Of a stretch of DNA of 64,000 bases, positions 1-64,000 are shown piece by piece. A model generated the notes under the pieces. That model made no database searches. It saw only the letters and a program-made list of their open reading frames with translations, and was not told the origin of the DNA. Both the position numbers and the translations under genes were made by a program. Origin of the DNA: a virus (Duplodnaviria; Caudoviricetes); the IMG/VR virus record IMGVR_UViG_2522572099_000001, positions 8,283-72,282 of that record; one strand, given 5' to 3'. Numbering within the stretch: the stretch's first letter is position 1; every line of letters begins with the position of its first letter.

Positions 1-8
1 ACTGCCCA

Positions 9-590
9 TCAGATTATCCTTTCGCCGCGCTGGTGAAGCATCATCGCGAGATTTCCGGCATCGAGCGGGTCGCCCTTATCGACATGCGCGCGCAGAAGGT
101 CGGACAGGATTAGGGCGCTGCAATCAGGTCCATCCCATCCGCCGCGCCCTTCCTCTCGTTTCTTGGCGAGCTTGGCCTTCATGGCGGCAGCGAACCGATC
201 AACAGCGGCGTCGTCTGAATGATGCGCTACCGGCGCAACAGGAGCGGGGGAAGCGAGGGCGGCAAACACCTCGTCGGCTATGCGCCATGCCTCATTGAAA
301 CCGTGGATGCTGTCGTCGTGTTCCGGCTTCATCCCGCAGAGTGTCTCGTTAAGACGGTAATCTATGCGGCGCTTCAATCGCGCTACCGGCTCCTCGCTCG
401 GTGCCGCTGCTTCCTGACTGGCTAAGAGAGCGGCGAGGCGGTCTGCAATTCGGCGACATGCTTCCGCGTTGTATGTGTTTGCCCAGAACGCGCGGTCCTC
501 GCCCATCGCGTCGGCATGTTCGAAAAACCCCGCAGCTTCGCGCAAAAATGCAATATCTTTGAGCACATGGCTTTCTGGATGGGGGGTCAT
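9..590 (-). CDS. Phage protein with conserved C-terminal domain (DDAAVDRFAAAMKAKL...RGGW...KGDPLD), possibly MazG-like pyrophosphohydrolase fold
   Basis: ORF track; recurrent phage motif; ATGA coupling with upstream ORF. Confidence 0.6.
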   Translation of the reverse strand: MTPHPESHVLKDIAFLREAAGFFEHADAMGEDRAFWANTYNAEACRRIADRLAALLASQEAAAPSEEPVARLKRRIDYRLNETLCGMKPEHDDSIHGFNEAWRIADEVFAALASPAPVAPVAHHSDDAAVDRFAAAMKAKLAKKREEGRGGWDGPDCSALILSDLLRAHVDKGDPLDAGNLAMMLHQRGERII

Positions 591-799
591 GGCCGTGCCT
601 CCGGACCTGTCCTGAGCCGCAGGTAGCCGAATCCTGGCCCCGATAGGATCTTGTGCCCGCGCGCTCGGAGCTGCCGCACATAGCGATACACGGTCCTGGT
701 GCAGATGCCGACGCGCTCGGCCAGCATTTCGGCGGTGACGATCTCCTCGCCAATGGCGTTGAGAAGCTGGTCGCGCTTGAAGTCTTGAAGGCCACTCAT
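587..799 (-). CDS. Small winged HTH protein (HTH_11-like)
   Basis: VTAEMLAERVGICTRTVYRYVRQLR...GPGFGY. Confidence 0.8.
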   Translation of the reverse strand: MSGLQDFKRDQLLNAIGEEIVTAEMLAERVGICTRTVYRYVRQLRARGHKILSGPGFGYLRLRTGPEARP

Positions 800-1320
800 A
801 GCAGCGATCCTTGTTCGTCGGTGATTGGATGTGGAACTTTCGCCGCTTTGGCCGTGGCGGACTTAGGCGCCTGCGGGAGCATCCATTTAGCGGGGAGGAT
901 GGGCTTGCCGTTCTTCGCGAAGGGCAGAAGGCGCTTCCAATCGAAAAACCCGAGCTGGCCGCCGACCTGGATGAACTCGACCGGCCGCGCGTTGGCGATG
1001 ATCAGCCCCTTCGGGCCGAAGAACCAGGGACTGTCGAACTCGGTCACGATGTCGACGATTGTGCCCACACCAACGATGCCGCCGCGGTGTAGTTCGGCCG
1101 GCGGCGGGCACGCGAACCCGAGGGACCGGCACAGATCAGCGCAATCCTCATACTCGTCGCGCGTCATGCCGCTCGATGCGTGGATGGCAAAGTTACCTCG
1201 GAATCTGAGGCCAGGATTGCCAGCTCGCCACGACCGATTTTCCACCGGCTTCCACTGGTGCGCCAGCGCAAAAGCCCATGGCTGCCTGACACTCAAGGCC
1301 ATGTTCGGCAAATCGCTCAT
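796..1320 (-). CDS. ASCH-domain protein
   Basis: ALSVRQPWA...KPVENRSW...AIHAS...GQLGFF. Confidence 0.85.
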   Translation of the reverse strand: MSDLPNMALSVRQPWAFALAHQWKPVENRSWRAGNPGLRFRGNFAIHASSGMTRDEYEDCADLCRSLGFACPPPAELHRGGIVGVGTIVDIVTEFDSPWFFGPKGLIIANARPVEFIQVGGQLGFFDWKRLLPFAKNGKPILPAKWMLPQAPKSATAKAAKVPHPITDEQGSLL

Positions 1321-1721
1321 GGCTCACTCCTGGCAATCAGTTTCGGTTTCAGCTTTCCCTTTCGGGCCTTGGTCTCAACCAATAAGGGAACGCCCGGCCG
1401 CTTGGCGAAGATCGTCGCAAGCACGGTGCGCACCTGGTCGGCGCCAGGCGCGCCCGTTGCCAGGATCATCAGGGCCGCGTCTCTGAGGGCTTGATCGATG
1501 TTGGCTGCCGTTGCTGGCACCGATGGCGCGGCGCGCACCTTGGCCCGACTGCGCTGGCGAGCGACGCGGAAATACTCCCGCTTCTGGTTCTCGTCGAGGC
1601 TGGTGAAGCTGCCGGCCTTCGGCGCCCCGCGCGCAGCCAGCATGTCGTGCAGCTTCATCAACGCCACGTCGCGCGGATCGATTTCTGTTTTGGACGTGTC
1701 CAAAGCTGCACTTTTCATCAC
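1317..1721 (-). CDS. Hypothetical protein
   Basis: ORF coupled to neighbours by ATGA overlaps. Confidence 0.65.
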   Translation of the reverse strand: MMKSAALDTSKTEIDPRDVALMKLHDMLAARGAPKAGSFTSLDENQKREYFRVARQRSRAKVRAAPSVPATAANIDQALRDAALMILATGAPGADQVRTVLATIFAKRPGVPLLVETKARKGKLKPKLIARSEP

Positions 1722-2113
1722 GCCGAGACCATCTTGTCGGTCAGCGCGCCGCCAGTGGCGAGGTGTGCGTCGACAATCTCTTTCGCCTGCGCTGGCGTCA
1801 GGTATTCGCCGTCCTCACCGCAGAAGCTGGTGGGGTTGGCAAGCATGTCCTGGTAGGACGGTGAACAGCGCTCGCAGAAATAGAGGCTGTTGTTGCTGTC
1901 GTAACCGTAGCGCTCACCCTTCCAGATGTGCTCAAGGCATCCTTCGCAGACGCCGATGTGATCCGGACTGGCGTCCTCGATATCATCGAGTTTGGCCTGG
2001 GCTGCCTCCCAGAATTCACGGATCGGCTCGACAGCGGCCTTCATAACCGCGTCGCGCACTCGCTCGATTGCCTTCAGTTCGGCCTTTGCCGCTTCCCACG
2101 CTTCCTTGCTCAT
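1718..2113 (-). CDS. Hypothetical Zn-finger protein
   Basis: CEGC...CERC; coupled ORF. Confidence 0.65.
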   Translation of the reverse strand: MSKEAWEAAKAELKAIERVRDAVMKAAVEPIREFWEAAQAKLDDIEDASPDHIGVCEGCLEHIWKGERYGYDSNNSLYFCERCSPSYQDMLANPTSFCGEDGEYLTPAQAKEIVDAHLATGGALTDKMVSA

Positions 2114-2634
2114 GACGTCCCCGCGATGTTGGTGTGCTTCATGACGATGTCGGCGCCAGCGTCGGCGCGTGCGGTTGGCAAGAGGATGGCGATAAGCCGA
2201 TCGGCATGCTCAGGCATTAGCCCGCCAGTGTCGAAACTCGTCTGGACGAAATAGCGCTGCTGGTAGTCGAGGAAGTCGTTGTCGTCGTCGACGATGGCGC
2301 AACGCTCCGTCTCCGTATGGCGGCTCAGCCACTCGTCTACCTCCTCACCGCGCTTGCTCGGGATTATCACACCGCCTGGTGTCTTGGTGAAAGGCAGTTC
2401 GATGGTGCGCCAGTCGCCATGGAAATGCTCGCGGGTGAGCCGCTCGGGAAGCTTGTCGACCAAGCCTGGCAACGTCCGCCAGGTAGACGATAGCACCACG
2501 CTGCAGCCTGTCACCTCGATCACGCGAAAGAGCTGCTCCAGCGCCGCCGGGCAAAGCAGCGCTGGATTTCCGGCGCCGTACACGCCTCGATGGTTTAGGA
2601 CGCCGTCGACGTCGAGGAACAGGATCTTCATCAC
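2110..2634 (-). CDS. HAD-superfamily phosphatase (Swiss-army-knife RNA-repair type HAD)
   Basis: ILFLDVDGVLN, VVLSSTWR and AIVDDD motifs. Confidence 0.85.
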   Translation of the reverse strand: MMKILFLDVDGVLNHRGVYGAGNPALLCPAALEQLFRVIEVTGCSVVLSSTWRTLPGLVDKLPERLTREHFHGDWRTIELPFTKTPGGVIIPSKRGEEVDEWLSRHTETERCAIVDDDNDFLDYQQRYFVQTSFDTGGLMPEHADRLIAILLPTARADAGADIVMKHTNIAGTS

Positions 2635-2870
2635 TCGCCGCCTTCGCCAGTTTTGCGCGGCCGCGCCTTGGTGATTAGCACCACCTCGCCGTCGGGGTAG
2701 ACCAGTTCGACCTGGCCGCCGCGGGCAATGCCGTCGAAGATCGACTGGAGTTGCGAATGCATCCGATCAATCATCTGCTCCAAGACGGTCATCTTGGCGT
2801 CGACCTGCGCCTTGGCGACGCGCTCCTGTAGGTCAGAAACGCGTTCTGGGTGCGATACTTGGTCAGCCAT
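2631..2870 (-). CDS. Hypothetical protein
   Basis: Coupled ORF in early operon. Confidence 0.6.
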   Translation of the reverse strand: MADQVSHPERVSDLQERVAKAQVDAKMTVLEQMIDRMHSQLQSIFDGIARGGQVELVYPDGEVVLITKARPRKTGEGGE

Positions 2871-3066
2871 TGGCGATGGTCTCCGTTTGATGGTGGTCGG
2901 GGTTTAGAGAGGAGCATCCGGCCTTAAAGCCGAACACCGGATGGTCGATCAGGTCGATGCGCACAGCGGTCCCGCAGTCGCGGCATTCCTCCATGTGCTC
3001 CATGCAGACGCGGATCGACTTGGTTGGCGCACCCAGGCAAGCGGCGTTGGTCGCGCTTTTCCTCAT
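2863..3066 (-). CDS. Small Cys-rich hypothetical protein
   Basis: CRDC motif; overlaps neighbours. Confidence 0.5.
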   Translation of the reverse strand: MRKSATNAACLGAPTKSIRVCMEHMEECRDCGTAVRIDLIDHPVFGFKAGCSSLNPDHHQTETIANG

Positions 3067-3335
3067 GCCGGCACCGCCGGAAACGCCTCAGAATTGAGGC
3101 TTTCGCCAGGATCCAGCGCCAGATCGGCGCCGCACTTCGTAAGGCGGAAGAAATCATCGCCGCCGGTGAGTATTGAGCCGGCCCGCCGCGTCGCCCAGCC
3201 GGCCTCTACCATGGCCAGCCATTGCGGATGGTCGACGCTGCCTTCGCCTGTCACGAAGTAGTTGCGGTAGGATTGTTTGCGCCGGCCGTCGAGGCCGAGG
3301 GCGTGGCGGGCGTGATCGCGCTGGACGGGCGTCAT
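3063..3335 (-). CDS. Conserved phage hypothetical protein
   Basis: ARHALGL...SYRNYFV motif common in phages. Confidence 0.7.
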   Translation of the reverse strand: MTPVQRDHARHALGLDGRRKQSYRNYFVTGEGSVDHPQWLAMVEAGWATRRAGSILTGGDDFFRLTKCGADLALDPGESLNSEAFPAVPA

Positions 3336-3336
3336 G

Positions 3337-3657
3337 TCAGGTTCCTTGCTCGAGCAATTGCGCCGCCGGCAGGCCAGGCTGCATCGCGCAGTCCATGCAG
3401 ATCAGGACGCGCGCCGGCTGGCCGATCCTCTGCGCCACGACGTTGGAAGGCGAGAGCGCACGGGCGATGCCGACGTTTCCGCTCATCATCATCTCCATGC
3501 CGTGCATGCGCCCGATGTTGCGAAGGTCGGCGATGCACTGGCGCACCGTCACCTCATAGAAGACCGGGTTTCTGTTGTGCAGCATGCCCCTCTTACAGTT
3601 CTCACACTGCCGAATGTCACTCACGTCCATCGGCGTGGTGAGCGCGTTGTCGCCCAT
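3337..3657 (-). CDS. Zn-finger hypothetical protein
   Basis: CENC...CMDC; GGAG RBS upstream. Confidence 0.65.
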   Translation of the reverse strand: MGDNALTTPMDVSDIRQCENCKRGMLHNRNPVFYEVTVRQCIADLRNIGRMHGMEMMMSGNVGIARALSPSNVVAQRIGQPARVLICMDCAMQPGLPAAQLLEQGT

Positions 3658-3658
3658 G

Positions 3659-3997
3659 TCAGGAACTCCCCATCAAATAGCCGGCGGCGAGGCCGGCAAG
3701 CCAAGCCATCATCGGGTTGCCTATGAAATCCAAGAAGCGCTGGCGCCTGGTAGCTGGTGACTTCGGCGGCTCTGTCGGCTTAGGAGCCTCCAGCTTCGAC
3801 CAGTGCTCGATTGGCAGCACATGGGCGCCGGAGCAGATGTCGGAGATGCGCTGGACGCGGACAGCCGCCCCAAGCGGGCCTTCCAGGTTGGCGATGCGCC
3901 GCGTTGCCGCATCGATGAGGTCGCTGCAGAACTGCACGCTCGCAGTTTCGATCTGTGGGTCGACCGTATTTCGGCTCGTGAAAAAGCTATCGGACAT
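3659..3997 (-). CDS. Hypothetical protein with C-terminal hydrophobic segment
   Basis: Start MSDSFF after AGGAGG RBS. Confidence 0.6.
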   Translation of the reverse strand: MSDSFFTSRNTVDPQIETASVQFCSDLIDAATRRIANLEGPLGAAVRVQRISDICSGAHVLPIEHWSKLEAPKPTEPPKSPATRRQRFLDFIGNPMMAWLAGLAAGYLMGSS

Positions 3998-4277
3998 GGT
4001 CCCCCTCCTTCGGCTTTGGCCGAGTTGCCACAAACGCTGCGCGGATGCGCCGGCAGTGGTCGTCGTCTGCGATGTATTCAAACTCCGCGCTGGTCGGCTT
4101 GCGGGTGCCGGCAGTCCATTTGTCGTCGAAGACCGCCCACTCGCCGCAACCGATGCAAAGGCTCAAGTCGCCATTCTTCGGCACCGGACTGCCGGTAACG
4201 CCGGTCGCGCGATCGTGGTTCTTACCGCACCAGGGGCAGCACGTTGTTTTCCGAACCGGCCTCATCACGTCGCTCAT
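3987..4277 (-). CDS. Zn-finger hypothetical protein
   Basis: CPWC...CIGC; start MSDVMR coupled to upstream stop. Confidence 0.6.
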   Translation of the reverse strand: MSDVMRPVRKTTCCPWCGKNHDRATGVTGSPVPKNGDLSLCIGCGEWAVFDDKWTAGTRKPTSAEFEYIADDDHCRRIRAAFVATRPKPKEGDHVR

Positions 4278-4531
4278 GCTGCGCGCTCCTGGCCTGGTAT
4301 CTCGCCGGCAAACGGCGCGAAGCCGCGAAACTGGATGCCGGTATGCAGCAGCTCCGCCCACTGATCCTCGGTGTCGCGGAAGACGATGCGACGCTCGCCA
4401 TAGACGCCCAGGCATTCCCGCACGACACGCTCGGCATCCATGGCGATGGAGGCATCGCCCGGCCGGACCTTGTCGGCGATAAACACGTACCCCGAAAGGA
4501 CGGCTATTTCGGCATAGCTGGCGCGCTTCAT
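4274..4531 (-). CDS. Hypothetical protein
   Basis: Coupled ORF. Confidence 0.6.
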   Translation of the reverse strand: MKRASYAEIAVLSGYVFIADKVRPGDASIAMDAERVVRECLGVYGERRIVFRDTEDQWAELLHTGIQFRGFAPFAGEIPGQERAA

Positions 4532-4968
4532 CGGAATCCCCTGTTGAGTTTCGGGAAGGGCCTCGACTGCAACTTGCGCCCTGGTATCTTGCGCTTGACC
4601 TTGCCTTGGCCGGTTCTGCCCTCCAACCGCTTCAATTTCGCGATCTCGGGCGCGTCACGCTTGGCGGTCTGCTCGCGGTGCGTCGGCTTGTTGAGCGCGA
4701 CAAGATGCTCCAGCGAACAGCTGGGCGGGACGGTATCCATGGTCTCGGCATTCCACCGGCGCCGCTGCAGAGCAGGGTCATGATGGAAGTCGATTCCGTC
4801 GAGAGGATTGAGGCGATCGCCACCGGGTTCCTTACCGAGCTGGCGCACCACGATCTCCAGCTTTTCCTTGATCGTCAGCGGCCGCGGCCGCCATTTCACC
4901 GGCGGGCCGAGCACTTGTGCGCCATGGTCTGGCAGGGTTGCGATGCGACCGGCCATGTCAGCCTGCAT
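4528..4968 (-). CDS. HNH-like nuclease
   Basis: DFHHDPAL...LVALNKPTHREQT; next to recombinase. Confidence 0.6.
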   Translation of the reverse strand: MQADMAGRIATLPDHGAQVLGPPVKWRPRPLTIKEKLEIVVRQLGKEPGGDRLNPLDGIDFHHDPALQRRRWNAETMDTVPPSCSLEHLVALNKPTHREQTAKRDAPEIAKLKRLEGRTGQGKVKRKIPGRKLQSRPFPKLNRGFR

Positions 4969-5986
4969 TTAGCGGGCTGAGCGCAGCCAGGCGGCGGCTC
5001 TTAATTTGATCCGCCAACTGGCGGCTGTCCGCGTCATCCTGGAACGTTGCCTCGATGTCGAACTCGTTCCAGATTTCCTCGATCTGCGCTTCGTTCTTCG
5101 CGCCCTGGAGCGCGATCTGGAAGCTTTCGAAGAACTTGCCGAAGTCGAACGGTTCGCCTTCCTCGCCTTGCTCCTCCTCCTCGACCACATCGCCGTCGCG
5201 GAACCCGTTGTCGGTTGTCGTCTCGACCTCGGCGGCCGCATCCGGGCTTGGCGGTGAGGGTGGCGACGGCGGCGTCAGCCTGGCGGCCGGCGCCTCCTCG
5301 CTGTGCTCGATGACCTCGCCGCCGGCGATCTCCCTCGCCTCGAACTCGTCGCGGATGCCGCCGAGCACATCGGCGAACAGTTCACGCAGGCAATAGCCGG
5401 CGGCGCGCCAGGCCTGCATGCGCGTCGGGTAGCGGTGCCAGGTGGAGTCGTTGGGCACTTCGCCCCACTCCTTCTTGCCGCTCTTCCAGATCATGCCGCG
5501 ACGCGTCTGGCGATCGTCCCACAGGCCAGCCGTCCTGGCTTCGGTCTCGTTGAACTCGACCCGCTTCTCCTCGCCTGTGTCGGCGCGCTTTGCCTCACAC
5601 CAGCCGGCTTTCTTGGCCGCATCGTAGCCGGTACGGACATAGGCGCACTTGCCCGAGCGGCGCACGACGTTGATCAGTCCATCGCCATAGAGGGCCGGCT
5701 TGCCGCCAATCACCGTGAACGAGCGCAGCGCCACCATCGGCGGCAGGCCAAGCTCGGCCCCTGACATGACAACGATGGCAACGGCGCTGGTGGCCTTCTT
5801 GCCCCAGCGCTTCCAGGCTTCGCCGTCGGCGTCCTCGGCAGGCGGACGGCCGACCAGCGCTTGCGGCGCCAGCTCGGCCTCGACGATGATCGTCGAGAGG
5901 CGCCAAACCTGCTCGACGCTGCTCGGGATGATAGCCGAGACCTGGCTGCCGGCATGCAAGGCCGCAATCTTCGCAATTTCGTTCAT
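4958..5986 (-). CDS. Single-strand annealing recombinase (RecT/Red-beta-like)
   Basis: GAELGLPPMVALRSFTVIGGKP...W.RYP.RM..WRA...LRELFADVLGG; acidic/Pro-rich tail. Confidence 0.75.
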   Translation of the reverse strand: MNEIAKIAALHAGSQVSAIIPSSVEQVWRLSTIIVEAELAPQALVGRPPAEDADGEAWKRWGKKATSAVAIVVMSGAELGLPPMVALRSFTVIGGKPALYGDGLINVVRRSGKCAYVRTGYDAAKKAGWCEAKRADTGEEKRVEFNETEARTAGLWDDRQTRRGMIWKSGKKEWGEVPNDSTWHRYPTRMQAWRAAGYCLRELFADVLGGIRDEFEAREIAGGEVIEHSEEAPAARLTPPSPPSPPSPDAAAEVETTTDNGFRDGDVVEEEEQGEEGEPFDFGKFFESFQIALQGAKNEAQIEEIWNEFDIEATFQDDADSRQLADQIKSRRLAALSPLNAG

Positions 5987-6327
5987 GGCGCGATCTCCGA
6001 TGCGGCTACGCAATTGTCCGCGTGACCCTCACTCACCCGTCGCGCGCAACACACGTACATGTCATCTCGCACGATGGCTTGGCTCTCCGGTGCTACTTCC
6101 GGTTCGGCGATGCGCAGGATCGCCACGCTAGCCAGTTCGGATTCGGTCTTGATCTCGACGACCTCGACCGGAACTTCGCGGCCGCGCATCGGGATGATGA
6201 CCTTCTGGCCGACGGTCACGTTGAAGCCGTTAGCCAGATAGTCATAGGTCCTGTCGCTGTTGCCGAACTTCACGGCAACGATGGTGCGGGTTTCAGGCAG
6301 CACGACGTTCCTCCACTTTCTCGACAC
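5983..6327 (-). CDS. Small beta-barrel protein (VAVKF...TYDY...VGQKVIIP)
   Basis: Conserved phage motif; start uncertain. Confidence 0.6.
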   Translation of the reverse strand: MSRKWRNVVLPETRTIVAVKFGNSDRTYDYLANGFNVTVGQKVIIPMRGREVPVEVVEIKTESELASVAILRIAEPEVAPESQAIVRDDMYVCCARRVSEGHADNCVAASEIAP

Positions 6328-7396
6328 CAGCGATCTCCATGCCGGCCTTGACGGCGCGGTTGGCGAGCTGCTCGACCAGGGCTTTCATTTCGGGGTGATC
6401 TTTCAGCGCCAGCAGCGCCTTGTCGTAGTCGACGACGCGGGCCGAGACGAAGGTGCGCAGCGAGACGCGCGCGCCGGTCCTGCCGGCGTTGGCGTTGCGG
6501 GCATGGGCTTCCCGTTCGGCCTCGGCTGACTGCTGGGCCAGTCTGTCAGCCTCGCGCTGCGCTGCCTGGCGGTCAGCCTCGCGCTGCGTTTCCGCCTCGA
6601 ACGAGGAGGCGACACCGGCCAATGCCGCCTCTTCGGCGGCGCGTTCCGCTTCCGCCACCTTGCGCGCGGCATCCTCTGCCTCACGCCTGATGCGATCGGC
6701 TTCCTCACGCGCCTTGCGCTGGCGCTCCTGTTCAAGCCGATCCTGCTCTTGCAGGAAGGCGTCCATGTGCCGCTTCAACCGCTTGGAAAGCTCCGCCGGA
6801 AGCTCTTTCAGGTCACGCCATTTGTCATCGATGGCGCGGCCTTCATCGAGTGATGGCTGCTTTTCCACCTTGTGCTGGTCGGTGGCCTTTTTCGCGATCG
6901 CCGCGACCCGCTTCGACCAGATAGCGGCGCGATCGGCCTGCTCCTGCGTCGTGATGGGTTTTTTCAGGAAGGTCTCGGCCAATTCCTTCTCGGCCTCGAA
7001 CTCGTGCCGCAGGTCTGTCAGGGGATCGCCGGTCTTGGCCGCGTTATGGTCCTTCGAGACGGAGGCCTCGGAAACCGCAGGCGGCTCATCCGGCCAGGCG
7101 CCGCCGGCCAGCACCGAACGATACAGCGCTTCGGTGATCGGGTTGCGGCAGGCGTAGCTCCAGACGCGCGATGCGTCGGCTTCCTTGCCGCCTTGCAGGC
7201 AGATCAGCTTGCCGTCGGCTCCGGGCCAAATGGCGACAGGGACCAGCGGTCCATCCTTGAACACGCGGTTCCTGAAAAATCCTGACTCCGGCTTGTCCTC
7301 GGAGACGCCGAGCAGCGCAAGCTGGTCGCGCGTCAGTTCGCGACAGTCGCCCGCGATCTTCAAAGCCCGCCGCCACCAGCCATAAAAATCTTCCAT
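6293..7396 (-). CDS. Coiled-coil phage recombination-module protein
   Basis: Start MEDFYGWW after GAGG; long E/R/A coiled coil; first gene of leftward early operon. Confidence 0.75.
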   Translation of the reverse strand: MEDFYGWWRRALKIAGDCRELTRDQLALLGVSEDKPESGFFRNRVFKDGPLVPVAIWPGADGKLICLQGGKEADASRVWSYACRNPITEALYRSVLAGGAWPDEPPAVSEASVSKDHNAAKTGDPLTDLRHEFEAEKELAETFLKKPITTQEQADRAAIWSKRVAAIAKKATDQHKVEKQPSLDEGRAIDDKWRDLKELPAELSKRLKRHMDAFLQEQDRLEQERQRKAREEADRIRREAEDAARKVAEAERAAEEAALAGVASSFEAETQREADRQAAQREADRLAQQSAEAEREAHARNANAGRTGARVSLRTFVSARVVDYDKALLALKDHPEMKALVEQLANRAVKAGMEIAGVEKVEERRAA

Positions 7397-7633
7397 TAGT
7401 TTTACCTCAAATGTTTCACGTGCAACCAATCCGGCACCATCATGGGCTCGGATATACCACTGCCTAAATTGGGAGGAACCGGCCGAGCTGGGGCGGGCGG
7501 AGGGGGCGGGGGTAAGCTCCAGCCCGGCCGGGGACGCGCAGATACTCGACACTGGAGCGCGAACGATGATGGATAAAAACAACCAGGGGGCTCTGGGATC
7601 ATCGGTTCACATTCCTTCTGCACAGGAAGGAGT

Positions 7634-7680
7634 GTAACCAATTTGGTGCGCATTGCAAGAGGTGTTGCCGATTTGGTTAC
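7634..7680 (-). promoter_or_regulatory. PL-like promoter with two operator copies (OL)
   Basis: GTAACCAATTTGGTGCG (7634) and GTTGCCGATTTGGTTAC (7664); minus-strand TTGCAA-N16-TACACT. Confidence 0.65.
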
Positions 7681-7702
7681 TCTGAGCGCAAAAAAAACCG
7701 CC

Positions 7703-8299
7703 TTAGAGTGTGGATATCCTCAATCGGGCACGGCCGACGATGCTGAGGTCGCTCGGCTTGACGGTTTCGTTGGGGATGCTCGGGTTCTCGCCATACACCT
7801 GCACCGTGCCGTGTATCGTCGGCGAGAGATAGCGCCATTGGATGACGCCGGCGATTTCGATGGCATAGAGGCCAGGCACGCTAGGCTTGTTGTCGTCGAT
7901 GTCGATCACAAGCGCGTCGCCCTTGGTGACGATGGCGTTGGACTGCGATGGCTCAACCATCATAAACCGCAAATTATGCCGCCTGGCGCTGGGCAGCATG
8001 CGCGCCATGAACTCGACTTCCAGCGCCATGCCGGGCGAATCCTCTGGCGCCTCCTTGCCGTTCATGATCTCGAAAACGTTGTGGAAACGCTTCGAATCGA
8101 TGCGACTCATCTCTGGGAACATGAGATCCTGCGCCGTGCAATTGAGGTGCGGCGCGATCTTCTGAGCCCATTCGGTCGACAACTTCCGCTTACCTTCTTC
8201 GAGGCGGCCCAGCTGTTGCCGGGTGGTGCCAATGCGGCGCGACAACTCAGCCTTGCTGAGCCCGGCTTTCTCGCGGAAAAGCTTGATTCCGTTATTCAT
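7703..8299 (-). CDS. cI: CI-like repressor (XRE HTH plus degenerate S24 domain)
   Basis: IKLFREKAGLSKAELSRRIGTTRQQLGRLEEG; C-terminal GD.LVID; divergent from cro. Confidence 0.9.
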   Translation of the reverse strand: MNNGIKLFREKAGLSKAELSRRIGTTRQQLGRLEEGKRKLSTEWAQKIAPHLNCTAQDLMFPEMSRIDSKRFHNVFEIMNGKEAPEDSPGMALEVEFMARMLPSARRHNLRFMMVEPSQSNAIVTKGDALVIDIDDNKPSVPGLYAIEIAGVIQWRYLSPTIHGTVQVYGENPSIPNETVKPSDLSIVGRARLRISTL

Positions 8300-8335
8300 G
8301 AGACGGCGGTAGCGCAAAATTCCCCACAGCGAAAC

Positions 8336-8386
8336 TGCGCCAAAGTGGTTACAACCCTTGACGTGTAACCAAAATGGTGCCAATTG
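8336..8386 (+). promoter_or_regulatory. OR/PR: two operators and rightward promoter
   Basis: TGCGCCAAAGTGGTTAC (8336), GTAACCAAAATGGTGCC (8365); TTGACG-N17-CAATTG with ATG 6 nt downstream (probably leaderless cro). Confidence 0.75.
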
Positions 8387-8392
8387 CGGATC

Positions 8393-8632
8393 ATGGAAGA
8401 TATTGACCATAAGTTGAAGAGATGGCGAGTGGCGCGCGGCATGAAGCCGGTCGACGTCGCCAAGCGCATTAAGTGCAAGCGCCAGACGGTGTTTCGCTAC
8501 GAGGCCGGTCGCATGCCAGACCAGCCTTTTCTGGATCGCATCGTCGTCATGAGCGACGGTGAACTGACCGCAAACGACTGGTTGGGCAAGGAGGCTGCGG
8601 ATGTCGTTGCGAGACGTCAGGCTTCGGTCTGA
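8393..8632 (+). CDS. cro: Cro-like HTH protein
   Basis: LKRWRVARGMKPVDVAKRIKCKRQTVFRYEAGRMP...TANDW. Confidence 0.85.
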   Translation: MEDIDHKLKRWRVARGMKPVDVAKRIKCKRQTVFRYEAGRMPDQPFLDRIVVMSDGELTANDWLGKEAADVVARRQASV

Positions 8633-8861
8633 CCCGAGGCACGATCAACAGGCTACCGCGGGCGTTCCTAAGCGCGTCCGCGCATTCGACTATTTGCCAA
8701 GCCGCGAGGCCAAGCGGTTCCCAGCAATCGTCAACACGCGTCATTCGCAACCTCCTTGTCCTGGAGGCGACTATGCCGCGGAAATCGTTGGGGGTGTCCG
8801 ACAGGGCATCAGACAATCCCGACAGGTCGTCGTTCCTTCTCCTGTGTATCGTGAGGAACAG

Positions 8862-9152
8862 ATGTTCAACATCGCAAGTGAACTCGAAAATGTGGTCAAA
8901 GAAGCCGCAGGTGACATAAGGCCCGGAATGGGCATCAAGGCACAGATCAACCAGGCCTGTGATAATCTCGGCTATCCACGCGGCCATTGGCGCGTGCGTG
9001 ACGCATGGTATGGCGAGGCGAATAACTGGCGTGGGGACGCCATATTCGACCTCCTCGGCCGCTACAATATTTGGCGCCAGAAAGCTGGCGCTGGAACGAA
9101 TAGGCACAACGATCCGTTTTCCATCTTGAGCAAAGTCAGCGGACAGCGATGA
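8862..9152 (+). CDS. CII-position regulator-like protein
   Basis: GAGG RBS; HTH-like IKAQINQACDNLG...RVRDAWYGEA; start may be further upstream. Confidence 0.55.
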   Translation: MFNIASELENVVKEAAGDIRPGMGIKAQINQACDNLGYPRGHWRVRDAWYGEANNWRGDAIFDLLGRYNIWRQKAGAGTNRHNDPFSILSKVSGQR

Positions 9153-9254
9153 CTAACATTGGGCCAACCGGCTAATGTGTTTTGCTTCGCGGTGATTTTC
9201 TCGCCATCTTGGGGGGTAGTGCGTCCATCTGGGCGCATGAAAGGGAGGCCAGAA

Positions 9255-9482
9255 ATGAAGCATGACCACGGATCGATACAGGACTGCGCTATTCGCGCGG
9301 TTCTGGCCGATTTCTGCATGAAAGCGCGGGTTGACGGTGCGTCGTCTGCCCGGCAATCGGCAGCGGCATCTCTCGTCGCGGCGGCGGCGTATCTCGAGGA
9401 GGTGCTGGGGGCAGAGAAAACCAAGAAAATTCTGCTGGCGACATGTGCGTCGATCGGCACGGGGACCAAGGGCAAGCATTGA
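9255..9482 (+). CDS. Hypothetical protein
   Basis: GGGAGG RBS before ATG. Confidence 0.5.
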   Translation: MKHDHGSIQDCAIRAVLADFCMKARVDGASSARQSAAASLVAAAAYLEEVLGAEKTKKILLATCASIGTGTKGKH

Positions 9483-9638
9483 ACGGCAATACCATTTGTA
9501 TTTTGTAGGATTGCCGCTCCTCACCAGGGTTTGAGAGAGCGACATGAGATCAACAGTCGGAAACGGCCGAGCGTGTCCGCGACAGTGTCGCGGCTTCGTC
9601 AGCGCTCGCATGTGCTGGCCGCGCTCCGAGGGCGAGGC

Positions 9639-10541
9639 ATGAGCCATGCCGCCACGAATTGGGCGATCACGCAACGCGGGCTCAAGCCAGCGACGAGGGT
9701 TGTCCTATGGCACCTGTGCGACCGACATAATCCCGATTTAGGGTGCTTCCCATCTCAGGATGGGCTTGCCTACGATTGTGAGATGTCGCGTTCGGCGCTC
9801 AATGAGCATTTGAAGCTTTTGGAGCAGCTCGGCCTCATCCGTCGGGAGCAGCAGATCAACCAACGGACGAAGCAGCAAGAGAACACGCGCTACCGCTTCT
9901 CATTTGAACGGGACTTCGTCGCGATACTAGATGTGGTGGTCCCGAGTCCGGAATCCGGACACGGAGCCGAGTCCGGAAAAAGCGCAAAGCCGTGTCCGGA
10001 AAATGGCGAAAGCCGTGTCCGGATTCCGGACACTAACCCTGTAAGGGAACCAGTAATAGAACCACCGGTGCGCGCTGACGCGCGCTGGATGGCGGATTTC
10101 GATATTTTGTGGTCGACATGGCCAGAGCAACACCGTCCAGACAATCGAGCTGCGGCAGCCAAGCTGTTCAGCAAGATCGAAGCTGGTGACCGTCGGCGAG
10201 TGCTCGGGGCGGCAGAGCCCTACCGTCGGGCGATGATCATGCGCGGCAAGCCTGCTCGAATGATCCTGTTCCTTCGCGACGGGACATGGGTGGAGTTCGA
10301 TGGCTGCCCGCCGATCGACAGCGATGGCGACTTCCACATCACTCCTGATCGTCCCGAATGGCGCGAATGGCTCGGATCGATCCGCCGGCAGTATGGCGAG
10401 CCAGGCGTGCAATCGGCGGTGAAGCTAAAATTTATGAAGCGGAAAACACGTTGGCCGACCGATCTTTCGCTTGCCAACGGTGTAACCAATTTGGCACCAT
10501 CTGTAACTGGAATGGCAACTGCTTCGGCATCTCGGGGTTGA
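9639..10541 (+). CDS. Replication initiator (N-terminal HTH_36-like winged helix)
   Basis: MSHAATNWA...VLWHLCDRHN...CFPSQ..LA..CEMS; internal iterons. Confidence 0.85.
   Translation: MSHAATNWAITQRGLKPATRVVLWHLCDRHNPDLGCFPSQDGLAYDCEMSRSALNEHLKLLEQLGLIRREQQINQRTKQQENTRYRFSFERDFVAILDVVVPSPESGHGAESGKSAKPCPENGESRVRIPDTNPVREPVIEPPVRADARWMADFDILWSTWPEQHRPDNRAAAAKLFSKIEAGDRRRVLGAAEPYRRAMIMRGKPARMILFLRDGTWVEFDGCPPIDSDGDFHITPDRPEWREWLGSIRRQYGEPGVQSAVKLKFMKRKTRWPTDLSLANGVTNLAPSVTGMATASASRG
9946..10033. repeat. Iteron cluster / probable replication origin inside initiator gene
   Basis: Six TCCGGA copies (9947, 9954, 9972, 9995, 10018, 10025); AAAGCCGTGTCCGGA direct repeat with 23-bp period. Confidence 0.7.
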
Positions 10542-10546
10542 ACGGA

Positions 10547-11233
10547 ATGAGCAGTCTGTTTCTCGACAAGCCAGGAGAGTTGGAGAAGAGGATCGACCGC
10601 CTGGTCGAGCATTTTCGGCATGCGGAATATCTGTTCTACCTGAAATCGCCCAAGGGCCTGCCGACGCCACACGACCTGTTGTGGCTGCTGATTGCCGATG
10701 CGGTTCATACCGCTCGCCTGCTGCCAGACGTCGAGCGGCGGATGGTGTCGCGGGTCGGCTCGGCGATGCCGTCGGCGCGCGAGACCGAGCAGGAAGCATT
10801 CGTTCGCGAGCGGTCACGCTTGATGGACGGCATGCCGCAATATGACGCGACCGAAGTGCGTGTCGTCGTCCACGAGGATGCTTCCGACCGGATGGTCGAC
10901 GTGCTCGACCTGCTTCGCTTCGTCGTCGGCGGCCACAATGGCAAGGACGTGCTGCGCATGAAGCGCACGGTCGTTGCGCGCGCCGCCGGCCTGTCGATCG
11001 AGCAATGCGGCAGGATCTACGACAAGCACCGGCTCGGCTTCGATCGCCGCGCCATGTGGGACATCAAACAACGGATCATCGGCCAGGTGCTCAAGGGCAT
11101 CGAGCGGGAATTTGGCCTGGTTCGAACCAGCCGCAGCTTCCGGCGCCTGACAGTGCGCGAGATCGAGAAACGCCGAAAGGACCGCAAGCGCGAGGAAAAC
11201 CGCCGCCGGCGCGAGGAGGCGGAAAACGCATGA
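10547..11233 (+). CDS. Putative late transcription regulator
   Basis: Follows initiator; C-terminal HTH-like ARAAGLSIEQCGR; operator at 10482 upstream. Confidence 0.5.
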   Translation: MSSLFLDKPGELEKRIDRLVEHFRHAEYLFYLKSPKGLPTPHDLLWLLIADAVHTARLLPDVERRMVSRVGSAMPSARETEQEAFVRERSRLMDGMPQYDATEVRVVVHEDASDRMVDVLDLLRFVVGGHNGKDVLRMKRTVVARAAGLSIEQCGRIYDKHRLGFDRRAMWDIKQRIIGQVLKGIEREFGLVRTSRSFRRLTVREIEKRRKDRKREENRRRREEAENA

Positions 11234-11742
11234 GCAGCTGGGAGGCCACCGGAAAATCTGACGAATGGTACACGCCCGCCTACATTTTCGACGCGATGGG
11301 ATGCCTTTTCGATCTTGATGTCGCAGCGCCCTTCGAAGGGCCAAGACATGTTCCCTGCCACGGTTGGATTCACGATAGGAGCCTAGAGCGTCATTGGTCT
11401 GGGTTTGTGTGGATGAACCCGCCTTTCGGTGGGCGCAATTCCCTTGAACCGTGGCTCGAAAAATTCTTCGCGCATGGCAATGGCGTCGCGCTAACGCCGG
11501 ACCGCACGAGTGCGCCTTGGTGGCAGGACGCTGCCGAGCGCTCCGATGCTCACCTGTTCACGCGGGGCAAGGTGCGCTTTCTGCGGCCCGACGGCAGCGA
11601 GGGCAAGTCGCCTGGCTGTGGCACCACGCTTTTCGCGTCTGGACCGCGCGCCGTTTCTGCGCTGAGGCGCGCCGCATGCGCTGGCCTTGGTTTCTTGGCG
11701 CTACAAGCGCCAGCAACCCTGCTTGCGGAGGCAGCCGCGTGA
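11230..11742 (+). CDS. Phage DNA N6-adenine methyltransferase (Dam-like)
   Basis: DEWYTP, FDLDVAA, VWMNPPF, RTSAPWW. Confidence 0.9.
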   Translation: MSSWEATGKSDEWYTPAYIFDAMGCLFDLDVAAPFEGPRHVPCHGWIHDRSLERHWSGFVWMNPPFGGRNSLEPWLEKFFAHGNGVALTPDRTSAPWWQDAAERSDAHLFTRGKVRFLRPDGSEGKSPGCGTTLFASGPRAVSALRRAACAGLGFLALQAPATLLAEAAA

Positions 11743-12161
11743 TCAACATCGCCATGCCGCGTGACCTGGTCCGCCGCCGCAAGAATGCCGGCTATGCCGC
11801 TGTCTGCGCCGTCGGCTTCCCGGCCGATCCCTGTGTGTTTCGGCTCGCCACCGCGGAGAACGTCGAGGCCCACCTTGCCATGCTGCAGCCTGGCAGCTGG
11901 CAGGCCTTGCGGTTCGAGCGCCTGGTCTGGACGCCCGGCCTTGCCGTGGCGCGCACCATCGTCGTCGGCGTCGAACGCTTGCTGGCCAGCAGCGCTCTTG
12001 GCCATCACTGGTTTCGCTCGAGTCTCGAAGTCCTCGACATCGCCATCGCCGCCGAGGCGATGAGCCTCAAAGCCCAGACCTGGTCGCATGCCGAGTTGGT
12101 TGAGCGGCTGCGTGAGCAATCCAACCGTCAGGCCGATCGTTTCGCGGAGGGCGTTTTCTAA
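11739..12161 (+). CDS. Degenerate GIY-YIG/T5orf172-like protein
   Basis: LAMLQPGSW..L...HHWF pattern; GTGA coupling. Confidence 0.45.
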   Translation: MINIAMPRDLVRRRKNAGYAAVCAVGFPADPCVFRLATAENVEAHLAMLQPGSWQALRFERLVWTPGLAVARTIVVGVERLLASSALGHHWFRSSLEVLDIAIAAEAMSLKAQTWSHAELVERLREQSNRQADRFAEGVF

Positions 12162-12162
12162 A

Positions 12163-12483
12163 ATGTTCCCGACCGCCGATCAGATTGCGCTGGCGCTCGT
12201 CGTGGCCTGCCGGCTGAGCGCAACGAACCCGATCCTGACCGCGCTTGGCCAGGTTTCGCATCGGGAGGCGCGCGGCCGGCATCTGGCTTTCGCGGCACTC
12301 ATCGAGGCGTTCCCCGAGGCGCGCAAAATCGGCATCGCCAGATGCTGCGGATACGGCAAAGGCATGGCCTCGGCCATGGGCAATATCCCGACCTATCGCA
12401 AGGCGACCTGGTGGCGTGAGGACTGGATCGACGAAATCGTCGGTCTCCTCGTCGCCGAGCAATATGGCGAGCAGGCCGCGTAA
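12163..12483 (+). CDS. Hypothetical protein
   Basis: ORF directly after upstream stop. Confidence 0.6.
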   Translation: MFPTADQIALALVVACRLSATNPILTALGQVSHREARGRHLAFAALIEAFPEARKIGIARCCGYGKGMASAMGNIPTYRKATWWREDWIDEIVGLLVAEQYGEQAA

Positions 12484-12521
12484 CTGTTTTCAAGCTTACC
12501 AACCACAAGGAACCGTCTCGC

Positions 12522-12869
12522 ATGAACGCAATCGCAGCCGACCTCGCCCATGCCGTCGACAACGAGCTCAACGTCGTTGCCTTCAAGCCGATGGACCCCG
12601 AGACCGAACTGGATCGGCTCGCAAAGGCGCATCGTCTCGGCGTCGCCAAATATGATCAACGCATCTCCGACACCCGCAAGCAGATGAAGGCCGATGTCGC
12701 CAAACTGGAGGCTGACCGCGATGCGGAAAAACTTCGGCATGAAGCCGAGATGGCGGTCCTCGCCGGGCGCATCGGTGAAATCAGGGACAAGGCCAACAAC
12801 GACATGGCGGCCGATCGCAAGCTGTCTGCGTCCTGCCGCGCAGCGCTTGATGCCCTGGTGCGCGAATGA
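12522..12869 (+). CDS. Coiled-coil hypothetical protein
   Basis: AAGGA RBS. Confidence 0.7.
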   Translation: MNAIAADLAHAVDNELNVVAFKPMDPETELDRLAKAHRLGVAKYDQRISDTRKQMKADVAKLEADRDAEKLRHEAEMAVLAGRIGEIRDKANNDMAADRKLSASCRAALDALVRE

Positions 12870-13180
12870 TCCGCGCCGGGCTAATCCTCACGCTCATCGC
12901 TTTGCCGGCGGTGGCCCATGACGCTCCGCCGAGCGCCGCCATGCCGAAAGGTTGGACATTTGCGTCGCGCTGCTGCGGCAACGGCGATTGCTACCCCGTC
13001 CAGACCGACGCCATTCGCGAAAGGCCGGACGGCTATCATATCCTGTCGACCGGCGAGGTGATCCCCTACCAGTCGACGAAGGTCCTGCCGTCGCCCGACG
13101 GCCTGCCATATCGCTGCTCGACGGCCGGCAGCGTGCAGGGCGTCACCTATTGCATCTATGTGCCGAAAGGCGGCGTGTGA
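12866..13180 (+). CDS. Small secreted Cys-rich protein
   Basis: Signal peptide MIRAGLILTLIALPAVA; CCGNGDC...C...C. Confidence 0.7.
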   Translation: MIRAGLILTLIALPAVAHDAPPSAAMPKGWTFASRCCGNGDCYPVQTDAIRERPDGYHILSTGEVIPYQSTKVLPSPDGLPYRCSTAGSVQGVTYCIYVPKGGV

Positions 13181-14310
13181 TGTCGCTTGTCCGCTACGAC
13201 GCCGCCTGCCTCGCCCTGGCCAATGCCAAGACCATCGACGAGGTGAAGGACTTTGCCGACAAAGCCGAGGCGATGCGCGCCTATGCCAGGCAAGCGAAGA
13301 ACCACCAGATGGAGGTCGACGCGGCCGAAATCCGCATCCGCGCCGAGCGGCGGCTGGGCGAACTGATCGTCGCGCAGAAGACCACGATCGGCCTCAATCC
13401 TGGCGGCCGGCCAAAAACCAGTGCCTCGGCGGAACGGCTTCCAGAACAGCCAACCCTTTCCGATGTCGGCGTCGATCGCAAGATGTCGTCGCGGGCGCAA
13501 AAAATGGCTGCTGTTCCCGAAGGCGAGTTCGAAGCCATGGTCGGCGACTGGCGCCAGCGCATCGAGATCGAGAACGAGCGCGTCACCGTCAACCTGCTCA
13601 AGGCCGGCGAAAAGCGGCTTTCGCGCGACCAGCGTGAGGCCGAGCTTGCAGCCAGGCAGCTGGCGCTGCCGACCGCGAAATTCGGCCTGATCGTGGCCGA
13701 TCCCGAGTGGCAGTTCGAGCCCTACAGCCGCGTCACCGGCATGGATCGCGCCGCCGACAACCATTATCCGACGTCGAACCTCGACACGATCATGGCGCGC
13801 GACGTCGCCTCGATCGCGGCCGACGACTGCATCCTGTTCCTGTGGGCCACGGCGCCGATGCTGATTGAGGCGATCTGCGTGCTCGACGCGTGGGGCTTCG
13901 CCGTGCTCGAGCGTGACGCCGAGGTCGGCAACCTGCGGCCGGTCAAGGCCGAGGCGCGCTATGTGACGTCGTTCGCCTGGCTCAAGGAGCGGATAATCAC
14001 CGGCTACTGGAACCGGGGCAAGCACGAGATCCTGCTCGTGGCGACGCGCGGCCATCCCGTGGCGCCGGACATGCACGATCCGAAACTGCCGTCCTGGTTC
14101 GAGGGCGAGGCAATCCAGGCGCCGAGCGGCGAGCATTCGGCCAAGCCGGAACTGTTCCTGGAGTGGATCGACAAGCTTTGGCCCAACACGCCCAAGATCG
14201 AGCTTAACCGGCGCGGCCCGGCCCGGCCAAATTGGGAGGCCTGGGGGAATCAGGCCGATCTGCCGCCGCACGATCCGGTGACGGGTGAACTCATCGACGG
14301 TGTCTCGTGA
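13180..14310 (+). CDS. MT-A70 family N6-adenine methyltransferase with N-terminal extension
   Basis: IVADPEW, LFLWAT, HEILLVATRG, HSAKP, W..WGNQ. Confidence 0.9.
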   Translation: MSLVRYDAACLALANAKTIDEVKDFADKAEAMRAYARQAKNHQMEVDAAEIRIRAERRLGELIVAQKTTIGLNPGGRPKTSASAERLPEQPTLSDVGVDRKMSSRAQKMAAVPEGEFEAMVGDWRQRIEIENERVTVNLLKAGEKRLSRDQREAELAARQLALPTAKFGLIVADPEWQFEPYSRVTGMDRAADNHYPTSNLDTIMARDVASIAADDCILFLWATAPMLIEAICVLDAWGFAVLERDAEVGNLRPVKAEARYVTSFAWLKERIITGYWNRGKHEILLVATRGHPVAPDMHDPKLPSWFEGEAIQAPSGEHSAKPELFLEWIDKLWPNTPKIELNRRGPARPNWEAWGNQADLPPHDPVTGELIDGVS

Positions 14311-14483
14311 TCGACACCCGGGCAAAGCTCGACATGGTGCGCGCCATCCTGCTCGCTAAAATCGCATGGCTCGACAGTTTCTCGGCTGGGCGCAGCAAGC
14401 GACCCGATCATGAAATCGCGGCACGGCGGCAAGAGGTGCTCGTCCTTCGCGCGATCGCCGAGGATTATGAGGGGAAGGCATGA
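14307..14483 (+). CDS. 58-aa hypothetical protein (not in ORF track)
   Basis: GTG start and TGA stop both overlap neighbours; ends LRAIAEDYEGKA. Confidence 0.6.
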   Translation: MIDTRAKLDMVRAILLAKIAWLDSFSAGRSKRPDHEIAARRQEVLVLRAIAEDYEGKA

Positions 14484-14755
14484 ATTGCTTCAACGGTTTC
14501 ACCGTTCCCGTTGTGGGCGGTCATCACGCCATGCTGCGCTTCGCCGAGGACGGCCAGGCCGAGCCGGTCCTTGGTCCAAGCGGCAAGCCCAAGCTGTTCC
14601 CGAGCGAACTGGAGGCGCAGCGCGCGGTGGTGGAACACCTTCTGAAATACTTCAACGGACGGTTTCGCCGCGAAGGCGCCGTCTTGCCGAGCAACCAATC
14701 CGAGATAGCCCGCGTTTTCCGCAAGGGACGTATGATCCCGGTGGAGCACAGATAG
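14480..14755 (+). CDS. Hypothetical protein
   Basis: Coupled ORF. Confidence 0.6.
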   Translation: MNCFNGFTVPVVGGHHAMLRFAEDGQAEPVLGPSGKPKLFPSELEAQRAVVEHLLKYFNGRFRREGAVLPSNQSEIARVFRKGRMIPVEHR

Positions 14756-15049
14756 GTGGCAATTTCCGGATCCAGGCTGAGAGGCTTTCGCGAAGGCTGG
14801 GCGCTCAAGGCGTTCAATGTCGGCAAGGCGCACTATTTTCGCCGCAAGGACATGGGCCTTGTCGCCTCGCTTTGCGGCAGCCAGGACGCGCCGGCCGGAT
14901 GGCTCTACGATGCAGGATCCGGGGAGCGCTGCGAGCGGTGCGTGAAATTGCGGGGAGCCGAGATCGCGAAAGCGGTGCCAGCCGCCAGAGAGACTGGCCA
15001 GGACGAGCGTGGCGACCATTGGATGAGTGATGGGAAGGCCAGCGACTGA
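14756..15049 (+). CDS. Zn-binding hypothetical protein
   Basis: AHYF...SLCG...CERC. Confidence 0.55.
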   Translation: MAISGSRLRGFREGWALKAFNVGKAHYFRRKDMGLVASLCGSQDAPAGWLYDAGSGERCERCVKLRGAEIAKAVPAARETGQDERGDHWMSDGKASD

Positions 15050-15074
15050 CGCGCGCTGGCGGGCTTCTAAATCG

Positions 15075-15833
15075 TCAATGCCGGCTGATCAGCGAAGCGA
15101 TCTTCGTCAGCCCTTTCGGTGTGACGCGCACCTGCTCGATCATCTTCTCGGAGCCGTCCGCGCGCGGAACCGCCGTCACCTTGTGCTCGAGGTAGCCGGC
15201 GATCACCTTGGACTCGTAGCCGAGATAGTTCGATGAGCCGCGCCGCTTGAAGATCCAGCCATTGCGCAGCAGTCTGGCGAAGAACTCCTTCGGCTGCATC
15301 TGGAGGGCTTTGGCAGCATCGGTGATGCAGAGCGAGCCGTCGGCCGCGGCAATGCGCTGAAGCGCGTCATGCGACGGGCGGAGTTGGGCGACTTCCTTCT
15401 GGAGCTCCAACGCCTTGTCGGCATACGAGGCCAGTAAGCCGCGAAGCGTGGCCGGGTCGTTTAGGTCCACGGGCGGAGCGGCTTTCTTGAGAGCCGCATC
15501 CATTTGATCGAAGGCATCCATATAGGCCAGCTTGAAGTCGAGCGCCTTCGGACCGGTGAACCCCATCCCCAAAAGCGTGAAGCCTTGCCGCGTCATATCG
15601 AAGTAGCGGTGCTGCTGCTGGCGGGTCTCCGGAAGGGTGTAGACCCCCTGCGCAAAATGGAGCAGGGCCAGGCTGGGCTTCTGTTCGATGAGATTGTCGA
15701 TCGCGCGGATCACGTCGCGGTGGTTCTTTTCGAAGTAAGCCGCCACGTCGCGGCTCGTCGCGAAGACCTCGCCATTGCGCGCGAACACGACCGGCGTCGC
15801 TTCATTGACGTAACTGACCGCCGCTTGTGTCAT
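15075..15833 (-). CDS. Rha plus KilAC/ANT antirepressor
   Basis: ATSRDVA.YFEK.H..VIRAI...MTRQGFTLLGMGFTG (Rha); ITDAAK.L...VTPKGL (ANT). Confidence 0.9.
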   Translation of the reverse strand: MTQAAVSYVNEATPVVFARNGEVFATSRDVAAYFEKNHRDVIRAIDNLIEQKPSLALLHFAQGVYTLPETRQQQHRYFDMTRQGFTLLGMGFTGPKALDFKLAYMDAFDQMDAALKKAAPPVDLNDPATLRGLLASYADKALELQKEVAQLRPSHDALQRIAAADGSLCITDAAKALQMQPKEFFARLLRNGWIFKRRGSSNYLGYESKVIAGYLEHKVTAVPRADGSEKMIEQVRVTPKGLTKIASLISRH

Positions 15834-16342
15834 GGCGCATGCACCTCGACAAAATGGATATTGCCCGGAAGCGCGCAGGTGAGCCGGGGTGCGACGGCAA
15901 TTCCCATCTCCGCGCCGTAGACGGCCATGTAGCGCTGAAGCTGCTTCGTCGCCCTATCGTCGAAGGCGACTAGCTTGACCTCGACCGGGCACTTCCGCAT
16001 CTTCCATTCAACGAATCCATCAGGGATGTTCCTGCGGTTGCATTCCACGGTCGTCTGCCGCGCGCCAGGAAGGTAGCGCACCAAATTTTTGTAGAACTCG
16101 CCTCGGATGTCGGATTCCTGGACCTTGGCATCATTAATGCTTTTCATGATGAGCAAAGCGACACCCTCTCTCAGGTGTGACAGGAGAAAGGTTGCATCGA
16201 TGCCCTTCAACAATTCCCTGGCCTTTGTTGGCTCGTACATGGCCATGCGAGCTATCTCATCGAGTTGAAGCGCCTCACGGCAGACTCGCGCCGCGTGAGC
16301 CGCCAATTGGAGATCGCTAAGGTGCGCCTGTTCCTCTCGCAT
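15830..16342 (-). CDS. Protein with C-terminal PD-(D/E)XK nuclease-like domain
   Basis: IPDGFV...PVEVK...QLQRYM; start MREEQA after GGAG. Confidence 0.65.
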   Translation of the reverse strand: MREEQAHLSDLQLAAHAARVCREALQLDEIARMAMYEPTKARELLKGIDATFLLSHLREGVALLIMKSINDAKVQESDIRGEFYKNLVRYLPGARQTTVECNRRNIPDGFVEWKMRKCPVEVKLVAFDDRATKQLQRYMAVYGAEMGIAVAPRLTCALPGNIHFVEVHAP

Positions 16343-16378
16343 CGTCGTTGCTCCGGTCGACTCGTTGGTAACCAGGAA

Positions 16379-16407
16379 AGTGTATGATGTAACCAATTTG
16401 GTTGCAA
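16379..16407 (-). promoter_or_regulatory. Operator-overlapped promoter of nuclease-antirepressor operon
   Basis: TTGCAA-N17-TACACT; operator GTAACCAATTTGGTTGC 16389-16405. Confidence 0.7.
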
Positions 16408-16419
16408 AATATTTGGCAT

Positions 16420-16453
16420 GAAAACGCCCGCCGCGAGGACCAGTCGCGGCGGG
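16420..16453 (-). terminator. Rho-independent terminator after parB
   Basis: CCCGCCGCGA/TCGCGGCGGG stem followed by TTTT on minus strand. Confidence 0.65.
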
Positions 16454-16490
16454 CACCTCGGCCCCACGGAGAAAAGGCCGAGGCTGTTCG

Positions 16491-17360
16491 CTACATCAGC
16501 ATCGTGCGGGCATGTGCCTGGCGCAGTTGGGATTCCATCGTGCGGATGGTCCGCGATGCTGCCGCCAGCGTGTCGGCCCATTTGTCGGCCCGGGTTGGGT
16601 CGACGGATTTCAGCGCCACGCACTCCCCGTCCTTGAAACCGGCCGCGATCGCCGTGACGATCCGCTCGACGGTGCGCTCCATCCTGCTCATGGCGGCGAT
16701 GTCGTCCTTCGACGGTTCGGGTCGATCGTCGAACATGCCACCCTGCTCGATGCGGTCGCGCACGGCTTGCGCCGCCGCCTTGACGCCCGACCAGTCTTTC
16801 AGCTTGCCGCTGGTGAACAGCTTCACAATTGCCATCTGCTCATGCTTCGGCAGGTCGACCAGATAGTTCGCGTGCCCGAGTGGGAACTGGTTGGCGTCGA
16901 CCAGGCTCTGGATGGTCTCGTCCAGATTGAGCAGCGCCGTGCGGTCGGCGATCCGCCGCGGCTGAACGCCGAGATCCTTCGCCAGTTTCTCCACGGTCCA
17001 GCCCATGTCGAGCATCGCCTTGAACGCGCGCGCCTCCTCGACAGCACGCAGATCGGCGCGCTGCAGGTTCTCAATGATCGCTTTCAGCGCCATCTCGTCG
17101 TCGCTCATGTCCTCGACCTCGCAGAGGATGGTCGGCGTCTTGCCGAGCGCGCCGTCGTCCGCAAGCAGGCAATGGGCCCGCCAGCGGCGCTCGCCGCCGA
17201 CGATGATGAAATGCTCGCCGGCTGGCCTGACCGTGATGGCCTGCATGAGGCCGCGCTCGCGGATGGAATCGGCCAACTCGCGCAGCGCCTTGACCTCAAA
17301 GAGTTTCCTTGGCTGCCCCGGATTCGGGATGACCTGGGTGAGGGGGATGCGCTTTTTCAT
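16491..17360 (-). CDS. parB: ParB/RepB/Spo0J family protein
   Basis: PNPGQPRK.F...LADSIRERGLMQAI.VR...GERRWRA...ENLQRADL. Confidence 0.9.
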   Translation of the reverse strand: MKKRIPLTQVIPNPGQPRKLFEVKALRELADSIRERGLMQAITVRPAGEHFIIVGGERRWRAHCLLADDGALGKTPTILCEVEDMSDDEMALKAIIENLQRADLRAVEEARAFKAMLDMGWTVEKLAKDLGVQPRRIADRTALLNLDETIQSLVDANQFPLGHANYLVDLPKHEQMAIVKLFTSGKLKDWSGVKAAAQAVRDRIEQGGMFDDRPEPSKDDIAAMSRMERTVERIVTAIAAGFKDGECVALKSVDPTRADKWADTLAAASRTIRTMESQLRQAHARTMLM

Positions 17361-18148
17361 GACCGGCCCTCCGCTTTGGCAATGGCAGCGTCAATCGTTG
17401 CCTCGATGTCGGCTATGATATGCATTTCCGCGTTGTCGCTGTCGGCGTCATGATAACTGCCAATCTTGCCGGCAACTGTGATGAGTGCCGACAGCAGATC
17501 GGGCCGCGCCTGTTCGCGCGGGATTGCCGCGCGCAGTCCGGCGAGGATGTCTCCAATGCCTTCCTGCGTCTCGTCGTCTTCAAAGCCGCTGATGAAGGAC
17601 TCTGCCTGAGTCAGCGCGTCGACGGTATCGCTGGCGTGGTCTGCGACCGGTGAATCGGCGGCCACCATTTCGTCGGTATGCCAGCCGTCGTTGGTCGCGG
17701 CCATTGCTTCGCCAAGATCACCTCCGTAGACGTCCTTGAAATCGTCTAACGTGGTGGCGAGCGTCCCGGCGTTCTCGAATGCGTAATCCCACAAGTGGGA
17801 GTCGCGCTCCTCCTCGCTCGCGAATAGGTGAAGCTCGCAAGCCCGGTCATTGTCGATTGCCAGCGCAAAGCAGCTGCTGACGATGACGGGCGCTGGCGGC
17901 TTCGGATCATATTCGCTCGGCAGGCTGTGCCCCGCCCAATCGCCGAGCTCCTCGCCGGTGTCGTCGTCGGAGGCGTCGATCACGGCCAGATCCTGGCCGC
18001 TGTCGGTGGTCGTTTCCTTGATGTCGATGTGCTCGCCGATATAGTCGGCGGTGAGGAGCTTCATGCCCTCCTCTACCGTCTCGGCCTTGACCACGACGTT
18101 CCCGTAGCAGCGGAGGTTTACGCCCATGTGGAAGTTGATGTTACGCAT
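17357..18148 (-). CDS. Acidic multi-domain hypothetical protein
   Basis: Coupled ORF; ends AAIAKAEG. Confidence 0.7.
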   Translation of the reverse strand: MRNINFHMGVNLRCYGNVVVKAETVEEGMKLLTADYIGEHIDIKETTTDSGQDLAVIDASDDDTGEELGDWAGHSLPSEYDPKPPAPVIVSSCFALAIDNDRACELHLFASEEERDSHLWDYAFENAGTLATTLDDFKDVYGGDLGEAMAATNDGWHTDEMVAADSPVADHASDTVDALTQAESFISGFEDDETQEGIGDILAGLRAAIPREQARPDLLSALITVAGKIGSYHDADSDNAEMHIIADIEATIDAAIAKAEGRS

Positions 18149-18647
18149 TGGCCTGGCCCTCCGCCTTCGCGATGGCCGCATGAAGCTTTGCCGCCAGCAC
18201 CGCATAGGGCAGATGGGCGTTTTGAGGCGTGATGCTGTCGAGTGGCCAGCAACCGGCGATCTCTTTCAGAACAGCCAGCATGTCGGCGGTGACCGTCTCG
18301 ACGTAAGCGACGGTGTCGCGCTGGTCCTGGTGACCGCGTTTGTCGGTCGTGCCGGCGAGGGAGCCGATCAGCCGAAGCTGGTCGACCAAGGCAGGCCCAT
18401 GGGAAGGGCCGGTGACTGGCGGAAGAGGCCGTTGGCGGCTGTGCACCAACGCGACCAGGCGATCGAAATTCGCGTCCGGCATGCGGATCGCTTCGCCGAC
18501 CGGGTCTGCCATGAAGGCTTCGACCTGGTCGCGATGTGAGGCGAGGGCCGATCCCCAATTGGCGTCGATCACGCCGGCGGTTAAGAGGTCGAGCTTATCG
18601 AGGCCAAGCAGGATACGAAGGGCATTATGGAAGCGGGCGGCGTTCAT
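18141..18647 (-). CDS. Hypothetical protein
   Basis: Coupled ORF; ends AAIAKAEG. Confidence 0.65.
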   Translation of the reverse strand: MNAARFHNALRILLGLDKLDLLTAGVIDANWGSALASHRDQVEAFMADPVGEAIRMPDANFDRLVALVHSRQRPLPPVTGPSHGPALVDQLRLIGSLAGTTDKRGHQDQRDTVAYVETVTADMLAVLKEIAGCWPLDSITPQNAHLPYAVLAAKLHAAIAKAEGQANA

Positions 18648-19060
18648 GCCAGTTCCCTTTCGATCTTGTCGGATAGAGGCTTGAGCACCTCGTTCCAGAT
18701 CGCGTTGCAGATTTCGTTGTCGCTGTAGTCGGCCACGACGTCCCAGCCATCGTTGCCGTAGATCAGCTGGAACCAGCCCAACTTGTCGCCGGCAGCGTTG
18801 CGGATGACGATGCCGTCTTCGTCGGTCGACGCCAACGCGGCCATGATCTCGGCCTTGTCGGTCGACTTCCTCACCGGCCAGTCTTCCCCGTCGCTAACGG
18901 AGATCACATAGCCGCGCTTCAAGCAGCCATCCACCAGGGCGGTGCACATGCGGCGCTCGGCCTTCATGCGTCGAGCTAGCGCCGGGCTGTAGTTGCGGTG
19001 ATCGTAGTCGGAGGCGTTCGCGATGGCTTGATCGAAGCCGGTCTTGATGGTCGTGGTCAT
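18644..19060 (-). CDS. Conserved phage protein (SVSDGEDW...STDED...LIYGNDG.DVVADY)
   Basis: Start preceded by TACCACGGAGA leader motif. Confidence 0.75.
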   Translation of the reverse strand: MTTTIKTGFDQAIANASDYDHRNYSPALARRMKAERRMCTALVDGCLKRGYVISVSDGEDWPVRKSTDKAEIMAALASTDEDGIVIRNAAGDKLGWFQLIYGNDGWDVVADYSDNEICNAIWNEVLKPLSDKIERELA

Positions 19061-19079
19061 GGTCTTCTCCGTGGTAGAG

Positions 19080-19247
19080 GAAATCGATGCCGCTCCGGCG
19101 GCTATGCTATGCCTGGCCCGTGCTCCCGAGCAGCTTTCGGCCGCCGGATGAATGAGCGAGAAGTCACCAATCGCCAGCCCGCATTCGTCGGGTTTGCCTG
19201 GCAAAGGCTGCAGCGGTGAAAGGAAGCGGCTTTCGGGCATCGATTTC
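19080..19247 (-). ncRNA. Structured 5' leader RNA candidate
   Basis: Perfect 12-bp closing stem GAAATCGATGCC/GGCATCGATTTC; internal 9-bp stem TCCGGCGGC/GCCGCCGGA; lies between promoter and RBS. Confidence 0.5.
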
Positions 19248-19269
19248 GGTTTTTCCTAAGTACATCAAT

Positions 19270-19298
19270 AACTTAGTACGTAACCGAAATGGTTACAA
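19270..19298 (-). promoter_or_regulatory. Promoter TTGTAA-N17-TAAGTT with perfect operator (19280-19296)
   Basis: Same architecture as 23952 and 26831. Confidence 0.8.
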
Positions 19299-19344
19299 GT
19301 GGTGCCAGGAATAAAAAGCCGAATATTTTCCGCTGCTTATGTCG

Positions 19345-19941
19345 TCAGAGAACCGGCTGGAACCGGCCCTTGAGGACTTCGGCGGAGATCGAGCGCTTGT
19401 CGTCGCCGCGCTGGATCTGCGCCTGGTCCGGATTCTCCGGATCGAAGCCGATCACCTTCCAGAGATTGCCGTCGCCGTCTGGCGCCTCGGCGCCGATATA
19501 GAGGGTGACGTCCAAGGGCTCCGGCTTGGCCTGCTTGCGATATTGCGCAGGCAGCTTCGGATGCTGCCACGCACAACCCTGGTCTTCCAGGCCATATTCA
19601 AACACCTCGATGCCGAGCTGTTCCTTGAGCCACACCGAGATGTAGGCGCGGTGGCAATATTTGTTGTCCGTCGGCGCCTCGTAGCATAGCAGCGCCGCGT
19701 CCTTGCCCGCCGAGAGGTCTTCGATCTTGGCCACCACCTTGCGGGCATCGAGGCGGGCCAGTCCGTCGAAATAGAGCTGCTTGTAATCGCGGTCGCTGGC
19801 GGTGGAAAACCAAGGTCCTGGTGCGAGTTCCGCCATCTTACGGAACCCTGCCGGATATCCGCGAGGCGTGCCCCTGGAAACCCCGATTTTTTGGATCGTG
19901 GTGGGTAGGGGATGGAACCAGCTCGAAGTGAAAATGCGCAT
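19345..19941 (-). CDS. DUF488-family protein
   Basis: IFTSSW...GVSRGTP...LAPGPW...LLCYE...CHR. Confidence 0.75.
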   Translation of the reverse strand: MRIFTSSWFHPLPTTIQKIGVSRGTPRGYPAGFRKMAELAPGPWFSTASDRDYKQLYFDGLARLDARKVVAKIEDLSAGKDAALLCYEAPTDNKYCHRAYISVWLKEQLGIEVFEYGLEDQGCAWQHPKLPAQYRKQAKPEPLDVTLYIGAEAPDGDGNLWKVIGFDPENPDQAQIQRGDDKRSISAEVLKGRFQPVL

Positions 19942-20048
19942 CTTGTGTCTCTTTCCGTGGTAAGGGTTTGGACAGGTCAAATCATAACTTTTGAGGACTT
20001 CCGCGGCAACCAAAATGAACCCATGTGTTGCCGTTTTGGTGCGTTGCT

Positions 20049-20498
20049 CTAGCCGTACATCTGCATTACGTATGGGTTCTCTCTTGCGCTTCCGGGCGCG
20101 ATTCCGTGGTAGGTATCGAGAGGAAGGCCGGCCAGGGGCAACCCGGTCGGCCTTTGAAATCTGCGGCGCGGCAGGCTTTCGAACGTGCGCTGCTCGGGCC
20201 AGTTCATCCAGATCGAAATCGCCTCGAAGCTGAGCCAGCGCGGCAGGCTCTTGAAGTCGCCGGTCAGCGAGCGGCCGCAGAGAAAGCCGTTGCCGGCGAA
20301 CTCCGGCCCGTCGGGGAAGAACCGAAACGTCGTCTTCGCCGCCTCGCCGGTGATCCACACATCGAGATCATGCGTGAGCTCGACCCGCTCGGGGAAGGCG
20401 CAGCGCAACATGCCGCCGATGAACTCGTCGCCGAATTTGTGCGGCGTGGCGAGGTCGAAGACGCGTCTGAGGCGGGAATCGATCATTATAAAACGCAT
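20049..20498 (-). CDS. Hypothetical protein (DUF3846-like)
   Basis: DVWITGE...FAGNGFLCG; AAGGA RBS. Confidence 0.5.
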   Translation of the reverse strand: MRFIMIDSRLRRVFDLATPHKFGDEFIGGMLRCAFPERVELTHDLDVWITGEAAKTTFRFFPDGPEFAGNGFLCGRSLTGDFKSLPRWLSFEAISIWMNWPEQRTFESLPRRRFQRPTGLPLAGLPLDTYHGIAPGSARENPYVMQMYG

Positions 20499-20800
20499 GG
20501 CATAAGGTTCCTTTCGTGGATCCGGTTTTCGATGACGGGCGCCTTCTCGGCTTCCCAGATTTCCAACCACCAGGACGCCAGCTCGGCGTGGTAGCGATGG
20601 TCTTGCGGCCGGCGCCGCGGCATCGTCACTTCCCGCTGGATCCAGTCGAGCCTGGCCTTGACTGTGGGGAGGTAGAGCATCATCCGGAAGGCGTCCGCGA
20701 GACGCATGTCGAGGGCATAGTTGCTGGTCGGACCGAGCGGGGAGATGTCGCAATGCCACGACGACCAAGTGTCCAGCGCGTCGTTGATGCCGGCGGTCAT
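20486..20800 (-). CDS. Hypothetical protein
   Basis: ATGA-coupled ORF. Confidence 0.55.
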   Translation of the reverse strand: MTAGINDALDTWSSWHCDISPLGPTSNYALDMRLADAFRMMLYLPTVKARLDWIQREVTMPRRRPQDHRYHAELASWWLEIWEAEKAPVIENRIHERNLMPCVL

Positions 20801-21279
20801 GACACCGCCTTCATGCCGGGATGGAACGGCTGCTCGAAAGCCATCTTCGCGAAGGCCGCGCGGATTTCCTCCGTCACGATCTCCACCGTTGGCTGGTCGC
20901 CCTTGCCGAGATATTCTTTTGCCAGCGCGTCCGCCGCGCCGACTGGACCCATGGGGCCAAGCACGGGATGATCCTTCATCTGGAAGTCGCCGCGATCCCA
21001 ACTCTCGGTGACGCGACGGCGGCCAATGACAAGCGCCCTCTCCATGGTCATGTCGACGAAGATGCGCATCCCGACGGGGGGGACGAAATTGGGCACGAAT
21101 GCATCCTCGTGCCAGTCAGCGTGGCGGAGGAGGTCCTTGCCGTTCCGCGACTTCACACCGAAGGGGGTAACGCCGTCTCGGCTGTTCCAAATCCATTCGA
21201 TCTCGCCGGCCTCACTGGTGTACTTCATCAACGAGTAGGCTTCGGCGCTTCTGCGGGTAACTTGGCGTGTGGTGGGCAT
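20797..21279 (-). CDS. Conserved phage protein (EWIWNSRDGVTPF)
   Basis: Leader motif and operator-promoter upstream. Confidence 0.75.
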   Translation of the reverse strand: MPTTRQVTRRSAEAYSLMKYTSEAGEIEWIWNSRDGVTPFGVKSRNGKDLLRHADWHEDAFVPNFVPPVGMRIFVDMTMERALVIGRRRVTESWDRGDFQMKDHPVLGPMGPVGAADALAKEYLGKGDQPTVEIVTEEIRAAFAKMAFEQPFHPGMKAVS

Positions 21280-21307
21280 TTCGTCGGTTCTCCGTGGTAT
21301 GGTTGAA

Positions 21308-21336
21308 AACGTACAGTGTAACCAAAATGGTTACAA
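21308..21336 (-). promoter_or_regulatory. Promoter TTGTAA-N17-TACGTT with perfect operator (21318-21334)
   Basis: Repeated architecture. Confidence 0.75.
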
Positions 21337-21346
21337 TAGGGTCAAG

Positions 21347-22918
21347 CTAAAAGTGATTGCGCCTGCCGTCCTTCCAGAGCTTGACGGTGATCGTGTTGAC
21401 GTAGGTTCCGACCTCGGCGAACGAGCCGGCCGGCAGATCGCGGAATTGCCCCTTCATCTTCTCGATGAGGGCGCGGAACGCGATCGCCTTCCTGGTCTCG
21501 CGGAACTCGGTCCCGGCCGACATGATCGCGGCCAGGCAGCCATCGGGCTTGAGGAAATCGAGCGCATGGACGACGTGGTCGATATCGCGCTCCAAGTCGA
21601 AGGGCGGGTTCATGACGATGCGATCGTAGAGGCCGGTGACCGACGGGCGCAGCGACAGGAAATCGGTGGCGTAGACCTTGCGGTAGAGCCCCTGTGCCTG
21701 GAGGGCGCCGGCCAGCGCCGGCTGCAGTTCGACGCAATCGACATGGTTGTCGAAGCGATACTCTTTGCGCCAGCGCTCCATCTTGTCGGCTTGTCCGTAG
21801 CCGCAATGGTCGGAGAAATCCTTGATGCTGGAGAGGCAGCGCCGCGCCAGATTGCCGGTGCCGGCGCTCGGCTCGAGGACTGTCAGACGTGGCTGGTCGG
21901 CCGGCTGCGTGAGCGGGATCCCCTTCAAGATCTCGTGCGCTGCGCCGTCGGGCGTCGGGAAGAAGCCGAAGTTCCTGGCCGGCGTGGTCTTGCGGTTGCG
22001 GAACAGGTCGTCCGGCTCTTTGGTCATGCCGTCGCCGATCACTTCGCCGTAATATTCGGCCAGCATCTTGTTGACCTTCTCGACCAGGTCGTCGCGGGTA
22101 AACCACAGATGGGCGTTGCCGTTCTTATAGGCTACCACCTTGAAATAATCGCCGTGATGCTCGGATTGCTGTGGCTGATAGCCCCGACGCTCGGCTCGCA
22201 CCTGGTTCTCGATGCTGTTGTACGTCGGCCTCTTGCCGTCGAGGACAGAGAACGTCCGCTCGATGTCGCGCACGGTCTCCCATGTCCCGCCCCACGATAT
22301 AGTCCCGCTGTCGCGGTCAAAGGCGTAGGTCAGGATCATTCGGCTCCCGACCTTGAAACCGTCGTGCGAGCGGAACCGGCGGTCGAGATTGGAAAAGGCA
22401 GTGGCTATGCCGCGCCGGAAAATCATCTCGGACTCGCCGGCCCACTTGTCGATCGTGGCGTAGACGTTGTCGACAGTGACCGGCGGGATCCCCATGATCT
22501 CGTCGAGATTGACCAACTCCTTGCCGTCGCCGTGGCGATGATCGTAGCGCTCCGGCACCCATTTCAGCGTGTCGCACAGCTCGTCCTTGGCCTGCTTGTC
22601 CATCAGGACTTCGAGGTCCGTCATCTTGACGAGATAGTTCCAGCACGAGATGTCGATAAGGCGGATCGCCGTGCGCTTCCATTGTTCGGCTTCGGGGAGG
22701 TTGACGGCTTCGAAGAACGCCTTGATTTCCCGGTTGTCGCGGTCGCCGTAGCGAGAGCATGCGTGTTCGCCGGCGGCGACTTTCCAGAGCGATGCAGCCT
22801 TCCTCAACTCTCCATCGCACTGCTCAAGGGAGGCGAATGCGCCGTGATAGGCGGCCACTGCGGCATCGCGATAAGCGACGATCTGCTCGACCGTATTGCG
22901 GGGAATGAGCGCGTTCAT
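21347..22918 (-). CDS. DUF4942-type protein fused to SAM-dependent DNA amino-methyltransferase
   Basis: FRSHDGFKVG.R.I, YKNGNAHLWF; FFPTP, VLEPSAGTG, IVMNPPF. Confidence 0.85.
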   Translation of the reverse strand: MNALIPRNTVEQIVAYRDAAVAAYHGAFASLEQCDGELRKAASLWKVAAGEHACSRYGDRDNREIKAFFEAVNLPEAEQWKRTAIRLIDISCWNYLVKMTDLEVLMDKQAKDELCDTLKWVPERYDHRHGDGKELVNLDEIMGIPPVTVDNVYATIDKWAGESEMIFRRGIATAFSNLDRRFRSHDGFKVGSRMILTYAFDRDSGTISWGGTWETVRDIERTFSVLDGKRPTYNSIENQVRAERRGYQPQQSEHHGDYFKVVAYKNGNAHLWFTRDDLVEKVNKMLAEYYGEVIGDGMTKEPDDLFRNRKTTPARNFGFFPTPDGAAHEILKGIPLTQPADQPRLTVLEPSAGTGNLARRCLSSIKDFSDHCGYGQADKMERWRKEYRFDNHVDCVELQPALAGALQAQGLYRKVYATDFLSLRPSVTGLYDRIVMNPPFDLERDIDHVVHALDFLKPDGCLAAIMSAGTEFRETRKAIAFRALIEKMKGQFRDLPAGSFAEVGTYVNTITVKLWKDGRRNHF

Positions 22919-23142
22919 TCGCCACCTCGGCACCGCGATTGTCCAAGGTTCCGCAGCGCGTCGTTTCCCTTGTCGGTCGCCATAAGATATTCGTGTCGAA
23001 GCCAATGGGCGAGGCCGAGCGCTACCAAGCGCAATGCCGGTCTGCTTTTCTGCACGGCCCTCACGCCGTCAGTTGCTTCGATCAACAGCCACCATTGGGC
23101 GCGGGTTAGGTCGCTGGTTTTCATCACTTTGGTCGTCTGCAT
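22915..23142 (-). CDS. Small winged-helix-like protein
   Basis: Leader motif upstream; LVALGLA...ATDKG. Confidence 0.65.
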   Translation of the reverse strand: MQTTKVMKTSDLTRAQWWLLIEATDGVRAVQKSRPALRLVALGLAHWLRHEYLMATDKGNDALRNLGQSRCRGGE

Positions 23143-23212
23143 TGGTCTGGTCTCCGTGGTACGGGTTGGCGGGCGACGGGAACGACCCGCCGCCCTATCG
23201 AAAGGGTTGGTT

Positions 23213-23374
23213 TCAGGCCGAAGCCCTTGGCGTCATCGCCCCTCCCTCGCTCGTTTCGGTGAAATCCTCATCGTTGCGGCGAGGCCGGGAGACGCGCTCC
23301 CGGCAGGACGGACAGCGGCAGTCTTCGCTGTCATCGAAGGGGAAGGGCGAGAGGCAGTCGTCGCAGTAGGGCAT
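23213..23374 (-). CDS. 53-aa Zn-ribbon protein
   Basis: CDDC...CPSC; GAGG RBS. Confidence 0.55.
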   Translation of the reverse strand: MPYCDDCLSPFPFDDSEDCRCPSCRERVSRPRRNDEDFTETSEGGAMTPRASA

Positions 23375-23382
23375 CGCCAGCC

Positions 23383-23724
23383 TCAATCCATGTTGCAGTG
23401 AACGAGCGCGGTCGCGTAGTCGACGCCGGTTTCCTCGGCGTAGACAGCGGCCTGATCGCCGGGGCGGTTGGCGGCGAACCGCGCCTCGGGCTCGAAAGCG
23501 TTGCACATCGTCAGCAGCAGCTCAGCGTCGTGCTTGTTCTGGATGCCATGGCAGAGCACGACGTCGCAGCCGCCGACCTGGTTGGTCTTGCGATAGATCG
23601 AGTAAGGCCAGCCGGCGTCGGATTCGTGCAGGTGCTCGCCGTTGTCGCCTTCCGAGCCGATGAAAAAGCCCGGCTCGAAGCTGCCTTCTGTACGCCAATT
23701 CAAGATTGCATTGTGGGAGGCCAT
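23383..23724 (-). CDS. Hypothetical protein
   Basis: AGGA RBS. Confidence 0.65.
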   Translation of the reverse strand: MASHNAILNWRTEGSFEPGFFIGSEGDNGEHLHESDAGWPYSIYRKTNQVGGCDVVLCHGIQNKHDAELLLTMCNAFEPEARFAANRPGDQAAVYAEETGVDYATALVHCNMD

Positions 23725-23728
23725 TTTC

Positions 23729-23911
23729 CTACTCCGCGAGTTCGCGGGAGGCCCGCTGCTGATAAGCGATGATGCTTGCCTCGACCGGCTGCATTTTCCA
23801 TTCCGCCATGAGTTTTATGGCGAGCGAGTGCGGCGCCGAGCCACCACCACTCGGTGTGCAGGCCAGGAGCGAGGTGAGAAGAATTTGCTTCTCGTTGTTG
23901 CTGAGGTCCAT
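23729..23911 (-). CDS. 60-aa hypothetical protein
   Basis: Leader motif TACCACGGAGA before ATG. Confidence 0.6.
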   Translation of the reverse strand: MDLSNNEKQILLTSLLACTPSGGGSAPHSLAIKLMAEWKMQPVEASIIAYQQRASRELAE

Positions 23912-23951
23912 GTTTGGTCTCCGTGGTAGCGAATTTCTTAGTAACCACAAC

Positions 23952-23980
23952 AACTTAGCATGTAACCAATCTGGTTACAA
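23952..23980 (-). promoter_or_regulatory. Promoter TTGTAA-N17-TAAGTT with perfect operator (23962-23978)
   Basis: Extended -10 TGn present. Confidence 0.8.
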
Positions 23981-24012
23981 GTAGGTGACGCTAAAAGATG
24001 AACGCCAGCTGG

Positions 24013-24369
24013 TCATGCCTTCAAGGTAGACAGCCGTGCCCGCGCCGCGTCATAGGTCGCGCGATCAATGCCGCCCTCGTGGAGCGCCCTTCGCTGGGCG
24101 GCGCGGTCGCCAAAGCCAAGCAGGTAGAGCCGGCAATCGAACGTCTTGCAGATCGCCGGCGCCCGGTCGTGGATGGTGCAGCCTGCTTTGCCGAGATAGA
24201 CGCAGGCGCCGTCCGCGTTCTGGCGGACGGCAAAGCCGCTCTTGCCCGTGATCGGATTAAGGGCCGGCAGCGCATCGTAGGCCGCAACGATGTCGCCATG
24301 CTCGGGGAACAGGAAGATCAGTTCCTTCCGGCAGCAGACGGTGCAGCCATTGCACGGTACGCTAGCCAT
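24013..24369 (-). CDS. YkgJ-family CxxCxxCC cysteine-cluster protein
   Basis: CNGCTVCC...CVYL...CTIH.RAP.IC..FDC. Confidence 0.85.
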   Translation of the reverse strand: MASVPCNGCTVCCRKELIFLFPEHGDIVAAYDALPALNPITGKSGFAVRQNADGACVYLGKAGCTIHDRAPAICKTFDCRLYLLGFGDRAAQRRALHEGGIDRATYDAARARLSTLKA

Positions 24370-24664
24370 TGGTCGCTCCCTGATGCTTGGACGCGTCCAA
24401 ATGCGCAGGAGCCTCGCAAGCATCATGGCAATCGCCGTTGTTGCCGAGACATTCAGGATCGCCCTTGGGGCAGCCATCATCTTCGGCCGCTTCATCGATC
24501 TCGGCCAGGTCGATCTTGGTCTCGTTGCCGGCCTCGTCGACCATCGTGAAGACGCTCGCGGTCGAATGCGGCTTGCGAAGGACATCCCAGGCCCAGCGGG
24601 CGGCGGCTTCGGGATCGCCTTCGCCCTCGTAGTCGATCTCCCATGTGACGAGATAGCGGGGCAT
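24362..24664 (-). CDS. Hypothetical protein (YLVTWEID motif)
   Basis: GGAGG RBS; coupled ORF. Confidence 0.65.
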   Translation of the reverse strand: MPRYLVTWEIDYEGEGDPEAAARWAWDVLRKPHSTASVFTMVDEAGNETKIDLAEIDEAAEDDGCPKGDPECLGNNGDCHDACEAPAHLDASKHQGATNG

Positions 24665-25092
24665 CACGCTGCCTCCGCGTCGGTGCCGTCGATCTCGGCG
24701 AGGAGCTTTCGGGCTGCTTCGCGCTCGCCATGATCGGCCCAGCCGCTGCGTGTGGCCATCTCGTCCACCTGGCGCAGGAGGTCGCGAAGGCGCGTCTCGA
24801 GCTCGGCGGCTTTCCAGATCGCGCCCTCGGCGCATTCCTGGCATTCGCCGCCGAAGATCGTTTTGCCGGTCCAGTTGTCGACATGCTCGTAATCGGCGCA
24901 CGATTCAGCGATAGCCTCCTCGTCGTCGTCGGCATCGCAATGGTTCGCGATATGGTTTTCCCGCATGTCGGCGCGCGCCTTTTCCTCGGCTTCCTCGTAG
25001 CTGGCGGCGCGCACCACCGTTCCGTAATTGCCCTGGTCGTCGTCGTTGTCAGCCCATTTGATGAGAACGGAATAGGTCTTGAGGTCGCTCAT
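24664..25092 (-). CDS. Acidic hypothetical protein
   Basis: TGATG coupling. Confidence 0.65.
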   Translation of the reverse strand: MSDLKTYSVLIKWADNDDDQGNYGTVVRAASYEEAEEKARADMRENHIANHCDADDDEEAIAESCADYEHVDNWTGKTIFGGECQECAEGAIWKAAELETRLRDLLRQVDEMATRSGWADHGEREAARKLLAEIDGTDAEAA

Positions 25093-25310
25093 CAAACAGC
25101 CTCCCCATCGATCTCGATCAACTCGTTGTTCGCGGGCTCGTCCAGTGAAACCTCGCAAAGGATCGGATCGCCGTTCGGCCACGCGCCGAGGTTCGCGGAG
25201 TTGCCGTCGATATGCTCCTTCATCATCGCGCTGGCATGCTCCTCGCTGTCTGCGCGGAACCGGATCGAGGCGAACAGCTTCACGTCGAACATGTACTCGT
25301 GCTTGCCCAT
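25092..25310 (-). CDS. 72-aa hypothetical protein
   Basis: TGATG coupling. Confidence 0.6.
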   Translation of the reverse strand: MGKHEYMFDVKLFASIRFRADSEEHASAMMKEHIDGNSANLGAWPNGDPILCEVSLDEPANNELIEIDGEAV

Positions 25311-25564
25311 CACGCACCGCCTTTCGCAAGCTGGGCGATCAGCGCATCGGCAATCCGGCACGCTTCCCGAACGCCAGCTGAGAGGTACTCGTCGCCTGTG
25401 TGGCCGTATCGGACCATGTCCGACCGGGCTCCGGACAAGGCGTGAGGGAGCGCTTTCCCCGCGAAATAGGCGCGAAGCGACATGCCGCCTTCGGAAACCG
25501 CCACTTCGCAGACCTTCATCATCGTTGGAAATGCCGGCCCGCCGTCGTTCACTTTCTCGGTCAT
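25310..25564 (-). CDS. GGPAFP-motif phage protein
   Basis: NDGGPAFP...GMSLRAYFAGKAL...IADALIAQL. Confidence 0.8.
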   Translation of the reverse strand: MTEKVNDGGPAFPTMMKVCEVAVSEGGMSLRAYFAGKALPHALSGARSDMVRYGHTGDEYLSAGVREACRIADALIAQLAKGGA

Positions 25565-25693
25565 CGTTTCTCTCCGTGGTAGTGGATGGTGCCAATTCGG
25601 TTGCAAATCTTTCTTGACAGAATGCCGGGGGGGGGGAGCAGAAAACATGCAGCCTGATTCTGCTGTGCCTTCCACCTCACCCCCCGAGTCTGA

Positions 25694-26416
25694 TCAGCCA
25701 GTGATGGCGCGCGTTCCTGCGCCGTTGTTCACCGGGCGATTGAACGTTGCGCGGTCGCCGGCTGCGACGCCGGCCGCGAAGGCACCGCTGTTGCCCTTCA
25801 TTCCGTGCGAATGCGAGCCGGAGCGAAGATTCATGCCGAGCTGGCCGAAGGCCCTGTTGACCAGCGCCATCTTGACGATGACCAGCGACTTGCCGCGACC
25901 GTTCGGGCGGGCCTGCTGCTCGCGTTCGTCAGCCAGGCGGTGAAGGCGCTCATTCATGCGGCTGATGCAGCCGACCATAAAACCCTTCTGGACGTCCCAA
26001 GGGCCGGCGCCGGCGCGGTTGTAGCGCTCGGTCATGAACTTGACGGTCTGGTTGCGGACGAACAGGTCGAGGCTCTCGATCAGCCAGATGGCGAACTGCC
26101 GGTCCTGCTCGGTGCCGAAGAACGTCATCGTGTCTTCCTTGCGCGAGAGCCAGACCTTGCAGTCGCAGTAGCGGCCGACTTCCAGCGCCAGATGATCCTT
26201 GATCACGTAGGTCTTGAAGTTGTCGCGCTTGACCTTCTGAGCCGCGATCGTCTCTGCGTCGAGCTCGATCTGGTCCTTGGTGAGGCCGTATTTGTCCATG
26301 AGTTCGCGGGCCTTGGCCATTGCCTCGAAAGCCTCGGCTTCGGTGGCGCCGGCATCGGTCGTCTTGGCGAGCAAAGCCTTGATTTTCGCTGCCATCTTCT
26401 TCTGTTGAGCGGTCAT
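25694..26416 (-). CDS. DUF2786-domain protein
   Basis: KIKALLAKT...TEAEA..AMAKARELMDKYGL. Confidence 0.8.
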   Translation of the reverse strand: MTAQQKKMAAKIKALLAKTTDAGATEAEAFEAMAKARELMDKYGLTKDQIELDAETIAAQKVKRDNFKTYVIKDHLALEVGRYCDCKVWLSRKEDTMTFFGTEQDRQFAIWLIESLDLFVRNQTVKFMTERYNRAGAGPWDVQKGFMVGCISRMNERLHRLADEREQQARPNGRGKSLVIVKMALVNRAFGQLGMNLRSGSHSHGMKGNSGAFAAGVAAGDRATFNRPVNNGAGTRAITG

Positions 26417-26485
26417 TTCAGGTCTCCGTGGTAGGGTTGGTTGCGCGTAACCATTTTGGTTACAAAGCGGGCGAAGTAAAGGGAA

Positions 26486-26791
26486 TTATTCGGCGAAGGC
26501 CACAAAGCCAGCGTCTGCAAGCTGGCGCCAGAATTCGCGGCACTGCTCGCGGGTGAAAATGCCGCTTGGCTCGTCCTCGCACCGCCAGTTCGTGGAACGG
26601 ACGATCATGTGCTCCTGGTCATCCTCCAACTCGGTGAAATACACCGCCACCAGGAAGCCATCATGTGGGGACCTGAGCTGGTGGCATGTGCCCTGGGTCT
26701 GTTTGAGACCGAAGAGGGAGCTACCGGTTCTGCGATGACGCCAGCCGCTAACCATCCGGCTATGCGCTGAGTGCTTTTGGAAATCGGTCAT
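26486..26791 (-). CDS. Hypothetical protein
   Basis: Leader motif and operator-promoter upstream. Confidence 0.65.
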   Translation of the reverse strand: MTDFQKHSAHSRMVSGWRHRRTGSSLFGLKQTQGTCHQLRSPHDGFLVAVYFTELEDDQEHMIVRSTNWRCEDEPSGIFTREQCREFWRQLADAGFVAFAE

Positions 26792-26830
26792 TTGTGTTTC
26801 TCCGTGGTAAGAAAGTTGTTTGATAACAAC

Positions 26831-26859
26831 AACTTAGATCGTAACCAGATCGGTTACAA
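26831..26859 (-). promoter_or_regulatory. Promoter TTGTAA-N17-TAAGTT with perfect operator (26841-26857) at the early/late divergence point
   Basis: Repeated architecture. Confidence 0.8.
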
Positions 26860-26897
26860 GTAAAAAGCGATCGCAGCAACAAAAATAGCGAGGCGGC

Positions 26898-28214
26898 GTG
26901 TTTCAGGGCGTTGTGCCGAAAGAGTGCATCGCGCAGATCCTTCGCGTTTCCGAGGTCGACACCTGGGGCAGGGTCTATAACTGCTGCTCGGGAACGTTCC
27001 GCTTCGAGCAGATCACGCTGGCAACGTTCCCCGGTGTCGAGATGCACTCGAACGACGTCAGCCTGTACTCCTCGGCGATCGCCGGCTATGTGCTCGGCAA
27101 TCCGCTCGACTATGAGTTTCACGGCGCGCTCGACTTCGTCAACGAGCATGATTTTCGCGAGCCGGACCAGCGCCTGGCGGCACTCGCCGTCGCCTTCAAT
27201 CTCGGCCGCTTCGTCGGCGGCAAGGCCAACGCCTACAAGACCAGCCATCGCACCCACCTGGTTGCGAACTTCGCCGGCTATGTCGAGCGCACCCTGGAGA
27301 AGGTCCGCAAGCTTCCCGGGATGATCCCGATCAAGAGCTACGCGCCGCGCGACTGGCTGCTCCACATGGAGGAGGCGATCGAGCGCAAGGCCGCCGTGTT
27401 CAGCTACCCTCCGTTTTTTTTGAACGGCTATGAAAAGATGTTCGCCTTCCTGGCCGAGAACATCAAATGGGACGCGCCGCAGTATCAGATTTTCGATCCG
27501 AAGAACCTGCGCGGCATCATCGAGCGCGTGCGCCAGGCCGGCGTGCCCTATTGCATCCTCTCCGACCAGGTCTACGAGGATCTCAAACCGGAGCTGGAGT
27601 TCATCTCCGGGCGCGGCAAGCCGCACTTCTGCTACGTCTCGACGGGCAAGTCGTCCTATCTGCAGCTGGTGCCGCGCTCAGCGCCGTTCCGCTACAAGCC
27701 TGTCGACCTTGCCAAGATCAAGCCGGATTCGGTGGTGACCATCGGCAAGGCCGACGCTGCCCAGATGACGTTTCTCAAGGACGTCTACCTGAAAAAAGGC
27801 ATCGTCCACACGCCGGGCATGGTGAACTACCTGGTCCGCGTCGACGACATGCTGGTCGGCGGGCTGATCTACAACATGGACAAGTTCACCCGGCAATCGA
27901 TCTACCTGCTTTCGGACTTCGCCATCTCGCGCGAGGGCAGACTGTCGAAGCTCGTCACCAGGCTCGCCTGCAATGGGGAACTGTTGCGCGACCTTGGGAA
28001 GCGCTTCATCGACCGTTTCGACAAGGTGCAAACCTCAGCGTTTTCGGACCATCCCGTTTCGATGAAATATCGCGGCATCTTCGAGCAAACCAAGCGCGAA
28101 GAGATCGGCGCGCCCGAAGGCAAGTTCAGGCTGCATTACGTCGGCGCCCGCATCGATGAGACGCCGCAACAAGCGTTCGAGTGGTGGTATGGCAAGCACT
28201 TCAACCGCAGTTGA
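26898..28214 (+). CDS. DNA modification protein: degenerate N6-adenine MTase domain fused to Mom-like GNAT domain
   Basis: N-term YNCCSG (motif I-like), SNDV, SYPPF (motif IV-like); C-term YL.K...YLVRVDDMLVG...YLLSDF...RLSKLV...TSAFSDHPVSMKYRG follows Mom/GNAT topology. Confidence 0.65.
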   Translation: MFQGVVPKECIAQILRVSEVDTWGRVYNCCSGTFRFEQITLATFPGVEMHSNDVSLYSSAIAGYVLGNPLDYEFHGALDFVNEHDFREPDQRLAALAVAFNLGRFVGGKANAYKTSHRTHLVANFAGYVERTLEKVRKLPGMIPIKSYAPRDWLLHMEEAIERKAAVFSYPPFFLNGYEKMFAFLAENIKWDAPQYQIFDPKNLRGIIERVRQAGVPYCILSDQVYEDLKPELEFISGRGKPHFCYVSTGKSSYLQLVPRSAPFRYKPVDLAKIKPDSVVTIGKADAAQMTFLKDVYLKKGIVHTPGMVNYLVRVDDMLVGGLIYNMDKFTRQSIYLLSDFAISREGRLSKLVTRLACNGELLRDLGKRFIDRFDKVQTSAFSDHPVSMKYRGIFEQTKREEIGAPEGKFRLHYVGARIDETPQQAFEWWYGKHFNRS

Positions 28215-28932
28215 CTGGAAAGCCCTCGACATCGAGGCGCGCCAGGTCGATCCGAAGACGCTCAAGCGCCGCGAGAAAAACGCGCACTACATGGCGCCTG
28301 CGATGTTCAAGCGCCTGGTCGAGAACGTCAAGATCGACGGGCGCCTGACGACAACCGTTCTCGCCTGCCAGGACAAGGACGGTTCGCTCGAAATTCTGTC
28401 CGGTCATCACCGCACCGCGGCCGCGATCGAGGCAGGCCTTGCCCTGGTCGACGCGCTCGTCATCACCACGCCGCTGACCGAAAAGCGCAAGGTGGCGATC
28501 CAGCTCAGCCACAACTCGATCAACGGCGAGGACGACCAGTCGCTGCTGGCCCAGCTTTACGCCTCGCTCGATATCGACGCCAAAAAATTCTCCGGTCTCG
28601 ACGACAGCGTGCTCTCCGGCGACAAGGGACCTGGGGCCGCAGCACTCGGCGGGGCGAACATCAAATACGACGAGCTGCTATTCGCCTTCCTGCCGGAGGA
28701 GCGCGTGCAGTTCGAGGTCGAAATGGAGGCGCTGGCCAAAAGGGCCAAGCGCTTCCGCATCCATGCAGCGCCGCAATCCACGTTCGACGGCTTTTTCGAT
28801 GCCATCGTGCGCACCAAGCAGCAGCTCAACATCGTCAATTCTGGCATAGCGCTTTCGGTGATGGCGCGCCTGGCCGGCGAACGTCTCGATCAGCTCGAGG
28901 CCGAGCAAGACGACAAGCCCGATGCGGCATGA
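28189..28932 (+). CDS. ParB-N/Srx-like protein of terminase-associated DNA modification module
   Basis: EKNAHYM...LVENVK.DG...EILSGHHR..AA...IQLSHNSI.G. Confidence 0.8.
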   Translation: MASTSTAVDWKALDIEARQVDPKTLKRREKNAHYMAPAMFKRLVENVKIDGRLTTTVLACQDKDGSLEILSGHHRTAAAIEAGLALVDALVITTPLTEKRKVAIQLSHNSINGEDDQSLLAQLYASLDIDAKKFSGLDDSVLSGDKGPGAAALGGANIKYDELLFAFLPEERVQFEVEMEALAKRAKRFRIHAAPQSTFDGFFDAIVRTKQQLNIVNSGIALSVMARLAGERLDQLEAEQDDKPDAA

Positions 28933-28968
28933 GATTTTCTGGTAACTCGAAGCGGAGCTTCAAACCAA

Positions 28969-29274
28969 ATGCAACGTGATTTCCGGCCGGTGGCCGAAGC
29001 ACGTCCAATCACCTATGGCACGATCGCCGATCTCAAAATGGCAAACGGTAGGGTCTACCGGGCAATCTTTGGGTTCAAGGCGAACGTTTGTGCCTGGTGG
29101 CCAATGGGCGGATATCGCAAGCGCGCAATCGGCACGGCGGAGCCTGTCGCGTTGTCGGTCATAAAAACCGGCGATGTAGACCATTTGGATTGGCAAGAGG
29201 CAGCTCTGCGCCAGCATGCAGATCCGCGCAACCTCTTACACGTTTGCCACTCGCGCCCGCGAGTCGTGTCGTGA
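28969..29274 (+). CDS. Hypothetical protein
   Basis: GGAG RBS; fills gap. Confidence 0.5.
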   Translation: MQRDFRPVAEARPITYGTIADLKMANGRVYRAIFGFKANVCAWWPMGGYRKRAIGTAEPVALSVIKTGDVDHLDWQEAALRQHADPRNLLHVCHSRPRVVS

Positions 29275-29933
29275 TCCGGACCAAGTCGATCGCAACCGCC
29301 GCGAAGCCGAAGGCAAAGGGCAAGCCTGCTGGCGGTTCAAAGGCCAAGGCGCCGGCAGTTGCAGAGGCTGAGGCCGAGGCGAAAAAAAAGCCCGTCGGCG
29401 CCAACAAGAAATCGAAGCTCAAGGCGAAGCGTCCTATCAAGCAGAAGCCGGCTCCAAAGCCGGACGCTGCACCGAAACCTGAAGCGCGCCAAAAGCCAGG
29501 GCCGGCGCCAAAGCTAGGATTGAAGGATGTAGAGCGCGTCATCGCGATGCTCCGCAACTGCGGCGGCATAAAATCGGTCGCGGCTGAGAAGCTCAACGTC
29601 AGTCGGCCGACGCTTCACTCGTTCCTGAATGACCATCCGGAAGTCCAGGAAGCCGCCGCCGAGATCGATGAGGAGATGCTTGACGTCGCCGAAGGTCGCG
29701 TCGTCATGGCGATCCGCGCCGGCGAGATGCAGACCGTGCGCTGGTATCTGGAGCTGAAAGGCAAGGAACGCGGCTATGTCCGCCGCGTCGAGCAAACCGG
29801 CAAGGGCGGTGGTCCGGTCGAGACCCGGCAGGCGCCCGACCTCTCCGGATATTCCGAGGCCGAGTTGGCGCAACTCCTGACGATCGAGGAGGCTCGGCAA
29901 AAACGGGAAGCGGGCGCCTCCCAGGCGAAGTAA
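29271..29933 (+). CDS. terS: Terminase small subunit with K/A/P-rich N-terminus
   Basis: HTH (AAEKLNVSRPTL), WYLELKGKERGY, EQTGKGGGPV; immediately upstream of terL. Confidence 0.8.
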   Translation: MIRTKSIATAAKPKAKGKPAGGSKAKAPAVAEAEAEAKKKPVGANKKSKLKAKRPIKQKPAPKPDAAPKPEARQKPGPAPKLGLKDVERVIAMLRNCGGIKSVAAEKLNVSRPTLHSFLNDHPEVQEAAAEIDEEMLDVAEGRVVMAIRAGEMQTVRWYLELKGKERGYVRRVEQTGKGGGPVETRQAPDLSGYSEAELAQLLTIEEARQKREAGASQAK

Positions 29934-31427
29934 ATGGCGCGCCCCGATGGCGGCGCCAGGCCGACGCTGGACGAATTGCGCATCGAGCTCGACCGCCGCG
30001 CCTGTGAGCGCTCGCTGTCCGAGTTCGTCAAGCGCGGCTGGCATGTGCTGGAGCCCGGCCAGCCTTACAGCCACGGCTGGCACATCGATGCCATTTCCGA
30101 GCACCTCGAGGCGGTCAGCGCCGGGGAAATCCTGCGGCTGCTGATGAACGTGCCGCCCGGCACGATGAAGTCGCTGCTTTCCGGCGTGTTCTTCCCGGCA
30201 TGGGAGTGGGGCCCGCAGGACATGCCGCACCTGCGGTTCATGGGCACGTCCTACAAGGACTCGCTGGCGATCCGCGACAACGTCAAGACCCGCCGGCTGA
30301 TCCAGTCGCAATGGTATCTGGATCGCTGGGGCGATCGCTTCGCCATGATCGGCGACCAAAATACGAAAACCAAGTTCGAGAACGACAAGACCGGCTTTCG
30401 CGAGGCGATGGCGTTCAACTCGATGACCGGCTCGCGCGGCGACCGCGTGCTGCTCGACGATCCGCTCTCGGTGCAGATGGCGAAGTCCGACACCGAGCGC
30501 CAGACCGCCAACGACACGTTCCACGAATCGCTGCCGACCCGCCTCAACAACCCGGACACGTCGGCCATCATCGTCATCATGCAGCGCCTGCATGAAACGG
30601 ACGTTTCGGGCACGATCCTTGCCGGCGACTACGGCTACGAGCACCTCATGCTGCCGATGGAGTTCGAGCCCGAGCGCAAATGCTACACATCGATCGGCTT
30701 CGAGGATCCGCGCAAGGTCGATGGCGAACTGCTGTTCGAGGCCAGGTTTTCCCGCACCGTCGTCGATCGCGACAAGAAGATCATGGGCAGCTACGCCTCG
30801 GCCGGGCAATTCCAGCAACGCCCGGCGCCGCGCGAAGGCGGCATGTTCCATCGCGAGTGGTTCGACAGCATCCGCGCTGTTCCGGCGGGAACCCGCTTCT
30901 GCCGCGGCTGGGACATGGCGGCCAGCGACGAGAAGGACTCGGCCTACAGCGCTGGCGTCAAGATCGGCGCGATGCCGGATGGCCGTTTCGTCATAGCGCA
31001 CGCCACGCGCGGCCAGTTGCTTGCCGGTGGCGTCGAGAAGTTGATCAAGACCACGGCGGCGGCCGACAAGGCGCAGCACGGCGGCAATGTCATGATCTCG
31101 CTGCCGCAGGATCCCGGCCAGGCGGGAAAAGCCCAGGTCGGCTACTACGTCAAGCAGCTGGCCGGCTACAACGTGCGCAAGTCGCCGGAGTCGGGCGACA
31201 AGATCACCCGGGCCGAGCCCCTTTCGGCGCAGGCTGAGGCCGGCAACGTCGTCATCCTGCGTACAGGAGACCAGGCCAAGGATGCCTGGATAGAACCGTA
31301 TCTCGACGAAATCTGCATGTTCCCCAACAGCAAATTCAAGGATCAGACCGATGCGTCGAGTCGCGCCTTCAATGAGCTGGCGACGCGCAAGAAAGAAACC
31401 AAGACCAGCTTCGCGGACATGCACTGA
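29934..31427 (+). CDS. terL: Terminase large subunit
   Basis: LLMNVPPGTMKS, TGSRGD.VLLDDP, IMQRLHE, WDMA, FP...DQTDA. Confidence 0.95.
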   Translation: MARPDGGARPTLDELRIELDRRACERSLSEFVKRGWHVLEPGQPYSHGWHIDAISEHLEAVSAGEILRLLMNVPPGTMKSLLSGVFFPAWEWGPQDMPHLRFMGTSYKDSLAIRDNVKTRRLIQSQWYLDRWGDRFAMIGDQNTKTKFENDKTGFREAMAFNSMTGSRGDRVLLDDPLSVQMAKSDTERQTANDTFHESLPTRLNNPDTSAIIVIMQRLHETDVSGTILAGDYGYEHLMLPMEFEPERKCYTSIGFEDPRKVDGELLFEARFSRTVVDRDKKIMGSYASAGQFQQRPAPREGGMFHREWFDSIRAVPAGTRFCRGWDMAASDEKDSAYSAGVKIGAMPDGRFVIAHATRGQLLAGGVEKLIKTTAAADKAQHGGNVMISLPQDPGQAGKAQVGYYVKQLAGYNVRKSPESGDKITRAEPLSAQAEAGNVVILRTGDQAKDAWIEPYLDEICMFPNSKFKDQTDASSRAFNELATRKKETKTSFADMH

Positions 31428-32860
31428 TGGCTAACAACGTCGACAACCACCATCCCGACTACGATCTTCGTGTCGAGGAATGGGCGCTGATGCGCGACGC
31501 GGCGCGTGGCGAAACGGCCATCAAGGACGCCGAGACGACTTATCTCCCGATGCCGTCGGGCTTCACCAAGCGGCCCGATGGCGGCGTTGCCCTGTTCGGC
31601 GCCTACAAGCTGAGGGCGCAATTCCCGGAGATCGTCGGGCCTACGATCGGCGGCATGGTCGGCGTCATCCATCGCGTCGAAATCCAGATCGACATGCCGC
31701 AGGCCATGGACGGCCTCTGGGAGAAGGCCACGATCGACGGCATGCCGCTCGAGGCGCTGGCCGCCAAGATCACCGGCGAGGTCCTGACCACCGGGCGCTT
31801 CGCCCTGCTTGCCAGCGCGCCAAGCGCCGGCGGCGAGCCGTATATCTCGACCTATTGCACCGAGGCGCTGATCAACTGGTCGGAAGCCCGCGATTTCTTC
31901 GTGCTGGACGAGTCCGGCCTGGTCCGCGAAGGCTTCGATTGGGTCGAGAGCAAGCGATATCGTGTGCTCGAGCTGGTCGACGGCAAGTATCAGTCCACCG
32001 AATATTCCGGCGGTACGCTTGCGGCCGGCACGCCCGTCAAACCGACAGCCAAGGGCGGCACGCCGCTCGAAGAAATCCCGCTGGTCGTCGTCGGTCCGCG
32101 CGACCTGTCGCCTTCACCTGAGACGCCGCCGCTGATCGGCGTGGCGCGCTCGGCGGTCAACATGTACCAGCTCTCGGCCGACTATCGCTGGCAGCTGTTC
32201 ATGACCGGCCAGGAAACGCTGTTCATCATCAACGGCGATGAACCCGAAATCGTCGGCGCCGGCGTCATCGTCTCGCTCAAGGCCGATGGCGAGCAGACCC
32301 CGGATGCGAAATATGTCGGTCCGTCCGGCACCGGCATCGACGCGCACAAGGTGGCGATCACCGATGAGCGCGACGCCGCGGCAGCTGCCGGCGCCAAACT
32401 GTTCGATACAGCCTCGCAGGCGCAGGAATCGGGCGACGCCAGGCGGCTTCGCTTCGCCGCCCAGACCGCAACGCTGGTCACCATCGCCCAGGCTTCGGCA
32501 AAGGCGCTGGAACAGGTGCTGCGCCACATCGCTGTCATGAAGGGGCTCGACCCGACGCAGGTCATCGTCAAGCCGAACCTGTCGTTCATCGATAGCACGC
32601 TAACGCCGGCCGAAGTCGTCCAGGTCATCCAGGGCTGGCATGATGGCGGCTACAGCTACGAGACCATGTACGAGCGGCTGCAGAAGGGCGAGGCGGTCAA
32701 TGCCGACCGCACCGCCGAGGAAGAACGCAAGCTCATCGACAAGGAAACGGCGGCGTCCGACGCTACCGATGCGGAGCGCGGCATCCTGCCGGGTCCGCCT
32801 AAACCCACTGTTCCGGCTGTTCCGGCCCTTCCTGTTCCAGTGCAGGCGCCGGCGGCGTGA
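31427..32860 (+). CDS. Portal protein (DUF4055-type)
   Basis: HPDY...W..MRDA..GE.AIK...YLPMP; follows terL. Confidence 0.9.
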   Translation: MANNVDNHHPDYDLRVEEWALMRDAARGETAIKDAETTYLPMPSGFTKRPDGGVALFGAYKLRAQFPEIVGPTIGGMVGVIHRVEIQIDMPQAMDGLWEKATIDGMPLEALAAKITGEVLTTGRFALLASAPSAGGEPYISTYCTEALINWSEARDFFVLDESGLVREGFDWVESKRYRVLELVDGKYQSTEYSGGTLAAGTPVKPTAKGGTPLEEIPLVVVGPRDLSPSPETPPLIGVARSAVNMYQLSADYRWQLFMTGQETLFIINGDEPEIVGAGVIVSLKADGEQTPDAKYVGPSGTGIDAHKVAITDERDAAAAAGAKLFDTASQAQESGDARRLRFAAQTATLVTIAQASAKALEQVLRHIAVMKGLDPTQVIVKPNLSFIDSTLTPAEVVQVIQGWHDGGYSYETMYERLQKGEAVNADRTAEEERKLIDKETAASDATDAERGILPGPPKPTVPAVPALPVPVQAPAA

Positions 32861-33063
32861 GAGCCTCGCTTCGTATCGATCGCGAGGTGCTGGAGCGCAA
32901 CATGTGGCCCGACAAGAGCTGCCGCGTCCGCATCGTCGGCGCGTCCTGGGATCCGGCCACCTCCAGCGTCGTGCTGGATCTCGAAGGCAAGAGCCTGCCC
33001 GACGGTGGCGAGGTCAAGCTGTTGACGCGCCGCTGGACAGAGACGGAGTTCAAGCCCCTGTGA
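32857..33063 (+). CDS. 68-aa hypothetical protein
   Basis: GTGA coupling at both ends. Confidence 0.6.
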   Translation: MRASLRIDREVLERNMWPDKSCRVRIVGASWDPATSSVVLDLEGKSLPDGGEVKLLTRRWTETEFKPL

Positions 33064-34112
33064 CGCTGTTTCGTGAGTGTTTCCGGCATCTCGGATCGAT
33101 CGAGCGCCGACGCATCCCGCCGATTCCGCGCGAGGCGATGCGGCTGCACCGCCTGGAACGGCCCGAGCCGTGGCCAAGCGAGGTCGTCGAGGCCATGCGC
33201 GCCGGCCCGCCGGACAACTGGTATCCGGACTATGCCGCGTTCTATCGGCGGCTGAGCGCGTTCACCGGCGTTCCCGAGGAACGCATGGTCGTCGGCGCCG
33301 GGATTGAGGATTTCATTCGCACGCTCGTCATGTTGTGCTGCGAGCCGGCCGACGGCTTCGCCTTCACCTGGCCCACATGCGCCATGTTCGACATTTATGC
33401 CCAGGTGTTCCTGGCAAGACCGGTTCGCATCGTCACGGACCCGAAACGACTTCTCTCGGTGCATGACGTCACCGACAAGATCGACAGCGGCGTCAAACTG
33501 CTGATCCTGCCCAACCCAGGCCAGCCGGTCGAGACCTATTTCTGCCTGGCGGAACTGCGCCACATCGCACAGCGCTGCGCCAGCGTCGGCGCGGTGTTCG
33601 CCATCGATGAGGCTTATCTCGGCTTCGGCGCCGAAACCGCACTGCCGCTGGTCGACGACTTCGAAAACGTCGTCATCCTGCGCACCTTCTCGAAGGCTTT
33701 TGGCGGTGCAGCACTTCGCGTCGGCTATGCCATCGGGCAGCCTTCGGTCATCCGCCCTCTCCACGCCATCCGCGAATCCGGTGAGATCGCCGGGCCTTCG
33801 ATCAACGGCGCCGTGGCGCTGATGGATAAGTGGTCGAGGTGGGTCGAGCCCGGCATCGCCATGGTCTGCGAAGGCCGCGACTGGCTGCGCGACACGCTTC
33901 TGCGCGACGGCTACGACGCGCGTGGCTGGTTCGCCAATCACGTCATGGTCCGTCTGGACGAGCCGGCAGCGCCGTTCGCGGAGCGCATGCGCAAGCGCGG
34001 CGCCCATGTGAAGGCCGGGTTCCCGGCACCGCTTGACGGAAGCCTGCTGATCACGGGCGGCTCGGTCACGCTGATGCAGCGGTTTTATCGAGCATTCCAG
34101 GAGGCGTTGTGA
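33060..34112 (+). CDS. PLP-dependent fold-type I enzyme (HisC/CobD-like aminotransferase or decarboxylase)
   Basis: YPD, GAGIED, NPGQP, IDEAY, RTFSKAFG...RVGY. Confidence 0.9.
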   Translation: MTLFRECFRHLGSIERRRIPPIPREAMRLHRLERPEPWPSEVVEAMRAGPPDNWYPDYAAFYRRLSAFTGVPEERMVVGAGIEDFIRTLVMLCCEPADGFAFTWPTCAMFDIYAQVFLARPVRIVTDPKRLLSVHDVTDKIDSGVKLLILPNPGQPVETYFCLAELRHIAQRCASVGAVFAIDEAYLGFGAETALPLVDDFENVVILRTFSKAFGGAALRVGYAIGQPSVIRPLHAIRESGEIAGPSINGAVALMDKWSRWVEPGIAMVCEGRDWLRDTLLRDGYDARGWFANHVMVRLDEPAAPFAERMRKRGAHVKAGFPAPLDGSLLITGGSVTLMQRFYRAFQEAL

Positions 34113-34771
34113 GCGGCATGGACGGCGTCTTCCACGAGACTGACGGCAAGCTCGAACTCGTCGGCGACTGGCAAAAGGTCTATGCCGAGAACAGCGATCC
34201 CTGGGACCAATCCGGCACCAAGGGCCAGATGGCGGCCTATTACGCCACCAGCCGCGTTCGCCTGGTCGAGACGCTGGGCAAGCTTGGTCCGTTCAATTTC
34301 GGGATCGAGATCGGTTGCGGCCATGGCCACCTCACCGCCATGCTCAATAACTCCGTGGCGATGATGCTAGGCATGGACATCAGCCAGGAAGCGATCGGCA
34401 CGGCACGCTTGCTCCACCGGACAATCCCGTTCGCTCAGGGCGATATAACCGCGGATGGCGGCATTCGGCATTTCGGTCCGAATTACATCGATTTCGTCAT
34501 CCTGGCGCAGTGCCTCTGGTACGTCCTGCACCGCTTCGACGTGATGCTCGCCAACTGTCTCGATACAATCCGCCCCGGCGGGCTGTTCGTCGTCTCTCAG
34601 GCCTTCCTGGAGGGCGAGCAGCGCTACGGCGCCGAGATCGCCGACGGCTTCACCGGCGCGCTTCGCCTGTTCATGGCGAGCGATCGCCTGCAGCTCATCC
34701 ACGCCAACTACGACGACAGCGGGCGCCTCGTGCACCGCGACGGCCTCATGATTTTCAGGAAGGTTGCATGA
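34109..34771 (+). CDS. Class I SAM-dependent methyltransferase (NodS-like)
   Basis: Y...DPW, EIGCGHG, GMDIS, L.YV, PGG. Confidence 0.85.
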   Translation: MSGMDGVFHETDGKLELVGDWQKVYAENSDPWDQSGTKGQMAAYYATSRVRLVETLGKLGPFNFGIEIGCGHGHLTAMLNNSVAMMLGMDISQEAIGTARLLHRTIPFAQGDITADGGIRHFGPNYIDFVILAQCLWYVLHRFDVMLANCLDTIRPGGLFVVSQAFLEGEQRYGAEIADGFTGALRLFMASDRLQLIHANYDDSGRLVHRDGLMIFRKVA

Positions 34772-35616
34772 ACGCCAACGACGCGACGCTCCGCAACCTG
34801 GCGCGCAAGGCGACCTTCGTCGACCATGTGCAGATGATCGGCAAGGTGCCGCTGTTCTCGTTCATCGAACTCAACCCGACCGAACTCTGCAACCGGGCCT
34901 GCGTGTTCTGCCCCCGCGTCGACGAGGCGAGCTATCCGAACCAGCGCCTGCACATGGCGATGCCGCTGGCGGAGAAGATCGCATCCGACCTCCAGGAACT
35001 CGACTATCAGGGCACGGTCCACATTTGCGGCTTTGGCGAACCGCTGCTGCATCCGCGCATCGTCGACCTGGTGCGCGCTTTCTCGAACTTCCGCGTCGAG
35101 ATCACCACCAACGGCGATCGGCTCAATCCTGAGCTGATCCGCGAGCTGACCGCCGCCGGCTGCGATTACATCTGCGTCTCGATGTATGACGGTCCCCATC
35201 AGATCCCGCATTTCGAGGCGATGTTCGCCGAGGCGGGATCGACCGAGTTCATCTTGCGCGATCGCTGGCAGCCGGAGGAAGAGAATTTCGGCCTGTCGCA
35301 CCTGACCAATCGGGCGGGAACGATCAATGTCGGGGTGCAGCGGCCGGTCGACGCCGCGCGGCCATGCTGGTATCCGTCGTACCAGCTGATGCTCGACTGG
35401 AACGGCGACGTGCTGCTGTGCCCGCAGGACTGGACGAAACGCGCGCGCTTCGGCTCTGCGGCGACCGAACACCTGCTCGACATCTGGACCTCGCCGGCCA
35501 TGCGCAAGCGCCGCATGCAGTTGCTGCGCGGTCGTGAAGGCCTGTCGCCATGCGGCGGCTGCAACAGCGACGGCTGCAAGCACGGATCGGAACACGCTGC
35601 TGCCTGGCAAGGCTGA
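34768..35616 (+). CDS. Radical SAM enzyme with SPASM/twitch domain
   Basis: CNRACVFC, GEPLLH, TTNG, C.YP...G.V..C...C..C. Confidence 0.9.
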   Translation: MNANDATLRNLARKATFVDHVQMIGKVPLFSFIELNPTELCNRACVFCPRVDEASYPNQRLHMAMPLAEKIASDLQELDYQGTVHICGFGEPLLHPRIVDLVRAFSNFRVEITTNGDRLNPELIRELTAAGCDYICVSMYDGPHQIPHFEAMFAEAGSTEFILRDRWQPEEENFGLSHLTNRAGTINVGVQRPVDAARPCWYPSYQLMLDWNGDVLLCPQDWTKRARFGSAATEHLLDIWTSPAMRKRRMQLLRGREGLSPCGGCNSDGCKHGSEHAAAWQG

Positions 35617-35618
35617 CA

Positions 35619-36893
35619 GTGTCGACCATCGCCATCATCGGCCATGGCCGCTCGCCCGAGGGCAAGGGCTGGGGACCGCTGATCGACGGTTGCGACATGG
35701 TGGTTCGCATGTGGGACTGCGCCTGGCAGGCCCAAGGCGACTACGGCAGCAGATACGATTATGGCCTGATCGAAGCGCATCCGGCCATGATGGTGCCCTT
35801 CCAGAAGAACAACCGGCGCCGGCCGGCCCGCGGCTGGATCGCATCGAAGCTGCATCGTCCGGAGCGCTGCGGCTTGCCGCCAAAATGCGAACTGGTCGAC
35901 CAGGAGCCATGGAACGAGATCGGCAAGAAGCTCGGCGGCATCGGCGCCACCGGCCGGCTCCAGTTCACGCGCGGCACGATCGCCACCTGTTGGGCGATCG
36001 AGAAAGCGCCGCGCGGCAGCACCATCGTCTTGGTCGGGTTCGACAACATCGTCGCCGGCAGGACGCTGGAGCTCAACCAGGCCTTTGCGCCGATCTACCA
36101 GCGCAATCCCGGCACATTCTCGTTCGGTGCTTACACAGGGGGCGTCAGCAAGGCCGGCAACCACGACTTCGCCGTCGAGTTGCCGGTCATGCAGCACCTT
36201 GCCGCCAGGTATCACGTCCGGCTGGTCACGGCCGGCGAGATCTGGCCGTCGACGCCGGACGCACTGCCGATCCCTTCCGACTGGAGGCCTGAGCCTGTGA
36301 AGACCGCGCTCATTCTTGGCGATGCCGCATCGGTCCGCGACGATGCCGCGGCCGCGCTCAAACTGTTCACGCCGACGGCGATCGCTGCCGCCAACAACAT
36401 CGGCATCGAATGGGAAGGCAAGCTCGACTACTGGTTCACGCTGCATCCCGGCGCCTGCATCGACTGGATCGGCATCCGTGACGCGCTGTCGCGTCGTCTC
36501 AAGGCAGGGCGAAACAAGCCTGAAATATGGGCGCACAAGGCCGCCAACGGCATCGATCGCCACACGCCCGATTGGGGCGGCTCGACCGGCCTGCTCGCCG
36601 CCAAGGGCCTGCTCGAACTCGGCTATGAGCGCATCGTGCTCGCCGGTGTGCCGATGGACAGTTCGCCGCACTTCTACAGCGGCCAGCCCTGGCGTCAGGT
36701 GGAGCGCTACCGGCGCGCCTGGCAGGAACATCTGCCGGACCTCGCGCCGTTCGTGCGGTCGATGGGCGGCTGGACGAAGGATCTGCTCGGCAAGCCCGAT
36801 CCGGAATGGCTAGGCGTGTTGATTTCGGCTCCCTCAAAGGAGGTCGAGAAAATTAGCATGGGTCAGGATGAGGCTGTCCACAGCCTCGCTTGA
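35619..36893 (+). CDS. Two-domain protein: GT29 sialylmotif-like domain plus GT42/Maf(DUF115)-like domain
   Basis: IAIIGHG.S....G..ID..D.VVR...TRG...LVGFD; second ALILG.A.SV...AN...STG.......LGY.RIVLAG.PM...HFY. Confidence 0.6.
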   Translation: MSTIAIIGHGRSPEGKGWGPLIDGCDMVVRMWDCAWQAQGDYGSRYDYGLIEAHPAMMVPFQKNNRRRPARGWIASKLHRPERCGLPPKCELVDQEPWNEIGKKLGGIGATGRLQFTRGTIATCWAIEKAPRGSTIVLVGFDNIVAGRTLELNQAFAPIYQRNPGTFSFGAYTGGVSKAGNHDFAVELPVMQHLAARYHVRLVTAGEIWPSTPDALPIPSDWRPEPVKTALILGDAASVRDDAAAALKLFTPTAIAAANNIGIEWEGKLDYWFTLHPGACIDWIGIRDALSRRLKAGRNKPEIWAHKAANGIDRHTPDWGGSTGLLAAKGLLELGYERIVLAGVPMDSSPHFYSGQPWRQVERYRRAWQEHLPDLAPFVRSMGGWTKDLLGKPDPEWLGVLISAPSKEVEKISMGQDEAVHSLA

Positions 36894-36923
36894 CTTCGCC
36901 AGCGTTGTAACCAATATGGCACC
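36890..36923 (+). promoter_or_regulatory. Promoter of RNA locus overlapped by operator
   Basis: TTGACT-N16-CAATAT; operator GTAACCAATATGGCACC 36907-36923; very similar to the minus-strand segment at about 26447-26480. Confidence 0.6.
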
Positions 36924-36934
36924 AACAAGAGTGT

Positions 36935-37227
36935 CCCGCCGCTTCGTTCATGGGCATCTGCACCATTGACTGCTGGCGATAGGCGGGCGCCAGGATGCCA
37001 AGGCCGGAGCAGGCGGCCGTTTCATCCTGGCAAGGAACCCTGAGAGCGCCGGTACACTCCCCGGCCGTGACCATGCCTGTTTCCGGTGTACCCGGGCATG
37101 GAGGCGATAACAGAAAACCGGCGGGCACGGCTCTCCAACAGGAGGCTCCAAGCCCGACAGTTTCAGATGTCCTCCCAAGGACAAAGACGGCAGCCATCGT
37201 GAGCGGCTTGACTGCTCGAACGGCGGG
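36935..37227 (+). ncRNA. Large structured ncRNA candidate (~290 nt)
   Basis: Closing helix CCCGCCG(C)TTCG/CGAACGGCGGG; nested helices 36989/37031, 37042/37135, 37071/37101. Confidence 0.55.
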
Positions 37228-37261
37228 CCGGGCCATTGCGACAGGCCTGGGCCAAAAGTTT

Positions 37262-46374: not shown

Positions 46375-47420
46375 CAACCCGTCGCCCCACGCCGCGCCAG
46401 CGGCTCAATGAACTGTTCGATCGTTTCGGCAACGAAATCCGCGACGCCTTCCACTCCTCCATCCAGGAAATCCGCGACACGGCGCGCATAGGAGCCATCG
46501 CCGACGCGCTCGAGGCCGGCAACGTCGAGCGGGCGATTGAACTGATCGGGCTCGATCCTGCCGCCTTTCGTAGTTTGCAGCGCGCACTGCGCACCACCTT
46601 CGAGGAAACCGGTGTCGTCGTGGTACGGGATATTCCGGCACTCCGCGACAGCCAGGGCGTCCAGATCCTGCTGCGCTTCGATCCGGGCAACCCGGCGGCG
46701 GCGCGCTGGGTCGAGAACCGCGGCGCCAATCTCGTCACCGCCATCCTTGACGATCAGCGCACCGCCCTTCGTCAGGCGCTGTCGGATGGCCTGGCCGCCG
46801 GGCGCGGCCCGCGTTCGGTGGCGCTCGATATCGTCGGCCGCATTAACCGGGCGACGGGCAAACGCGAAGGCGGCATTGTCGGGCTGACGTCAGGCCAATA
46901 CCAGACCGTCGGCAATGCCCGCGCGCAGCTCGTGTCGGGCGATCCTGCCGAGTTGCGCGCCTATCTCGGCCGCCAGGCGCGGGACAAGCGCTTCGACCGC
47001 GCCGTCATCCAGGCGATCAGCGACAAGACGCCGGTGCCGGCCGACACGGTCGACCGCGCCATCAACCAGTATGCCAACCGCATGCTCGAACTGCGCGGTG
47101 AGATGATCGGACGCACCGAAGCCACCCAGGCCGTGGGTGCTGCGCAGCGCGAGGCTTTCAGCCAGGTGATCGAGACCGCGAAGCTTGATCGCGACGTCAT
47201 CACCCAAGTCTGGCAGGCCACGCATGACAGCCGCACCCGCGAGGCGCATATCGAGATGGATGGCCAGGAGACCGGCTTCGACGAGCCCTTCACCTCGCCC
47301 AGCGGCGCGCTCTTGATGTTTCCAGGCGACATGTCGCTCGGCGCCGGACCCGAGGACACGATCGGCTGCCGTTGCGTGGTGATCACAAGGCTGGGCGGTC
47401 GGGAGGCTGCGGCGGCTTAG
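46371..47420 (+). CDS. Minor head morphogenesis protein (Mu gpF/SPP1 gp7-like)
   Basis: IGRTE...W....D.RTR..H..MDG...F......L.FPGD...I.CRC. Confidence 0.85.
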   Translation: MTTRRPTPRQRLNELFDRFGNEIRDAFHSSIQEIRDTARIGAIADALEAGNVERAIELIGLDPAAFRSLQRALRTTFEETGVVVVRDIPALRDSQGVQILLRFDPGNPAAARWVENRGANLVTAILDDQRTALRQALSDGLAAGRGPRSVALDIVGRINRATGKREGGIVGLTSGQYQTVGNARAQLVSGDPAELRAYLGRQARDKRFDRAVIQAISDKTPVPADTVDRAINQYANRMLELRGEMIGRTEATQAVGAAQREAFSQVIETAKLDRDVITQVWQATHDSRTREAHIEMDGQETGFDEPFTSPSGALLMFPGDMSLGAGPEDTIGCRCVVITRLGGREAAAA

Positions 47421-47562
47421 CCTCGCTCGCCTGGAGCAGTCCGGCGAGGAACATCAACAGGGCGGCACGCGCGGCTTTCAGCGCCGTGTCGGCGCGCCTG
47501 GTGGTGCCGCTCGAGCCTTCGAGCTCGAACGCCATGCGGTGCAGCATGTCGGCGGTCTCTTC

Positions 47563-47592
47563 GTCGGATAGTTTTGGGTCGGATAGTTTTGG
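47563..47592. repeat. 15-bp tandem duplication GTCGGATAGTTTTGG x2
   Basis: Directly visible; may lie in a small minus-strand ORF 47383-47604 (PKLSD x2). Confidence 0.8.
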
Positions 47593-47617
47593 TCGATCGC
47601 TCACGGAGGCGGACAAT

Positions 47618-47998
47618 ATGGCATCGCTGCTCGAAGGTCCACTGGCGCGCACCGTCGCCCGGGCATTCCGGGGAAAACTCACCGACGGCACATTGCGCCG
47701 CGAGAGCGCAACCGCGCTCGACGATTTCGGGGATCCGCAGTCGCCGACGGCGGCGACATTCACCTTCAACGGCATTCGGGAGAGTTTCGACGCGGCGTTC
47801 CGTGAGCGGGCAGGCATTCCCCAGACCGACGTCGGGGTGCTGGTGCTGCTCGAGTCCGTCGAGCCGCGAACCGTGCCCAGGCAGGGCGACCAGGTCTACA
47901 TCAAAGGCCAATGGCACATGGTCAGGGAAATACTCGACCAGGATCCGGCTGGCGCCACCATGCGGCTGCAATGTTTTGCCGTCAGCGCTCCGGCCTGA
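47618..47998 (+). CDS. Head closure / head-tail connector
   Basis: GGAGG RBS; P.QGD.V......V..I..DPAGA. Confidence 0.75.
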   Translation: MASLLEGPLARTVARAFRGKLTDGTLRRESATALDDFGDPQSPTAATFTFNGIRESFDAAFRERAGIPQTDVGVLVLLESVEPRTVPRQGDQVYIKGQWHMVREILDQDPAGATMRLQCFAVSAPA

Positions 47999-48004
47999 CC
48001 GGCA

Positions 48005-48145
48005 TCAGGGAGCGGCAAAATACAACAGACCGAAGGCGACGGCGGTAGCCGAAACGGCAACCAGCATGCGCGTGATCAAGGCGTTGCGCCGGTCGGTGAC
48101 CAGGAAAGCATTCAAGGCTTCGAAGGGGGTCTTGTCGGGTTTCAT
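48005..48145 (-). CDS. 46-aa single-TM protein (not in ORF track)
   Basis: AAGGAG RBS; MKPDKTPFEALNAFLVTDRRNALITRMLVAVSATAVAFGLLYFAAP; own operator-promoter. Confidence 0.7.
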   Translation of the reverse strand: MKPDKTPFEALNAFLVTDRRNALITRMLVAVSATAVAFGLLYFAAP

Positions 48146-48176
48146 CGGAATCTCCTTTTTGGGTGTAACCGCAAGA

Positions 48177-48205
48177 AACATGGGTTGTAACCAATCTGGT
48201 TACAA
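48177..48205 (-). promoter_or_regulatory. Promoter TTGTAA-N17-CATGTT with perfect operator (48187-48203)
   Basis: Repeated architecture. Confidence 0.7.
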
Positions 48206-48220
48206 GTGGAGCGATGAAAA

Positions 48221-48625
48221 ATGTCGGTGGATTGGAAAGGCGATGCCGTCATTGCCAAGGTGCGCGCCGCTGCGATGAAGGGCGTCATTCGCGGAACGCT
48301 CGCCGTGCATGAGGAGGCTACCAAGCTGATCCTCGACACGCCGAAGACCGGGCGCGTCTACCGTCGTCGCGGCGTCGAGCATCAGGCCTCGGCGCCGGGC
48401 GAGCCCTTCGCCAGCGATACCGGCGCCACGATCCAATCAGGCCGCACCGAGTTCAACCCGGCCGACCTCAGCGGCACGGTGCGCTGGTCGACCAAGCAGG
48501 CGGCTTCGCTCGAGTTCGGCAATGAGAACATGGCGCCTCGCCCCTATGCCAGGCCAGCGCTCGCCAATCAAAAGGACGCGATCGAGGCCGATATTCAGGG
48601 CCAAGTCCGGAACGCACTGAAATGA
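48221..48625 (+). CDS. HK97 gp10-like tail completion protein
   Basis: ASAPGEP.A.DTG...LEFG...M.PRP..RPAL. Confidence 0.85.
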   Translation: MSVDWKGDAVIAKVRAAAMKGVIRGTLAVHEEATKLILDTPKTGRVYRRRGVEHQASAPGEPFASDTGATIQSGRTEFNPADLSGTVRWSTKQAASLEFGNENMAPRPYARPALANQKDAIEADIQGQVRNALK

Positions 48626-49068
48626 TCGCGCCAACGCTCGAAATCCTGGCGCCGATCCGCACCGCCATCGTCAACGCCTCCGACATCGTCGGGCTGCTCG
48701 GGCTGTTCAAAAGCGACCCCTCGGTCCACACGCGGCGCCCGATCCCGGCCGAGGCGAAGTATCCGGCTGTGGTTGTCGGCCCGCTGGTGACGCGCCGCAA
48801 CAGCGACGGCATCAATGATTTTCGCCCCATGCCGATGGTCGACATCGACATCTATGGCGAGCAGGACAAGCAGTATCGCGACGTCGAGATGGCGGCCGAG
48901 ATGATCTATTCGCTGTTCCACCGCCAGCGCCGCGCCATCACCGTCACCAACTACAGCGTCACGCAGATCCTGGCCGAGGGCCCGTTCCCAGCCCCGGTCG
49001 ACGATGCCAGCCGCATTGGCCGGCGCGTCTCGCTGGCGATCAGCCTCTACGCCAAGCCGGCTGAATAG
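48622..49068 (+). CDS. Tail terminator (DUF3168-like)
   Basis: YP.VVVG...IDIYG; precedes tail tube. Confidence 0.75.
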   Translation: MIAPTLEILAPIRTAIVNASDIVGLLGLFKSDPSVHTRRPIPAEAKYPAVVVGPLVTRRNSDGINDFRPMPMVDIDIYGEQDKQYRDVEMAAEMIYSLFHRQRRAITVTNYSVTQILAEGPFPAPVDDASRIGRRVSLAISLYAKPAE

Positions 49069-49088
49069 CAGGCATCACATCCCATCTA

Positions 49089-49177
49089 GCGGGCGGTGCC
49101 CGCAACCATCATCCGCAGCGTCGGTGACCCTGCTGATTTCACCCTCATGAAACCAGCCAATTCAAAGGAGACCCCTC
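49089..49177 (+). promoter_or_regulatory. Conserved structured leader (copy 2) of major tail tube gene
   Basis: Homologous to 39376-39464. Confidence 0.7.
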
Positions 49178-49678
49178 ATGGCCGGAACCGACCTATATCC
49201 CGTCGCTGGAAGCAAGATCTACATCGGTGAAGTGCTGGCAACGCAGATCGACGATTTCGTCGAGGCCGACTTCATCACCAGTCCCGACCAGTTCGTCGAG
49301 ATCGACGGCTGGAGCCAGATGGGCGTGTTCGGCGATACCGCCGCGCTGATCTCGACGCAGCTCATCAACCGCGGTCGCGACGTCAAGCAGAAGGGCACGG
49401 CCAATGCCGGCTCGATGCAGAACGTGTTCGCCGAGATTGCCGCCGATGCGGGGCAGATCGCGCTGATTGCCGCCTCTGCCGGTGCCAACAAGTCGAACTA
49501 TGCCTTCAAGATCGAGTTCAACGATGCCAGCGGCGCCAGCGGCAGCGTTCCCTCCAAGGCCTATTTCGCTGGCCTCGTCATGAATGCCAGCCCCGCCGGC
49601 GGCCAGGCCAACACCGTGCGCAATCTCAACAGCACGATCGAAATTAACTCGAACGTCGTTCGGACGGCGGCCACCTGA
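49178..49678 (+). CDS. Major tail tube protein
   Basis: GSKIYIG...KQKGT.NAGS...DAGQ...AFKI.FND...YF.GLV. Confidence 0.85.
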   Translation: MAGTDLYPVAGSKIYIGEVLATQIDDFVEADFITSPDQFVEIDGWSQMGVFGDTAALISTQLINRGRDVKQKGTANAGSMQNVFAEIAADAGQIALIAASAGANKSNYAFKIEFNDASGASGSVPSKAYFAGLVMNASPAGGQANTVRNLNSTIEINSNVVRTAAT

Positions 49679-49718
49679 TTTCCAGCGTTTCACAGCAACA
49701 GCCCAGGAGTAGTCTCTG

Positions 49719-50180
49719 ATGGATTTGAGTAATTTCAAGCGTGACAGCAAGACGGTCGAAGGCGGCAAATGGGTCGACGACATTCCTGGGCTGGGCGATC
49801 TCCGGCTCCGGGTGCGCGGCCTGTCGTCTCCGACCGTCGTTGCGCTGCGTGCGCGCAAACTGCGCAACGTCTCGAAGGGCGACCGCGAACGCGATGGCTC
49901 GATCAAGACCGACGTCGACATGCGTATCTGGGGCGAAGTGCTGCACGAAGCCGTGCTGCTCGAATGGGACTGCCTGACCGACGGCGGCAAGGTCATCCCG
50001 TTCGACTCCGCGCAGGCCAGGCTATGGCTCACCGATCCCGACTACCTGCCCTTCAACGATGCCGTGGTGTGGGCAGCCAACTTTGTCGACCGCGCCACGG
50101 CGGCAGACCAGGGCGGGCTGGAAAAAAACTCCAGGCCGCCGTCCTCTGGCAGCTCGAGCACGGCGACCAAGAGGACATAA
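49719..50180 (+). CDS. Tail assembly chaperone G
   Basis: EGG.WV...LRVRG...LL.W; between tube and TMP. Confidence 0.85.
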   Translation: MDLSNFKRDSKTVEGGKWVDDIPGLGDLRLRVRGLSSPTVVALRARKLRNVSKGDRERDGSIKTDVDMRIWGEVLHEAVLLEWDCLTDGGKVIPFDSAQARLWLTDPDYLPFNDAVVWAANFVDRATAADQGGLEKNSRPPSSGSSSTATKRT

Positions 50181-50581
50181 TCGACCGCCCGGACCTGCTT
50201 CCGGGCGGCAATGAGTTTCTGGACGCGTTCTGGGAATTGGGCAGCGAACGCCACTTCGCGACAAGCAGCGCGATTTTCATGCGCGATGGCAAGATGTATA
50301 CGCGCCGCGACATGACGGTCGGCCAGATCCCAACGTCAGCGATCGACCGATGGGTCGACAGGCACGGCTACGACGACGAGGACGAGACGGCATCGTTCCG
50401 TGGCGCCATCCGCGCCATGGATCGGGTCTATCGCCAATGGGTAAACCGGGAGCCTGGGGAGACCGGCACGCCAGGCGCTCCGGCTCCCAACGTTTCGAGT
50501 CGGCCGCTGTCGCCGGCGCTGTTCGACGCCATCGTCACCCCGAACATGAAGCAGGAACGGGCTGCGAAAGGGACGGCTTAG
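50123..50581 (+). CDS. Tail assembly chaperone T segment reached by -1 frameshift
   Basis: Slippery A AAA AAC at 50123-50129; -1 frame continues LQAAVLWQL...AFWEL.SER...IP...I..W. Confidence 0.8.
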   Translation, partial: KKLQAAVLWQLEHGDQEDIIDRPDLLPGGNEFLDAFWELGSERHFATSSAIFMRDGKMYTRRDMTVGQIPTSAIDRWVDRHGYDDEDETASFRGAIRAMDRVYRQWVNREPGETGTPGAPAPNVSSRPLSPALFDAIVTPNMKQERAAKGTA

Positions 50582-50907
50582 TCGCCGTCCCTCTCCAGCA
50601 ACAGCCTGATCTTGTCGAACGCCTTGTTGCCGGCCCCCATGCATGCGCCGTTGAGGCAGAGCTGCACCAGCTTCATCTGCCCGTCGAACGTGCAGTCAGA
50701 CCAGTATTCGGCGCCATTGCCAGGATCGTAGGACACCCGCGCTTCGGGCGGGCTCATCTGCGAAAAATCCTGCACGGCGATCGGCACCAGGCTGTTCTTG
50801 AGATAGGCGAACGCCGAGGCGTGCAGGCATATCTCGGACGCTTTTCCGGTGCCGGCCGTGGCCTGGCCGGCGAACAGCATCATCACAAAAACCAGAAATC
50901 CCCGCAT
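50578..50907 (-). CDS. Secreted/periplasmic protein, antisense moron
   Basis: Signal peptide MRGFLVFVMMLFAGQATA; 4 Cys; GGAG RBS. Confidence 0.7.
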   Translation of the reverse strand: MRGFLVFVMMLFAGQATAGTGKASEICLHASAFAYLKNSLVPIAVQDFSQMSPPEARVSYDPGNGAEYWSDCTFDGQMKLVQLCLNGACMGAGNKAFDKIRLLLERDGD

Positions 50908-50966
50908 CGTCGCTCCCCCATTTTGGGCGGGGACGATAGCGCACGCTCCCTTGCGAGGCAAATTCC

Positions 50967-53900
50967 ATGGACATTTCCGGTCTTGTCGGCAGTGTCGCGG
51001 TGGAAGTCCGTGCCGATTTGCGGCCTCTGGAAAAGGGCTTTGACGAAGGCAGGGGAAAGGCGACGCTGTTCGATCGCCAGGTCTCCGGCAGCTTCCGCAA
51101 CATGGGCCAGGAGGCCACCAACGCTGGCCGCGTCATCGAAGGCTCGTCCATGCGCGCCATGGCGTCGACCGATGCGCTTGGCCGCTCGATCACCACTGCC
51201 GGCTCGGCATATCGCGGCCTGATCGCCATTGCCGGTGCTGCCGGTCTTGCGCTCGGCACGGCCTTCGCCTTCGCGCAATTTGTCCGCAACACCGTCGATT
51301 CCGAGAAGGCGCAGACGCAGTTGGGCGCCGCACTTCGCTCGACCGGCAATGTCGCCGGACAGTCTGTCGAGGGGCTCAACGCGCACGCCGCGGCGTTGCA
51401 GAGGATCACGGCCTACGAAGACGACGCCGTCACCTCGTCGCAGGCGCTGCTGTTGACCTTCACCAAGATCCGCGGCGACACCTTCAACCAGGCGACCGAT
51501 GCGATCCTCGACATGGCGACCGCCATGAAGCAGGACCTCCAGGGCGCCACGATCATGGTCGGCAAGGCGCTCAACGATCCGGTCCTGGGCGTCACCGCGC
51601 TCGGCCGCGCCGGCGTCCAGTTCACGGCCTCGCAGAAAGAGGTCATCAAGACCATGGTCGAGACCGGCAACGTGGCCGGTGCGCAAAAGCTCATCCTCAA
51701 GGAACTGGAAAACCAGTTCGGCGGTTCGGCCAAGGCCGCGCGCGAGACGCTGGGCGGCGCGCTCGATGCGCTCGGCAACGCCTGGGGCAATCTGTTCGAA
51801 CTCGGCAAGGGCTCGACCGATCCGTTCCGCATGTCGATCGAGGAACTCATCGTCACCATCAACAACCCGGCCTTCCAGCAGTTCGTGCAGCTGGTCGGCA
51901 CGAAACTGTTCGAGGCGCTGACGGCTGCCGTCAACATCGCGACCATCCTTGCCAACCATCTCGACTCGCTCGGCACGGCGGTCGAACTGCTCATCGGCTA
52001 CAAGCTCGCCGCCTGGGCCGTGGCCGGCGCCGAGGCGCTATATGGCCTGTCGGTGGCCACCGTTGCCGCCGAAGGGTCGATGGGGCTCCTGGCGATCGCA
52101 TCGGGCACAGCTGGCGCGATCGTCGGCGCCATCAGCTGGCCAGTGGTCGCAATCGCGGCGGTCGGTTTCGGCGTCTACAAGCTCTACCAGAGTTACAAGT
52201 CCGCCGCCGAGACGGCAGCGCTCTACGCCGAGCAGCAGAAGATCGTCAACGAGGCCATGGGCCAGTCGATCGATCCGACGGCCAAGGCGACCTCAGCGGC
52301 GCTGGCAAAGGCGCAGGCCGATTTCGCGGCCGCCGACGCGATGCTGCAGCGCGCTGAGGCCGAACTCGAATATCGCAAGGTTTTGCAGGAGAGCGTGCCA
52401 TCGCTGCCTGGCGCGCCGGATCCGCTCGCCGGTGCCACGTCCCGGCTGGCCGAGGCGCGCAAGAATTTCGACAGCCTTGGCCGCACTTTGCAGGCGCTCA
52501 ACATCCAGGGCGCCGCTGAAATGAAGGCGGCTGGCACCGCCGGCAGTGCCGCGATCTCGTCGGCGACCTCGCTGTTCAATCTTGCCAAGGCGGCTTTTGG
52601 CGATGTTGCTGATGGCACGCCCAAGATCGGCCAGGCAGCCGGTGGCATGATCGGCGACGTCAAGGGTGCCGCGGTCGCGGCGCTGTCGGCGGCGGAAACG
52701 GCGCGGCGGGCGAACGAGGCCAACCTTGAAAGCCTGCTTGGCTACAAGGCCGAACTGCGCAGCACCACGACCGAGCTCGAGGCTTGGAAGCGGGCGATCA
52801 GCGGCGCCACCTCGTCCGGCTCGATCACCGATTTCTTCGGCGATGTCTCCGACATCAAGGGCGCGGATGCGGCGATCCGCTCGGCCGGCGGCACGATCGA
52901 AAAGCTGTTCGATGCGTTTCGCTCCGGCGACAAGTCGACGCGAGCCGTTGCCGACGGCATCGACGAGGTGCGCAAGACCCTGCTCCAGGGCGGCCTTGGC
53001 GTCGATGCGGTCAACCATTTCATCGACGCTCTTGTGATGGCGGAGCAGCAGGTCGCCAATCTCGGCGCGCGCTCGAAGGACCTCGACGCCACCATCCAGG
53101 CAATGCGTGACAAGACCATCCTGATTACCACGGTTTACCAGACGTCGGGCGGGCCGATCAGCGTCCAGCGGCCCTACAGCGGACCGGGCGGCCTTTCGAC
53201 CAACCCGGTGGCAAAGATCGGCGGCATGGACCCGTCTCCGTTTAGCGGAACCGGCTCGTCCAGCGGCAGCGCTATCCCCACCGCCAATCTCATCCATGTT
53301 GCCGATTATATCTCCGGCACCCGCGCGGCTGGCGGTCCTGTCGATGCCGGGTCCAGCTATCTCGTCGGCGAAAAAGGCCCCGAGATCGTCACCATGTCTG
53401 GCGCCGGCAATGTCTCGACGGCTTCGGCGACGTCGAACATCCTGACCGGCGGCGCCTCGGTTCTGAAATCGATCGAGGAAAACACGTTTCAGACGGTCGA
53501 GGAGGTCAAGCGCTCGGTCGGCTATCTCGAGACGATGGAGAAGGATGGCCAGACTGGTCTTTCGCTGCTGCGCGCCATCAAGTCGGTGATCGGTTCGTCG
53601 TCGATCAACACCGCGTCGAGCGGTGGCGGGTCATCTTCCGGCTTCTCCTCTGGCGGTGGTTCGTCCGGTAGCGGTTCGACCGCCTACAGTTCCAACGATC
53701 CGAAATCGCCTTACTACTTCCGCAACAATGCCGGTCGTGGTCCGAGCGGGCCGGTCTTTGACCCACTGGCCGACTATCTGCTCAATGGCAACAAGGCCAT
53801 GCTCGGCGCGGTTGGGCAGCGCTTGGCCGGCTCGCCCAGCAACGTCGATATCGGCTACGATCTCATCGGTGGCGGCGGCAGCCAGACATGGCGACAGGAT

Positions 53901-54329
53901 TTTCTTGCGCAACTCGCCAGGTCCGGGCCGCAGACCGGGTCTTATGGCGGCGGCACCAACATTTCCGCCGACAGCGATTTCATTAGCGGCGCCAACAGTT
54001 TCAGCGGCGGCTTCACCGGACCTGGACCAAATACCAGGATGAGGCCGGGCTTCGCCACCGGTGGCGGGATCCATCCCGGCGATACCCAGAAGGTGGAAGC
54101 ATGGAAGCGGCCCGACGAGGCGGTCGGCTTCTTCCGTCCCGAGCAGATGAAAGCCGTGCGCGACGCAATCGACGGCGCGCCGGACGGCGGCGGCGTCTCC
54201 AAAACCCTGCACCTGGGCGGCATTCACCTCCACTTCCCGGCCGGCAGCCAGCCCCTGTCCAAGCCGTCGCAGATGGAAATCTCCGATCGCCTGCGCCGCG
54301 CCGTGCGCGAAGAACTCGGGAAGCTCTAA
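50967..54329 (+). CDS. Tape measure protein
   Basis: 1120 aa Ala-rich; GKALNDP..G..AL.R.GV; RAAGGPV...YLVGEKGPE. Confidence 0.92.
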   Translation: MDISGLVGSVAVEVRADLRPLEKGFDEGRGKATLFDRQVSGSFRNMGQEATNAGRVIEGSSMRAMASTDALGRSITTAGSAYRGLIAIAGAAGLALGTAFAFAQFVRNTVDSEKAQTQLGAALRSTGNVAGQSVEGLNAHAAALQRITAYEDDAVTSSQALLLTFTKIRGDTFNQATDAILDMATAMKQDLQGATIMVGKALNDPVLGVTALGRAGVQFTASQKEVIKTMVETGNVAGAQKLILKELENQFGGSAKAARETLGGALDALGNAWGNLFELGKGSTDPFRMSIEELIVTINNPAFQQFVQLVGTKLFEALTAAVNIATILANHLDSLGTAVELLIGYKLAAWAVAGAEALYGLSVATVAAEGSMGLLAIASGTAGAIVGAISWPVVAIAAVGFGVYKLYQSYKSAAETAALYAEQQKIVNEAMGQSIDPTAKATSAALAKAQADFAAADAMLQRAEAELEYRKVLQESVPSLPGAPDPLAGATSRLAEARKNFDSLGRTLQALNIQGAAEMKAAGTAGSAAISSATSLFNLAKAAFGDVADGTPKIGQAAGGMIGDVKGAAVAALSAAETARRANEANLESLLGYKAELRSTTTELEAWKRAISGATSSGSITDFFGDVSDIKGADAAIRSAGGTIEKLFDAFRSGDKSTRAVADGIDEVRKTLLQGGLGVDAVNHFIDALVMAEQQVANLGARSKDLDATIQAMRDKTILITTVYQTSGGPISVQRPYSGPGGLSTNPVAKIGGMDPSPFSGTGSSSGSAIPTANLIHVADYISGTRAAGGPVDAGSSYLVGEKGPEIVTMSGAGNVSTASATSNILTGGASVLKSIEENTFQTVEEVKRSVGYLETMEKDGQTGLSLLRAIKSVIGSSSINTASSGGGSSSGFSSGGGSSGSGSTAYSSNDPKSPYYFRNNAGRGPSGPVFDPLADYLLNGNKAMLGAVGQRLAGSPSNVDIGYDLIGGGGSQTWRQDFLAQLARSGPQTGSYGGGTNISADSDFISGANSFSGGFTGPGPNTRMRPGFATGGGIHPGDTQKVEAWKRPDEAVGFFRPEQMKAVRDAIDGAPDGGGVSKTLHLGGIHLHFPAGSQPLSKPSQMEISDRLRRAVREELGKL

Positions 54330-54931
54330 TGGTCGATCTCATCGTCCTCGACGAAAACGTCGCGCGCGGTTTCCGCTCGACGGCCGGCGGCTGGAACACG
54401 TCCATCGTCGATGGCGGTGGCGGCGCCGAGTATCGCAACCAGCGATGGGCGCTGCCGCGCCGCCGCTTCGAGTTTTCCTATACCGATCGGGAGCAGTCCG
54501 AAATCCTCGCCCTCATGGCCTTCGTCGACGATCGCCGCGGCAGGCTGCATGCCTGGCTCTTGAAAGACTGGCTCAACTACAAGCTCACCGACGAACTCAT
54601 CCTCACCGCGGTCGGCGGCGAAACCACGGCCCAGATCAAGCAGACATGGGGGCCGAACAACGCCCTGTCTCTCAGCCGCAAATACCTGAAGTCCGGTACC
54701 CTTGTCGTGAAGCTGAACGATGTCGCGCTGACGCTCACCAGCGAATATACGGTCAGCTCTGCCGGCCTGATCACCTTCGTTTCGCCGGCCGCCCTGAGCG
54801 CCGCCGATGCCGTCACGGTGAGCTGCGAATTCTATTACAAGGTCCGGTTCGAGGCCGACGAATACAATCCCTCGCTCGGCAATGGCGATCTTGCCAGCTT
54901 CGACAACGTCTCCGCGATCGAGACCCGCTGA
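54329..54931 (+). CDS. Distal tail protein (DUF2460, GTA-like)
   Basis: W.T.IV...G.EYRN.RW..PRR....RRGRL..W..KDW...EF..KVRF. Confidence 0.85.
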   Translation: MVDLIVLDENVARGFRSTAGGWNTSIVDGGGGAEYRNQRWALPRRRFEFSYTDREQSEILALMAFVDDRRGRLHAWLLKDWLNYKLTDELILTAVGGETTAQIKQTWGPNNALSLSRKYLKSGTLVVKLNDVALTLTSEYTVSSAGLITFVSPAALSAADAVTVSCEFYYKVRFEADEYNPSLGNGDLASFDNVSAIETR

Positions 54932-55881
54932 TGCGCGCCTTCTCGACCGACTTCAAGGCCGGCACGGCAGGCGACGAGACGTATCTGGGCTTCCTGCTCG
55001 CCGTTACCCCTGTTGGCCTTCCTGAGCTCTTCCTGTCGACGATCTGGGCCGACTACACCTATGCCGGCGACGTCTATCTCGGCGATCCCGGTTTCAAGAT
55101 GAGCCAGATGCGGGTGACTGATGGGTCCGACCCGGCAGCACTTTCCGTCGAGATCCCGGTTTCCCCAGATGGTCCGGTAACGCCAGACGACGTCACCAAG
55201 GGGCTCTATGTCGGGGCGGCCGTCGTGCTGCGCGGCGTGACTTTTGAAAGCGGCTTCGTCACGCCGCCTTTCGGTTTCGAATGGTCGATCGGCAAGACCA
55301 CGATCACCGATGACGGCAAGGCGACCTTCGACATCCGGTCCGACATTCGCATCAACCGCGAGCTAGTGTTGAAGATTTTTGGCGTCCCGTGTTCCACGAA
55401 GCTTGGCACCGCGCGCTGCGGCGTCAACGTGCTTGCCGACTGGACCGACGAGGTGACGATCGTCGACGTCATCGATGCCTATTCCTTCACCGTCTCCGGC
55501 GCGCGTCTCGGCGCCGTCGATGGCTTCTTCGCCGAGGGCGCCATCAAGTTCACGTCGGGCGACAATGTCGGCCGCTCCTACGAGGTTCGCTTGTGGGATC
55601 AGTCTTCGGCCCTGGTCACGCTGTGGAGGCCATTGCAGGCCGGGCTGCAAGCCGGAGACGTTTCACTGATCCATGCCGGCTGCGACCTGACCAACGGTCC
55701 GGGGGGATGCACAAAATTCTCCAACAACGACCGCTATCAGGGGTTCCTCAACATGCCTGGCGACGACGCCAAATTCTCCTATGACGGCGGTGAGGTCGCG
55801 GCCGTCGTGACCAATCCCGAGGTGCCGCGCTTCTCCACCGGATGGGGTAGTGCCGGCGGCGGCGGCGGTGGTTTCCGATGA
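54931..55881 (+). CDS. Baseplate hub (DUF2163/BR0599-like)
   Basis: C...LG..RCGV...F..G...F.SG.N.G...AGCD....C.KF.N...QGF..MPG. Confidence 0.85.
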   Translation: MRAFSTDFKAGTAGDETYLGFLLAVTPVGLPELFLSTIWADYTYAGDVYLGDPGFKMSQMRVTDGSDPAALSVEIPVSPDGPVTPDDVTKGLYVGAAVVLRGVTFESGFVTPPFGFEWSIGKTTITDDGKATFDIRSDIRINRELVLKIFGVPCSTKLGTARCGVNVLADWTDEVTIVDVIDAYSFTVSGARLGAVDGFFAEGAIKFTSGDNVGRSYEVRLWDQSSALVTLWRPLQAGLQAGDVSLIHAGCDLTNGPGGCTKFSNNDRYQGFLNMPGDDAKFSYDGGEVAAVVTNPEVPRFSTGWGSAGGGGGGFR

Positions 55882-58800
55882 CGTCGATGTTTTCCACCGG
55901 TTGGGGAAGTCCTGGCGGCGGCGGTGGGTTCTTCAGCTCTGGCGCCAAGGCGTCGGAGCCGATCGCCAGCCGCGCCTCGGACTACAACTCGCCGGGCGAC
56001 AATTCCTCGCCGGCCGGCAAGTCGATACCCGCCGGCTCGGGCACCGCCTCCTATGATGGAAGCATCGTCTGGTGGAGCGGCTTCGCGGTCAAGGACGGCA
56101 AGGTCACCGCGTCCTTCGTGATGCTGTTCAAGGACTGTATTTTCGCGCCGTCCTTTGGTCTCGTAAAACTCTACGCCGACGAGCAGCTGATCATCTCCAG
56201 GACGGCGCCGCTGCGCCAGTCGAGCCAGAAAATCCGCTTCTATGACGGCACGCAGACCGTGCCCGATCCGCTGCTGGTGACCAAGCTTGGCGCCGGCAAG
56301 GCATCGGCCTGGCCGGGCTTCGTCTATGCCGTGTTCGAGGATTTCGACTGCACCAGCTATGGCAAGCGTGTGCCGCTGATCAGGGCGGTGCTGTCGGGCG
56401 CGGTGACCAGTACGGCAGCGGCCGAGGAGCAATCGACACTCACCTTTGGGGCGGTCGACCCTGGAACGTACGAGACAAACTGGCTCGCCGTCGACCGGAC
56501 CAGGAACCACGCCTATGTGTTCTACTGGCCCGACGTCGATGATGTCGGATTCATATCGGTTGTCGACATCGCAGCCAATGCCGAAATCAGCCGTGCCGCG
56601 GTTCGGGCCACCAACTACACCTTGCTCGAATACATGCTGGCTCTCGACGGCACAGACTACGTCATCGCGGCTGTGCATGAGACATCGGGCACGGCCTATT
56701 ACGACCTGATGCTCGTCAACGCCTACACCGGCGAAGCCGTGGCGCGCTTGGAAGCGCTGTTGTCGGGCGGCGATCCGCTCGAGGCACTGCCGCGCGCGGC
56801 CGTCATGATCGAAAACGGCGCGGCAACCAAGTTCATGGTGCTGTGCGGGACGATCTCCAGCGGCGCAGCGACGCAGAGTTACCTTGGCGCGCTTCTGGTC
56901 GACGTCACCAACGGCACCATGCAATGGGTGATCCATCCCTACACCAACCCTGCACCTGGGGCCGGCGAGCCATACGCCATCGCTGTCGGTCCGGTCGCCG
57001 ATGGCGCGGTGACCATCTTCTATGCCGAATGGGCGAGCGGCAGCTTCACGGTGCGCAAGGCCGTCATCAATTCCTCCGGCTTCACGGCGTCAACCTTCTT
57101 CACCGAAGTGGTGAGCATCCCGTCCTATCTGGGCTTGGCCTATGACGAGACCGATGACGGCGTCGTCCTCTATCGCAGTTCGCCGACCGTGATGCGCAAA
57201 TACAGCGCCGCCGGCGCGCTCGTCTGGACGGCTGCGTCACCGATCGCGTCCCTGTTCCTCAATGCCAGCTTCGGCAGCTATTCCGATTTCCGCTATTCAG
57301 CACGCCCCGGCTTCGCCATTGCGGCGCAGCAGGATTCGACCACAGACGTCTATCAGATCGACCTGTCCGACGGCACGTCGACATTGCTGATCGACAAGTC
57401 GGATTTCAGCAACGAGGGCAATTTCGGCTATTTCGACCAGCTCGCCGGTGTCTATGTCGAGGACAGCCTGGACACGGCCGGCGTCGTCAACAGGATCACG
57501 CTCGGCGACGCTACGCCCAACGCCGTCGATCTCGTCGACATCTTCACCCAGATCATGACCGTCGACGACCGCTTCGACGCCTCGCAACTGGTCTTCACCG
57601 GCTTTCCCGGCAACGAGACATCGGGCTTCAAACTTGTCAACGACACCACGCTCGACGATCTCGAAAACTCGATCGCGGAACTGTTCGACGTCAACAGAGT
57701 CGAGGAAGACGGCAAGCGGAAATATTTCTGGCCGCCACGCGACGGCGAACGAGCCGTCGACGTCGAACTCGTCCTGGAGGATTTTGTCGAGGACGGCACC
57801 CAGACCATCGAAAAGACCTTCGGCGCCGGCGAGGATGAACTTGCCACCTGCACCGTCACCTATTTCGACGTGGACGCCGACTACAAGCAATTGCCGCAGA
57901 CCTATTCGAGGCCGGTCGGCGTCTTCCCCGTCACGCGTTCGAAGAAGACGCGAACCGTCCCCACGGTGCTGTCGCTCACCGCGTCGCAGGCCTTGCGCTG
58001 CGCCACGCTGATGGCGTACCGGTCGTCCTTCGGCAATGAGAGCTATGTCGGCGGGCTGGTGCCGAGGAAATCGCATGTCGGGCCGGCCGCCATCGTCAGT
58101 TTCCCTTTCGGCGGCAGCACGATCGTCGCGCGCATTTCGGAAGCGACGCTCAAGCCCGACTGGTCGCAGGAGATTTCTGCCTACCAATACCTGATCTACA
58201 CCGAAGCGACCTACACCGCGGCCGGCGCGGAAATTGTCACGCACGGCCCCATCTCGGTTGCGGTGCGCCTGCTCTATCTCGACATTCCGCTGCTCTCCAA
58301 CAGCGACGATCGCGCCGGAAACGGTCTTGCCCAATATGCGCAGATCATCGGCTATGGCACCGCGCCCATCGGCCAAAGTGCTGCCTATCGGTCGGATGAC
58401 GGGTCGACCTTCACCTCCATTGGAACCCGCAACGACATCGCGCCGGTGGTCGGCATCGTGTCCGCGATCTCGGGAATCCCCGTCGACGTCTTCGTCACCG
58501 ATGCCGTCAATACGATCGACGTGCTGGTGACGACAGGCGACCTCAGCGACATCGAGACCTCCAATCTGGCGGCGATCGGCGGCCGCGGGCGCTGGGTGCT
58601 GGTGGGCTTCCAGGATGTCTCGGTTTCGGGGACCACGATCACGATCTCCAATCTCGATTGGGGCGTCAAGGGCTCAGAGGTGTGGATCGGCGACCTCGCC
58701 GTCAACGACGAGTTCGTGATCCTGCGCCGCGACCAGTATTCAGTGTTCTCGAACCCTCTGGCCGACCTGGGCGACACCTTGGCCTACAAGGCCGCGAACA

Positions 58801-59213
58801 GCGTCGTGCCGCTCGGAATAGTGCCGACGGTCTCCGCCGTGGCTTCCGGCGTGGCGGAGACGCCCTATGCCGCGCGCAACCTCGTCGCCTCTCTTGTCGG
58901 CAGCGACGTTGTCCTGGATTGGGATTATCGTTCGCGCCTTGCGGCTGGGCTCAATCCGGCCAACCATGGCGAGGCGACGCTTGCCTTCCAGGTCGACATC
59001 ATGGACGGCGCCGTCGTCAAGCGCACCATCGCCGTGACCACCAACCAGGCGACGTGGACGGCGGCACAGCAGGTAACCGATTTCGGTTCGCTGCCGCCAT
59101 CCTTCACCTGGCGCGTCTTCATGATGAGCGCGCTCGCGATCCTGGTGCCTGGGCAGACGCCGGCCATCGCCGGGCGCGGCTACCAGGCGGAGCAGGAAGT
59201 TTCCTCGCTCTAG
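55878..59213 (+). CDS. Large tail tip / host-specificity protein (megatron/gpJ-like)
   Basis: RFYDGTQT.PDPL...A..G..Y.VFEDF...G.R.P; beta-rich insert; C-term V.I.DG..VKRT. Confidence 0.8.
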   Translation: MTSMFSTGWGSPGGGGGFFSSGAKASEPIASRASDYNSPGDNSSPAGKSIPAGSGTASYDGSIVWWSGFAVKDGKVTASFVMLFKDCIFAPSFGLVKLYADEQLIISRTAPLRQSSQKIRFYDGTQTVPDPLLVTKLGAGKASAWPGFVYAVFEDFDCTSYGKRVPLIRAVLSGAVTSTAAAEEQSTLTFGAVDPGTYETNWLAVDRTRNHAYVFYWPDVDDVGFISVVDIAANAEISRAAVRATNYTLLEYMLALDGTDYVIAAVHETSGTAYYDLMLVNAYTGEAVARLEALLSGGDPLEALPRAAVMIENGAATKFMVLCGTISSGAATQSYLGALLVDVTNGTMQWVIHPYTNPAPGAGEPYAIAVGPVADGAVTIFYAEWASGSFTVRKAVINSSGFTASTFFTEVVSIPSYLGLAYDETDDGVVLYRSSPTVMRKYSAAGALVWTAASPIASLFLNASFGSYSDFRYSARPGFAIAAQQDSTTDVYQIDLSDGTSTLLIDKSDFSNEGNFGYFDQLAGVYVEDSLDTAGVVNRITLGDATPNAVDLVDIFTQIMTVDDRFDASQLVFTGFPGNETSGFKLVNDTTLDDLENSIAELFDVNRVEEDGKRKYFWPPRDGERAVDVELVLEDFVEDGTQTIEKTFGAGEDELATCTVTYFDVDADYKQLPQTYSRPVGVFPVTRSKKTRTVPTVLSLTASQALRCATLMAYRSSFGNESYVGGLVPRKSHVGPAAIVSFPFGGSTIVARISEATLKPDWSQEISAYQYLIYTEATYTAAGAEIVTHGPISVAVRLLYLDIPLLSNSDDRAGNGLAQYAQIIGYGTAPIGQSAAYRSDDGSTFTSIGTRNDIAPVVGIVSAISGIPVDVFVTDAVNTIDVLVTTGDLSDIETSNLAAIGGRGRWVLVGFQDVSVSGTTITISNLDWGVKGSEVWIGDLAVNDEFVILRRDQYSVFSNPLADLGDTLAYKAANSVVPLGIVPTVSAVASGVAETPYAARNLVASLVGSDVVLDWDYRSRLAAGLNPANHGEATLAFQVDIMDGAVVKRTIAVTTNQATWTAAQQVTDFGSLPPSFTWRVFMMSALAILVPGQTPAIAGRGYQAEQEVSSL

Positions 59214-59261
59214 CCGTCCGCGATTTTCAAACAACCAACCCGAGAGGGCGAAAGGAACTCC

Positions 59262-59753
59262 ATGGACCTGTCCTTGGGCTATACGCGCAAGCTGATCGAT
59301 GCCGCCAAGGCGCGCGGTCTGCTGCGCAACCAGACCGCCTATCTGCTCGCCACCAGCTTCTGGGAAACCGCTCACACGATGAAGCCGGTTGTCGAAGCCT
59401 ACTGGCTCTCGGAAAACTGGCGCCGCGCCAATCTGCGTTATTATCCCTGGTTCGGGCGCGGTTTCGTCCAACTGACCTGGCAGGCAAATTACCTGCGGGC
59501 CGAGAAAGAGCTTGGCGTGGCGTTCACCAAGGATCCGAGCCTGGCGCTCGATCCCGACAACGCCGCCAACATCGCCGTGCTCGGCATGTCGGAAGGCTGG
59601 TTTACGCGCCACCGGCTGGCCGATCATATCGACCTCCAGCACTCGGATTTCTTCCATGCGCGCCAGATCATCAATGGCATGGACAAGGCGCAGGAGATCG
59701 CCGTGCTCGCCCAGCACTATGACGACGACCTGAAGGCGGAATGGGTCGGCTGA
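59262..59753 (+). CDS. Endolysin (GH19-like glycoside hydrolase)
   Basis: AYLLAT..WET...P..E...GRGFVQLTW..NY...ARQIING.D.A. Confidence 0.85.
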   Translation: MDLSLGYTRKLIDAAKARGLLRNQTAYLLATSFWETAHTMKPVVEAYWLSENWRRANLRYYPWFGRGFVQLTWQANYLRAEKELGVAFTKDPSLALDPDNAANIAVLGMSEGWFTRHRLADHIDLQHSDFFHARQIINGMDKAQEIAVLAQHYDDDLKAEWVG

Positions 59754-59754
59754 C

Positions 59755-60108
59755 ATGAACCCGCGTAGTGCCGCGCGCAATGCGTTTCGCTCGTCATGGA
59801 CGATGCGTCGGCGGATCATCATCATCGTGCTTGTGTGGTGCGGTGGTATGGTGACCTATCTCGCCATTCTCGGCCGGCCGATCCAACTGTCCGAGACCGC
59901 CGTCAACGGGCTGCTGCTGCTGATGGCATCCGTGATCGGCTCCTATGTCTTTGGTGCTGTCTGGGACGACAAGGGCGGCCTGACCAATATCGGCGGCGGT
60001 GGTGGCGGCGGCGGAATGCAGACCGAGATGTATCAGCGCACCGTCGTTCCGGCTGACATGCCAACGCCGGGGCCGGCCATGCCACCGCCACCAGGAGAAG
60101 GCCCATGA
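59755..60108 (+). CDS. Holin (two TM segments)
   Basis: W..RRRII...TM...IGSYVFGAVWDD. Confidence 0.7.
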   Translation: MNPRSAARNAFRSSWTMRRRIIIIVLVWCGGMVTYLAILGRPIQLSETAVNGLLLLMASVIGSYVFGAVWDDKGGLTNIGGGGGGGGMQTEMYQRTVVPADMPTPGPAMPPPPGEGP

Positions 60109-60488
60109 GCTATCTCAAGCTCGGATTCGCGGCGGCAATCCTGATCATCATCCTCGGCCTGGCGACGACAGCGTTCTGGTATCGAGGCAATGCCATCAGC
60201 GCCCGCGCGGATGCCGCACAGGCGCGCGCTGACCTTGCGACAGCCGTTTCGGTCAACAAGGCCAACGAAGAGGCTATCGGCCGCCTGAAAGCAGCCAGGG
60301 AGAAGGCCGATCAACTGGCCGCGGACCTGGCCGAGCAAATCAAGACCTCCAATCAAGAACTGGTCGACGCCGCGGCCGAGCGCAGGAAACTCGAAAATGA
60401 CAATGACGACATCCGCAAGTTTCTGGCTCTGCGCATTCCTGATGGTCTCCGGCTGCGGAACGATCCCAAAGCCGCAGGTCATCGTTAA
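60105..60488 (+). CDS. Rz: i-spanin
   Basis: N-terminal TM plus coiled coil. Confidence 0.8.
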   Translation: MSYLKLGFAAAILIIILGLATTAFWYRGNAISARADAAQARADLATAVSVNKANEEAIGRLKAAREKADQLAADLAEQIKTSNQELVDAAAERRKLENDNDDIRKFLALRIPDGLRLRNDPKAAGHR

Positions 60489-60693
60489 GACCGAAGTCGA
60501 GAAGGATCGCGTTCCGGCCTCGCTTATTTCGCCCTGCGACAAGGCATGGCGCAAGGTTGGGGCTCCCTCCAATGCGCGCGCCGGCGGCGCCGAGACCGTC
60601 GATGATCTCTACACGCGCGGCGATGAGAACGAGGCTCGCTTGCTGGCCTGCGGCGCCAAGGTCGCCAAGGTCGGAGCGTGGGACAAGCAATGA
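60397..60693 (+). CDS. Rz1: o-spanin lipoprotein overlapping Rz
   Basis: Lipobox LMVSGC; Pro/Cys-rich; overlaps Rz 3' end in another frame. Confidence 0.8.
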   Translation: MTMTTSASFWLCAFLMVSGCGTIPKPQVIVKTEVEKDRVPASLISPCDKAWRKVGAPSNARAGGAETVDDLYTRGDENEARLLACGAKVAKVGAWDKQ

Positions 60694-60726
60694 AAGACGA
60701 GCAGGGCTTGGGCGGGATAACGAAGA

Positions 60727-61482
60727 ATGGCGGATGACATGGCAAACGGCACCACTCTAAGCGAAGACACCAATACCAGGGTAGGCATCCTCTCTCAGCG
60801 GACCGCCAATCTGGAAGGTGGCTTCATCGACTTCCGGCGCGAGGTCAGCCAGCAGTTCACGAACGTCAACGCCAGCGTCGGCAGCCTCAATTCGAAGATT
60901 GATGAGCGATTCAACGCGCTCGCAAACAGTCTTTCCGAGCGCTCGAAGCCGCAATGGCAAGCCCTCGGCGTGATGGTAACCATCATCGTGGTTCTCGGCG
61001 GCCTGGTCTATTGGCCGATCAGGGAATCCACAAACGACTTGAAGTCTCAAGACATTGAGACCGGCCGCCTGATCCAGGCTCTGACCAGTGAAACCGGCAA
61101 GGCTATTCAAGCCCTTGCCGCAAACACCGTGTCGCGCCAGGAAATGGACTGGCGCGCGGCGCGCGGTGCCGAGGACCGAACGCGGACGGATGGCGCGATT
61201 GCCTCGATCCGTGACGGTATGGTCTACCGCAACGAATGGATGGAAAGGAACCTTAGCCGCGATCACGACATCGAAAACATCCGGGCTGATGCGGTTCGTG
61301 ATGTCGCCAACGTTCAGCGCCAGCTTGACCAGCAACGATCGGACTTCCAGGTCTTTTCCAATTCGCTCGGCAATGGTCGGGATTTTCTCCTCGATCTGAA
61401 GAACGAACAGCGCCGGCTGAGCGACCAGATCGCCTCCTTGACGGCCAAGGTCGCCGCGGAACAATCCGCCACGCCGCGCTGA
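60727..61482 (+). CDS. Coiled-coil protein with one central TM segment
   Basis: LGVMVTIIVVLGGLVYW flanked by heptad repeats. Confidence 0.75.
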   Translation: MADDMANGTTLSEDTNTRVGILSQRTANLEGGFIDFRREVSQQFTNVNASVGSLNSKIDERFNALANSLSERSKPQWQALGVMVTIIVVLGGLVYWPIRESTNDLKSQDIETGRLIQALTSETGKAIQALAANTVSRQEMDWRAARGAEDRTRTDGAIASIRDGMVYRNEWMERNLSRDHDIENIRADAVRDVANVQRQLDQQRSDFQVFSNSLGNGRDFLLDLKNEQRRLSDQIASLTAKVAAEQSATPR

Positions 61483-61507
61483 ACCACCATCCTCCCAATG
61501 CCCCGTG

Positions 61508-61543
61508 TCCCCACTGACCTTCGGGTCGGTGGGGAACTTTTTC
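61508..61543 (+). terminator. Late-operon terminator
   Basis: CCCCACTGACC-TTCG-GGTCGGTGGGG then AACTTTTT. Confidence 0.75.
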
Positions 61544-61569
61544 TGCGTCTGCGGTTATGCTACAAGGCA

Positions 61570-61895
61570 TCATGCGAGAGCCGATGGGGCTTCGATTGAG
61601 GGGGTCGCCTCCAACGGCTAGGTGTGGAAAACGCCAGACCCCATGCCCATCGGGTAGCCGCGAAACGCGGAGCAACTAACACGAGGCGTCATTGCACGCC
61701 TACTCGTAGCCACAGTTTTCAAGCGCAACGGCGGAATCGCGGGTAGGGCAAACCTCGAAACCCCGTCAGTTCGTGGCCTGGGTAGGGCAAGGACGCGCGA
61801 GGAGGCCTTCTCGGGTAGTTGGTGAAGGCCGGGGGTGCATGACGCCTCTGTACGGGGCTGGAAACCGAAAGCCAGCCCCGAAGGGCTGGCTCGTT
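61570..61895 (+). ncRNA. Structured ncRNA candidate (~320 nt)
   Basis: Helices 61581/61653, 61601/61642, 61658-61670, 61683/61848, 61804/61830, 61872-61890; no credible ORF. Confidence 0.5.
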
Positions 61896-61909
61896 CTCAG
61901 CAAAAGGCG

Positions 61910-62446
61910 TTACTTTTTTGCGCGCTTGGCAATCAGCGCAGTCAGGTCCGCTGCTGTCATCACTTTTCCGACGATGCGGCTCGGTCCAACGATCTTGCCT
62001 ATCTTCGTGAAGAAGCCGCCCTCGGCGACGCATTCCGCCCCTGTGCAATCGCGGAGTTGCTTTCCGTTTGTCATTGCATGGTCGAGGAGGTTCTTCACGA
62101 CCTGGGCTTTGATTGTCTCAACTTCCACGTCCTCGCGCAGTTCCCTCTCCACCTTTGCGCTCACCCGTTGTTCCTTGCGCTCCTTCGCCTTCGCCTCGAG
62201 GTCCTTCTTCGACGGCGGAAACGCAGCTTGCAGCGCGGTGCTGTAATTCAGGCGCTCCCACTCATCGATCAACGCGTCGAGGTATTCTTCATAAAGTTCC
62301 GACTTGATCCGCTCTCGCAGTAGCTGCCTGTGCACCTTCTGGCCAGCCTCGGGTTTCTCCTTGATGACAGCGATATACACGCTCAATGGGCTCTCCCGAC
62401 GGCTTCGCCGTGCGGCCGTTTCCGTCTGTAATTCCGTTTGCGTCAT
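61910..62446 (-). CDS. Hypothetical protein, last gene of xis operon
   Basis: GGAG RBS; ATGA coupling. Confidence 0.7.
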   Translation of the reverse strand: MTQTELQTETAARRSRRESPLSVYIAVIKEKPEAGQKVHRQLLRERIKSELYEEYLDALIDEWERLNYSTALQAAFPPSKKDLEAKAKERKEQRVSAKVERELREDVEVETIKAQVVKNLLDHAMTNGKQLRDCTGAECVAEGGFFTKIGKIVGPSRIVGKVMTAADLTALIAKRAKK

Positions 62447-62802
62447 AGTTCTTCTCCTGGGTTGAAAAGACCGAGTTCGAACACCGCGCGCAGGATCGCG
62501 TGCGGCCGATATATTGCTCGGCGAGAAAACCGCGCTCTTGGATCGAGACCTTCGTCCAAGTCGCGCAAGAGTGTCGAGGTCTTCCTCCTAGCTTCTTCGA
62601 TTCCGACAGACCTATAATTGCCGAGGGTGAGTTTGACGTTCGCCTTCGTCATTGGCGCCCGATACCGCACCATCCACTTGGCGGTTCTGGGGCCCACGAC
62701 GAAATAGAGGCCGCGCTGCGCACCGTCCGGGATTTCGCGCTTCACCGGAGGTCTATGCGCCAGAAGCCTTTCTAGGCCCGCGTCAGTCAAGGCTGCGGTC
62801 AT
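62443..62802 (-). CDS. Stand-alone integrase arm-type DNA-binding domain protein
   Basis: LTD.......P..REIPD...GLY..V....KW..RYR......LTLGNY..VG..EAR......L..G.DP. Confidence 0.75.
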   Translation of the reverse strand: MTAALTDAGLERLLAHRPPVKREIPDGAQRGLYFVVGPRTAKWMVRYRAPMTKANVKLTLGNYRSVGIEEARRKTSTLLRDLDEGLDPRARFSRRAIYRPHAILRAVFELGLFNPGEEL

Positions 62803-63446
62803 TGGTCGAGGAGCCCCAACTCCCGTACCGCCCGCACGATCGCCCGTTCATTGAGGCGTGGTTTCCGACGGCAGTTGTGCATTTTGATCTCGCGAGCAGG
62901 GTGGTATCGGCTACGCCAGCCCTTTTCGATCGCGAAGGCAAATAGGATTCCGCACATTCGGACAACCTGATTTGCTTGGGAGAGGTGGTCGCGCGCGGTC
63001 AAGTTATCGAAAAGCTTCACGATGTCGGCCCGCTCGACATCATCGACGCGCTTGTCGCCTAAGGTAGGGCGGACGTAGTTCTTTAGCGTCAGCCGATAAA
63101 CCTTCTGGCTCGTCGCCTCGAGTCTTGGAAGATACTCGGCCACGAACCGATCGATCAATTCCGCCACAGTCAGAGCCCGGCGTTTCGTGTGGATATCGCC
63201 CATCGGATCGCCGCCGAGGTCGACAGCCTTCCGCAGCCGTTTCGCCTCCTCGCGAGCACCTTCGATCGTCCAGACGCTCGCGCTGCCAATTGTCAGCCGC
63301 CGTTCCTTGCCGGTGCCGCGAACGCGGTAGTTGAAAATGAAGCTCCTTGTTTGGTCTGAATTTACTCGGACACCGAACCCGGCAATATCGCCAGACCAAT
63401 GAATCTTGCGACCTGAAGGTAGCACGGCCTCAATTTCACTCGTCAT
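62799..63446 (-). CDS. Integrase-derived protein: arm-binding plus core-binding domains, no catalytic domain
   Basis: GFGVRV....SFIF.YR....RRLTIG....EAK....G.DP...TV.EL...F...P.LG..RV.D..RADI; ends before R-K-H-R-H-Y domain. Confidence 0.75.
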   Translation of the reverse strand: MTSEIEAVLPSGRKIHWSGDIAGFGVRVNSDQTRSFIFNYRVRGTGKERRLTIGSASVWTIEGAREEAKRLRKAVDLGGDPMGDIHTKRRALTVAELIDRFVAEYLPRLEATSQKVYRLTLKNYVRPTLGDKRVDDVERADIVKLFDNLTARDHLSQANQVVRMCGILFAFAIEKGWRSRYHPAREIKMHNCRRKPRLNERAIVRAVRELGLLDQ

Positions 63447-63649
63447 GTCCGCCTCGGATTTGGATGCTTCTCGCGCTTTGCGAGCCATGCTTCGACGCTC
63501 GATCTCTTGTGGTAAATCCGACCGCCGATAATCGTATAAGGGATCCCATCTGGCTCGTTGCGATATCGCGCGATCGACCTTGCGCTGAGTTTGAGGGACT
63601 CGGCCAACTCCGCTTGCGTCAGGTAGTCTTCCAGCAGATCTTTGTTCAT
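63443..63649 (-). CDS. Excisionase/AlpA-like HTH protein
   Basis: YLTQAELA..L..S.RSI.RYR...GIPY..IGGRI.....V.AWL. Confidence 0.8.
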   Translation of the reverse strand: MNKDLLEDYLTQAELAESLKLSARSIARYRNEPDGIPYTIIGGRIYHKRSSVEAWLAKREKHPNPRRT

Positions 63650-63691
63650 CGCCTTGCCATGTCTGATGTTGAATATGACAGGACTGGACAT

Positions 63692-63841
63692 GTAACCGAT
63701 ATGGAGACAATCCGCAACAGGAAACCAGATTGGCACCAAGATGGTTGCAAAAACGGTGTAGCTCTCGCCGGATGGTGTCGTCTGCCGCGCGTTCGGTGCT
63801 CGTTTGGTGCCACAATGGTTTCGTAGAACCATTCTGGTGCT
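63692..63841. promoter_or_regulatory. Cluster of degenerate operator-like sites next to att
   Basis: 63692 GTAACC-N5-GGAGAC; 63721 GAAACC-N5-GGCACC-N5-GGTTGC; 63795 GGTGCT-N5-GGTGCC-N5-GGTTTC; 63825 AGAACC-N5-GGTGCT. Confidence 0.55.
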
Positions 63842-63866
63842 TGGCTAAGAATGCCTACGCGACGCC

Positions 63867-63895
63867 TTGCAATTCAAGGCGGCAGCGGCTATTCA
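63867..63895 (+). promoter_or_regulatory. sigma70-like promoter upstream of tRNA fragment
   Basis: TTGCAA-N17-TATTCA, 10 nt before tRNA 5' end. Confidence 0.6.
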
Positions 63896-63905
63896 GACGC
63901 CCGTT

Positions 63906-63945
<40 letters not shown>

Positions 63946-64000
63946 GGTGCATCAAATCTGGCACCAGCCTTTTTCATCACAAAATCAGCCACTTAACGTT

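What the first reader, a model, noticed from the sequence alone, without database searches (positions are those of the whole stretch)
26898..29933. MTase/Mom-like GNAT fusion plus ParB heading the packaging operon: candidate adenine hypermodification system
Seen: a 438-aa protein with degenerate amino-MTase motifs (YNCCSG, SNDV, SYPPF instead of D/NPPY) and a C-terminal domain whose motif order matches Mom/GNAT proteins, followed by a ParB-N protein and then terS-terL. Established: ParB and DNA-modifying enzyme genes often sit next to terminase genes; Mu Mom makes N6-carbamoylmethyl-adenine and has been reported to use glycyl-tRNA as donor. Inference: the MTase fold gives sequence recognition or base flipping, the GNAT transfers an aminoacyl group during packaging, and the phage supplies its own tRNA-Gly. 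A self-contained enzyme plus private tRNA system would be new to my knowledge.
Basis: partly seen in the sequence, partly recalled or inferred. Interest (0 to 1): 0.85.

Follow-up and report, generated by a model that had tools for sequence, protein, structure and literature searches.

The report
Phage DNA modifier with private tRNA-Gly
A prophage gene pair just ahead of the DNA-packaging genes (a methylase-like/acyltransferase fusion enzyme and a ParB-like helper) travels through many phage lineages together with an odd glycine tRNA, here a shortened one 9 kb away, which suggests that these phages use tRNA-carried glycine to decorate their DNA, although no experiment has tested this.

Summary
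ORF 26898-28214 (438 aa) matches Pfam PF22555 (phage Dam-like) and PF22559 (phage GNAT-like). A ParB-like gene, terS-like, terL and portal follow. AlphaFold plus structure search give a Dam fold and a GNAT fold. The Dam motif IV lacks its catalytic D/N (0 of 215 relatives have it). Mu Mom ranks 2nd of 48,161 chains for the GNAT domain but ties with ordinary GNATs, and no sequence link to Mom was found.

The ParB gene is adjacent in 275 of 286 related loci. Glycine-type tRNA genes accompany the pair: 53 of 91 lineages, 41 within 1.5 kb, against 11 lineages with any other isotype. All 96 distinct copies keep the GlyRS determinants (G1:C72, C2:G71, C35, C36, U73). Many break decoding rules.

A model built without the window finds the window's 69-nt short-D-arm element at 37262-37330 (E 9e-7). 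Three of four records of close relatives carry one 12-14 kb downstream.

Best reading: a Mom-like but non-orthologous, tRNA-Gly-dependent DNA modification module. The chemistry is untested. The protein family is catalogued but uncharacterised, and eight paper searches found no report of the tRNA link. This scan reached the same reading before on other genomes.

The parts
26898..28214 (+). Fusion enzyme, 438 aa: phage Dam-like domain plus phage GNAT-like domain. It is the first rightward gene after a block of leftward genes.
   Evidence: ORF. Pfam PF22555 and PF22559. phrog_7858. AF2 model with pLDDT 90.0.
26898..27650 (+). Dam-like domain (residues 1-251). Motif I-like CCSG.F, motif II-like SNDV (D53), D152, and motif IV YPPF at 27405-27416 with no catalytic D/N.
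   Evidence: VIA-align: 7m6b_A Z 14.2 (rmsd 4.7, 208 aligned); E. coli Dam 4rtn_A Z 13.0 (rmsd 4.3, 198 aligned); T4 Dam Z 12.6. Invariant residues. Motif IV census. Inteins of relatives sit right after this motif.
27729..28199 (+). GNAT-fold domain (residues 278-434). Conserved LSD (D340), K351 and SMKYRG (389-393). No [QR]xxGx[GA] CoA-loop signature.
   Evidence: Domain model with pLDDT 91.6. GNAT matches at Z 9.3-11.4, including Mom 8bv8_B at Z 11.1, rmsd 3.2, 139 aligned. Motif census.
28156..28932 (+). ParB-like partner, 258 aa. Its start overlaps the end of the fusion gene. Conserved NARYM, SG(H/N)HR and QLSHN.
   Evidence: phrog_7405 at 3.6e-59. Alignment A8. Profile against PDB ParB proteins, E 6e-5. 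Adjacent to the fusion gene in 275 of 286 loci.
29088..29933 (+). terS-like gene (context). The true start may lie further downstream, because the N-terminal half is Lys/Ala/Pro-rich.
   Evidence: HTH_8 at 21.1 bits, below the cut-off of 22. Lies directly before terL. tblastn matches to the gene before terL in relatives.
29934..31427 (+). Large terminase subunit (context).
   Evidence: Terminase_6C at 1.2e-7. phrog_38 at 8e-72.
37262..37330 (+). 69-nt tRNA-Gly-like 'mini-tRNA'. It has G1:C72, C2:G71, G3:C70, U73, an encoded CCA, anticodon loop GUUCCAC (UCC), a T arm and a reduced 12-nt D region.
   Evidence: Best hit of covariance model R1 (built without the window): 34.6 bits, E 9.1e-7, full model length. 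It is the only such hit in the whole 72-kb virus record. A near-identical copy lies in relative record G003. Missed by ARAGORN and Rfam.

Best explanation
The 438-aa protein and the overlapping ParB-like gene form a conserved two-gene phage module. It most likely modifies phage DNA after replication, using glycine carried on a tRNA.

Proposed mechanism, with each step marked:
(1) Inferred: host GlyRS charges a phage-encoded tRNA-Gly or tRNA-Gly-like RNA. That RNA keeps every known bacterial GlyRS determinant but is often unfit for decoding.
(2) Fold shown, role inferred: the Dam-like domain binds DNA and presents a flipped base, probably adenine. It has lost the catalytic D/N of motif IV.
(3) Fold shown, chemistry inferred: the GNAT domain transfers the glycyl group from the tRNA 3' end to the base, as Mu Mom does. 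In Mom the product rearranges to N6-carbamoylmethyl-adenine.
(4) Adjacency shown, role inferred by analogy with ParB-dependent phage thymine dioxygenases: the ParB-like partner activates or loads the enzyme on double-stranded DNA.
(5) Inferred: because the module is the first gene pair of the packaging operon, DNA would be modified late, before or during encapsidation, and would be protected from host nucleases.

In this window the tRNA-like gene is a D-arm-reduced 69-nt form, 9 kb downstream in the same late transcription direction.
For: Domains and folds.

Loss of the methyl-transfer motif: among 215 distinct relatives, motif IV reads FPPT 72, FPPF 65, YPPF 29, YPPT 4, WPPT 1. Another 44 were not matched by my pattern. 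None of the 215 has [DNS]PP[YFWH]. Inteins in relatives are inserted directly after this motif (alignment break at residue 174/176), which marks it as functionally critical.

The GNAT domain lacks the CoA-loop signature [QR]xxGx[GA] (signature recalled) in 0 of 171 sequences where the site could be anchored. Mom also lacks it at that site.

Module conservation: a ParB homologue is adjacent in 83 of 83 loci of the first set and in 275 of 286 overall.

tRNA linkage: 139 of 286 loci hold a Gly-type tRNA or tRNA-like gene. By lineage (fusion protein clustered at 70% identity), 53 of 91 hold one, 41 of 91 within 1.5 kb and 30 within 700 bp upstream. Only 11 of 91 hold any other isotype: Met 6, Arg 3, Lys 1, Leu 1, Cys 1, with one lineage carrying two.

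Using ARAGORN calls only, which the Gly-built model cannot bias, there are 21 Gly lineages against 12 lineage-isotype instances of other kinds. The binomial P is 9e-20 at an assumed 5% background and 6e-8 at 20%.

Of 160 model hits, 158 lie on the strand of the fusion gene (P 9e-45).

Among 96 distinct Gly-type sequences: G1 96, C2 96, G3 93 (the other 3 have A3:U70), C35 96, C36 96, G71 96, C72 96, U73 96. By contrast U33 occurs in only 65, purine-37 in 67, and position 34 reads U 50, A 29, C 11, G 5. Those determinants are the published ones for bacterial GlyRS (PMC10464925, abstract and passages).

Cloverleaf pairing: 95.5% of cells are paired, 22 of 22 pairs show changes on both sides, and 0 of 500 shuffles reach this (the alignment was fitted to the model).

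Window element: E 9.1e-7 with a model that excluded it. Relatives G001, G003 and G004 carry one 12-14 kb downstream on the same strand.

Precedents: Mom uses Gly-tRNAGly on double-stranded DNA (PMC13219725). ParB-like activators are required by some phage DNA-modifying enzymes (PMC13229309, abstract and passages).
Against: No biochemical or DNA-modification data exist for any member.

No sequence similarity to Mom was found: hhalign probability 0.1% and no PF25680 hit. Structurally Mom (Z 11.1) is tied with ordinary CoA-dependent GNATs (Z 10.4-11.4).

Silva et al. state that Mom's co-substrate could not be predicted from structure. Mom's essential HTH-like insertion has no evident counterpart in the 171-residue domain.

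Motif I, II and III-type residues (G32, D53, D152) are invariant. The domain may therefore still bind SAM and carry out chemistry that the model does not explain.

38 of 91 lineages show no Gly-type gene within the DNA held. Record G002 (91% complete), from the window's own clade, shows none. In this clade the gene is not adjacent to the module.

One GlyRS study concluded that the enzyme needs the arms and the whole L-shape of the tRNA (PMC10464925 discussion). Charging of D-arm-reduced mini forms is therefore uncertain.

Faecalibacterium phage FP_Brigit has tRNA-Lys(CUU) in the corresponding place.

The 286 loci are not independent, and some contigs were fetched twice. Clustering only partly corrects for this.
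Confidence: 0.6

Rival explanations
1. The tRNA-Gly-like RNA is the target rather than the donor. The GNAT domain acetylates, or the methylase-like domain methylates, (glycyl-)tRNA-Gly or the phage's own tRNA-like RNA. The purpose would be translational control, a decoy, or counter-defence against systems that attack tRNA-Gly.
For: GNAT toxins such as TacT act on Gly-tRNAGly (Silva et al., structure section and Fig. 5 legend). The linkage data show only that the enzyme and the tRNA belong together, not the direction of the chemistry.
Against: The N-terminal domain has the fold of DNA adenine methyltransferases, including the region that aligns with Dam residues 9-270. The obligatory partner is a ParB-type protein (275 of 286 loci). 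The module sits at the head of the packaging genes. A precedent exists for ParB-dependent DNA-base modifiers. An RNA target explains none of these.
Confidence: 0.15
2. It is an orphan anti-restriction DNA methyltransferase with an unusual active-site motif. The GNAT domain uses acyl-CoA, on DNA or on a protein such as ParB or terminase. The tRNA-Gly genes are neighbours for unrelated reasons.
For: Some sources name relatives 'putative antirestriction adenine methyl...' and 'DNA methyltransferase'. SAM-pocket-type residues are invariant. FP_Brigit encodes a SAM synthetase 2 kb upstream. Most top structural matches of the C-domain are CoA-dependent acetyltransferases.
Against: The catalytic D/N of motif IV is absent in 0 of 215 relatives. 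The CoA-loop signature is absent in 0 of 171 (signature recalled). This reading does not explain the isotype-specific, strand-specific linkage to tRNA-Gly genes that keep GlyRS determinants but lose decoding features.
Confidence: 0.12
3. The tRNA-Gly genes are ordinary phage tRNAs (codon supplementation, rescue from tRNA-targeting defences) or integration-site remnants. They merely tend to lie at the early/late boundary where the module also lies.
For: Phage tRNA genes often cluster at operon boundaries (recalled). A few loci carry Met, Arg, Lys, Leu or Cys tRNAs as well. The window record does have a tRNA-derived terminal repeat.
Against: Gly-type genes are in 53 lineages, against 11 lineages for all other isotypes together. 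29 of 96 sequences have A34, 31 lack U33, 28 lack a purine at position 37, and some have 6-nt loops or reduced D arms. All 96 have both acceptor strands, with covariation in four helices, so they are not att-site fragments.
Confidence: 0.05
4. The pair has no catalytic role. A dead methylase-like DNA binder plus ParB would act as accessory factors for pac-site recognition or DNA condensation by the terminase.
For: It lies immediately before terS and terL. Motif IV is degenerate. ParB proteins are DNA clamps (recalled; discussed in PMC13229309).
Against: Strict conservation of pocket residues in both domains (D53, D152, PP, D340, K351, MKYR). Inteins target the motif IV loop. The tRNA linkage is left unexplained. 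In actinophages the module is not next to the terminase genes.
Confidence: 0.05

Closest known systems
Mom of bacteriophage Mu (Pfam PF25680; PDB 8bv8; Silva et al. 2026, PMC13219725)
   Same: GNAT fold (Z 11.1, rmsd 3.2, 139 aligned; rank 2 of 48,161). Phage-encoded. The proposed use of Gly-tRNAGly as donor for a DNA base. Lacks the [QR]xxGx[GA] signature at the beta4-alpha3 site.
   Different: No detectable sequence relationship. Mom is a single 241-aa domain with an essential HTH-like insertion and uses host tRNA-Gly. The 43 Mu-like Mom loci examined carry no dedicated tRNA-Gly (they form one lineage). Here DNA binding is presumably supplied by a fused Dam-like domain, with an obligatory ParB partner and usually a phage-encoded tRNA-Gly.
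Alpha-class DNA adenine methyltransferases (E. coli Dam, T4 Dam, DpnM)
   Same: The overall fold across residues 1-250 (Z 12-13). The N-terminal Gly-containing loop and the NDV acid in the positions of motifs I and II.
   Different: Motif IV is (F/Y)PP(F/T), not (D/N)PP(Y/F), in the relatives examined. No Pfam MethyltransfD12 hit at E<=0.1. hhalign to E. coli Dam gives probability 0.1%. Fused to a GNAT domain.
ParB-dependent phage thymine dioxygenases (5mYOX176/ParB176; O'Toole et al. 2026, PMC13229309)
   Same: A phage DNA-base-modifying enzyme encoded beside a cognate orphan ParB-like protein that has a conserved nucleotide-binding domain. In that system ParB is required on double-stranded DNA.
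   Different: A different enzyme superfamily (Fe/2OG dioxygenase against Dam-like/GNAT). Whether the ParB partner here is related to ParB176 beyond the shared domain was not tested.
Non-proteinogenic tRNA-Gly isoacceptors of Staphylococcus aureus used by Fem transferases (PMC7826273; only the listing and the start of the abstract were seen)
   Same: tRNA-Gly species devoted to a non-ribosomal glycyl transfer. Their sequences are shaped by that use rather than by decoding.
   Different: They are cellular, full-size tRNAs that donate to peptidoglycan precursors. Here they are virus-encoded, often with a reduced D arm, a 6-nt loop or A34, and are linked to a DNA-type enzyme.
Pfam PF22555 + PF22559 two-domain phage family (uncharacterised)
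   Same: The window protein is a plain member (E 1.7e-50 and 4.4e-45). 886 cluster representatives match it.
   Different: None at the protein level. The family has no assigned function, and four search terms for these Pfam entries found no paper.

Membership tests
PF22555/PF22559 Dam-like + GNAT-like phage fusion family | Both Pfam domains above their gathering scores, in this order | tested here: met
   172.3 and 153.9 bits against cut-offs of 27. All 120 listed homologues carry both domains.
PF22555/PF22559 Dam-like + GNAT-like phage fusion family | ParB-like gene immediately downstream (empirical feature of the family, found here) | tested here: met
   The window's ParB gene overlaps the fusion gene. 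Adjacent in 275 of 286 loci.
Mom family (PF25680) | Sequence match to the Mom profile | tested here: not met
   No PF25680 hit at E<=0.1, whereas Mu Mom scores 2.4e-75. hhalign of A1 against Mom gives probability 0.1%.
Mom family (PF25680) | GNAT fold | tested here: met
   8bv8_B: Z 11.1, rmsd 3.2, 139 aligned. This is tied with other GNATs.
Mom family (PF25680) | HTH-like insertion (Mom residues ~175-209), essential for activity | tested here: inconclusive
   The 171-residue domain model shows only one C-terminal helix after the last strands. No residue-level superposition was available.
Mom family (PF25680) | Catalytic residues R111, S124, R151 (from Silva et al.) | not testable with these tools
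   The tools give aligned ranges only. The family's own invariant residues are D340, K351, K390, Y391, R392.
Mom family (PF25680) | Uses Gly-tRNAGly to modify N6 of adenine in dsDNA | not testable with these tools
   Only indirect support, from linkage to tRNA-Gly genes.
Alpha-class N6-adenine DNA methyltransferases (Dam) | Fold with SAM-binding motifs I and II | tested here: met
   Z 13.0 to E. coli Dam. CSG.F and NDV are conserved.
Alpha-class N6-adenine DNA methyltransferases (Dam) | Catalytic motif IV (D/N)PP(Y/F) | tested here: not met
   YPPF in the window. 0 of 215 relatives have [DNS]PP[YFWH]. FP_Brigit has NPPT.
ParB/Srx N-terminal (CTPase-type) domain | Profile match including the GxxR box | tested here: met
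   Pfam ParB_N alone is below its cut-off (E 0.05). Profile A8 hits ParB chains 7bnr, 7bnk and 4umk at E 6e-5 to 2e-3, aligning SG(H/N)HR with GERR.
ParB/Srx N-terminal (CTPase-type) domain | Central HTH DNA-binding domain and parS binding of chromosomal ParB | not tested
The PDB match covers only profile positions 32-109.
Bacterial tRNA-Gly | GlyRS determinants G1:C72, C2:G71, C35, C36, U73 | tested here: met
   The window element has all of them, plus G3:C70 and CCA. 96 of 96 related elements keep them. Determinants as given in the PMC10464925 abstract.
Bacterial tRNA-Gly | Canonical cloverleaf recognised by tRNA finders | tested here: not met
   Not called by ARAGORN or by Rfam RF00005 even at E<=10. 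The D region is only 12 nt and the T loop reads CUUGACA.

The most novel reading that the evidence does not exclude
A widespread phage system in which a virus-encoded tRNA-Gly has been released from decoding and serves only as the glycyl donor. These tRNAs show A34, loss of U33, a pyrimidine at position 37 or a 6-nt loop, and in alphaproteobacterial phages have shrunk to 64-72-nt forms with a reduced D arm. The acceptor enzyme is a Dam-like/GNAT fusion that needs a ParB-like activator and hypermodifies phage DNA before packaging. This would be a second, independently evolved and far more common route to tRNA-dependent DNA modification than Mom. It would also be the first viral tRNA class evolved for chemistry on DNA. 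Occasional switches of donor (tRNA-Lys in FP_Brigit) would give different adducts.
Probability: 0.5. Interest if true: 0.9.

Novelty: new variant of a known kind. Interest (0 to 1): 0.8.

Why it matters
tRNA-dependent DNA hypermodification has so far been shown for one enzyme, Mu Mom, which borrows host tRNA-Gly. This module would show that the strategy is widespread: 886 protein cluster representatives match, from Alphaproteobacteria to actinophages and gut Firmicutes phages. It uses a different enzyme architecture and comes with its own donor RNA. It offers three things. First, new DNA adducts and new sequence-specific DNA-labelling enzymes. Second, a natural example of tRNAs reduced to their synthetase-recognition features, useful for defining what GlyRS minimally needs. 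Third, an explanation for many orphan 'ParB-like nuclease' and 'hypothetical' gene pairs, and for solitary tRNA-Gly genes, in phage annotations. Cultured phages carry it (Mycobacterium phages Argie, Jeon and Taptic; Gordonia phage Clawz; Faecalibacterium phage FP_Brigit), so it can be tested directly.

Tried and rejected
Searches and tests that gave nothing useful:
- Sequence search of the 438-aa protein against PDB chains: nothing meaningful (best E 0.23, a chaperonin). The ParB partner alone gave no hit at E<=1.
- hhalign of the family alignment against Mu Mom and against E. coli Dam: probability 0.1% each. The fold relations rest on structure comparison only.
- Search for longer proteins holding the GNAT domain (768-2190 aa): none. 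tblastn of the C-domain against cultured phages found only the same 15 fusion-bearing records.
- I therefore did not test whether the amidoligase-GNAT architecture (phrog_2443; BFVD A0A8S5SJK3) is also linked to tRNA-Gly.
- blastn of the window's RNA locus 36881-37560 against the first 83 loci: no hit. I first read this as absence in relatives. One search showed that the relatives' copies lie beyond the 10-kb flanks, so I withdrew that reading.
- Mom loci as a control: only 43 close Mu relatives, which form one lineage. One locus had a 4-tRNA cluster (Met, Arg, Thr, Gly). This is too narrow to serve as a background.
- The loose regular-expression screen was uninformative and is not used.
- Promoter and terminator scan of 26400-29300: 0 promoter-like sites, 2 terminator-like sites on the opposite strand, within chance.
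- Minimum-free-energy fold of the 69-nt element: z -2.85. It gives an extended anticodon hairpin rather than the T arm. The cloverleaf reading rests on the covariance model and on covariation.
- RNAalifold on 41 mini forms: recovered the acceptor, anticodon and part of the T helices, but no consensus D hairpin.
- Public RNA runs: two metatranscriptome runs hold 0.04 of the sampled words. I did not lay them, so there is no evidence on expression.
- Background share of tRNA-Gly among phage tRNAs was not measured. 5-20% was assumed.
- Paper searches that found no report of the fusion family or of its tRNA link: (eight searches; terms are listed in those calls).
- Supplements are closed. The supplementary similarity networks and homologue tables of Silva et al., and the gene-neighbourhood datasets of O'Toole et al. 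(whose Fig. 9 legend lists GNAT among co-occurring families), might mention this module. I could not see them.

Full report
WHAT IS THERE. On the + strand, after a block of leftward genes, lie five ORFs: 26898-28214 (438 aa, GTG start), 28156-28932 (258 aa, overlapping the first), 29088-29933 (281 aa), 29934-31427 (497 aa) and 31427-32860 (477 aa).

Pfam places the first in two curated families: PF22555 'Phage DNA Adenine Methylase-like domain 1' (residues 2-251, E 1.7e-50) and PF22559 'Phage GNAT-like domain' (278-434, E 4.4e-45). It places the fourth in Terminase_6C and the fifth in DUF4055. PHROGs give phrog_7858 (unknown function) for the fusion, phrog_7405 (unknown) and several ParB-like families for the second ORF, and phrog_38 (terminase large subunit) for the fourth.

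The window is bases 8283-72282 of a 72,282-base virus record with direct terminal repeats. Its closest relatives are Mesorhizobium proviruses, at 90% protein identity.

FOLDS. An AlphaFold2 model built on 51 homologues is confident (pLDDT 90.0, pTM 0.72).
- Residues 1-250 superpose on alpha-class DNA methyltransferases: 7m6b_A Z 14.2 (rmsd 4.7, 208 aligned), E. coli Dam 4rtn_A Z 13.0 (rmsd 4.3, 198 aligned), T4 Dam Z 12.6, DpnM Z 11.9.
- The C-terminal domain, modelled alone (pLDDT 91.6) and compared with 48,161 representative chains, is a GNAT. 117 chains reach Z>=8. The best is 1y9k_A at Z 11.4. Mu Mom (8bv8_B) is second at Z 11.1 (rmsd 3.2, 139 aligned). Rank 50 still has Z 9.3.

Mom is therefore among the nearest solved structures but is not separated from ordinary acetyltransferases. 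By sequence there is no link to Mom or to E. coli Dam.

Among predicted viral structures, the only close relative of the C-domain is a 695-aa 'amidoligase enzyme' (28% identity, TM 0.85). This matches the phrog_2443 hit and shows that the same GNAT family occurs in a second architecture.

CONSERVED SITES. The family is large: 499 homologues at E<=1e-3 in one search, with all 120 listed carrying both domains, and 886 cluster representatives in the exhaustive search.

Invariant or nearly invariant residues fall in two groups:
- Dam-like domain: C30-S31-G32-x-F, S51-N52-D53-V54, D152, P171-P172.
- GNAT domain: G321, S339-D340, K351, M389-K390-Y391-R392-G393, Y414.

Motif IV reads YPPF in the window. 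Among 215 distinct relatives it reads FPPT 72, FPPF 65, YPPF 29, YPPT 4 and WPPT 1. My pattern did not match 44 others (FP_Brigit has NPPT; two have QPPS). None of the 215 has [DNS]PP[YFWH].

The hydrogen-bonding D/N that amino-methyltransferases need (recalled) is thus missing, while pocket residues of the motif I-III type persist. Intein-bearing relatives (for example P0005 and P0011) are interrupted exactly after this motif (alignment break at residue 174/176), a place typical of functionally critical loops.

The GNAT domain lacks the acetyl-CoA pyrophosphate-loop signature [QR]xxGx[GA] (recalled) in 0 of 171 sequences where the site could be anchored. Mom lacks it there too.

THE ParB PARTNER. 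A homologue of the 258-aa protein follows the fusion gene in 83 of 83 loci of the first set and in 275 of 286 loci overall. Nine of the 11 exceptions are loci with a partial fusion match or no ParB match; in the other two (L151, L161) the ParB match lies more than 800 bp beyond the fusion gene.

In the closest relatives the two genes form a unit of about 86% nucleotide identity, while the terminase region is 66-75% identical. A profile of 20 partners matches solved ParB proteins (7bnr E 6e-5) over the nucleotide-binding domain and aligns SG(H/N)HR with the GERR box.

A published precedent exists. Some phage thymine dioxygenases act on double-stranded DNA only with their cognate orphan ParB (PMC13229309; abstract and passages read).

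THE tRNA LINK. ARAGORN finds one tRNA in the window, a type II tRNA at 37342-37434, and no tRNA-Gly.

In cultured phages, however, Mycobacterium phage Argie has an annotated tRNA-Gly 88 bp before its fusion gene, and FP_Brigit has a tRNA-Lys(CUU) in the same place.

I gathered 286 loci and ran ARAGORN on all of them. Nearly every tRNA near the module is tRNA-Gly (anticodons UCC, CCC, ACC) or an 'undetermined' tRNA with a 6-nt loop AUUCCA. These usually lie 120-400 bp upstream on the same strand.

A covariance model (R1) built from 35 of these genes, without the window, gave 160 hits at E<=0.01 in 3.87 Mb searched on both strands. Of these, 158 are on the strand of the fusion gene. Many are 64-72-nt elements that ARAGORN misses: GCGG...CCGCUCCA, an NCC loop and a reduced D arm.

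By lineage (fusion protein clustered at 70% identity, 91 clusters):
- 53 hold a Gly-type gene in the DNA held.
- 41 hold one within 1.5 kb of the module: 30 within 700 bp upstream, 6 at 700-1500 bp upstream, and 5 within 1.5 kb downstream of ParB.
- 12 hold one more than 1.5 kb upstream.
- 38 show none.
- 11 hold another isotype (Met 6, Arg 3, Lys 1, Leu 1, Cys 1; one lineage carries two).

At 50% identity the figures are 26, 22 and 10 of 42 clusters.

Using ARAGORN calls only, to avoid the model's bias, there are 21 Gly lineages against 12 lineage-isotype instances of other kinds. P is 9e-20 at an assumed 5% background and 6e-8 at 20%.

WHAT THE RNAs CONSERVE. I aligned 104 hits from 93 sources to the model. 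I dropped eight rows (Arg 2, Met 4, Leu 1, one unclassified), which left 96 distinct Gly-type sequences. These include the 35 used to build the model.

All 96 have G1, C2, C35, C36, G71, C72 and U73. G3:C70 occurs in 93 and A3:U70 in 3. These are the determinants reported for bacterial GlyRS: G1:C72, C2:G71, C35, C36 and U73 (PMC10464925, abstract).

Positions that matter for decoding are free. Position 34 reads U 50, A 29, C 11, G 5. U33 occurs in only 65 of 96. A purine at position 37 occurs in 67 of 96. CCA is encoded in 78 of 96.

All four helices covary: 95.5% of cells are paired, 22 of 22 pairs change on both sides, and 0 of 500 shuffles reach this. Sliding the partners drops pairing to 37-47%. 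The alignment is fitted to the model, which favours it.

THE WINDOW'S OWN ELEMENT. R1's best hit in the window is 37262-37330 (+): 34.6 bits, E 9.1e-7, covering the whole model. It is the only Gly-type hit in the 72-kb record.

It reads as follows: acceptor GCGGAUG/CAUCCGC, U73, CCA, anticodon loop GUUCCAC, T stem CCAGG/CCUGG with loop CUUGACA, and only 12 nt where the D arm should be.

It lies 9,048 nt downstream of the fusion gene, after four enzyme genes and a roughly 290-nt ORF-free stretch, and 12 nt before the type II tRNA.

Related proviruses of the same clade carry such an element further downstream on the same strand:
- G003, about 12.3 kb: nearly identical to the window's.
- G004, about 13.9 kb.
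- G001, about 14.3 kb.
- G002 (91% complete): none.
In G003 and G004 a tRNA-Met sits beside it. An earlier impression that relatives lack the element was an effect of the 10-kb flanks.

INTERPRETATION. The enzyme and a GlyRS-chargeable but decoding-relaxed tRNA-Gly belong together. The enzyme has a DNA-methyltransferase fold without the methyl-transfer residue, plus a GNAT fold without the CoA signature. Its obligatory partner is of a kind shown elsewhere to activate a phage DNA-base modifier.

The simplest reading is a tRNA-Gly-dependent glycyl transfer to a DNA base. This resembles the Mom reaction established by Silva et al., but arose independently and supplies its own donor RNA. Silva et al. 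note that drawing on host Gly-tRNA could harm translation. A dedicated tRNA that ribosomes use poorly would avoid that cost (inference).

What is not shown: any modification of DNA, the target base, charging of the mini forms, and any contact between the proteins. One study reports that GlyRS needs the full L-shape of the tRNA. The conserved SAM-type pocket is unexplained. The main rival is that the tRNA is the enzyme's target rather than its donor.

NOVELTY. The protein family is catalogued in Pfam without a function. Eight searches of the paper library found no report of the family or of its tRNA link. The discussion of the Mom paper does not mention phage-encoded donor tRNAs or methylase-like fusions.

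Notes of this scan show that follow-up agents reached the same reading on several other genomes. I read those notes after completing my own tests. Two claims in them I did not verify: that the amidoligase architecture is also tRNA-Gly-linked, and that Lys or Arg variants exist, beyond my seeing tRNA-Lys in FP_Brigit.

This window adds the alphaproteobacterial form, in which the tRNA has shrunk to a 64-72-nt mini-tRNA (29 of the 53 positive lineages hold only such forms) and can sit 9-14 kb away from the enzyme gene.

Noticed in passing
window 37343-37433 (+): A type II tRNA with a long variable arm lies 12 nt after the mini tRNA-Gly. ARAGORN calls it tRNA-Ser with anticodon AGA; Rfam tRNA gives 37.9 bits. 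To my recollection A34 is unusual for a bacterial Ser tRNA, so this may be a second tRNA not meant for decoding. In relatives G003 and G004 the companion is a tRNA-Met instead.
   Followed up: partly
window 63906-63966 (+); also record positions 1-61 and 72188-72248: A 61-nt fragment resembling a tRNA with a GGU (Thr) anticodon loop and a truncated T arm forms the direct terminal repeat of the virus record. It is probably the duplicated attachment site of a provirus integrated into a tRNA-Thr gene.
   Followed up: partly
relatives P0005, P0009, P0011, P0024, P0040, P0068, P0089, P0130, P0252; equivalent to window about 27419-27424: Fusion proteins of about 690-725 aa carry an insertion of about 275 aa between residues 174 and 176, directly after motif IV. 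Sources name two of them (P0005, P0011) as intein or Hint domain, and in P0011 the residue after the insertion is Ser.
   Followed up: partly
L003 (Faecalibacterium phage FP_Brigit) 2891-4069, 5660-5736, 5899-8225: The most divergent cultured member (18-20% identity) has tRNA-Lys(CUU) where others have tRNA-Gly. Its motif IV reads NPPT, and a phage SAM synthetase gene lies 2 kb upstream. It may use a different donor amino acid.
   Followed up: partly
window 32860-36893 (+): Four tightly packed enzyme-like ORFs lie between the portal gene and the RNA locus (32640-34112, 34109-34771, 34510-35616, 35550-36893). Other first-reader notes read them as a PLP enzyme, a methyltransferase, a radical SAM enzyme and a glycosyltransferase-like protein. 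Relative L011 has only about 1.2 kb at this place. I ran no family search on them.
   Followed up: no
window 36935-37255 (+): An ORF-free stretch of about 290 nt lies directly upstream of the mini tRNA-Gly. There is no Rfam match above chance. Another first-reader note proposes a structured RNA here. I did not examine it.
   Followed up: no
L080 9831-9896 and 9904-9969; L187 1478-1551 and 1553-1626; L200 3245-3317 and 3335-3408: Some loci carry two tandem Gly-type genes directly upstream of the fusion gene.
   Followed up: no
L250, L258, L259, L269 (about 4806-5181); L245 group (about 5438-5505): In one gut-type lineage a tRNA-Cys(GCA) sits about 75 nt before the Gly-like tRNA with the 6-nt loop. 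Its sister loci have a further weak tRNA-like hit (24.3 bits, acceptor GAGAUAA) about 175 nt after it.
   Followed up: no
BFVD A0A8S5SJK3; phrog_2443: The same GNAT-phage-like domain (28% identity, TM 0.85) ends a 695-aa 'amidoligase enzyme' of an uncultured siphovirus. This is a second architecture for the family. I did not examine its gene neighbourhood.
   Followed up: no

Follow-up and report, generated by a model that had tools for sequence, protein, structure and literature searches.

Phage tRNA clusters are now re-read as kits for translation takeover and for evasion of tRNA-targeting defences. In phage T4, the species 1 and species 2 RNAs (rnaC and rnaD) are stable, non-tRNA molecules encoded in the tRNA gene cluster on the same strand; host RNases release them from a common precursor, and neither has an assigned function. 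To our knowledge, the non-tRNA RNAs that travel with phage tRNA clusters have gone unexplained since these two species were described. The GOLLD and ROOL families of Rfam are large, conserved, multi-domain RNAs of several hundred nucleotides. HDV-like ribozymes fold as a nested double pseudoknot (P1-P2-P3-P3'-P1'-P4-P2') and self-cleave at the 5' edge. HDV-like theta ribozymes lie beside viral tRNA genes, and a role in tRNA maturation has been proposed for them (PMC10879173).

We examined positions 36935-37255 of a 64,000-nt window of phage DNA (the whole stretch that was analysed, to which coordinates refer unless another locus is named). A preliminary description of the sequence had taken this region for a single ~290-nt multi-helix RNA with a possible pseudoknot, leading a tRNA-like locus. 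We consider it probable that the region is instead the front of a many-gene RNA precursor cut into modules, and that one of these, which we term module A (37043-37160, plus strand), is a new stable RNA. Module A resembles the T4 species 1 and species 2 RNAs, compared here by description only, as a small non-tRNA RNA among phage tRNA genes on the same strand; it differs in host group, in a fold defined by covariation that likely includes a pseudoknot, and in a precursor processing that we infer. With GOLLD and ROOL it shares the character of a phage-borne, structured non-coding RNA near tRNA genes, but its unit is ~117 nt rather than several hundred, the stretch around it is a mosaic, and Rfam holds no match. 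Module A is also akin to the theta ribozymes as a small, likely pseudoknotted RNA directly beside tRNA genes; in our own reading, however, its helices follow one another in an order that disagrees with the nested double pseudoknot, and it gives no Rfam ribozyme hit.

The record that holds the window is a Mesorhizobium-type phage of 72,282 bases with direct terminal repeats, in which the 36935-37255 stretch is present once. We assign the host group as rhizobial because the nearest related locus is found in a Mesorhizobium loti contig and a matching IMG/VR provirus. A late gene precedes the stretch and two tRNA-like genes come after it, and the promoter ahead of it is conserved and carries an operator; a gene of 447 codons has its end at 36893, and 37529 is the start of a small helix-turn-helix gene. 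The two tRNA-like genes lie downstream on the same strand, in keeping with the tRNA setting originally described. The promoter-like stretch (36890-36924, plus strand) consists of TTGACT (36890-95), a 16-nt spacer and CAATAT (36912-17), hexamers that we assigned by eye and that presumably agree with the alphaproteobacterial consensus, and it is overlapped by the operator-like word TTGTAACCAATATGGCACCA (36905-24, plus strand). BLAST matched 36890-36924 in four loci (L002, L015, L019 and L020), and 36875-36924 is the sole part of the region that aligns to the M. loti prophage (80% over 55 nt). A strict sigma-70 scan called no promoter at 36890-36924. With up to three mismatches allowed, the operator-like word TTGTAACCANNNTGGCACCA is present at 13 places in the window, where 0.04 would be expected, and several of these are perfect palindromes. 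Together with the four matching loci, this count supports the proposal that the stretch has its own operator-overlapped promoter. The operator palindrome, TTGTAACCA-N3-TGGTTACA with variants, is distributed over 13 sites in the window (e.g., 21317-36, 23961-80, 48185-204 and 36905-24) and is probably where a single phage regulator binds, one that controls the RNA cassette as well.

Behind this promoter, only 37043-37160 recurs. When three sub-parts were compared by BLAST with all fetched loci, the match was confined to 37038-37170, and the flanking segments 36925-37040 and 37160-37262 gave only two short chance matches. At the genome level, 36925-37262 matched none of 401 host-family genomes and 2 of 202 genus genomes, there only in module A or its 3' half. 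In the M. loti prophage, the flanking genes and the promoter are shared with the window, but the interval between them holds a tRNA-Met and unrelated sequence. For a second provirus (G003, locus L015), alignment to the window begins only at 37037, with 77% identity; its promoter is followed by a tRNA-Met and ~490 nt of other sequence ahead of module A. The segments on either side of module A, 36925-37042 and 37161-37261, are lineage-specific in the sequences searched. The 5' leader (36925-37042, plus strand) contains a local stem, CCCGCC/GGCGGG, and a long hairpin at 36989-37031, and folds at -52.0 kcal/mol (z -1.85). The 3' spacer (37161-37261, plus strand) has three hairpins, runs from the junction between ACAG and UUUC to AAAAGUUU just 5' of a mini tRNA, and folds at -39.7 kcal/mol (z -1.61); its first hairpin resembles, by eye only, one in L015. 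In the minimum-energy fold, leader positions 36929-36946 pair with 37042-37060, the 5' end of module A including a conserved loop, which could mean that the module is masked in the precursor or could be chance.

All six pairings listed in the preliminary description exist in the sequence at about the places proposed, and they fare very differently. The long leader hairpin, GCCAGGATG/CATCCTGGC with inner GGCCG/CGGCC, is borne out with an ensemble probability of 0.998, computed from the window sequence alone. The closing helix (36935-46/37217-27), on which a single domain would depend, does exist, with 11 pairs and one bulge; forcing it costs only 2.8 kcal/mol over an optimum that lacks it, so that a larger fold taking in the flanks may form in this one phage, and a 5'-3' duplex of equal strength arises in 23 of 500 shuffles. 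Its ensemble probability, however, is 0.042, and both of its strands (the 3' one in the spacer) fall in parts without a homologue. The whole 341 nt folds at -151.2 kcal/mol, somewhat better than shuffles (z -2.19 on the plus strand and -0.87 on the minus strand), so that its folding energy is only mildly unusual. The 11 pairs, their low cost, the shuffle share and the plus-strand z are what a single ~290-nt RNA of the GOLLD/ROOL sort would have in its favour, with module A as its core and the peripheral domains specific to each lineage. We regard that account as improbable: the 15 other copies of module A have entirely different flanks, lying for example 10-41 nt past a tRNA in L022, L029 and L031, and there is no Rfam hit. 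Because the 118 nt of module A alone are kept in relatives, amid quite different neighbors, we see no case for a single closed domain of ~290 nt. As read from these comparisons, the stretch is a patchwork of modules with one conserved 118-nt core.

Copies of module A were collected by pattern scans of a viral collection and one of a metagenome collection; loci were sorted by extra motifs and then with a covariance model, R1, which gives the window copy 118 bits. Most of the loci that the pattern searches brought up were chance matches. Because exact words from the block with the highest conservation served as seeds, the resulting set under-represents distant relatives. R1 recovers 16 distinct full copies at 81-141 bits from phage, prophage and soil-metagenome DNA (the window, L015, L017, L019, L020, L022, L026, L029, L030, L031, L035, L036, L071, L123, L153 and L155). 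Among 118 metagenome pattern loci, five matched R1 strongly, one of them duplicating L029, and 113 did not; the last viral scan yielded 22 new loci, two of them true copies and 20 chance matches. Two further pattern hits, L021 and L023, were rejected as the sequence there reads as coding. Locus L018 holds only the 3' half (34 bits), immediately 5' of a mini tRNA-Gly. Whole-genome searches with R1 (E <= 0.001) gave matches in 3 of 151 Mesorhizobium genomes (a full copy in G453, a half copy in G569 and the false L152), in none of 151 genomes of the family sample and in 2 of 151 of the order sample; on these counts, a host non-coding RNA or an attachment-site copy was rejected. L152, considered as a divergent copy at 29.7 bits, was dropped because it lies inside an outer-membrane protein gene (OMP beta-barrel, Pfam E 4.9e-18), and low-scoring R1 hits are for that reason unreliable; neither of two other weak hits, L181 at 28 bits and L002 at 14.8 bits, entered the copy count. 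L180, one of the hits in the order sample, and its near-twin L183, at 40 bits each, fall within a phage-like region, in a non-coding spacer of 390 nt, and are, to judge from their sequence, a divergent variant of module A whose 5' half is of doubtful homology. The conserved blocks of the family are GCGCCGGYACACUCCCCGGC, GUUUCCGGU, AUGGCGA and AAACCGGC, all of them present in the window copy, and 45 columns are invariant in a 14-copy MAFFT alignment (A2).

Module A corresponds to no known family in the collections searched. At the gathering score, a cmscan of the window against Rfam found tRNA only, with nothing in the stretch; at E up to 10 over 36700-37600, all that was added to tRNA was a pair of chance hits below threshold, both lying outside the core. 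This Infernal comparison bears out the earlier failure to match the stretch to a family. The GOLLD and ROOL covariance models were unmatched in the window at the gathering score and also at E up to 10, and at the latter cutoff neither the RNase P models nor the Rfam ribozyme families hit the stretch. ARAGORN and the Rfam tRNA model called no tRNA within 36935-37255. Two relationships to housekeeping RNAs were considered and rejected. The closing helix adjoining a hairpin, together with a tmRNA in L020, had suggested a tmRNA relative; ARAGORN and Rfam found no tmRNA in the window, a three-frame translation showed no tag-like frame ending in AA-stop, and none of four host tmRNA genes was matched by R1 (the best score, 10.3 bits, fell at another place in the locus). 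The word ACAGAAAACCGGC resembles the 3' strand of P4 of RNase P RNA, but host rnpB shares only short words with module A, such as ACAGAA..CCGGC (by eye). Among GenBank phages, blastn gave no match to either 36850-37540 or the L022 copy, and among plasmids it gave none to module A; a full-text literature search likewise brought up no account of it. By these searches, module A is a new RNA family, missing from Rfam 15, from the phages of GenBank, from plasmids and from the literature found.

Three helices of module A covary. Hairpin H1 (37066-37106, plus strand) stands on a short base stem and carries the loop GUUUCCGGU on the stem 37071-79/37093-101, which is the previously listed pairing CCATGCCTG/CGGGCATGG; its ensemble probability is 0.93, and it is upheld by covariation in relatives, with 6 of 8 pairs changed on both sides in the 16-copy model-fitted alignment. 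The H1 stem reads CCAUG/CAUGG, CCACG/CGUGG, CCCG/CGGG, CCAAG/CUUGG or GGGC/GCCC around a constant loop. In the gamma/delta hairpin (37122-37156, plus strand), CGGGC/GCCCG closes GGC-UCUCC/GGAGGCU with the loop AACA; 3 of 5 gamma pairs and 4 of 7 delta pairs are changed on both sides, and 97.5% and 97.3% of cells, respectively, are paired across the 16 copies. L031, L071 and L123 have a longer hairpin at the tip, and L018 has the gamma/delta half on its own. The 5' hairpin, alpha (37046-37068, plus strand), pairs GCGCCGG with CCGGC-GU around a conserved 8-nt loop, UACACUCC. Five of its seven pairs are invariant in the 16 copies, so that it shows no covariation; it is predicted by RNAalifold and by single-sequence folds of the window, L020, L022, L029 and L155 copies, and L180 and L183 have a different local hairpin in its place. 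Words of the GAGUG type, complementary to the UACACUCC loop, occur near it in several loci and were judged too short to mean anything.

The covariation exceeds that of shuffled alignments. RNAalifold on the plain MAFFT alignment returned the 5' hairpin and the two-part 3' hairpin, with six pairs showing double changes. With H1 added, the unfitted MAFFT alignment of 14 copies has 8 doubly changed pairs against 4.7 +/- 1.1 when shuffled; 5 of 500 shuffles reach 8, and sliding the partners leaves 1-4. The model-fitted alignment of 16 copies has 13 against 5.2 +/- 1.4, a number that none of 500 shuffles reaches, and slid partners give 2-5. These main counts were repeated after L152 had been removed. 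The copies represent a few close lineages (effective sequence number 1.39) and are therefore less independent than the shuffle statistics imply. About 21 G-U cells would read A-C on the opposite strand, which fixes the strand of module A. Single-sequence folding of the module is ordinary (z -1.53 to +1.00). An apparent covariation of GGAG 37100 with CUCC 37133, noticed by eye, was discarded, as the alignment shows an indel there instead. The preliminary description had named a lack of covariation among homologues as one of the things that would count against its reading; covariation is seen in module A only, the flanks having no homologues in the sequences searched.

Two of the originally proposed pairings do not survive in relatives. 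In a 17-row alignment (A3) that still included the later-rejected L152, 63.5% of the GAGAGC/GCTCTC cells are paired, the 3' strand of this helix being part of a local hairpin that covaries. The proposed pseudoknot, GGTACAC/GTGTACC, is paired in 59.5% of cells of the same alignment, with 4 of 7 pairs broken in most copies. Jointly the two do no better than shuffles, 254 of 500 of which reach the observed share of paired cells. The stretch nevertheless likely contains a pseudoknot, with other partners. Module A holds four invariant CCGG words in a span of 75 bp. Because these segments are palindromic, two partner assignments are possible. One combines alpha with a candidate pseudoknot, beta, in which CCGGU of the H1 loop (37083-87) pairs with ACCGG (37117-21; beta as a whole 37083-37121, plus strand). 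Here 96.4% of alpha cells and 98.8% of beta cells are paired in the 16 copies, with 4 of 5 beta pairs invariant. The other consists of the previously listed GCCGGT/ACCGGC and the remaining pair, at 91.3% and 78.8%, respectively. GCCGGT/ACCGGC is thus possible, but its U-A end pair is broken in 6 of 16 copies and the alternative assignment pairs better. Neither alpha, beta nor the rival CCGG pairings covary among the 16 copies. In L180 and L183, the first two segments are replaced, CCGG is kept only in the loop and in the downstream segment, and the U-A pair of beta has become C-G, the sole compensatory change in beta, contributed by one variant at 40 bits in two near-identical genomes. Because L180 and L183 retain just those two segments with a U-A to C-G change, we favor an H-type pseudoknot at 37083-87/37117-21 as the probable arrangement.

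The invariant CCGG words also bear on whether the stretch works as RNA at all. It might be a DNA-level site (attachment, origin or protein-binding CCGG boxes) or encode a small protein, to which long open frames on both strands and the proximity of one copy to an integrase gene (175 nt) would lend some color. These frames comprise 93 codons on the plus strand (36995-37276) and 210 and 151 codons on the minus strand; the minus-strand frames run through the tRNA genes, and Pfam and PHROG searches of the frames found no family match. The copies of module A are 115-126 nt long and differ by 1, 2, 7 or 8 nt; these differences are not multiples of three, and module A is therefore non-coding, which agrees with the original view that the stretch has no credible ORF. 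The compensatory changes and strand-specific G-U pairs fit RNA, rather than protein or duplex DNA. Of the readings weighed here, we give a protein or DNA-level role the least credence.

The sequences place the family beside tRNA and tmRNA genes in rhizobial-type phages and prophages. Ten of the 16 full-copy loci have a detected tRNA or tmRNA, which in all ten lies on the strand of module A. A tRNA-Met precedes the module by 10 nt in L031 and by 35 nt in L022, and in L029 a series of fourteen tRNAs ends 41 nt upstream. In L020, module A begins ~30 nt past the same operator word, with a permuted two-piece tmRNA directly 3'. In the window, it is followed beyond the spacer by a mini tRNA-Gly-like gene (37262-37330, plus strand), with an acceptor stem, T arm and UCCA end recognized by eye, that is 93% identical in L015 and 80% in L018 by BLAST. 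Next comes a tRNA with a long variable arm and an odd anticodon loop (37342-37434, plus strand), called tRNA-Ser (aga) by ARAGORN and scoring 37.9 bits with the Rfam tRNA model. Its counterpart in the related provirus (L015:1512-1610, minus strand) is reported by ARAGORN as 'tRNA-???' with a four-base anticodon, gtcc.

Border words were also tallied. Seven of the 16 copies have RGUUY, which presumably agrees with the enterobacterial RNase E preference, no more than 22 nt upstream, and four have it at the 3' junction, the chance of a hit being ~0.06 per interval searched; these counts, which take in sequences that are related, are not independent of one another. Five of the 16 copies lack the border word. 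The frequency of such RNase E-like words, the location of module A in RNA cassettes with tRNA or tmRNA on the same strand, and the 3' half that alone directly precedes the mini tRNA in L018 together make up the argument for the main rival to a stable RNA. According to it, module A would be purely a cis-acting leader or spacer that aids the folding or processing of neighboring tRNA, mini-tRNA or tmRNA precursors and is then degraded. Yet the 45 invariant columns, with conserved loops displayed on covarying stems, represent more constraint than a spacer needs; moreover, the neighbor varies (Met, Ile, Ser, Thr and Gly tRNAs and tmRNA), as does its distance, from 0 to 490 nt. We judge the cis-acting role unlikely, even as the foremost competitor.

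For a stable RNA released from the precursor, which we prefer, we infer from sequence how module A would be transcribed, processed, knotted and put to use. The repressor-controlled promoter at ~36890-36924 would drive one precursor with many RNA genes, in the order leader (36925-37042), module A (37043-37160), spacer (37161-37261), mini tRNA-Gly and long-arm tRNA. Host RNases (P, E and Z) would cut this precursor at module borders, many of which bear RGUUUC, and the released module A would persist as a small, stable RNA that binds, through its conserved loops and junctions, a partner: a protein, or else the machinery of translation or of RNA processing. Within it, the H1 loop GUUUCCGGU would most likely pair with the ACCGG just 5' of the third hairpin to form the H-type pseudoknot; less likely, the C-rich loop would act as an anti-Shine-Dalgarno seed.

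A bolder proposal is that module A is itself a ribozyme and, by self-cleavage, punctuates the precursor at RGUUUC junctions or close to them. Its compact, probably pseudoknotted fold with invariant junction and loop nucleotides, and its position at module borders in transcripts with several RNA genes, would suit such a role, and small ribozymes, the theta ribozymes, flank phage tRNA genes (PMC10879173). The searches at E up to 10 found no Rfam ribozyme family; the helix order, in our own reading, is unlike that of HDV-like ribozymes; and the border word is missing in five copies. We hold self-cleavage to be very improbable. Slightly wider, and still a long shot, is the idea that module A represents a new functional class of RNA, rather than a passive passenger: either a small ribozyme that would cut the tRNA/tmRNA precursor of the phage at RGUUUC, or an RNA that would self-associate by way of the four palindromic CCGG segments and, in infection, bind part of the translation or RNA-processing machinery of the host.

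What had been a vague structured region is now a defined RNA family that can be searched for: it has set borders and a covariance model, it comprises 16 copies, its fold is supported and its proposed pseudoknot can be put to the test. This family accompanies initiator tRNAs, odd tRNAs and a phage tmRNA in rhizobial phages, and the long ORF-free stretches of such cassettes are to be read as strings of exchangeable modules. Should module A prove to be catalytic or to bind the translation machinery, phage-host conflict would gain a new player; otherwise, the module would be one more orphan RNA motif.

Several further elements were observed around the copies. The tmRNA of L020 (L020:977-1290, plus strand) is circularly permuted and in two pieces, with the tag VANDNYAPMAIAA according to ARAGORN, and scores 95 bits with RF04321 and 82 bits with RF01849; by eye it has a G-U third pair in the acceptor stem, and it starts ~170 nt after the operator-bearing promoter. 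The integrase gene near one copy (L155:11081-12274, minus strand; PF00589, E 4.4e-12) ends 175 nt beyond module A. On the metagenome contig L035, the alphaproteobacterial sRNA ar35 (L035:223-366, minus strand; RF02346, 121.8 bits) lies 1.3 kb from the module A copy. In nine of the 16 copies (L022, L026, L030, L031, L035, L036, L071, L123 and L153), module A is immediately followed on its 3' side by a second shared module; this second module starts with AGCGAGGCGCGG and, where the contig is long enough, ends with GCCUCGAA, followed by a U-rich word of the GUUUC/AUUC type. A small hairpin, typically GCCC-NNNN-GGGC and followed in most copies by an A/C-rich word ending in CAGUU(U), recurs downstream of modules in L017, L029, L031, L035 and L123 and at L002:5440-5470; closing several cassettes, it may be a processing or termination signal.
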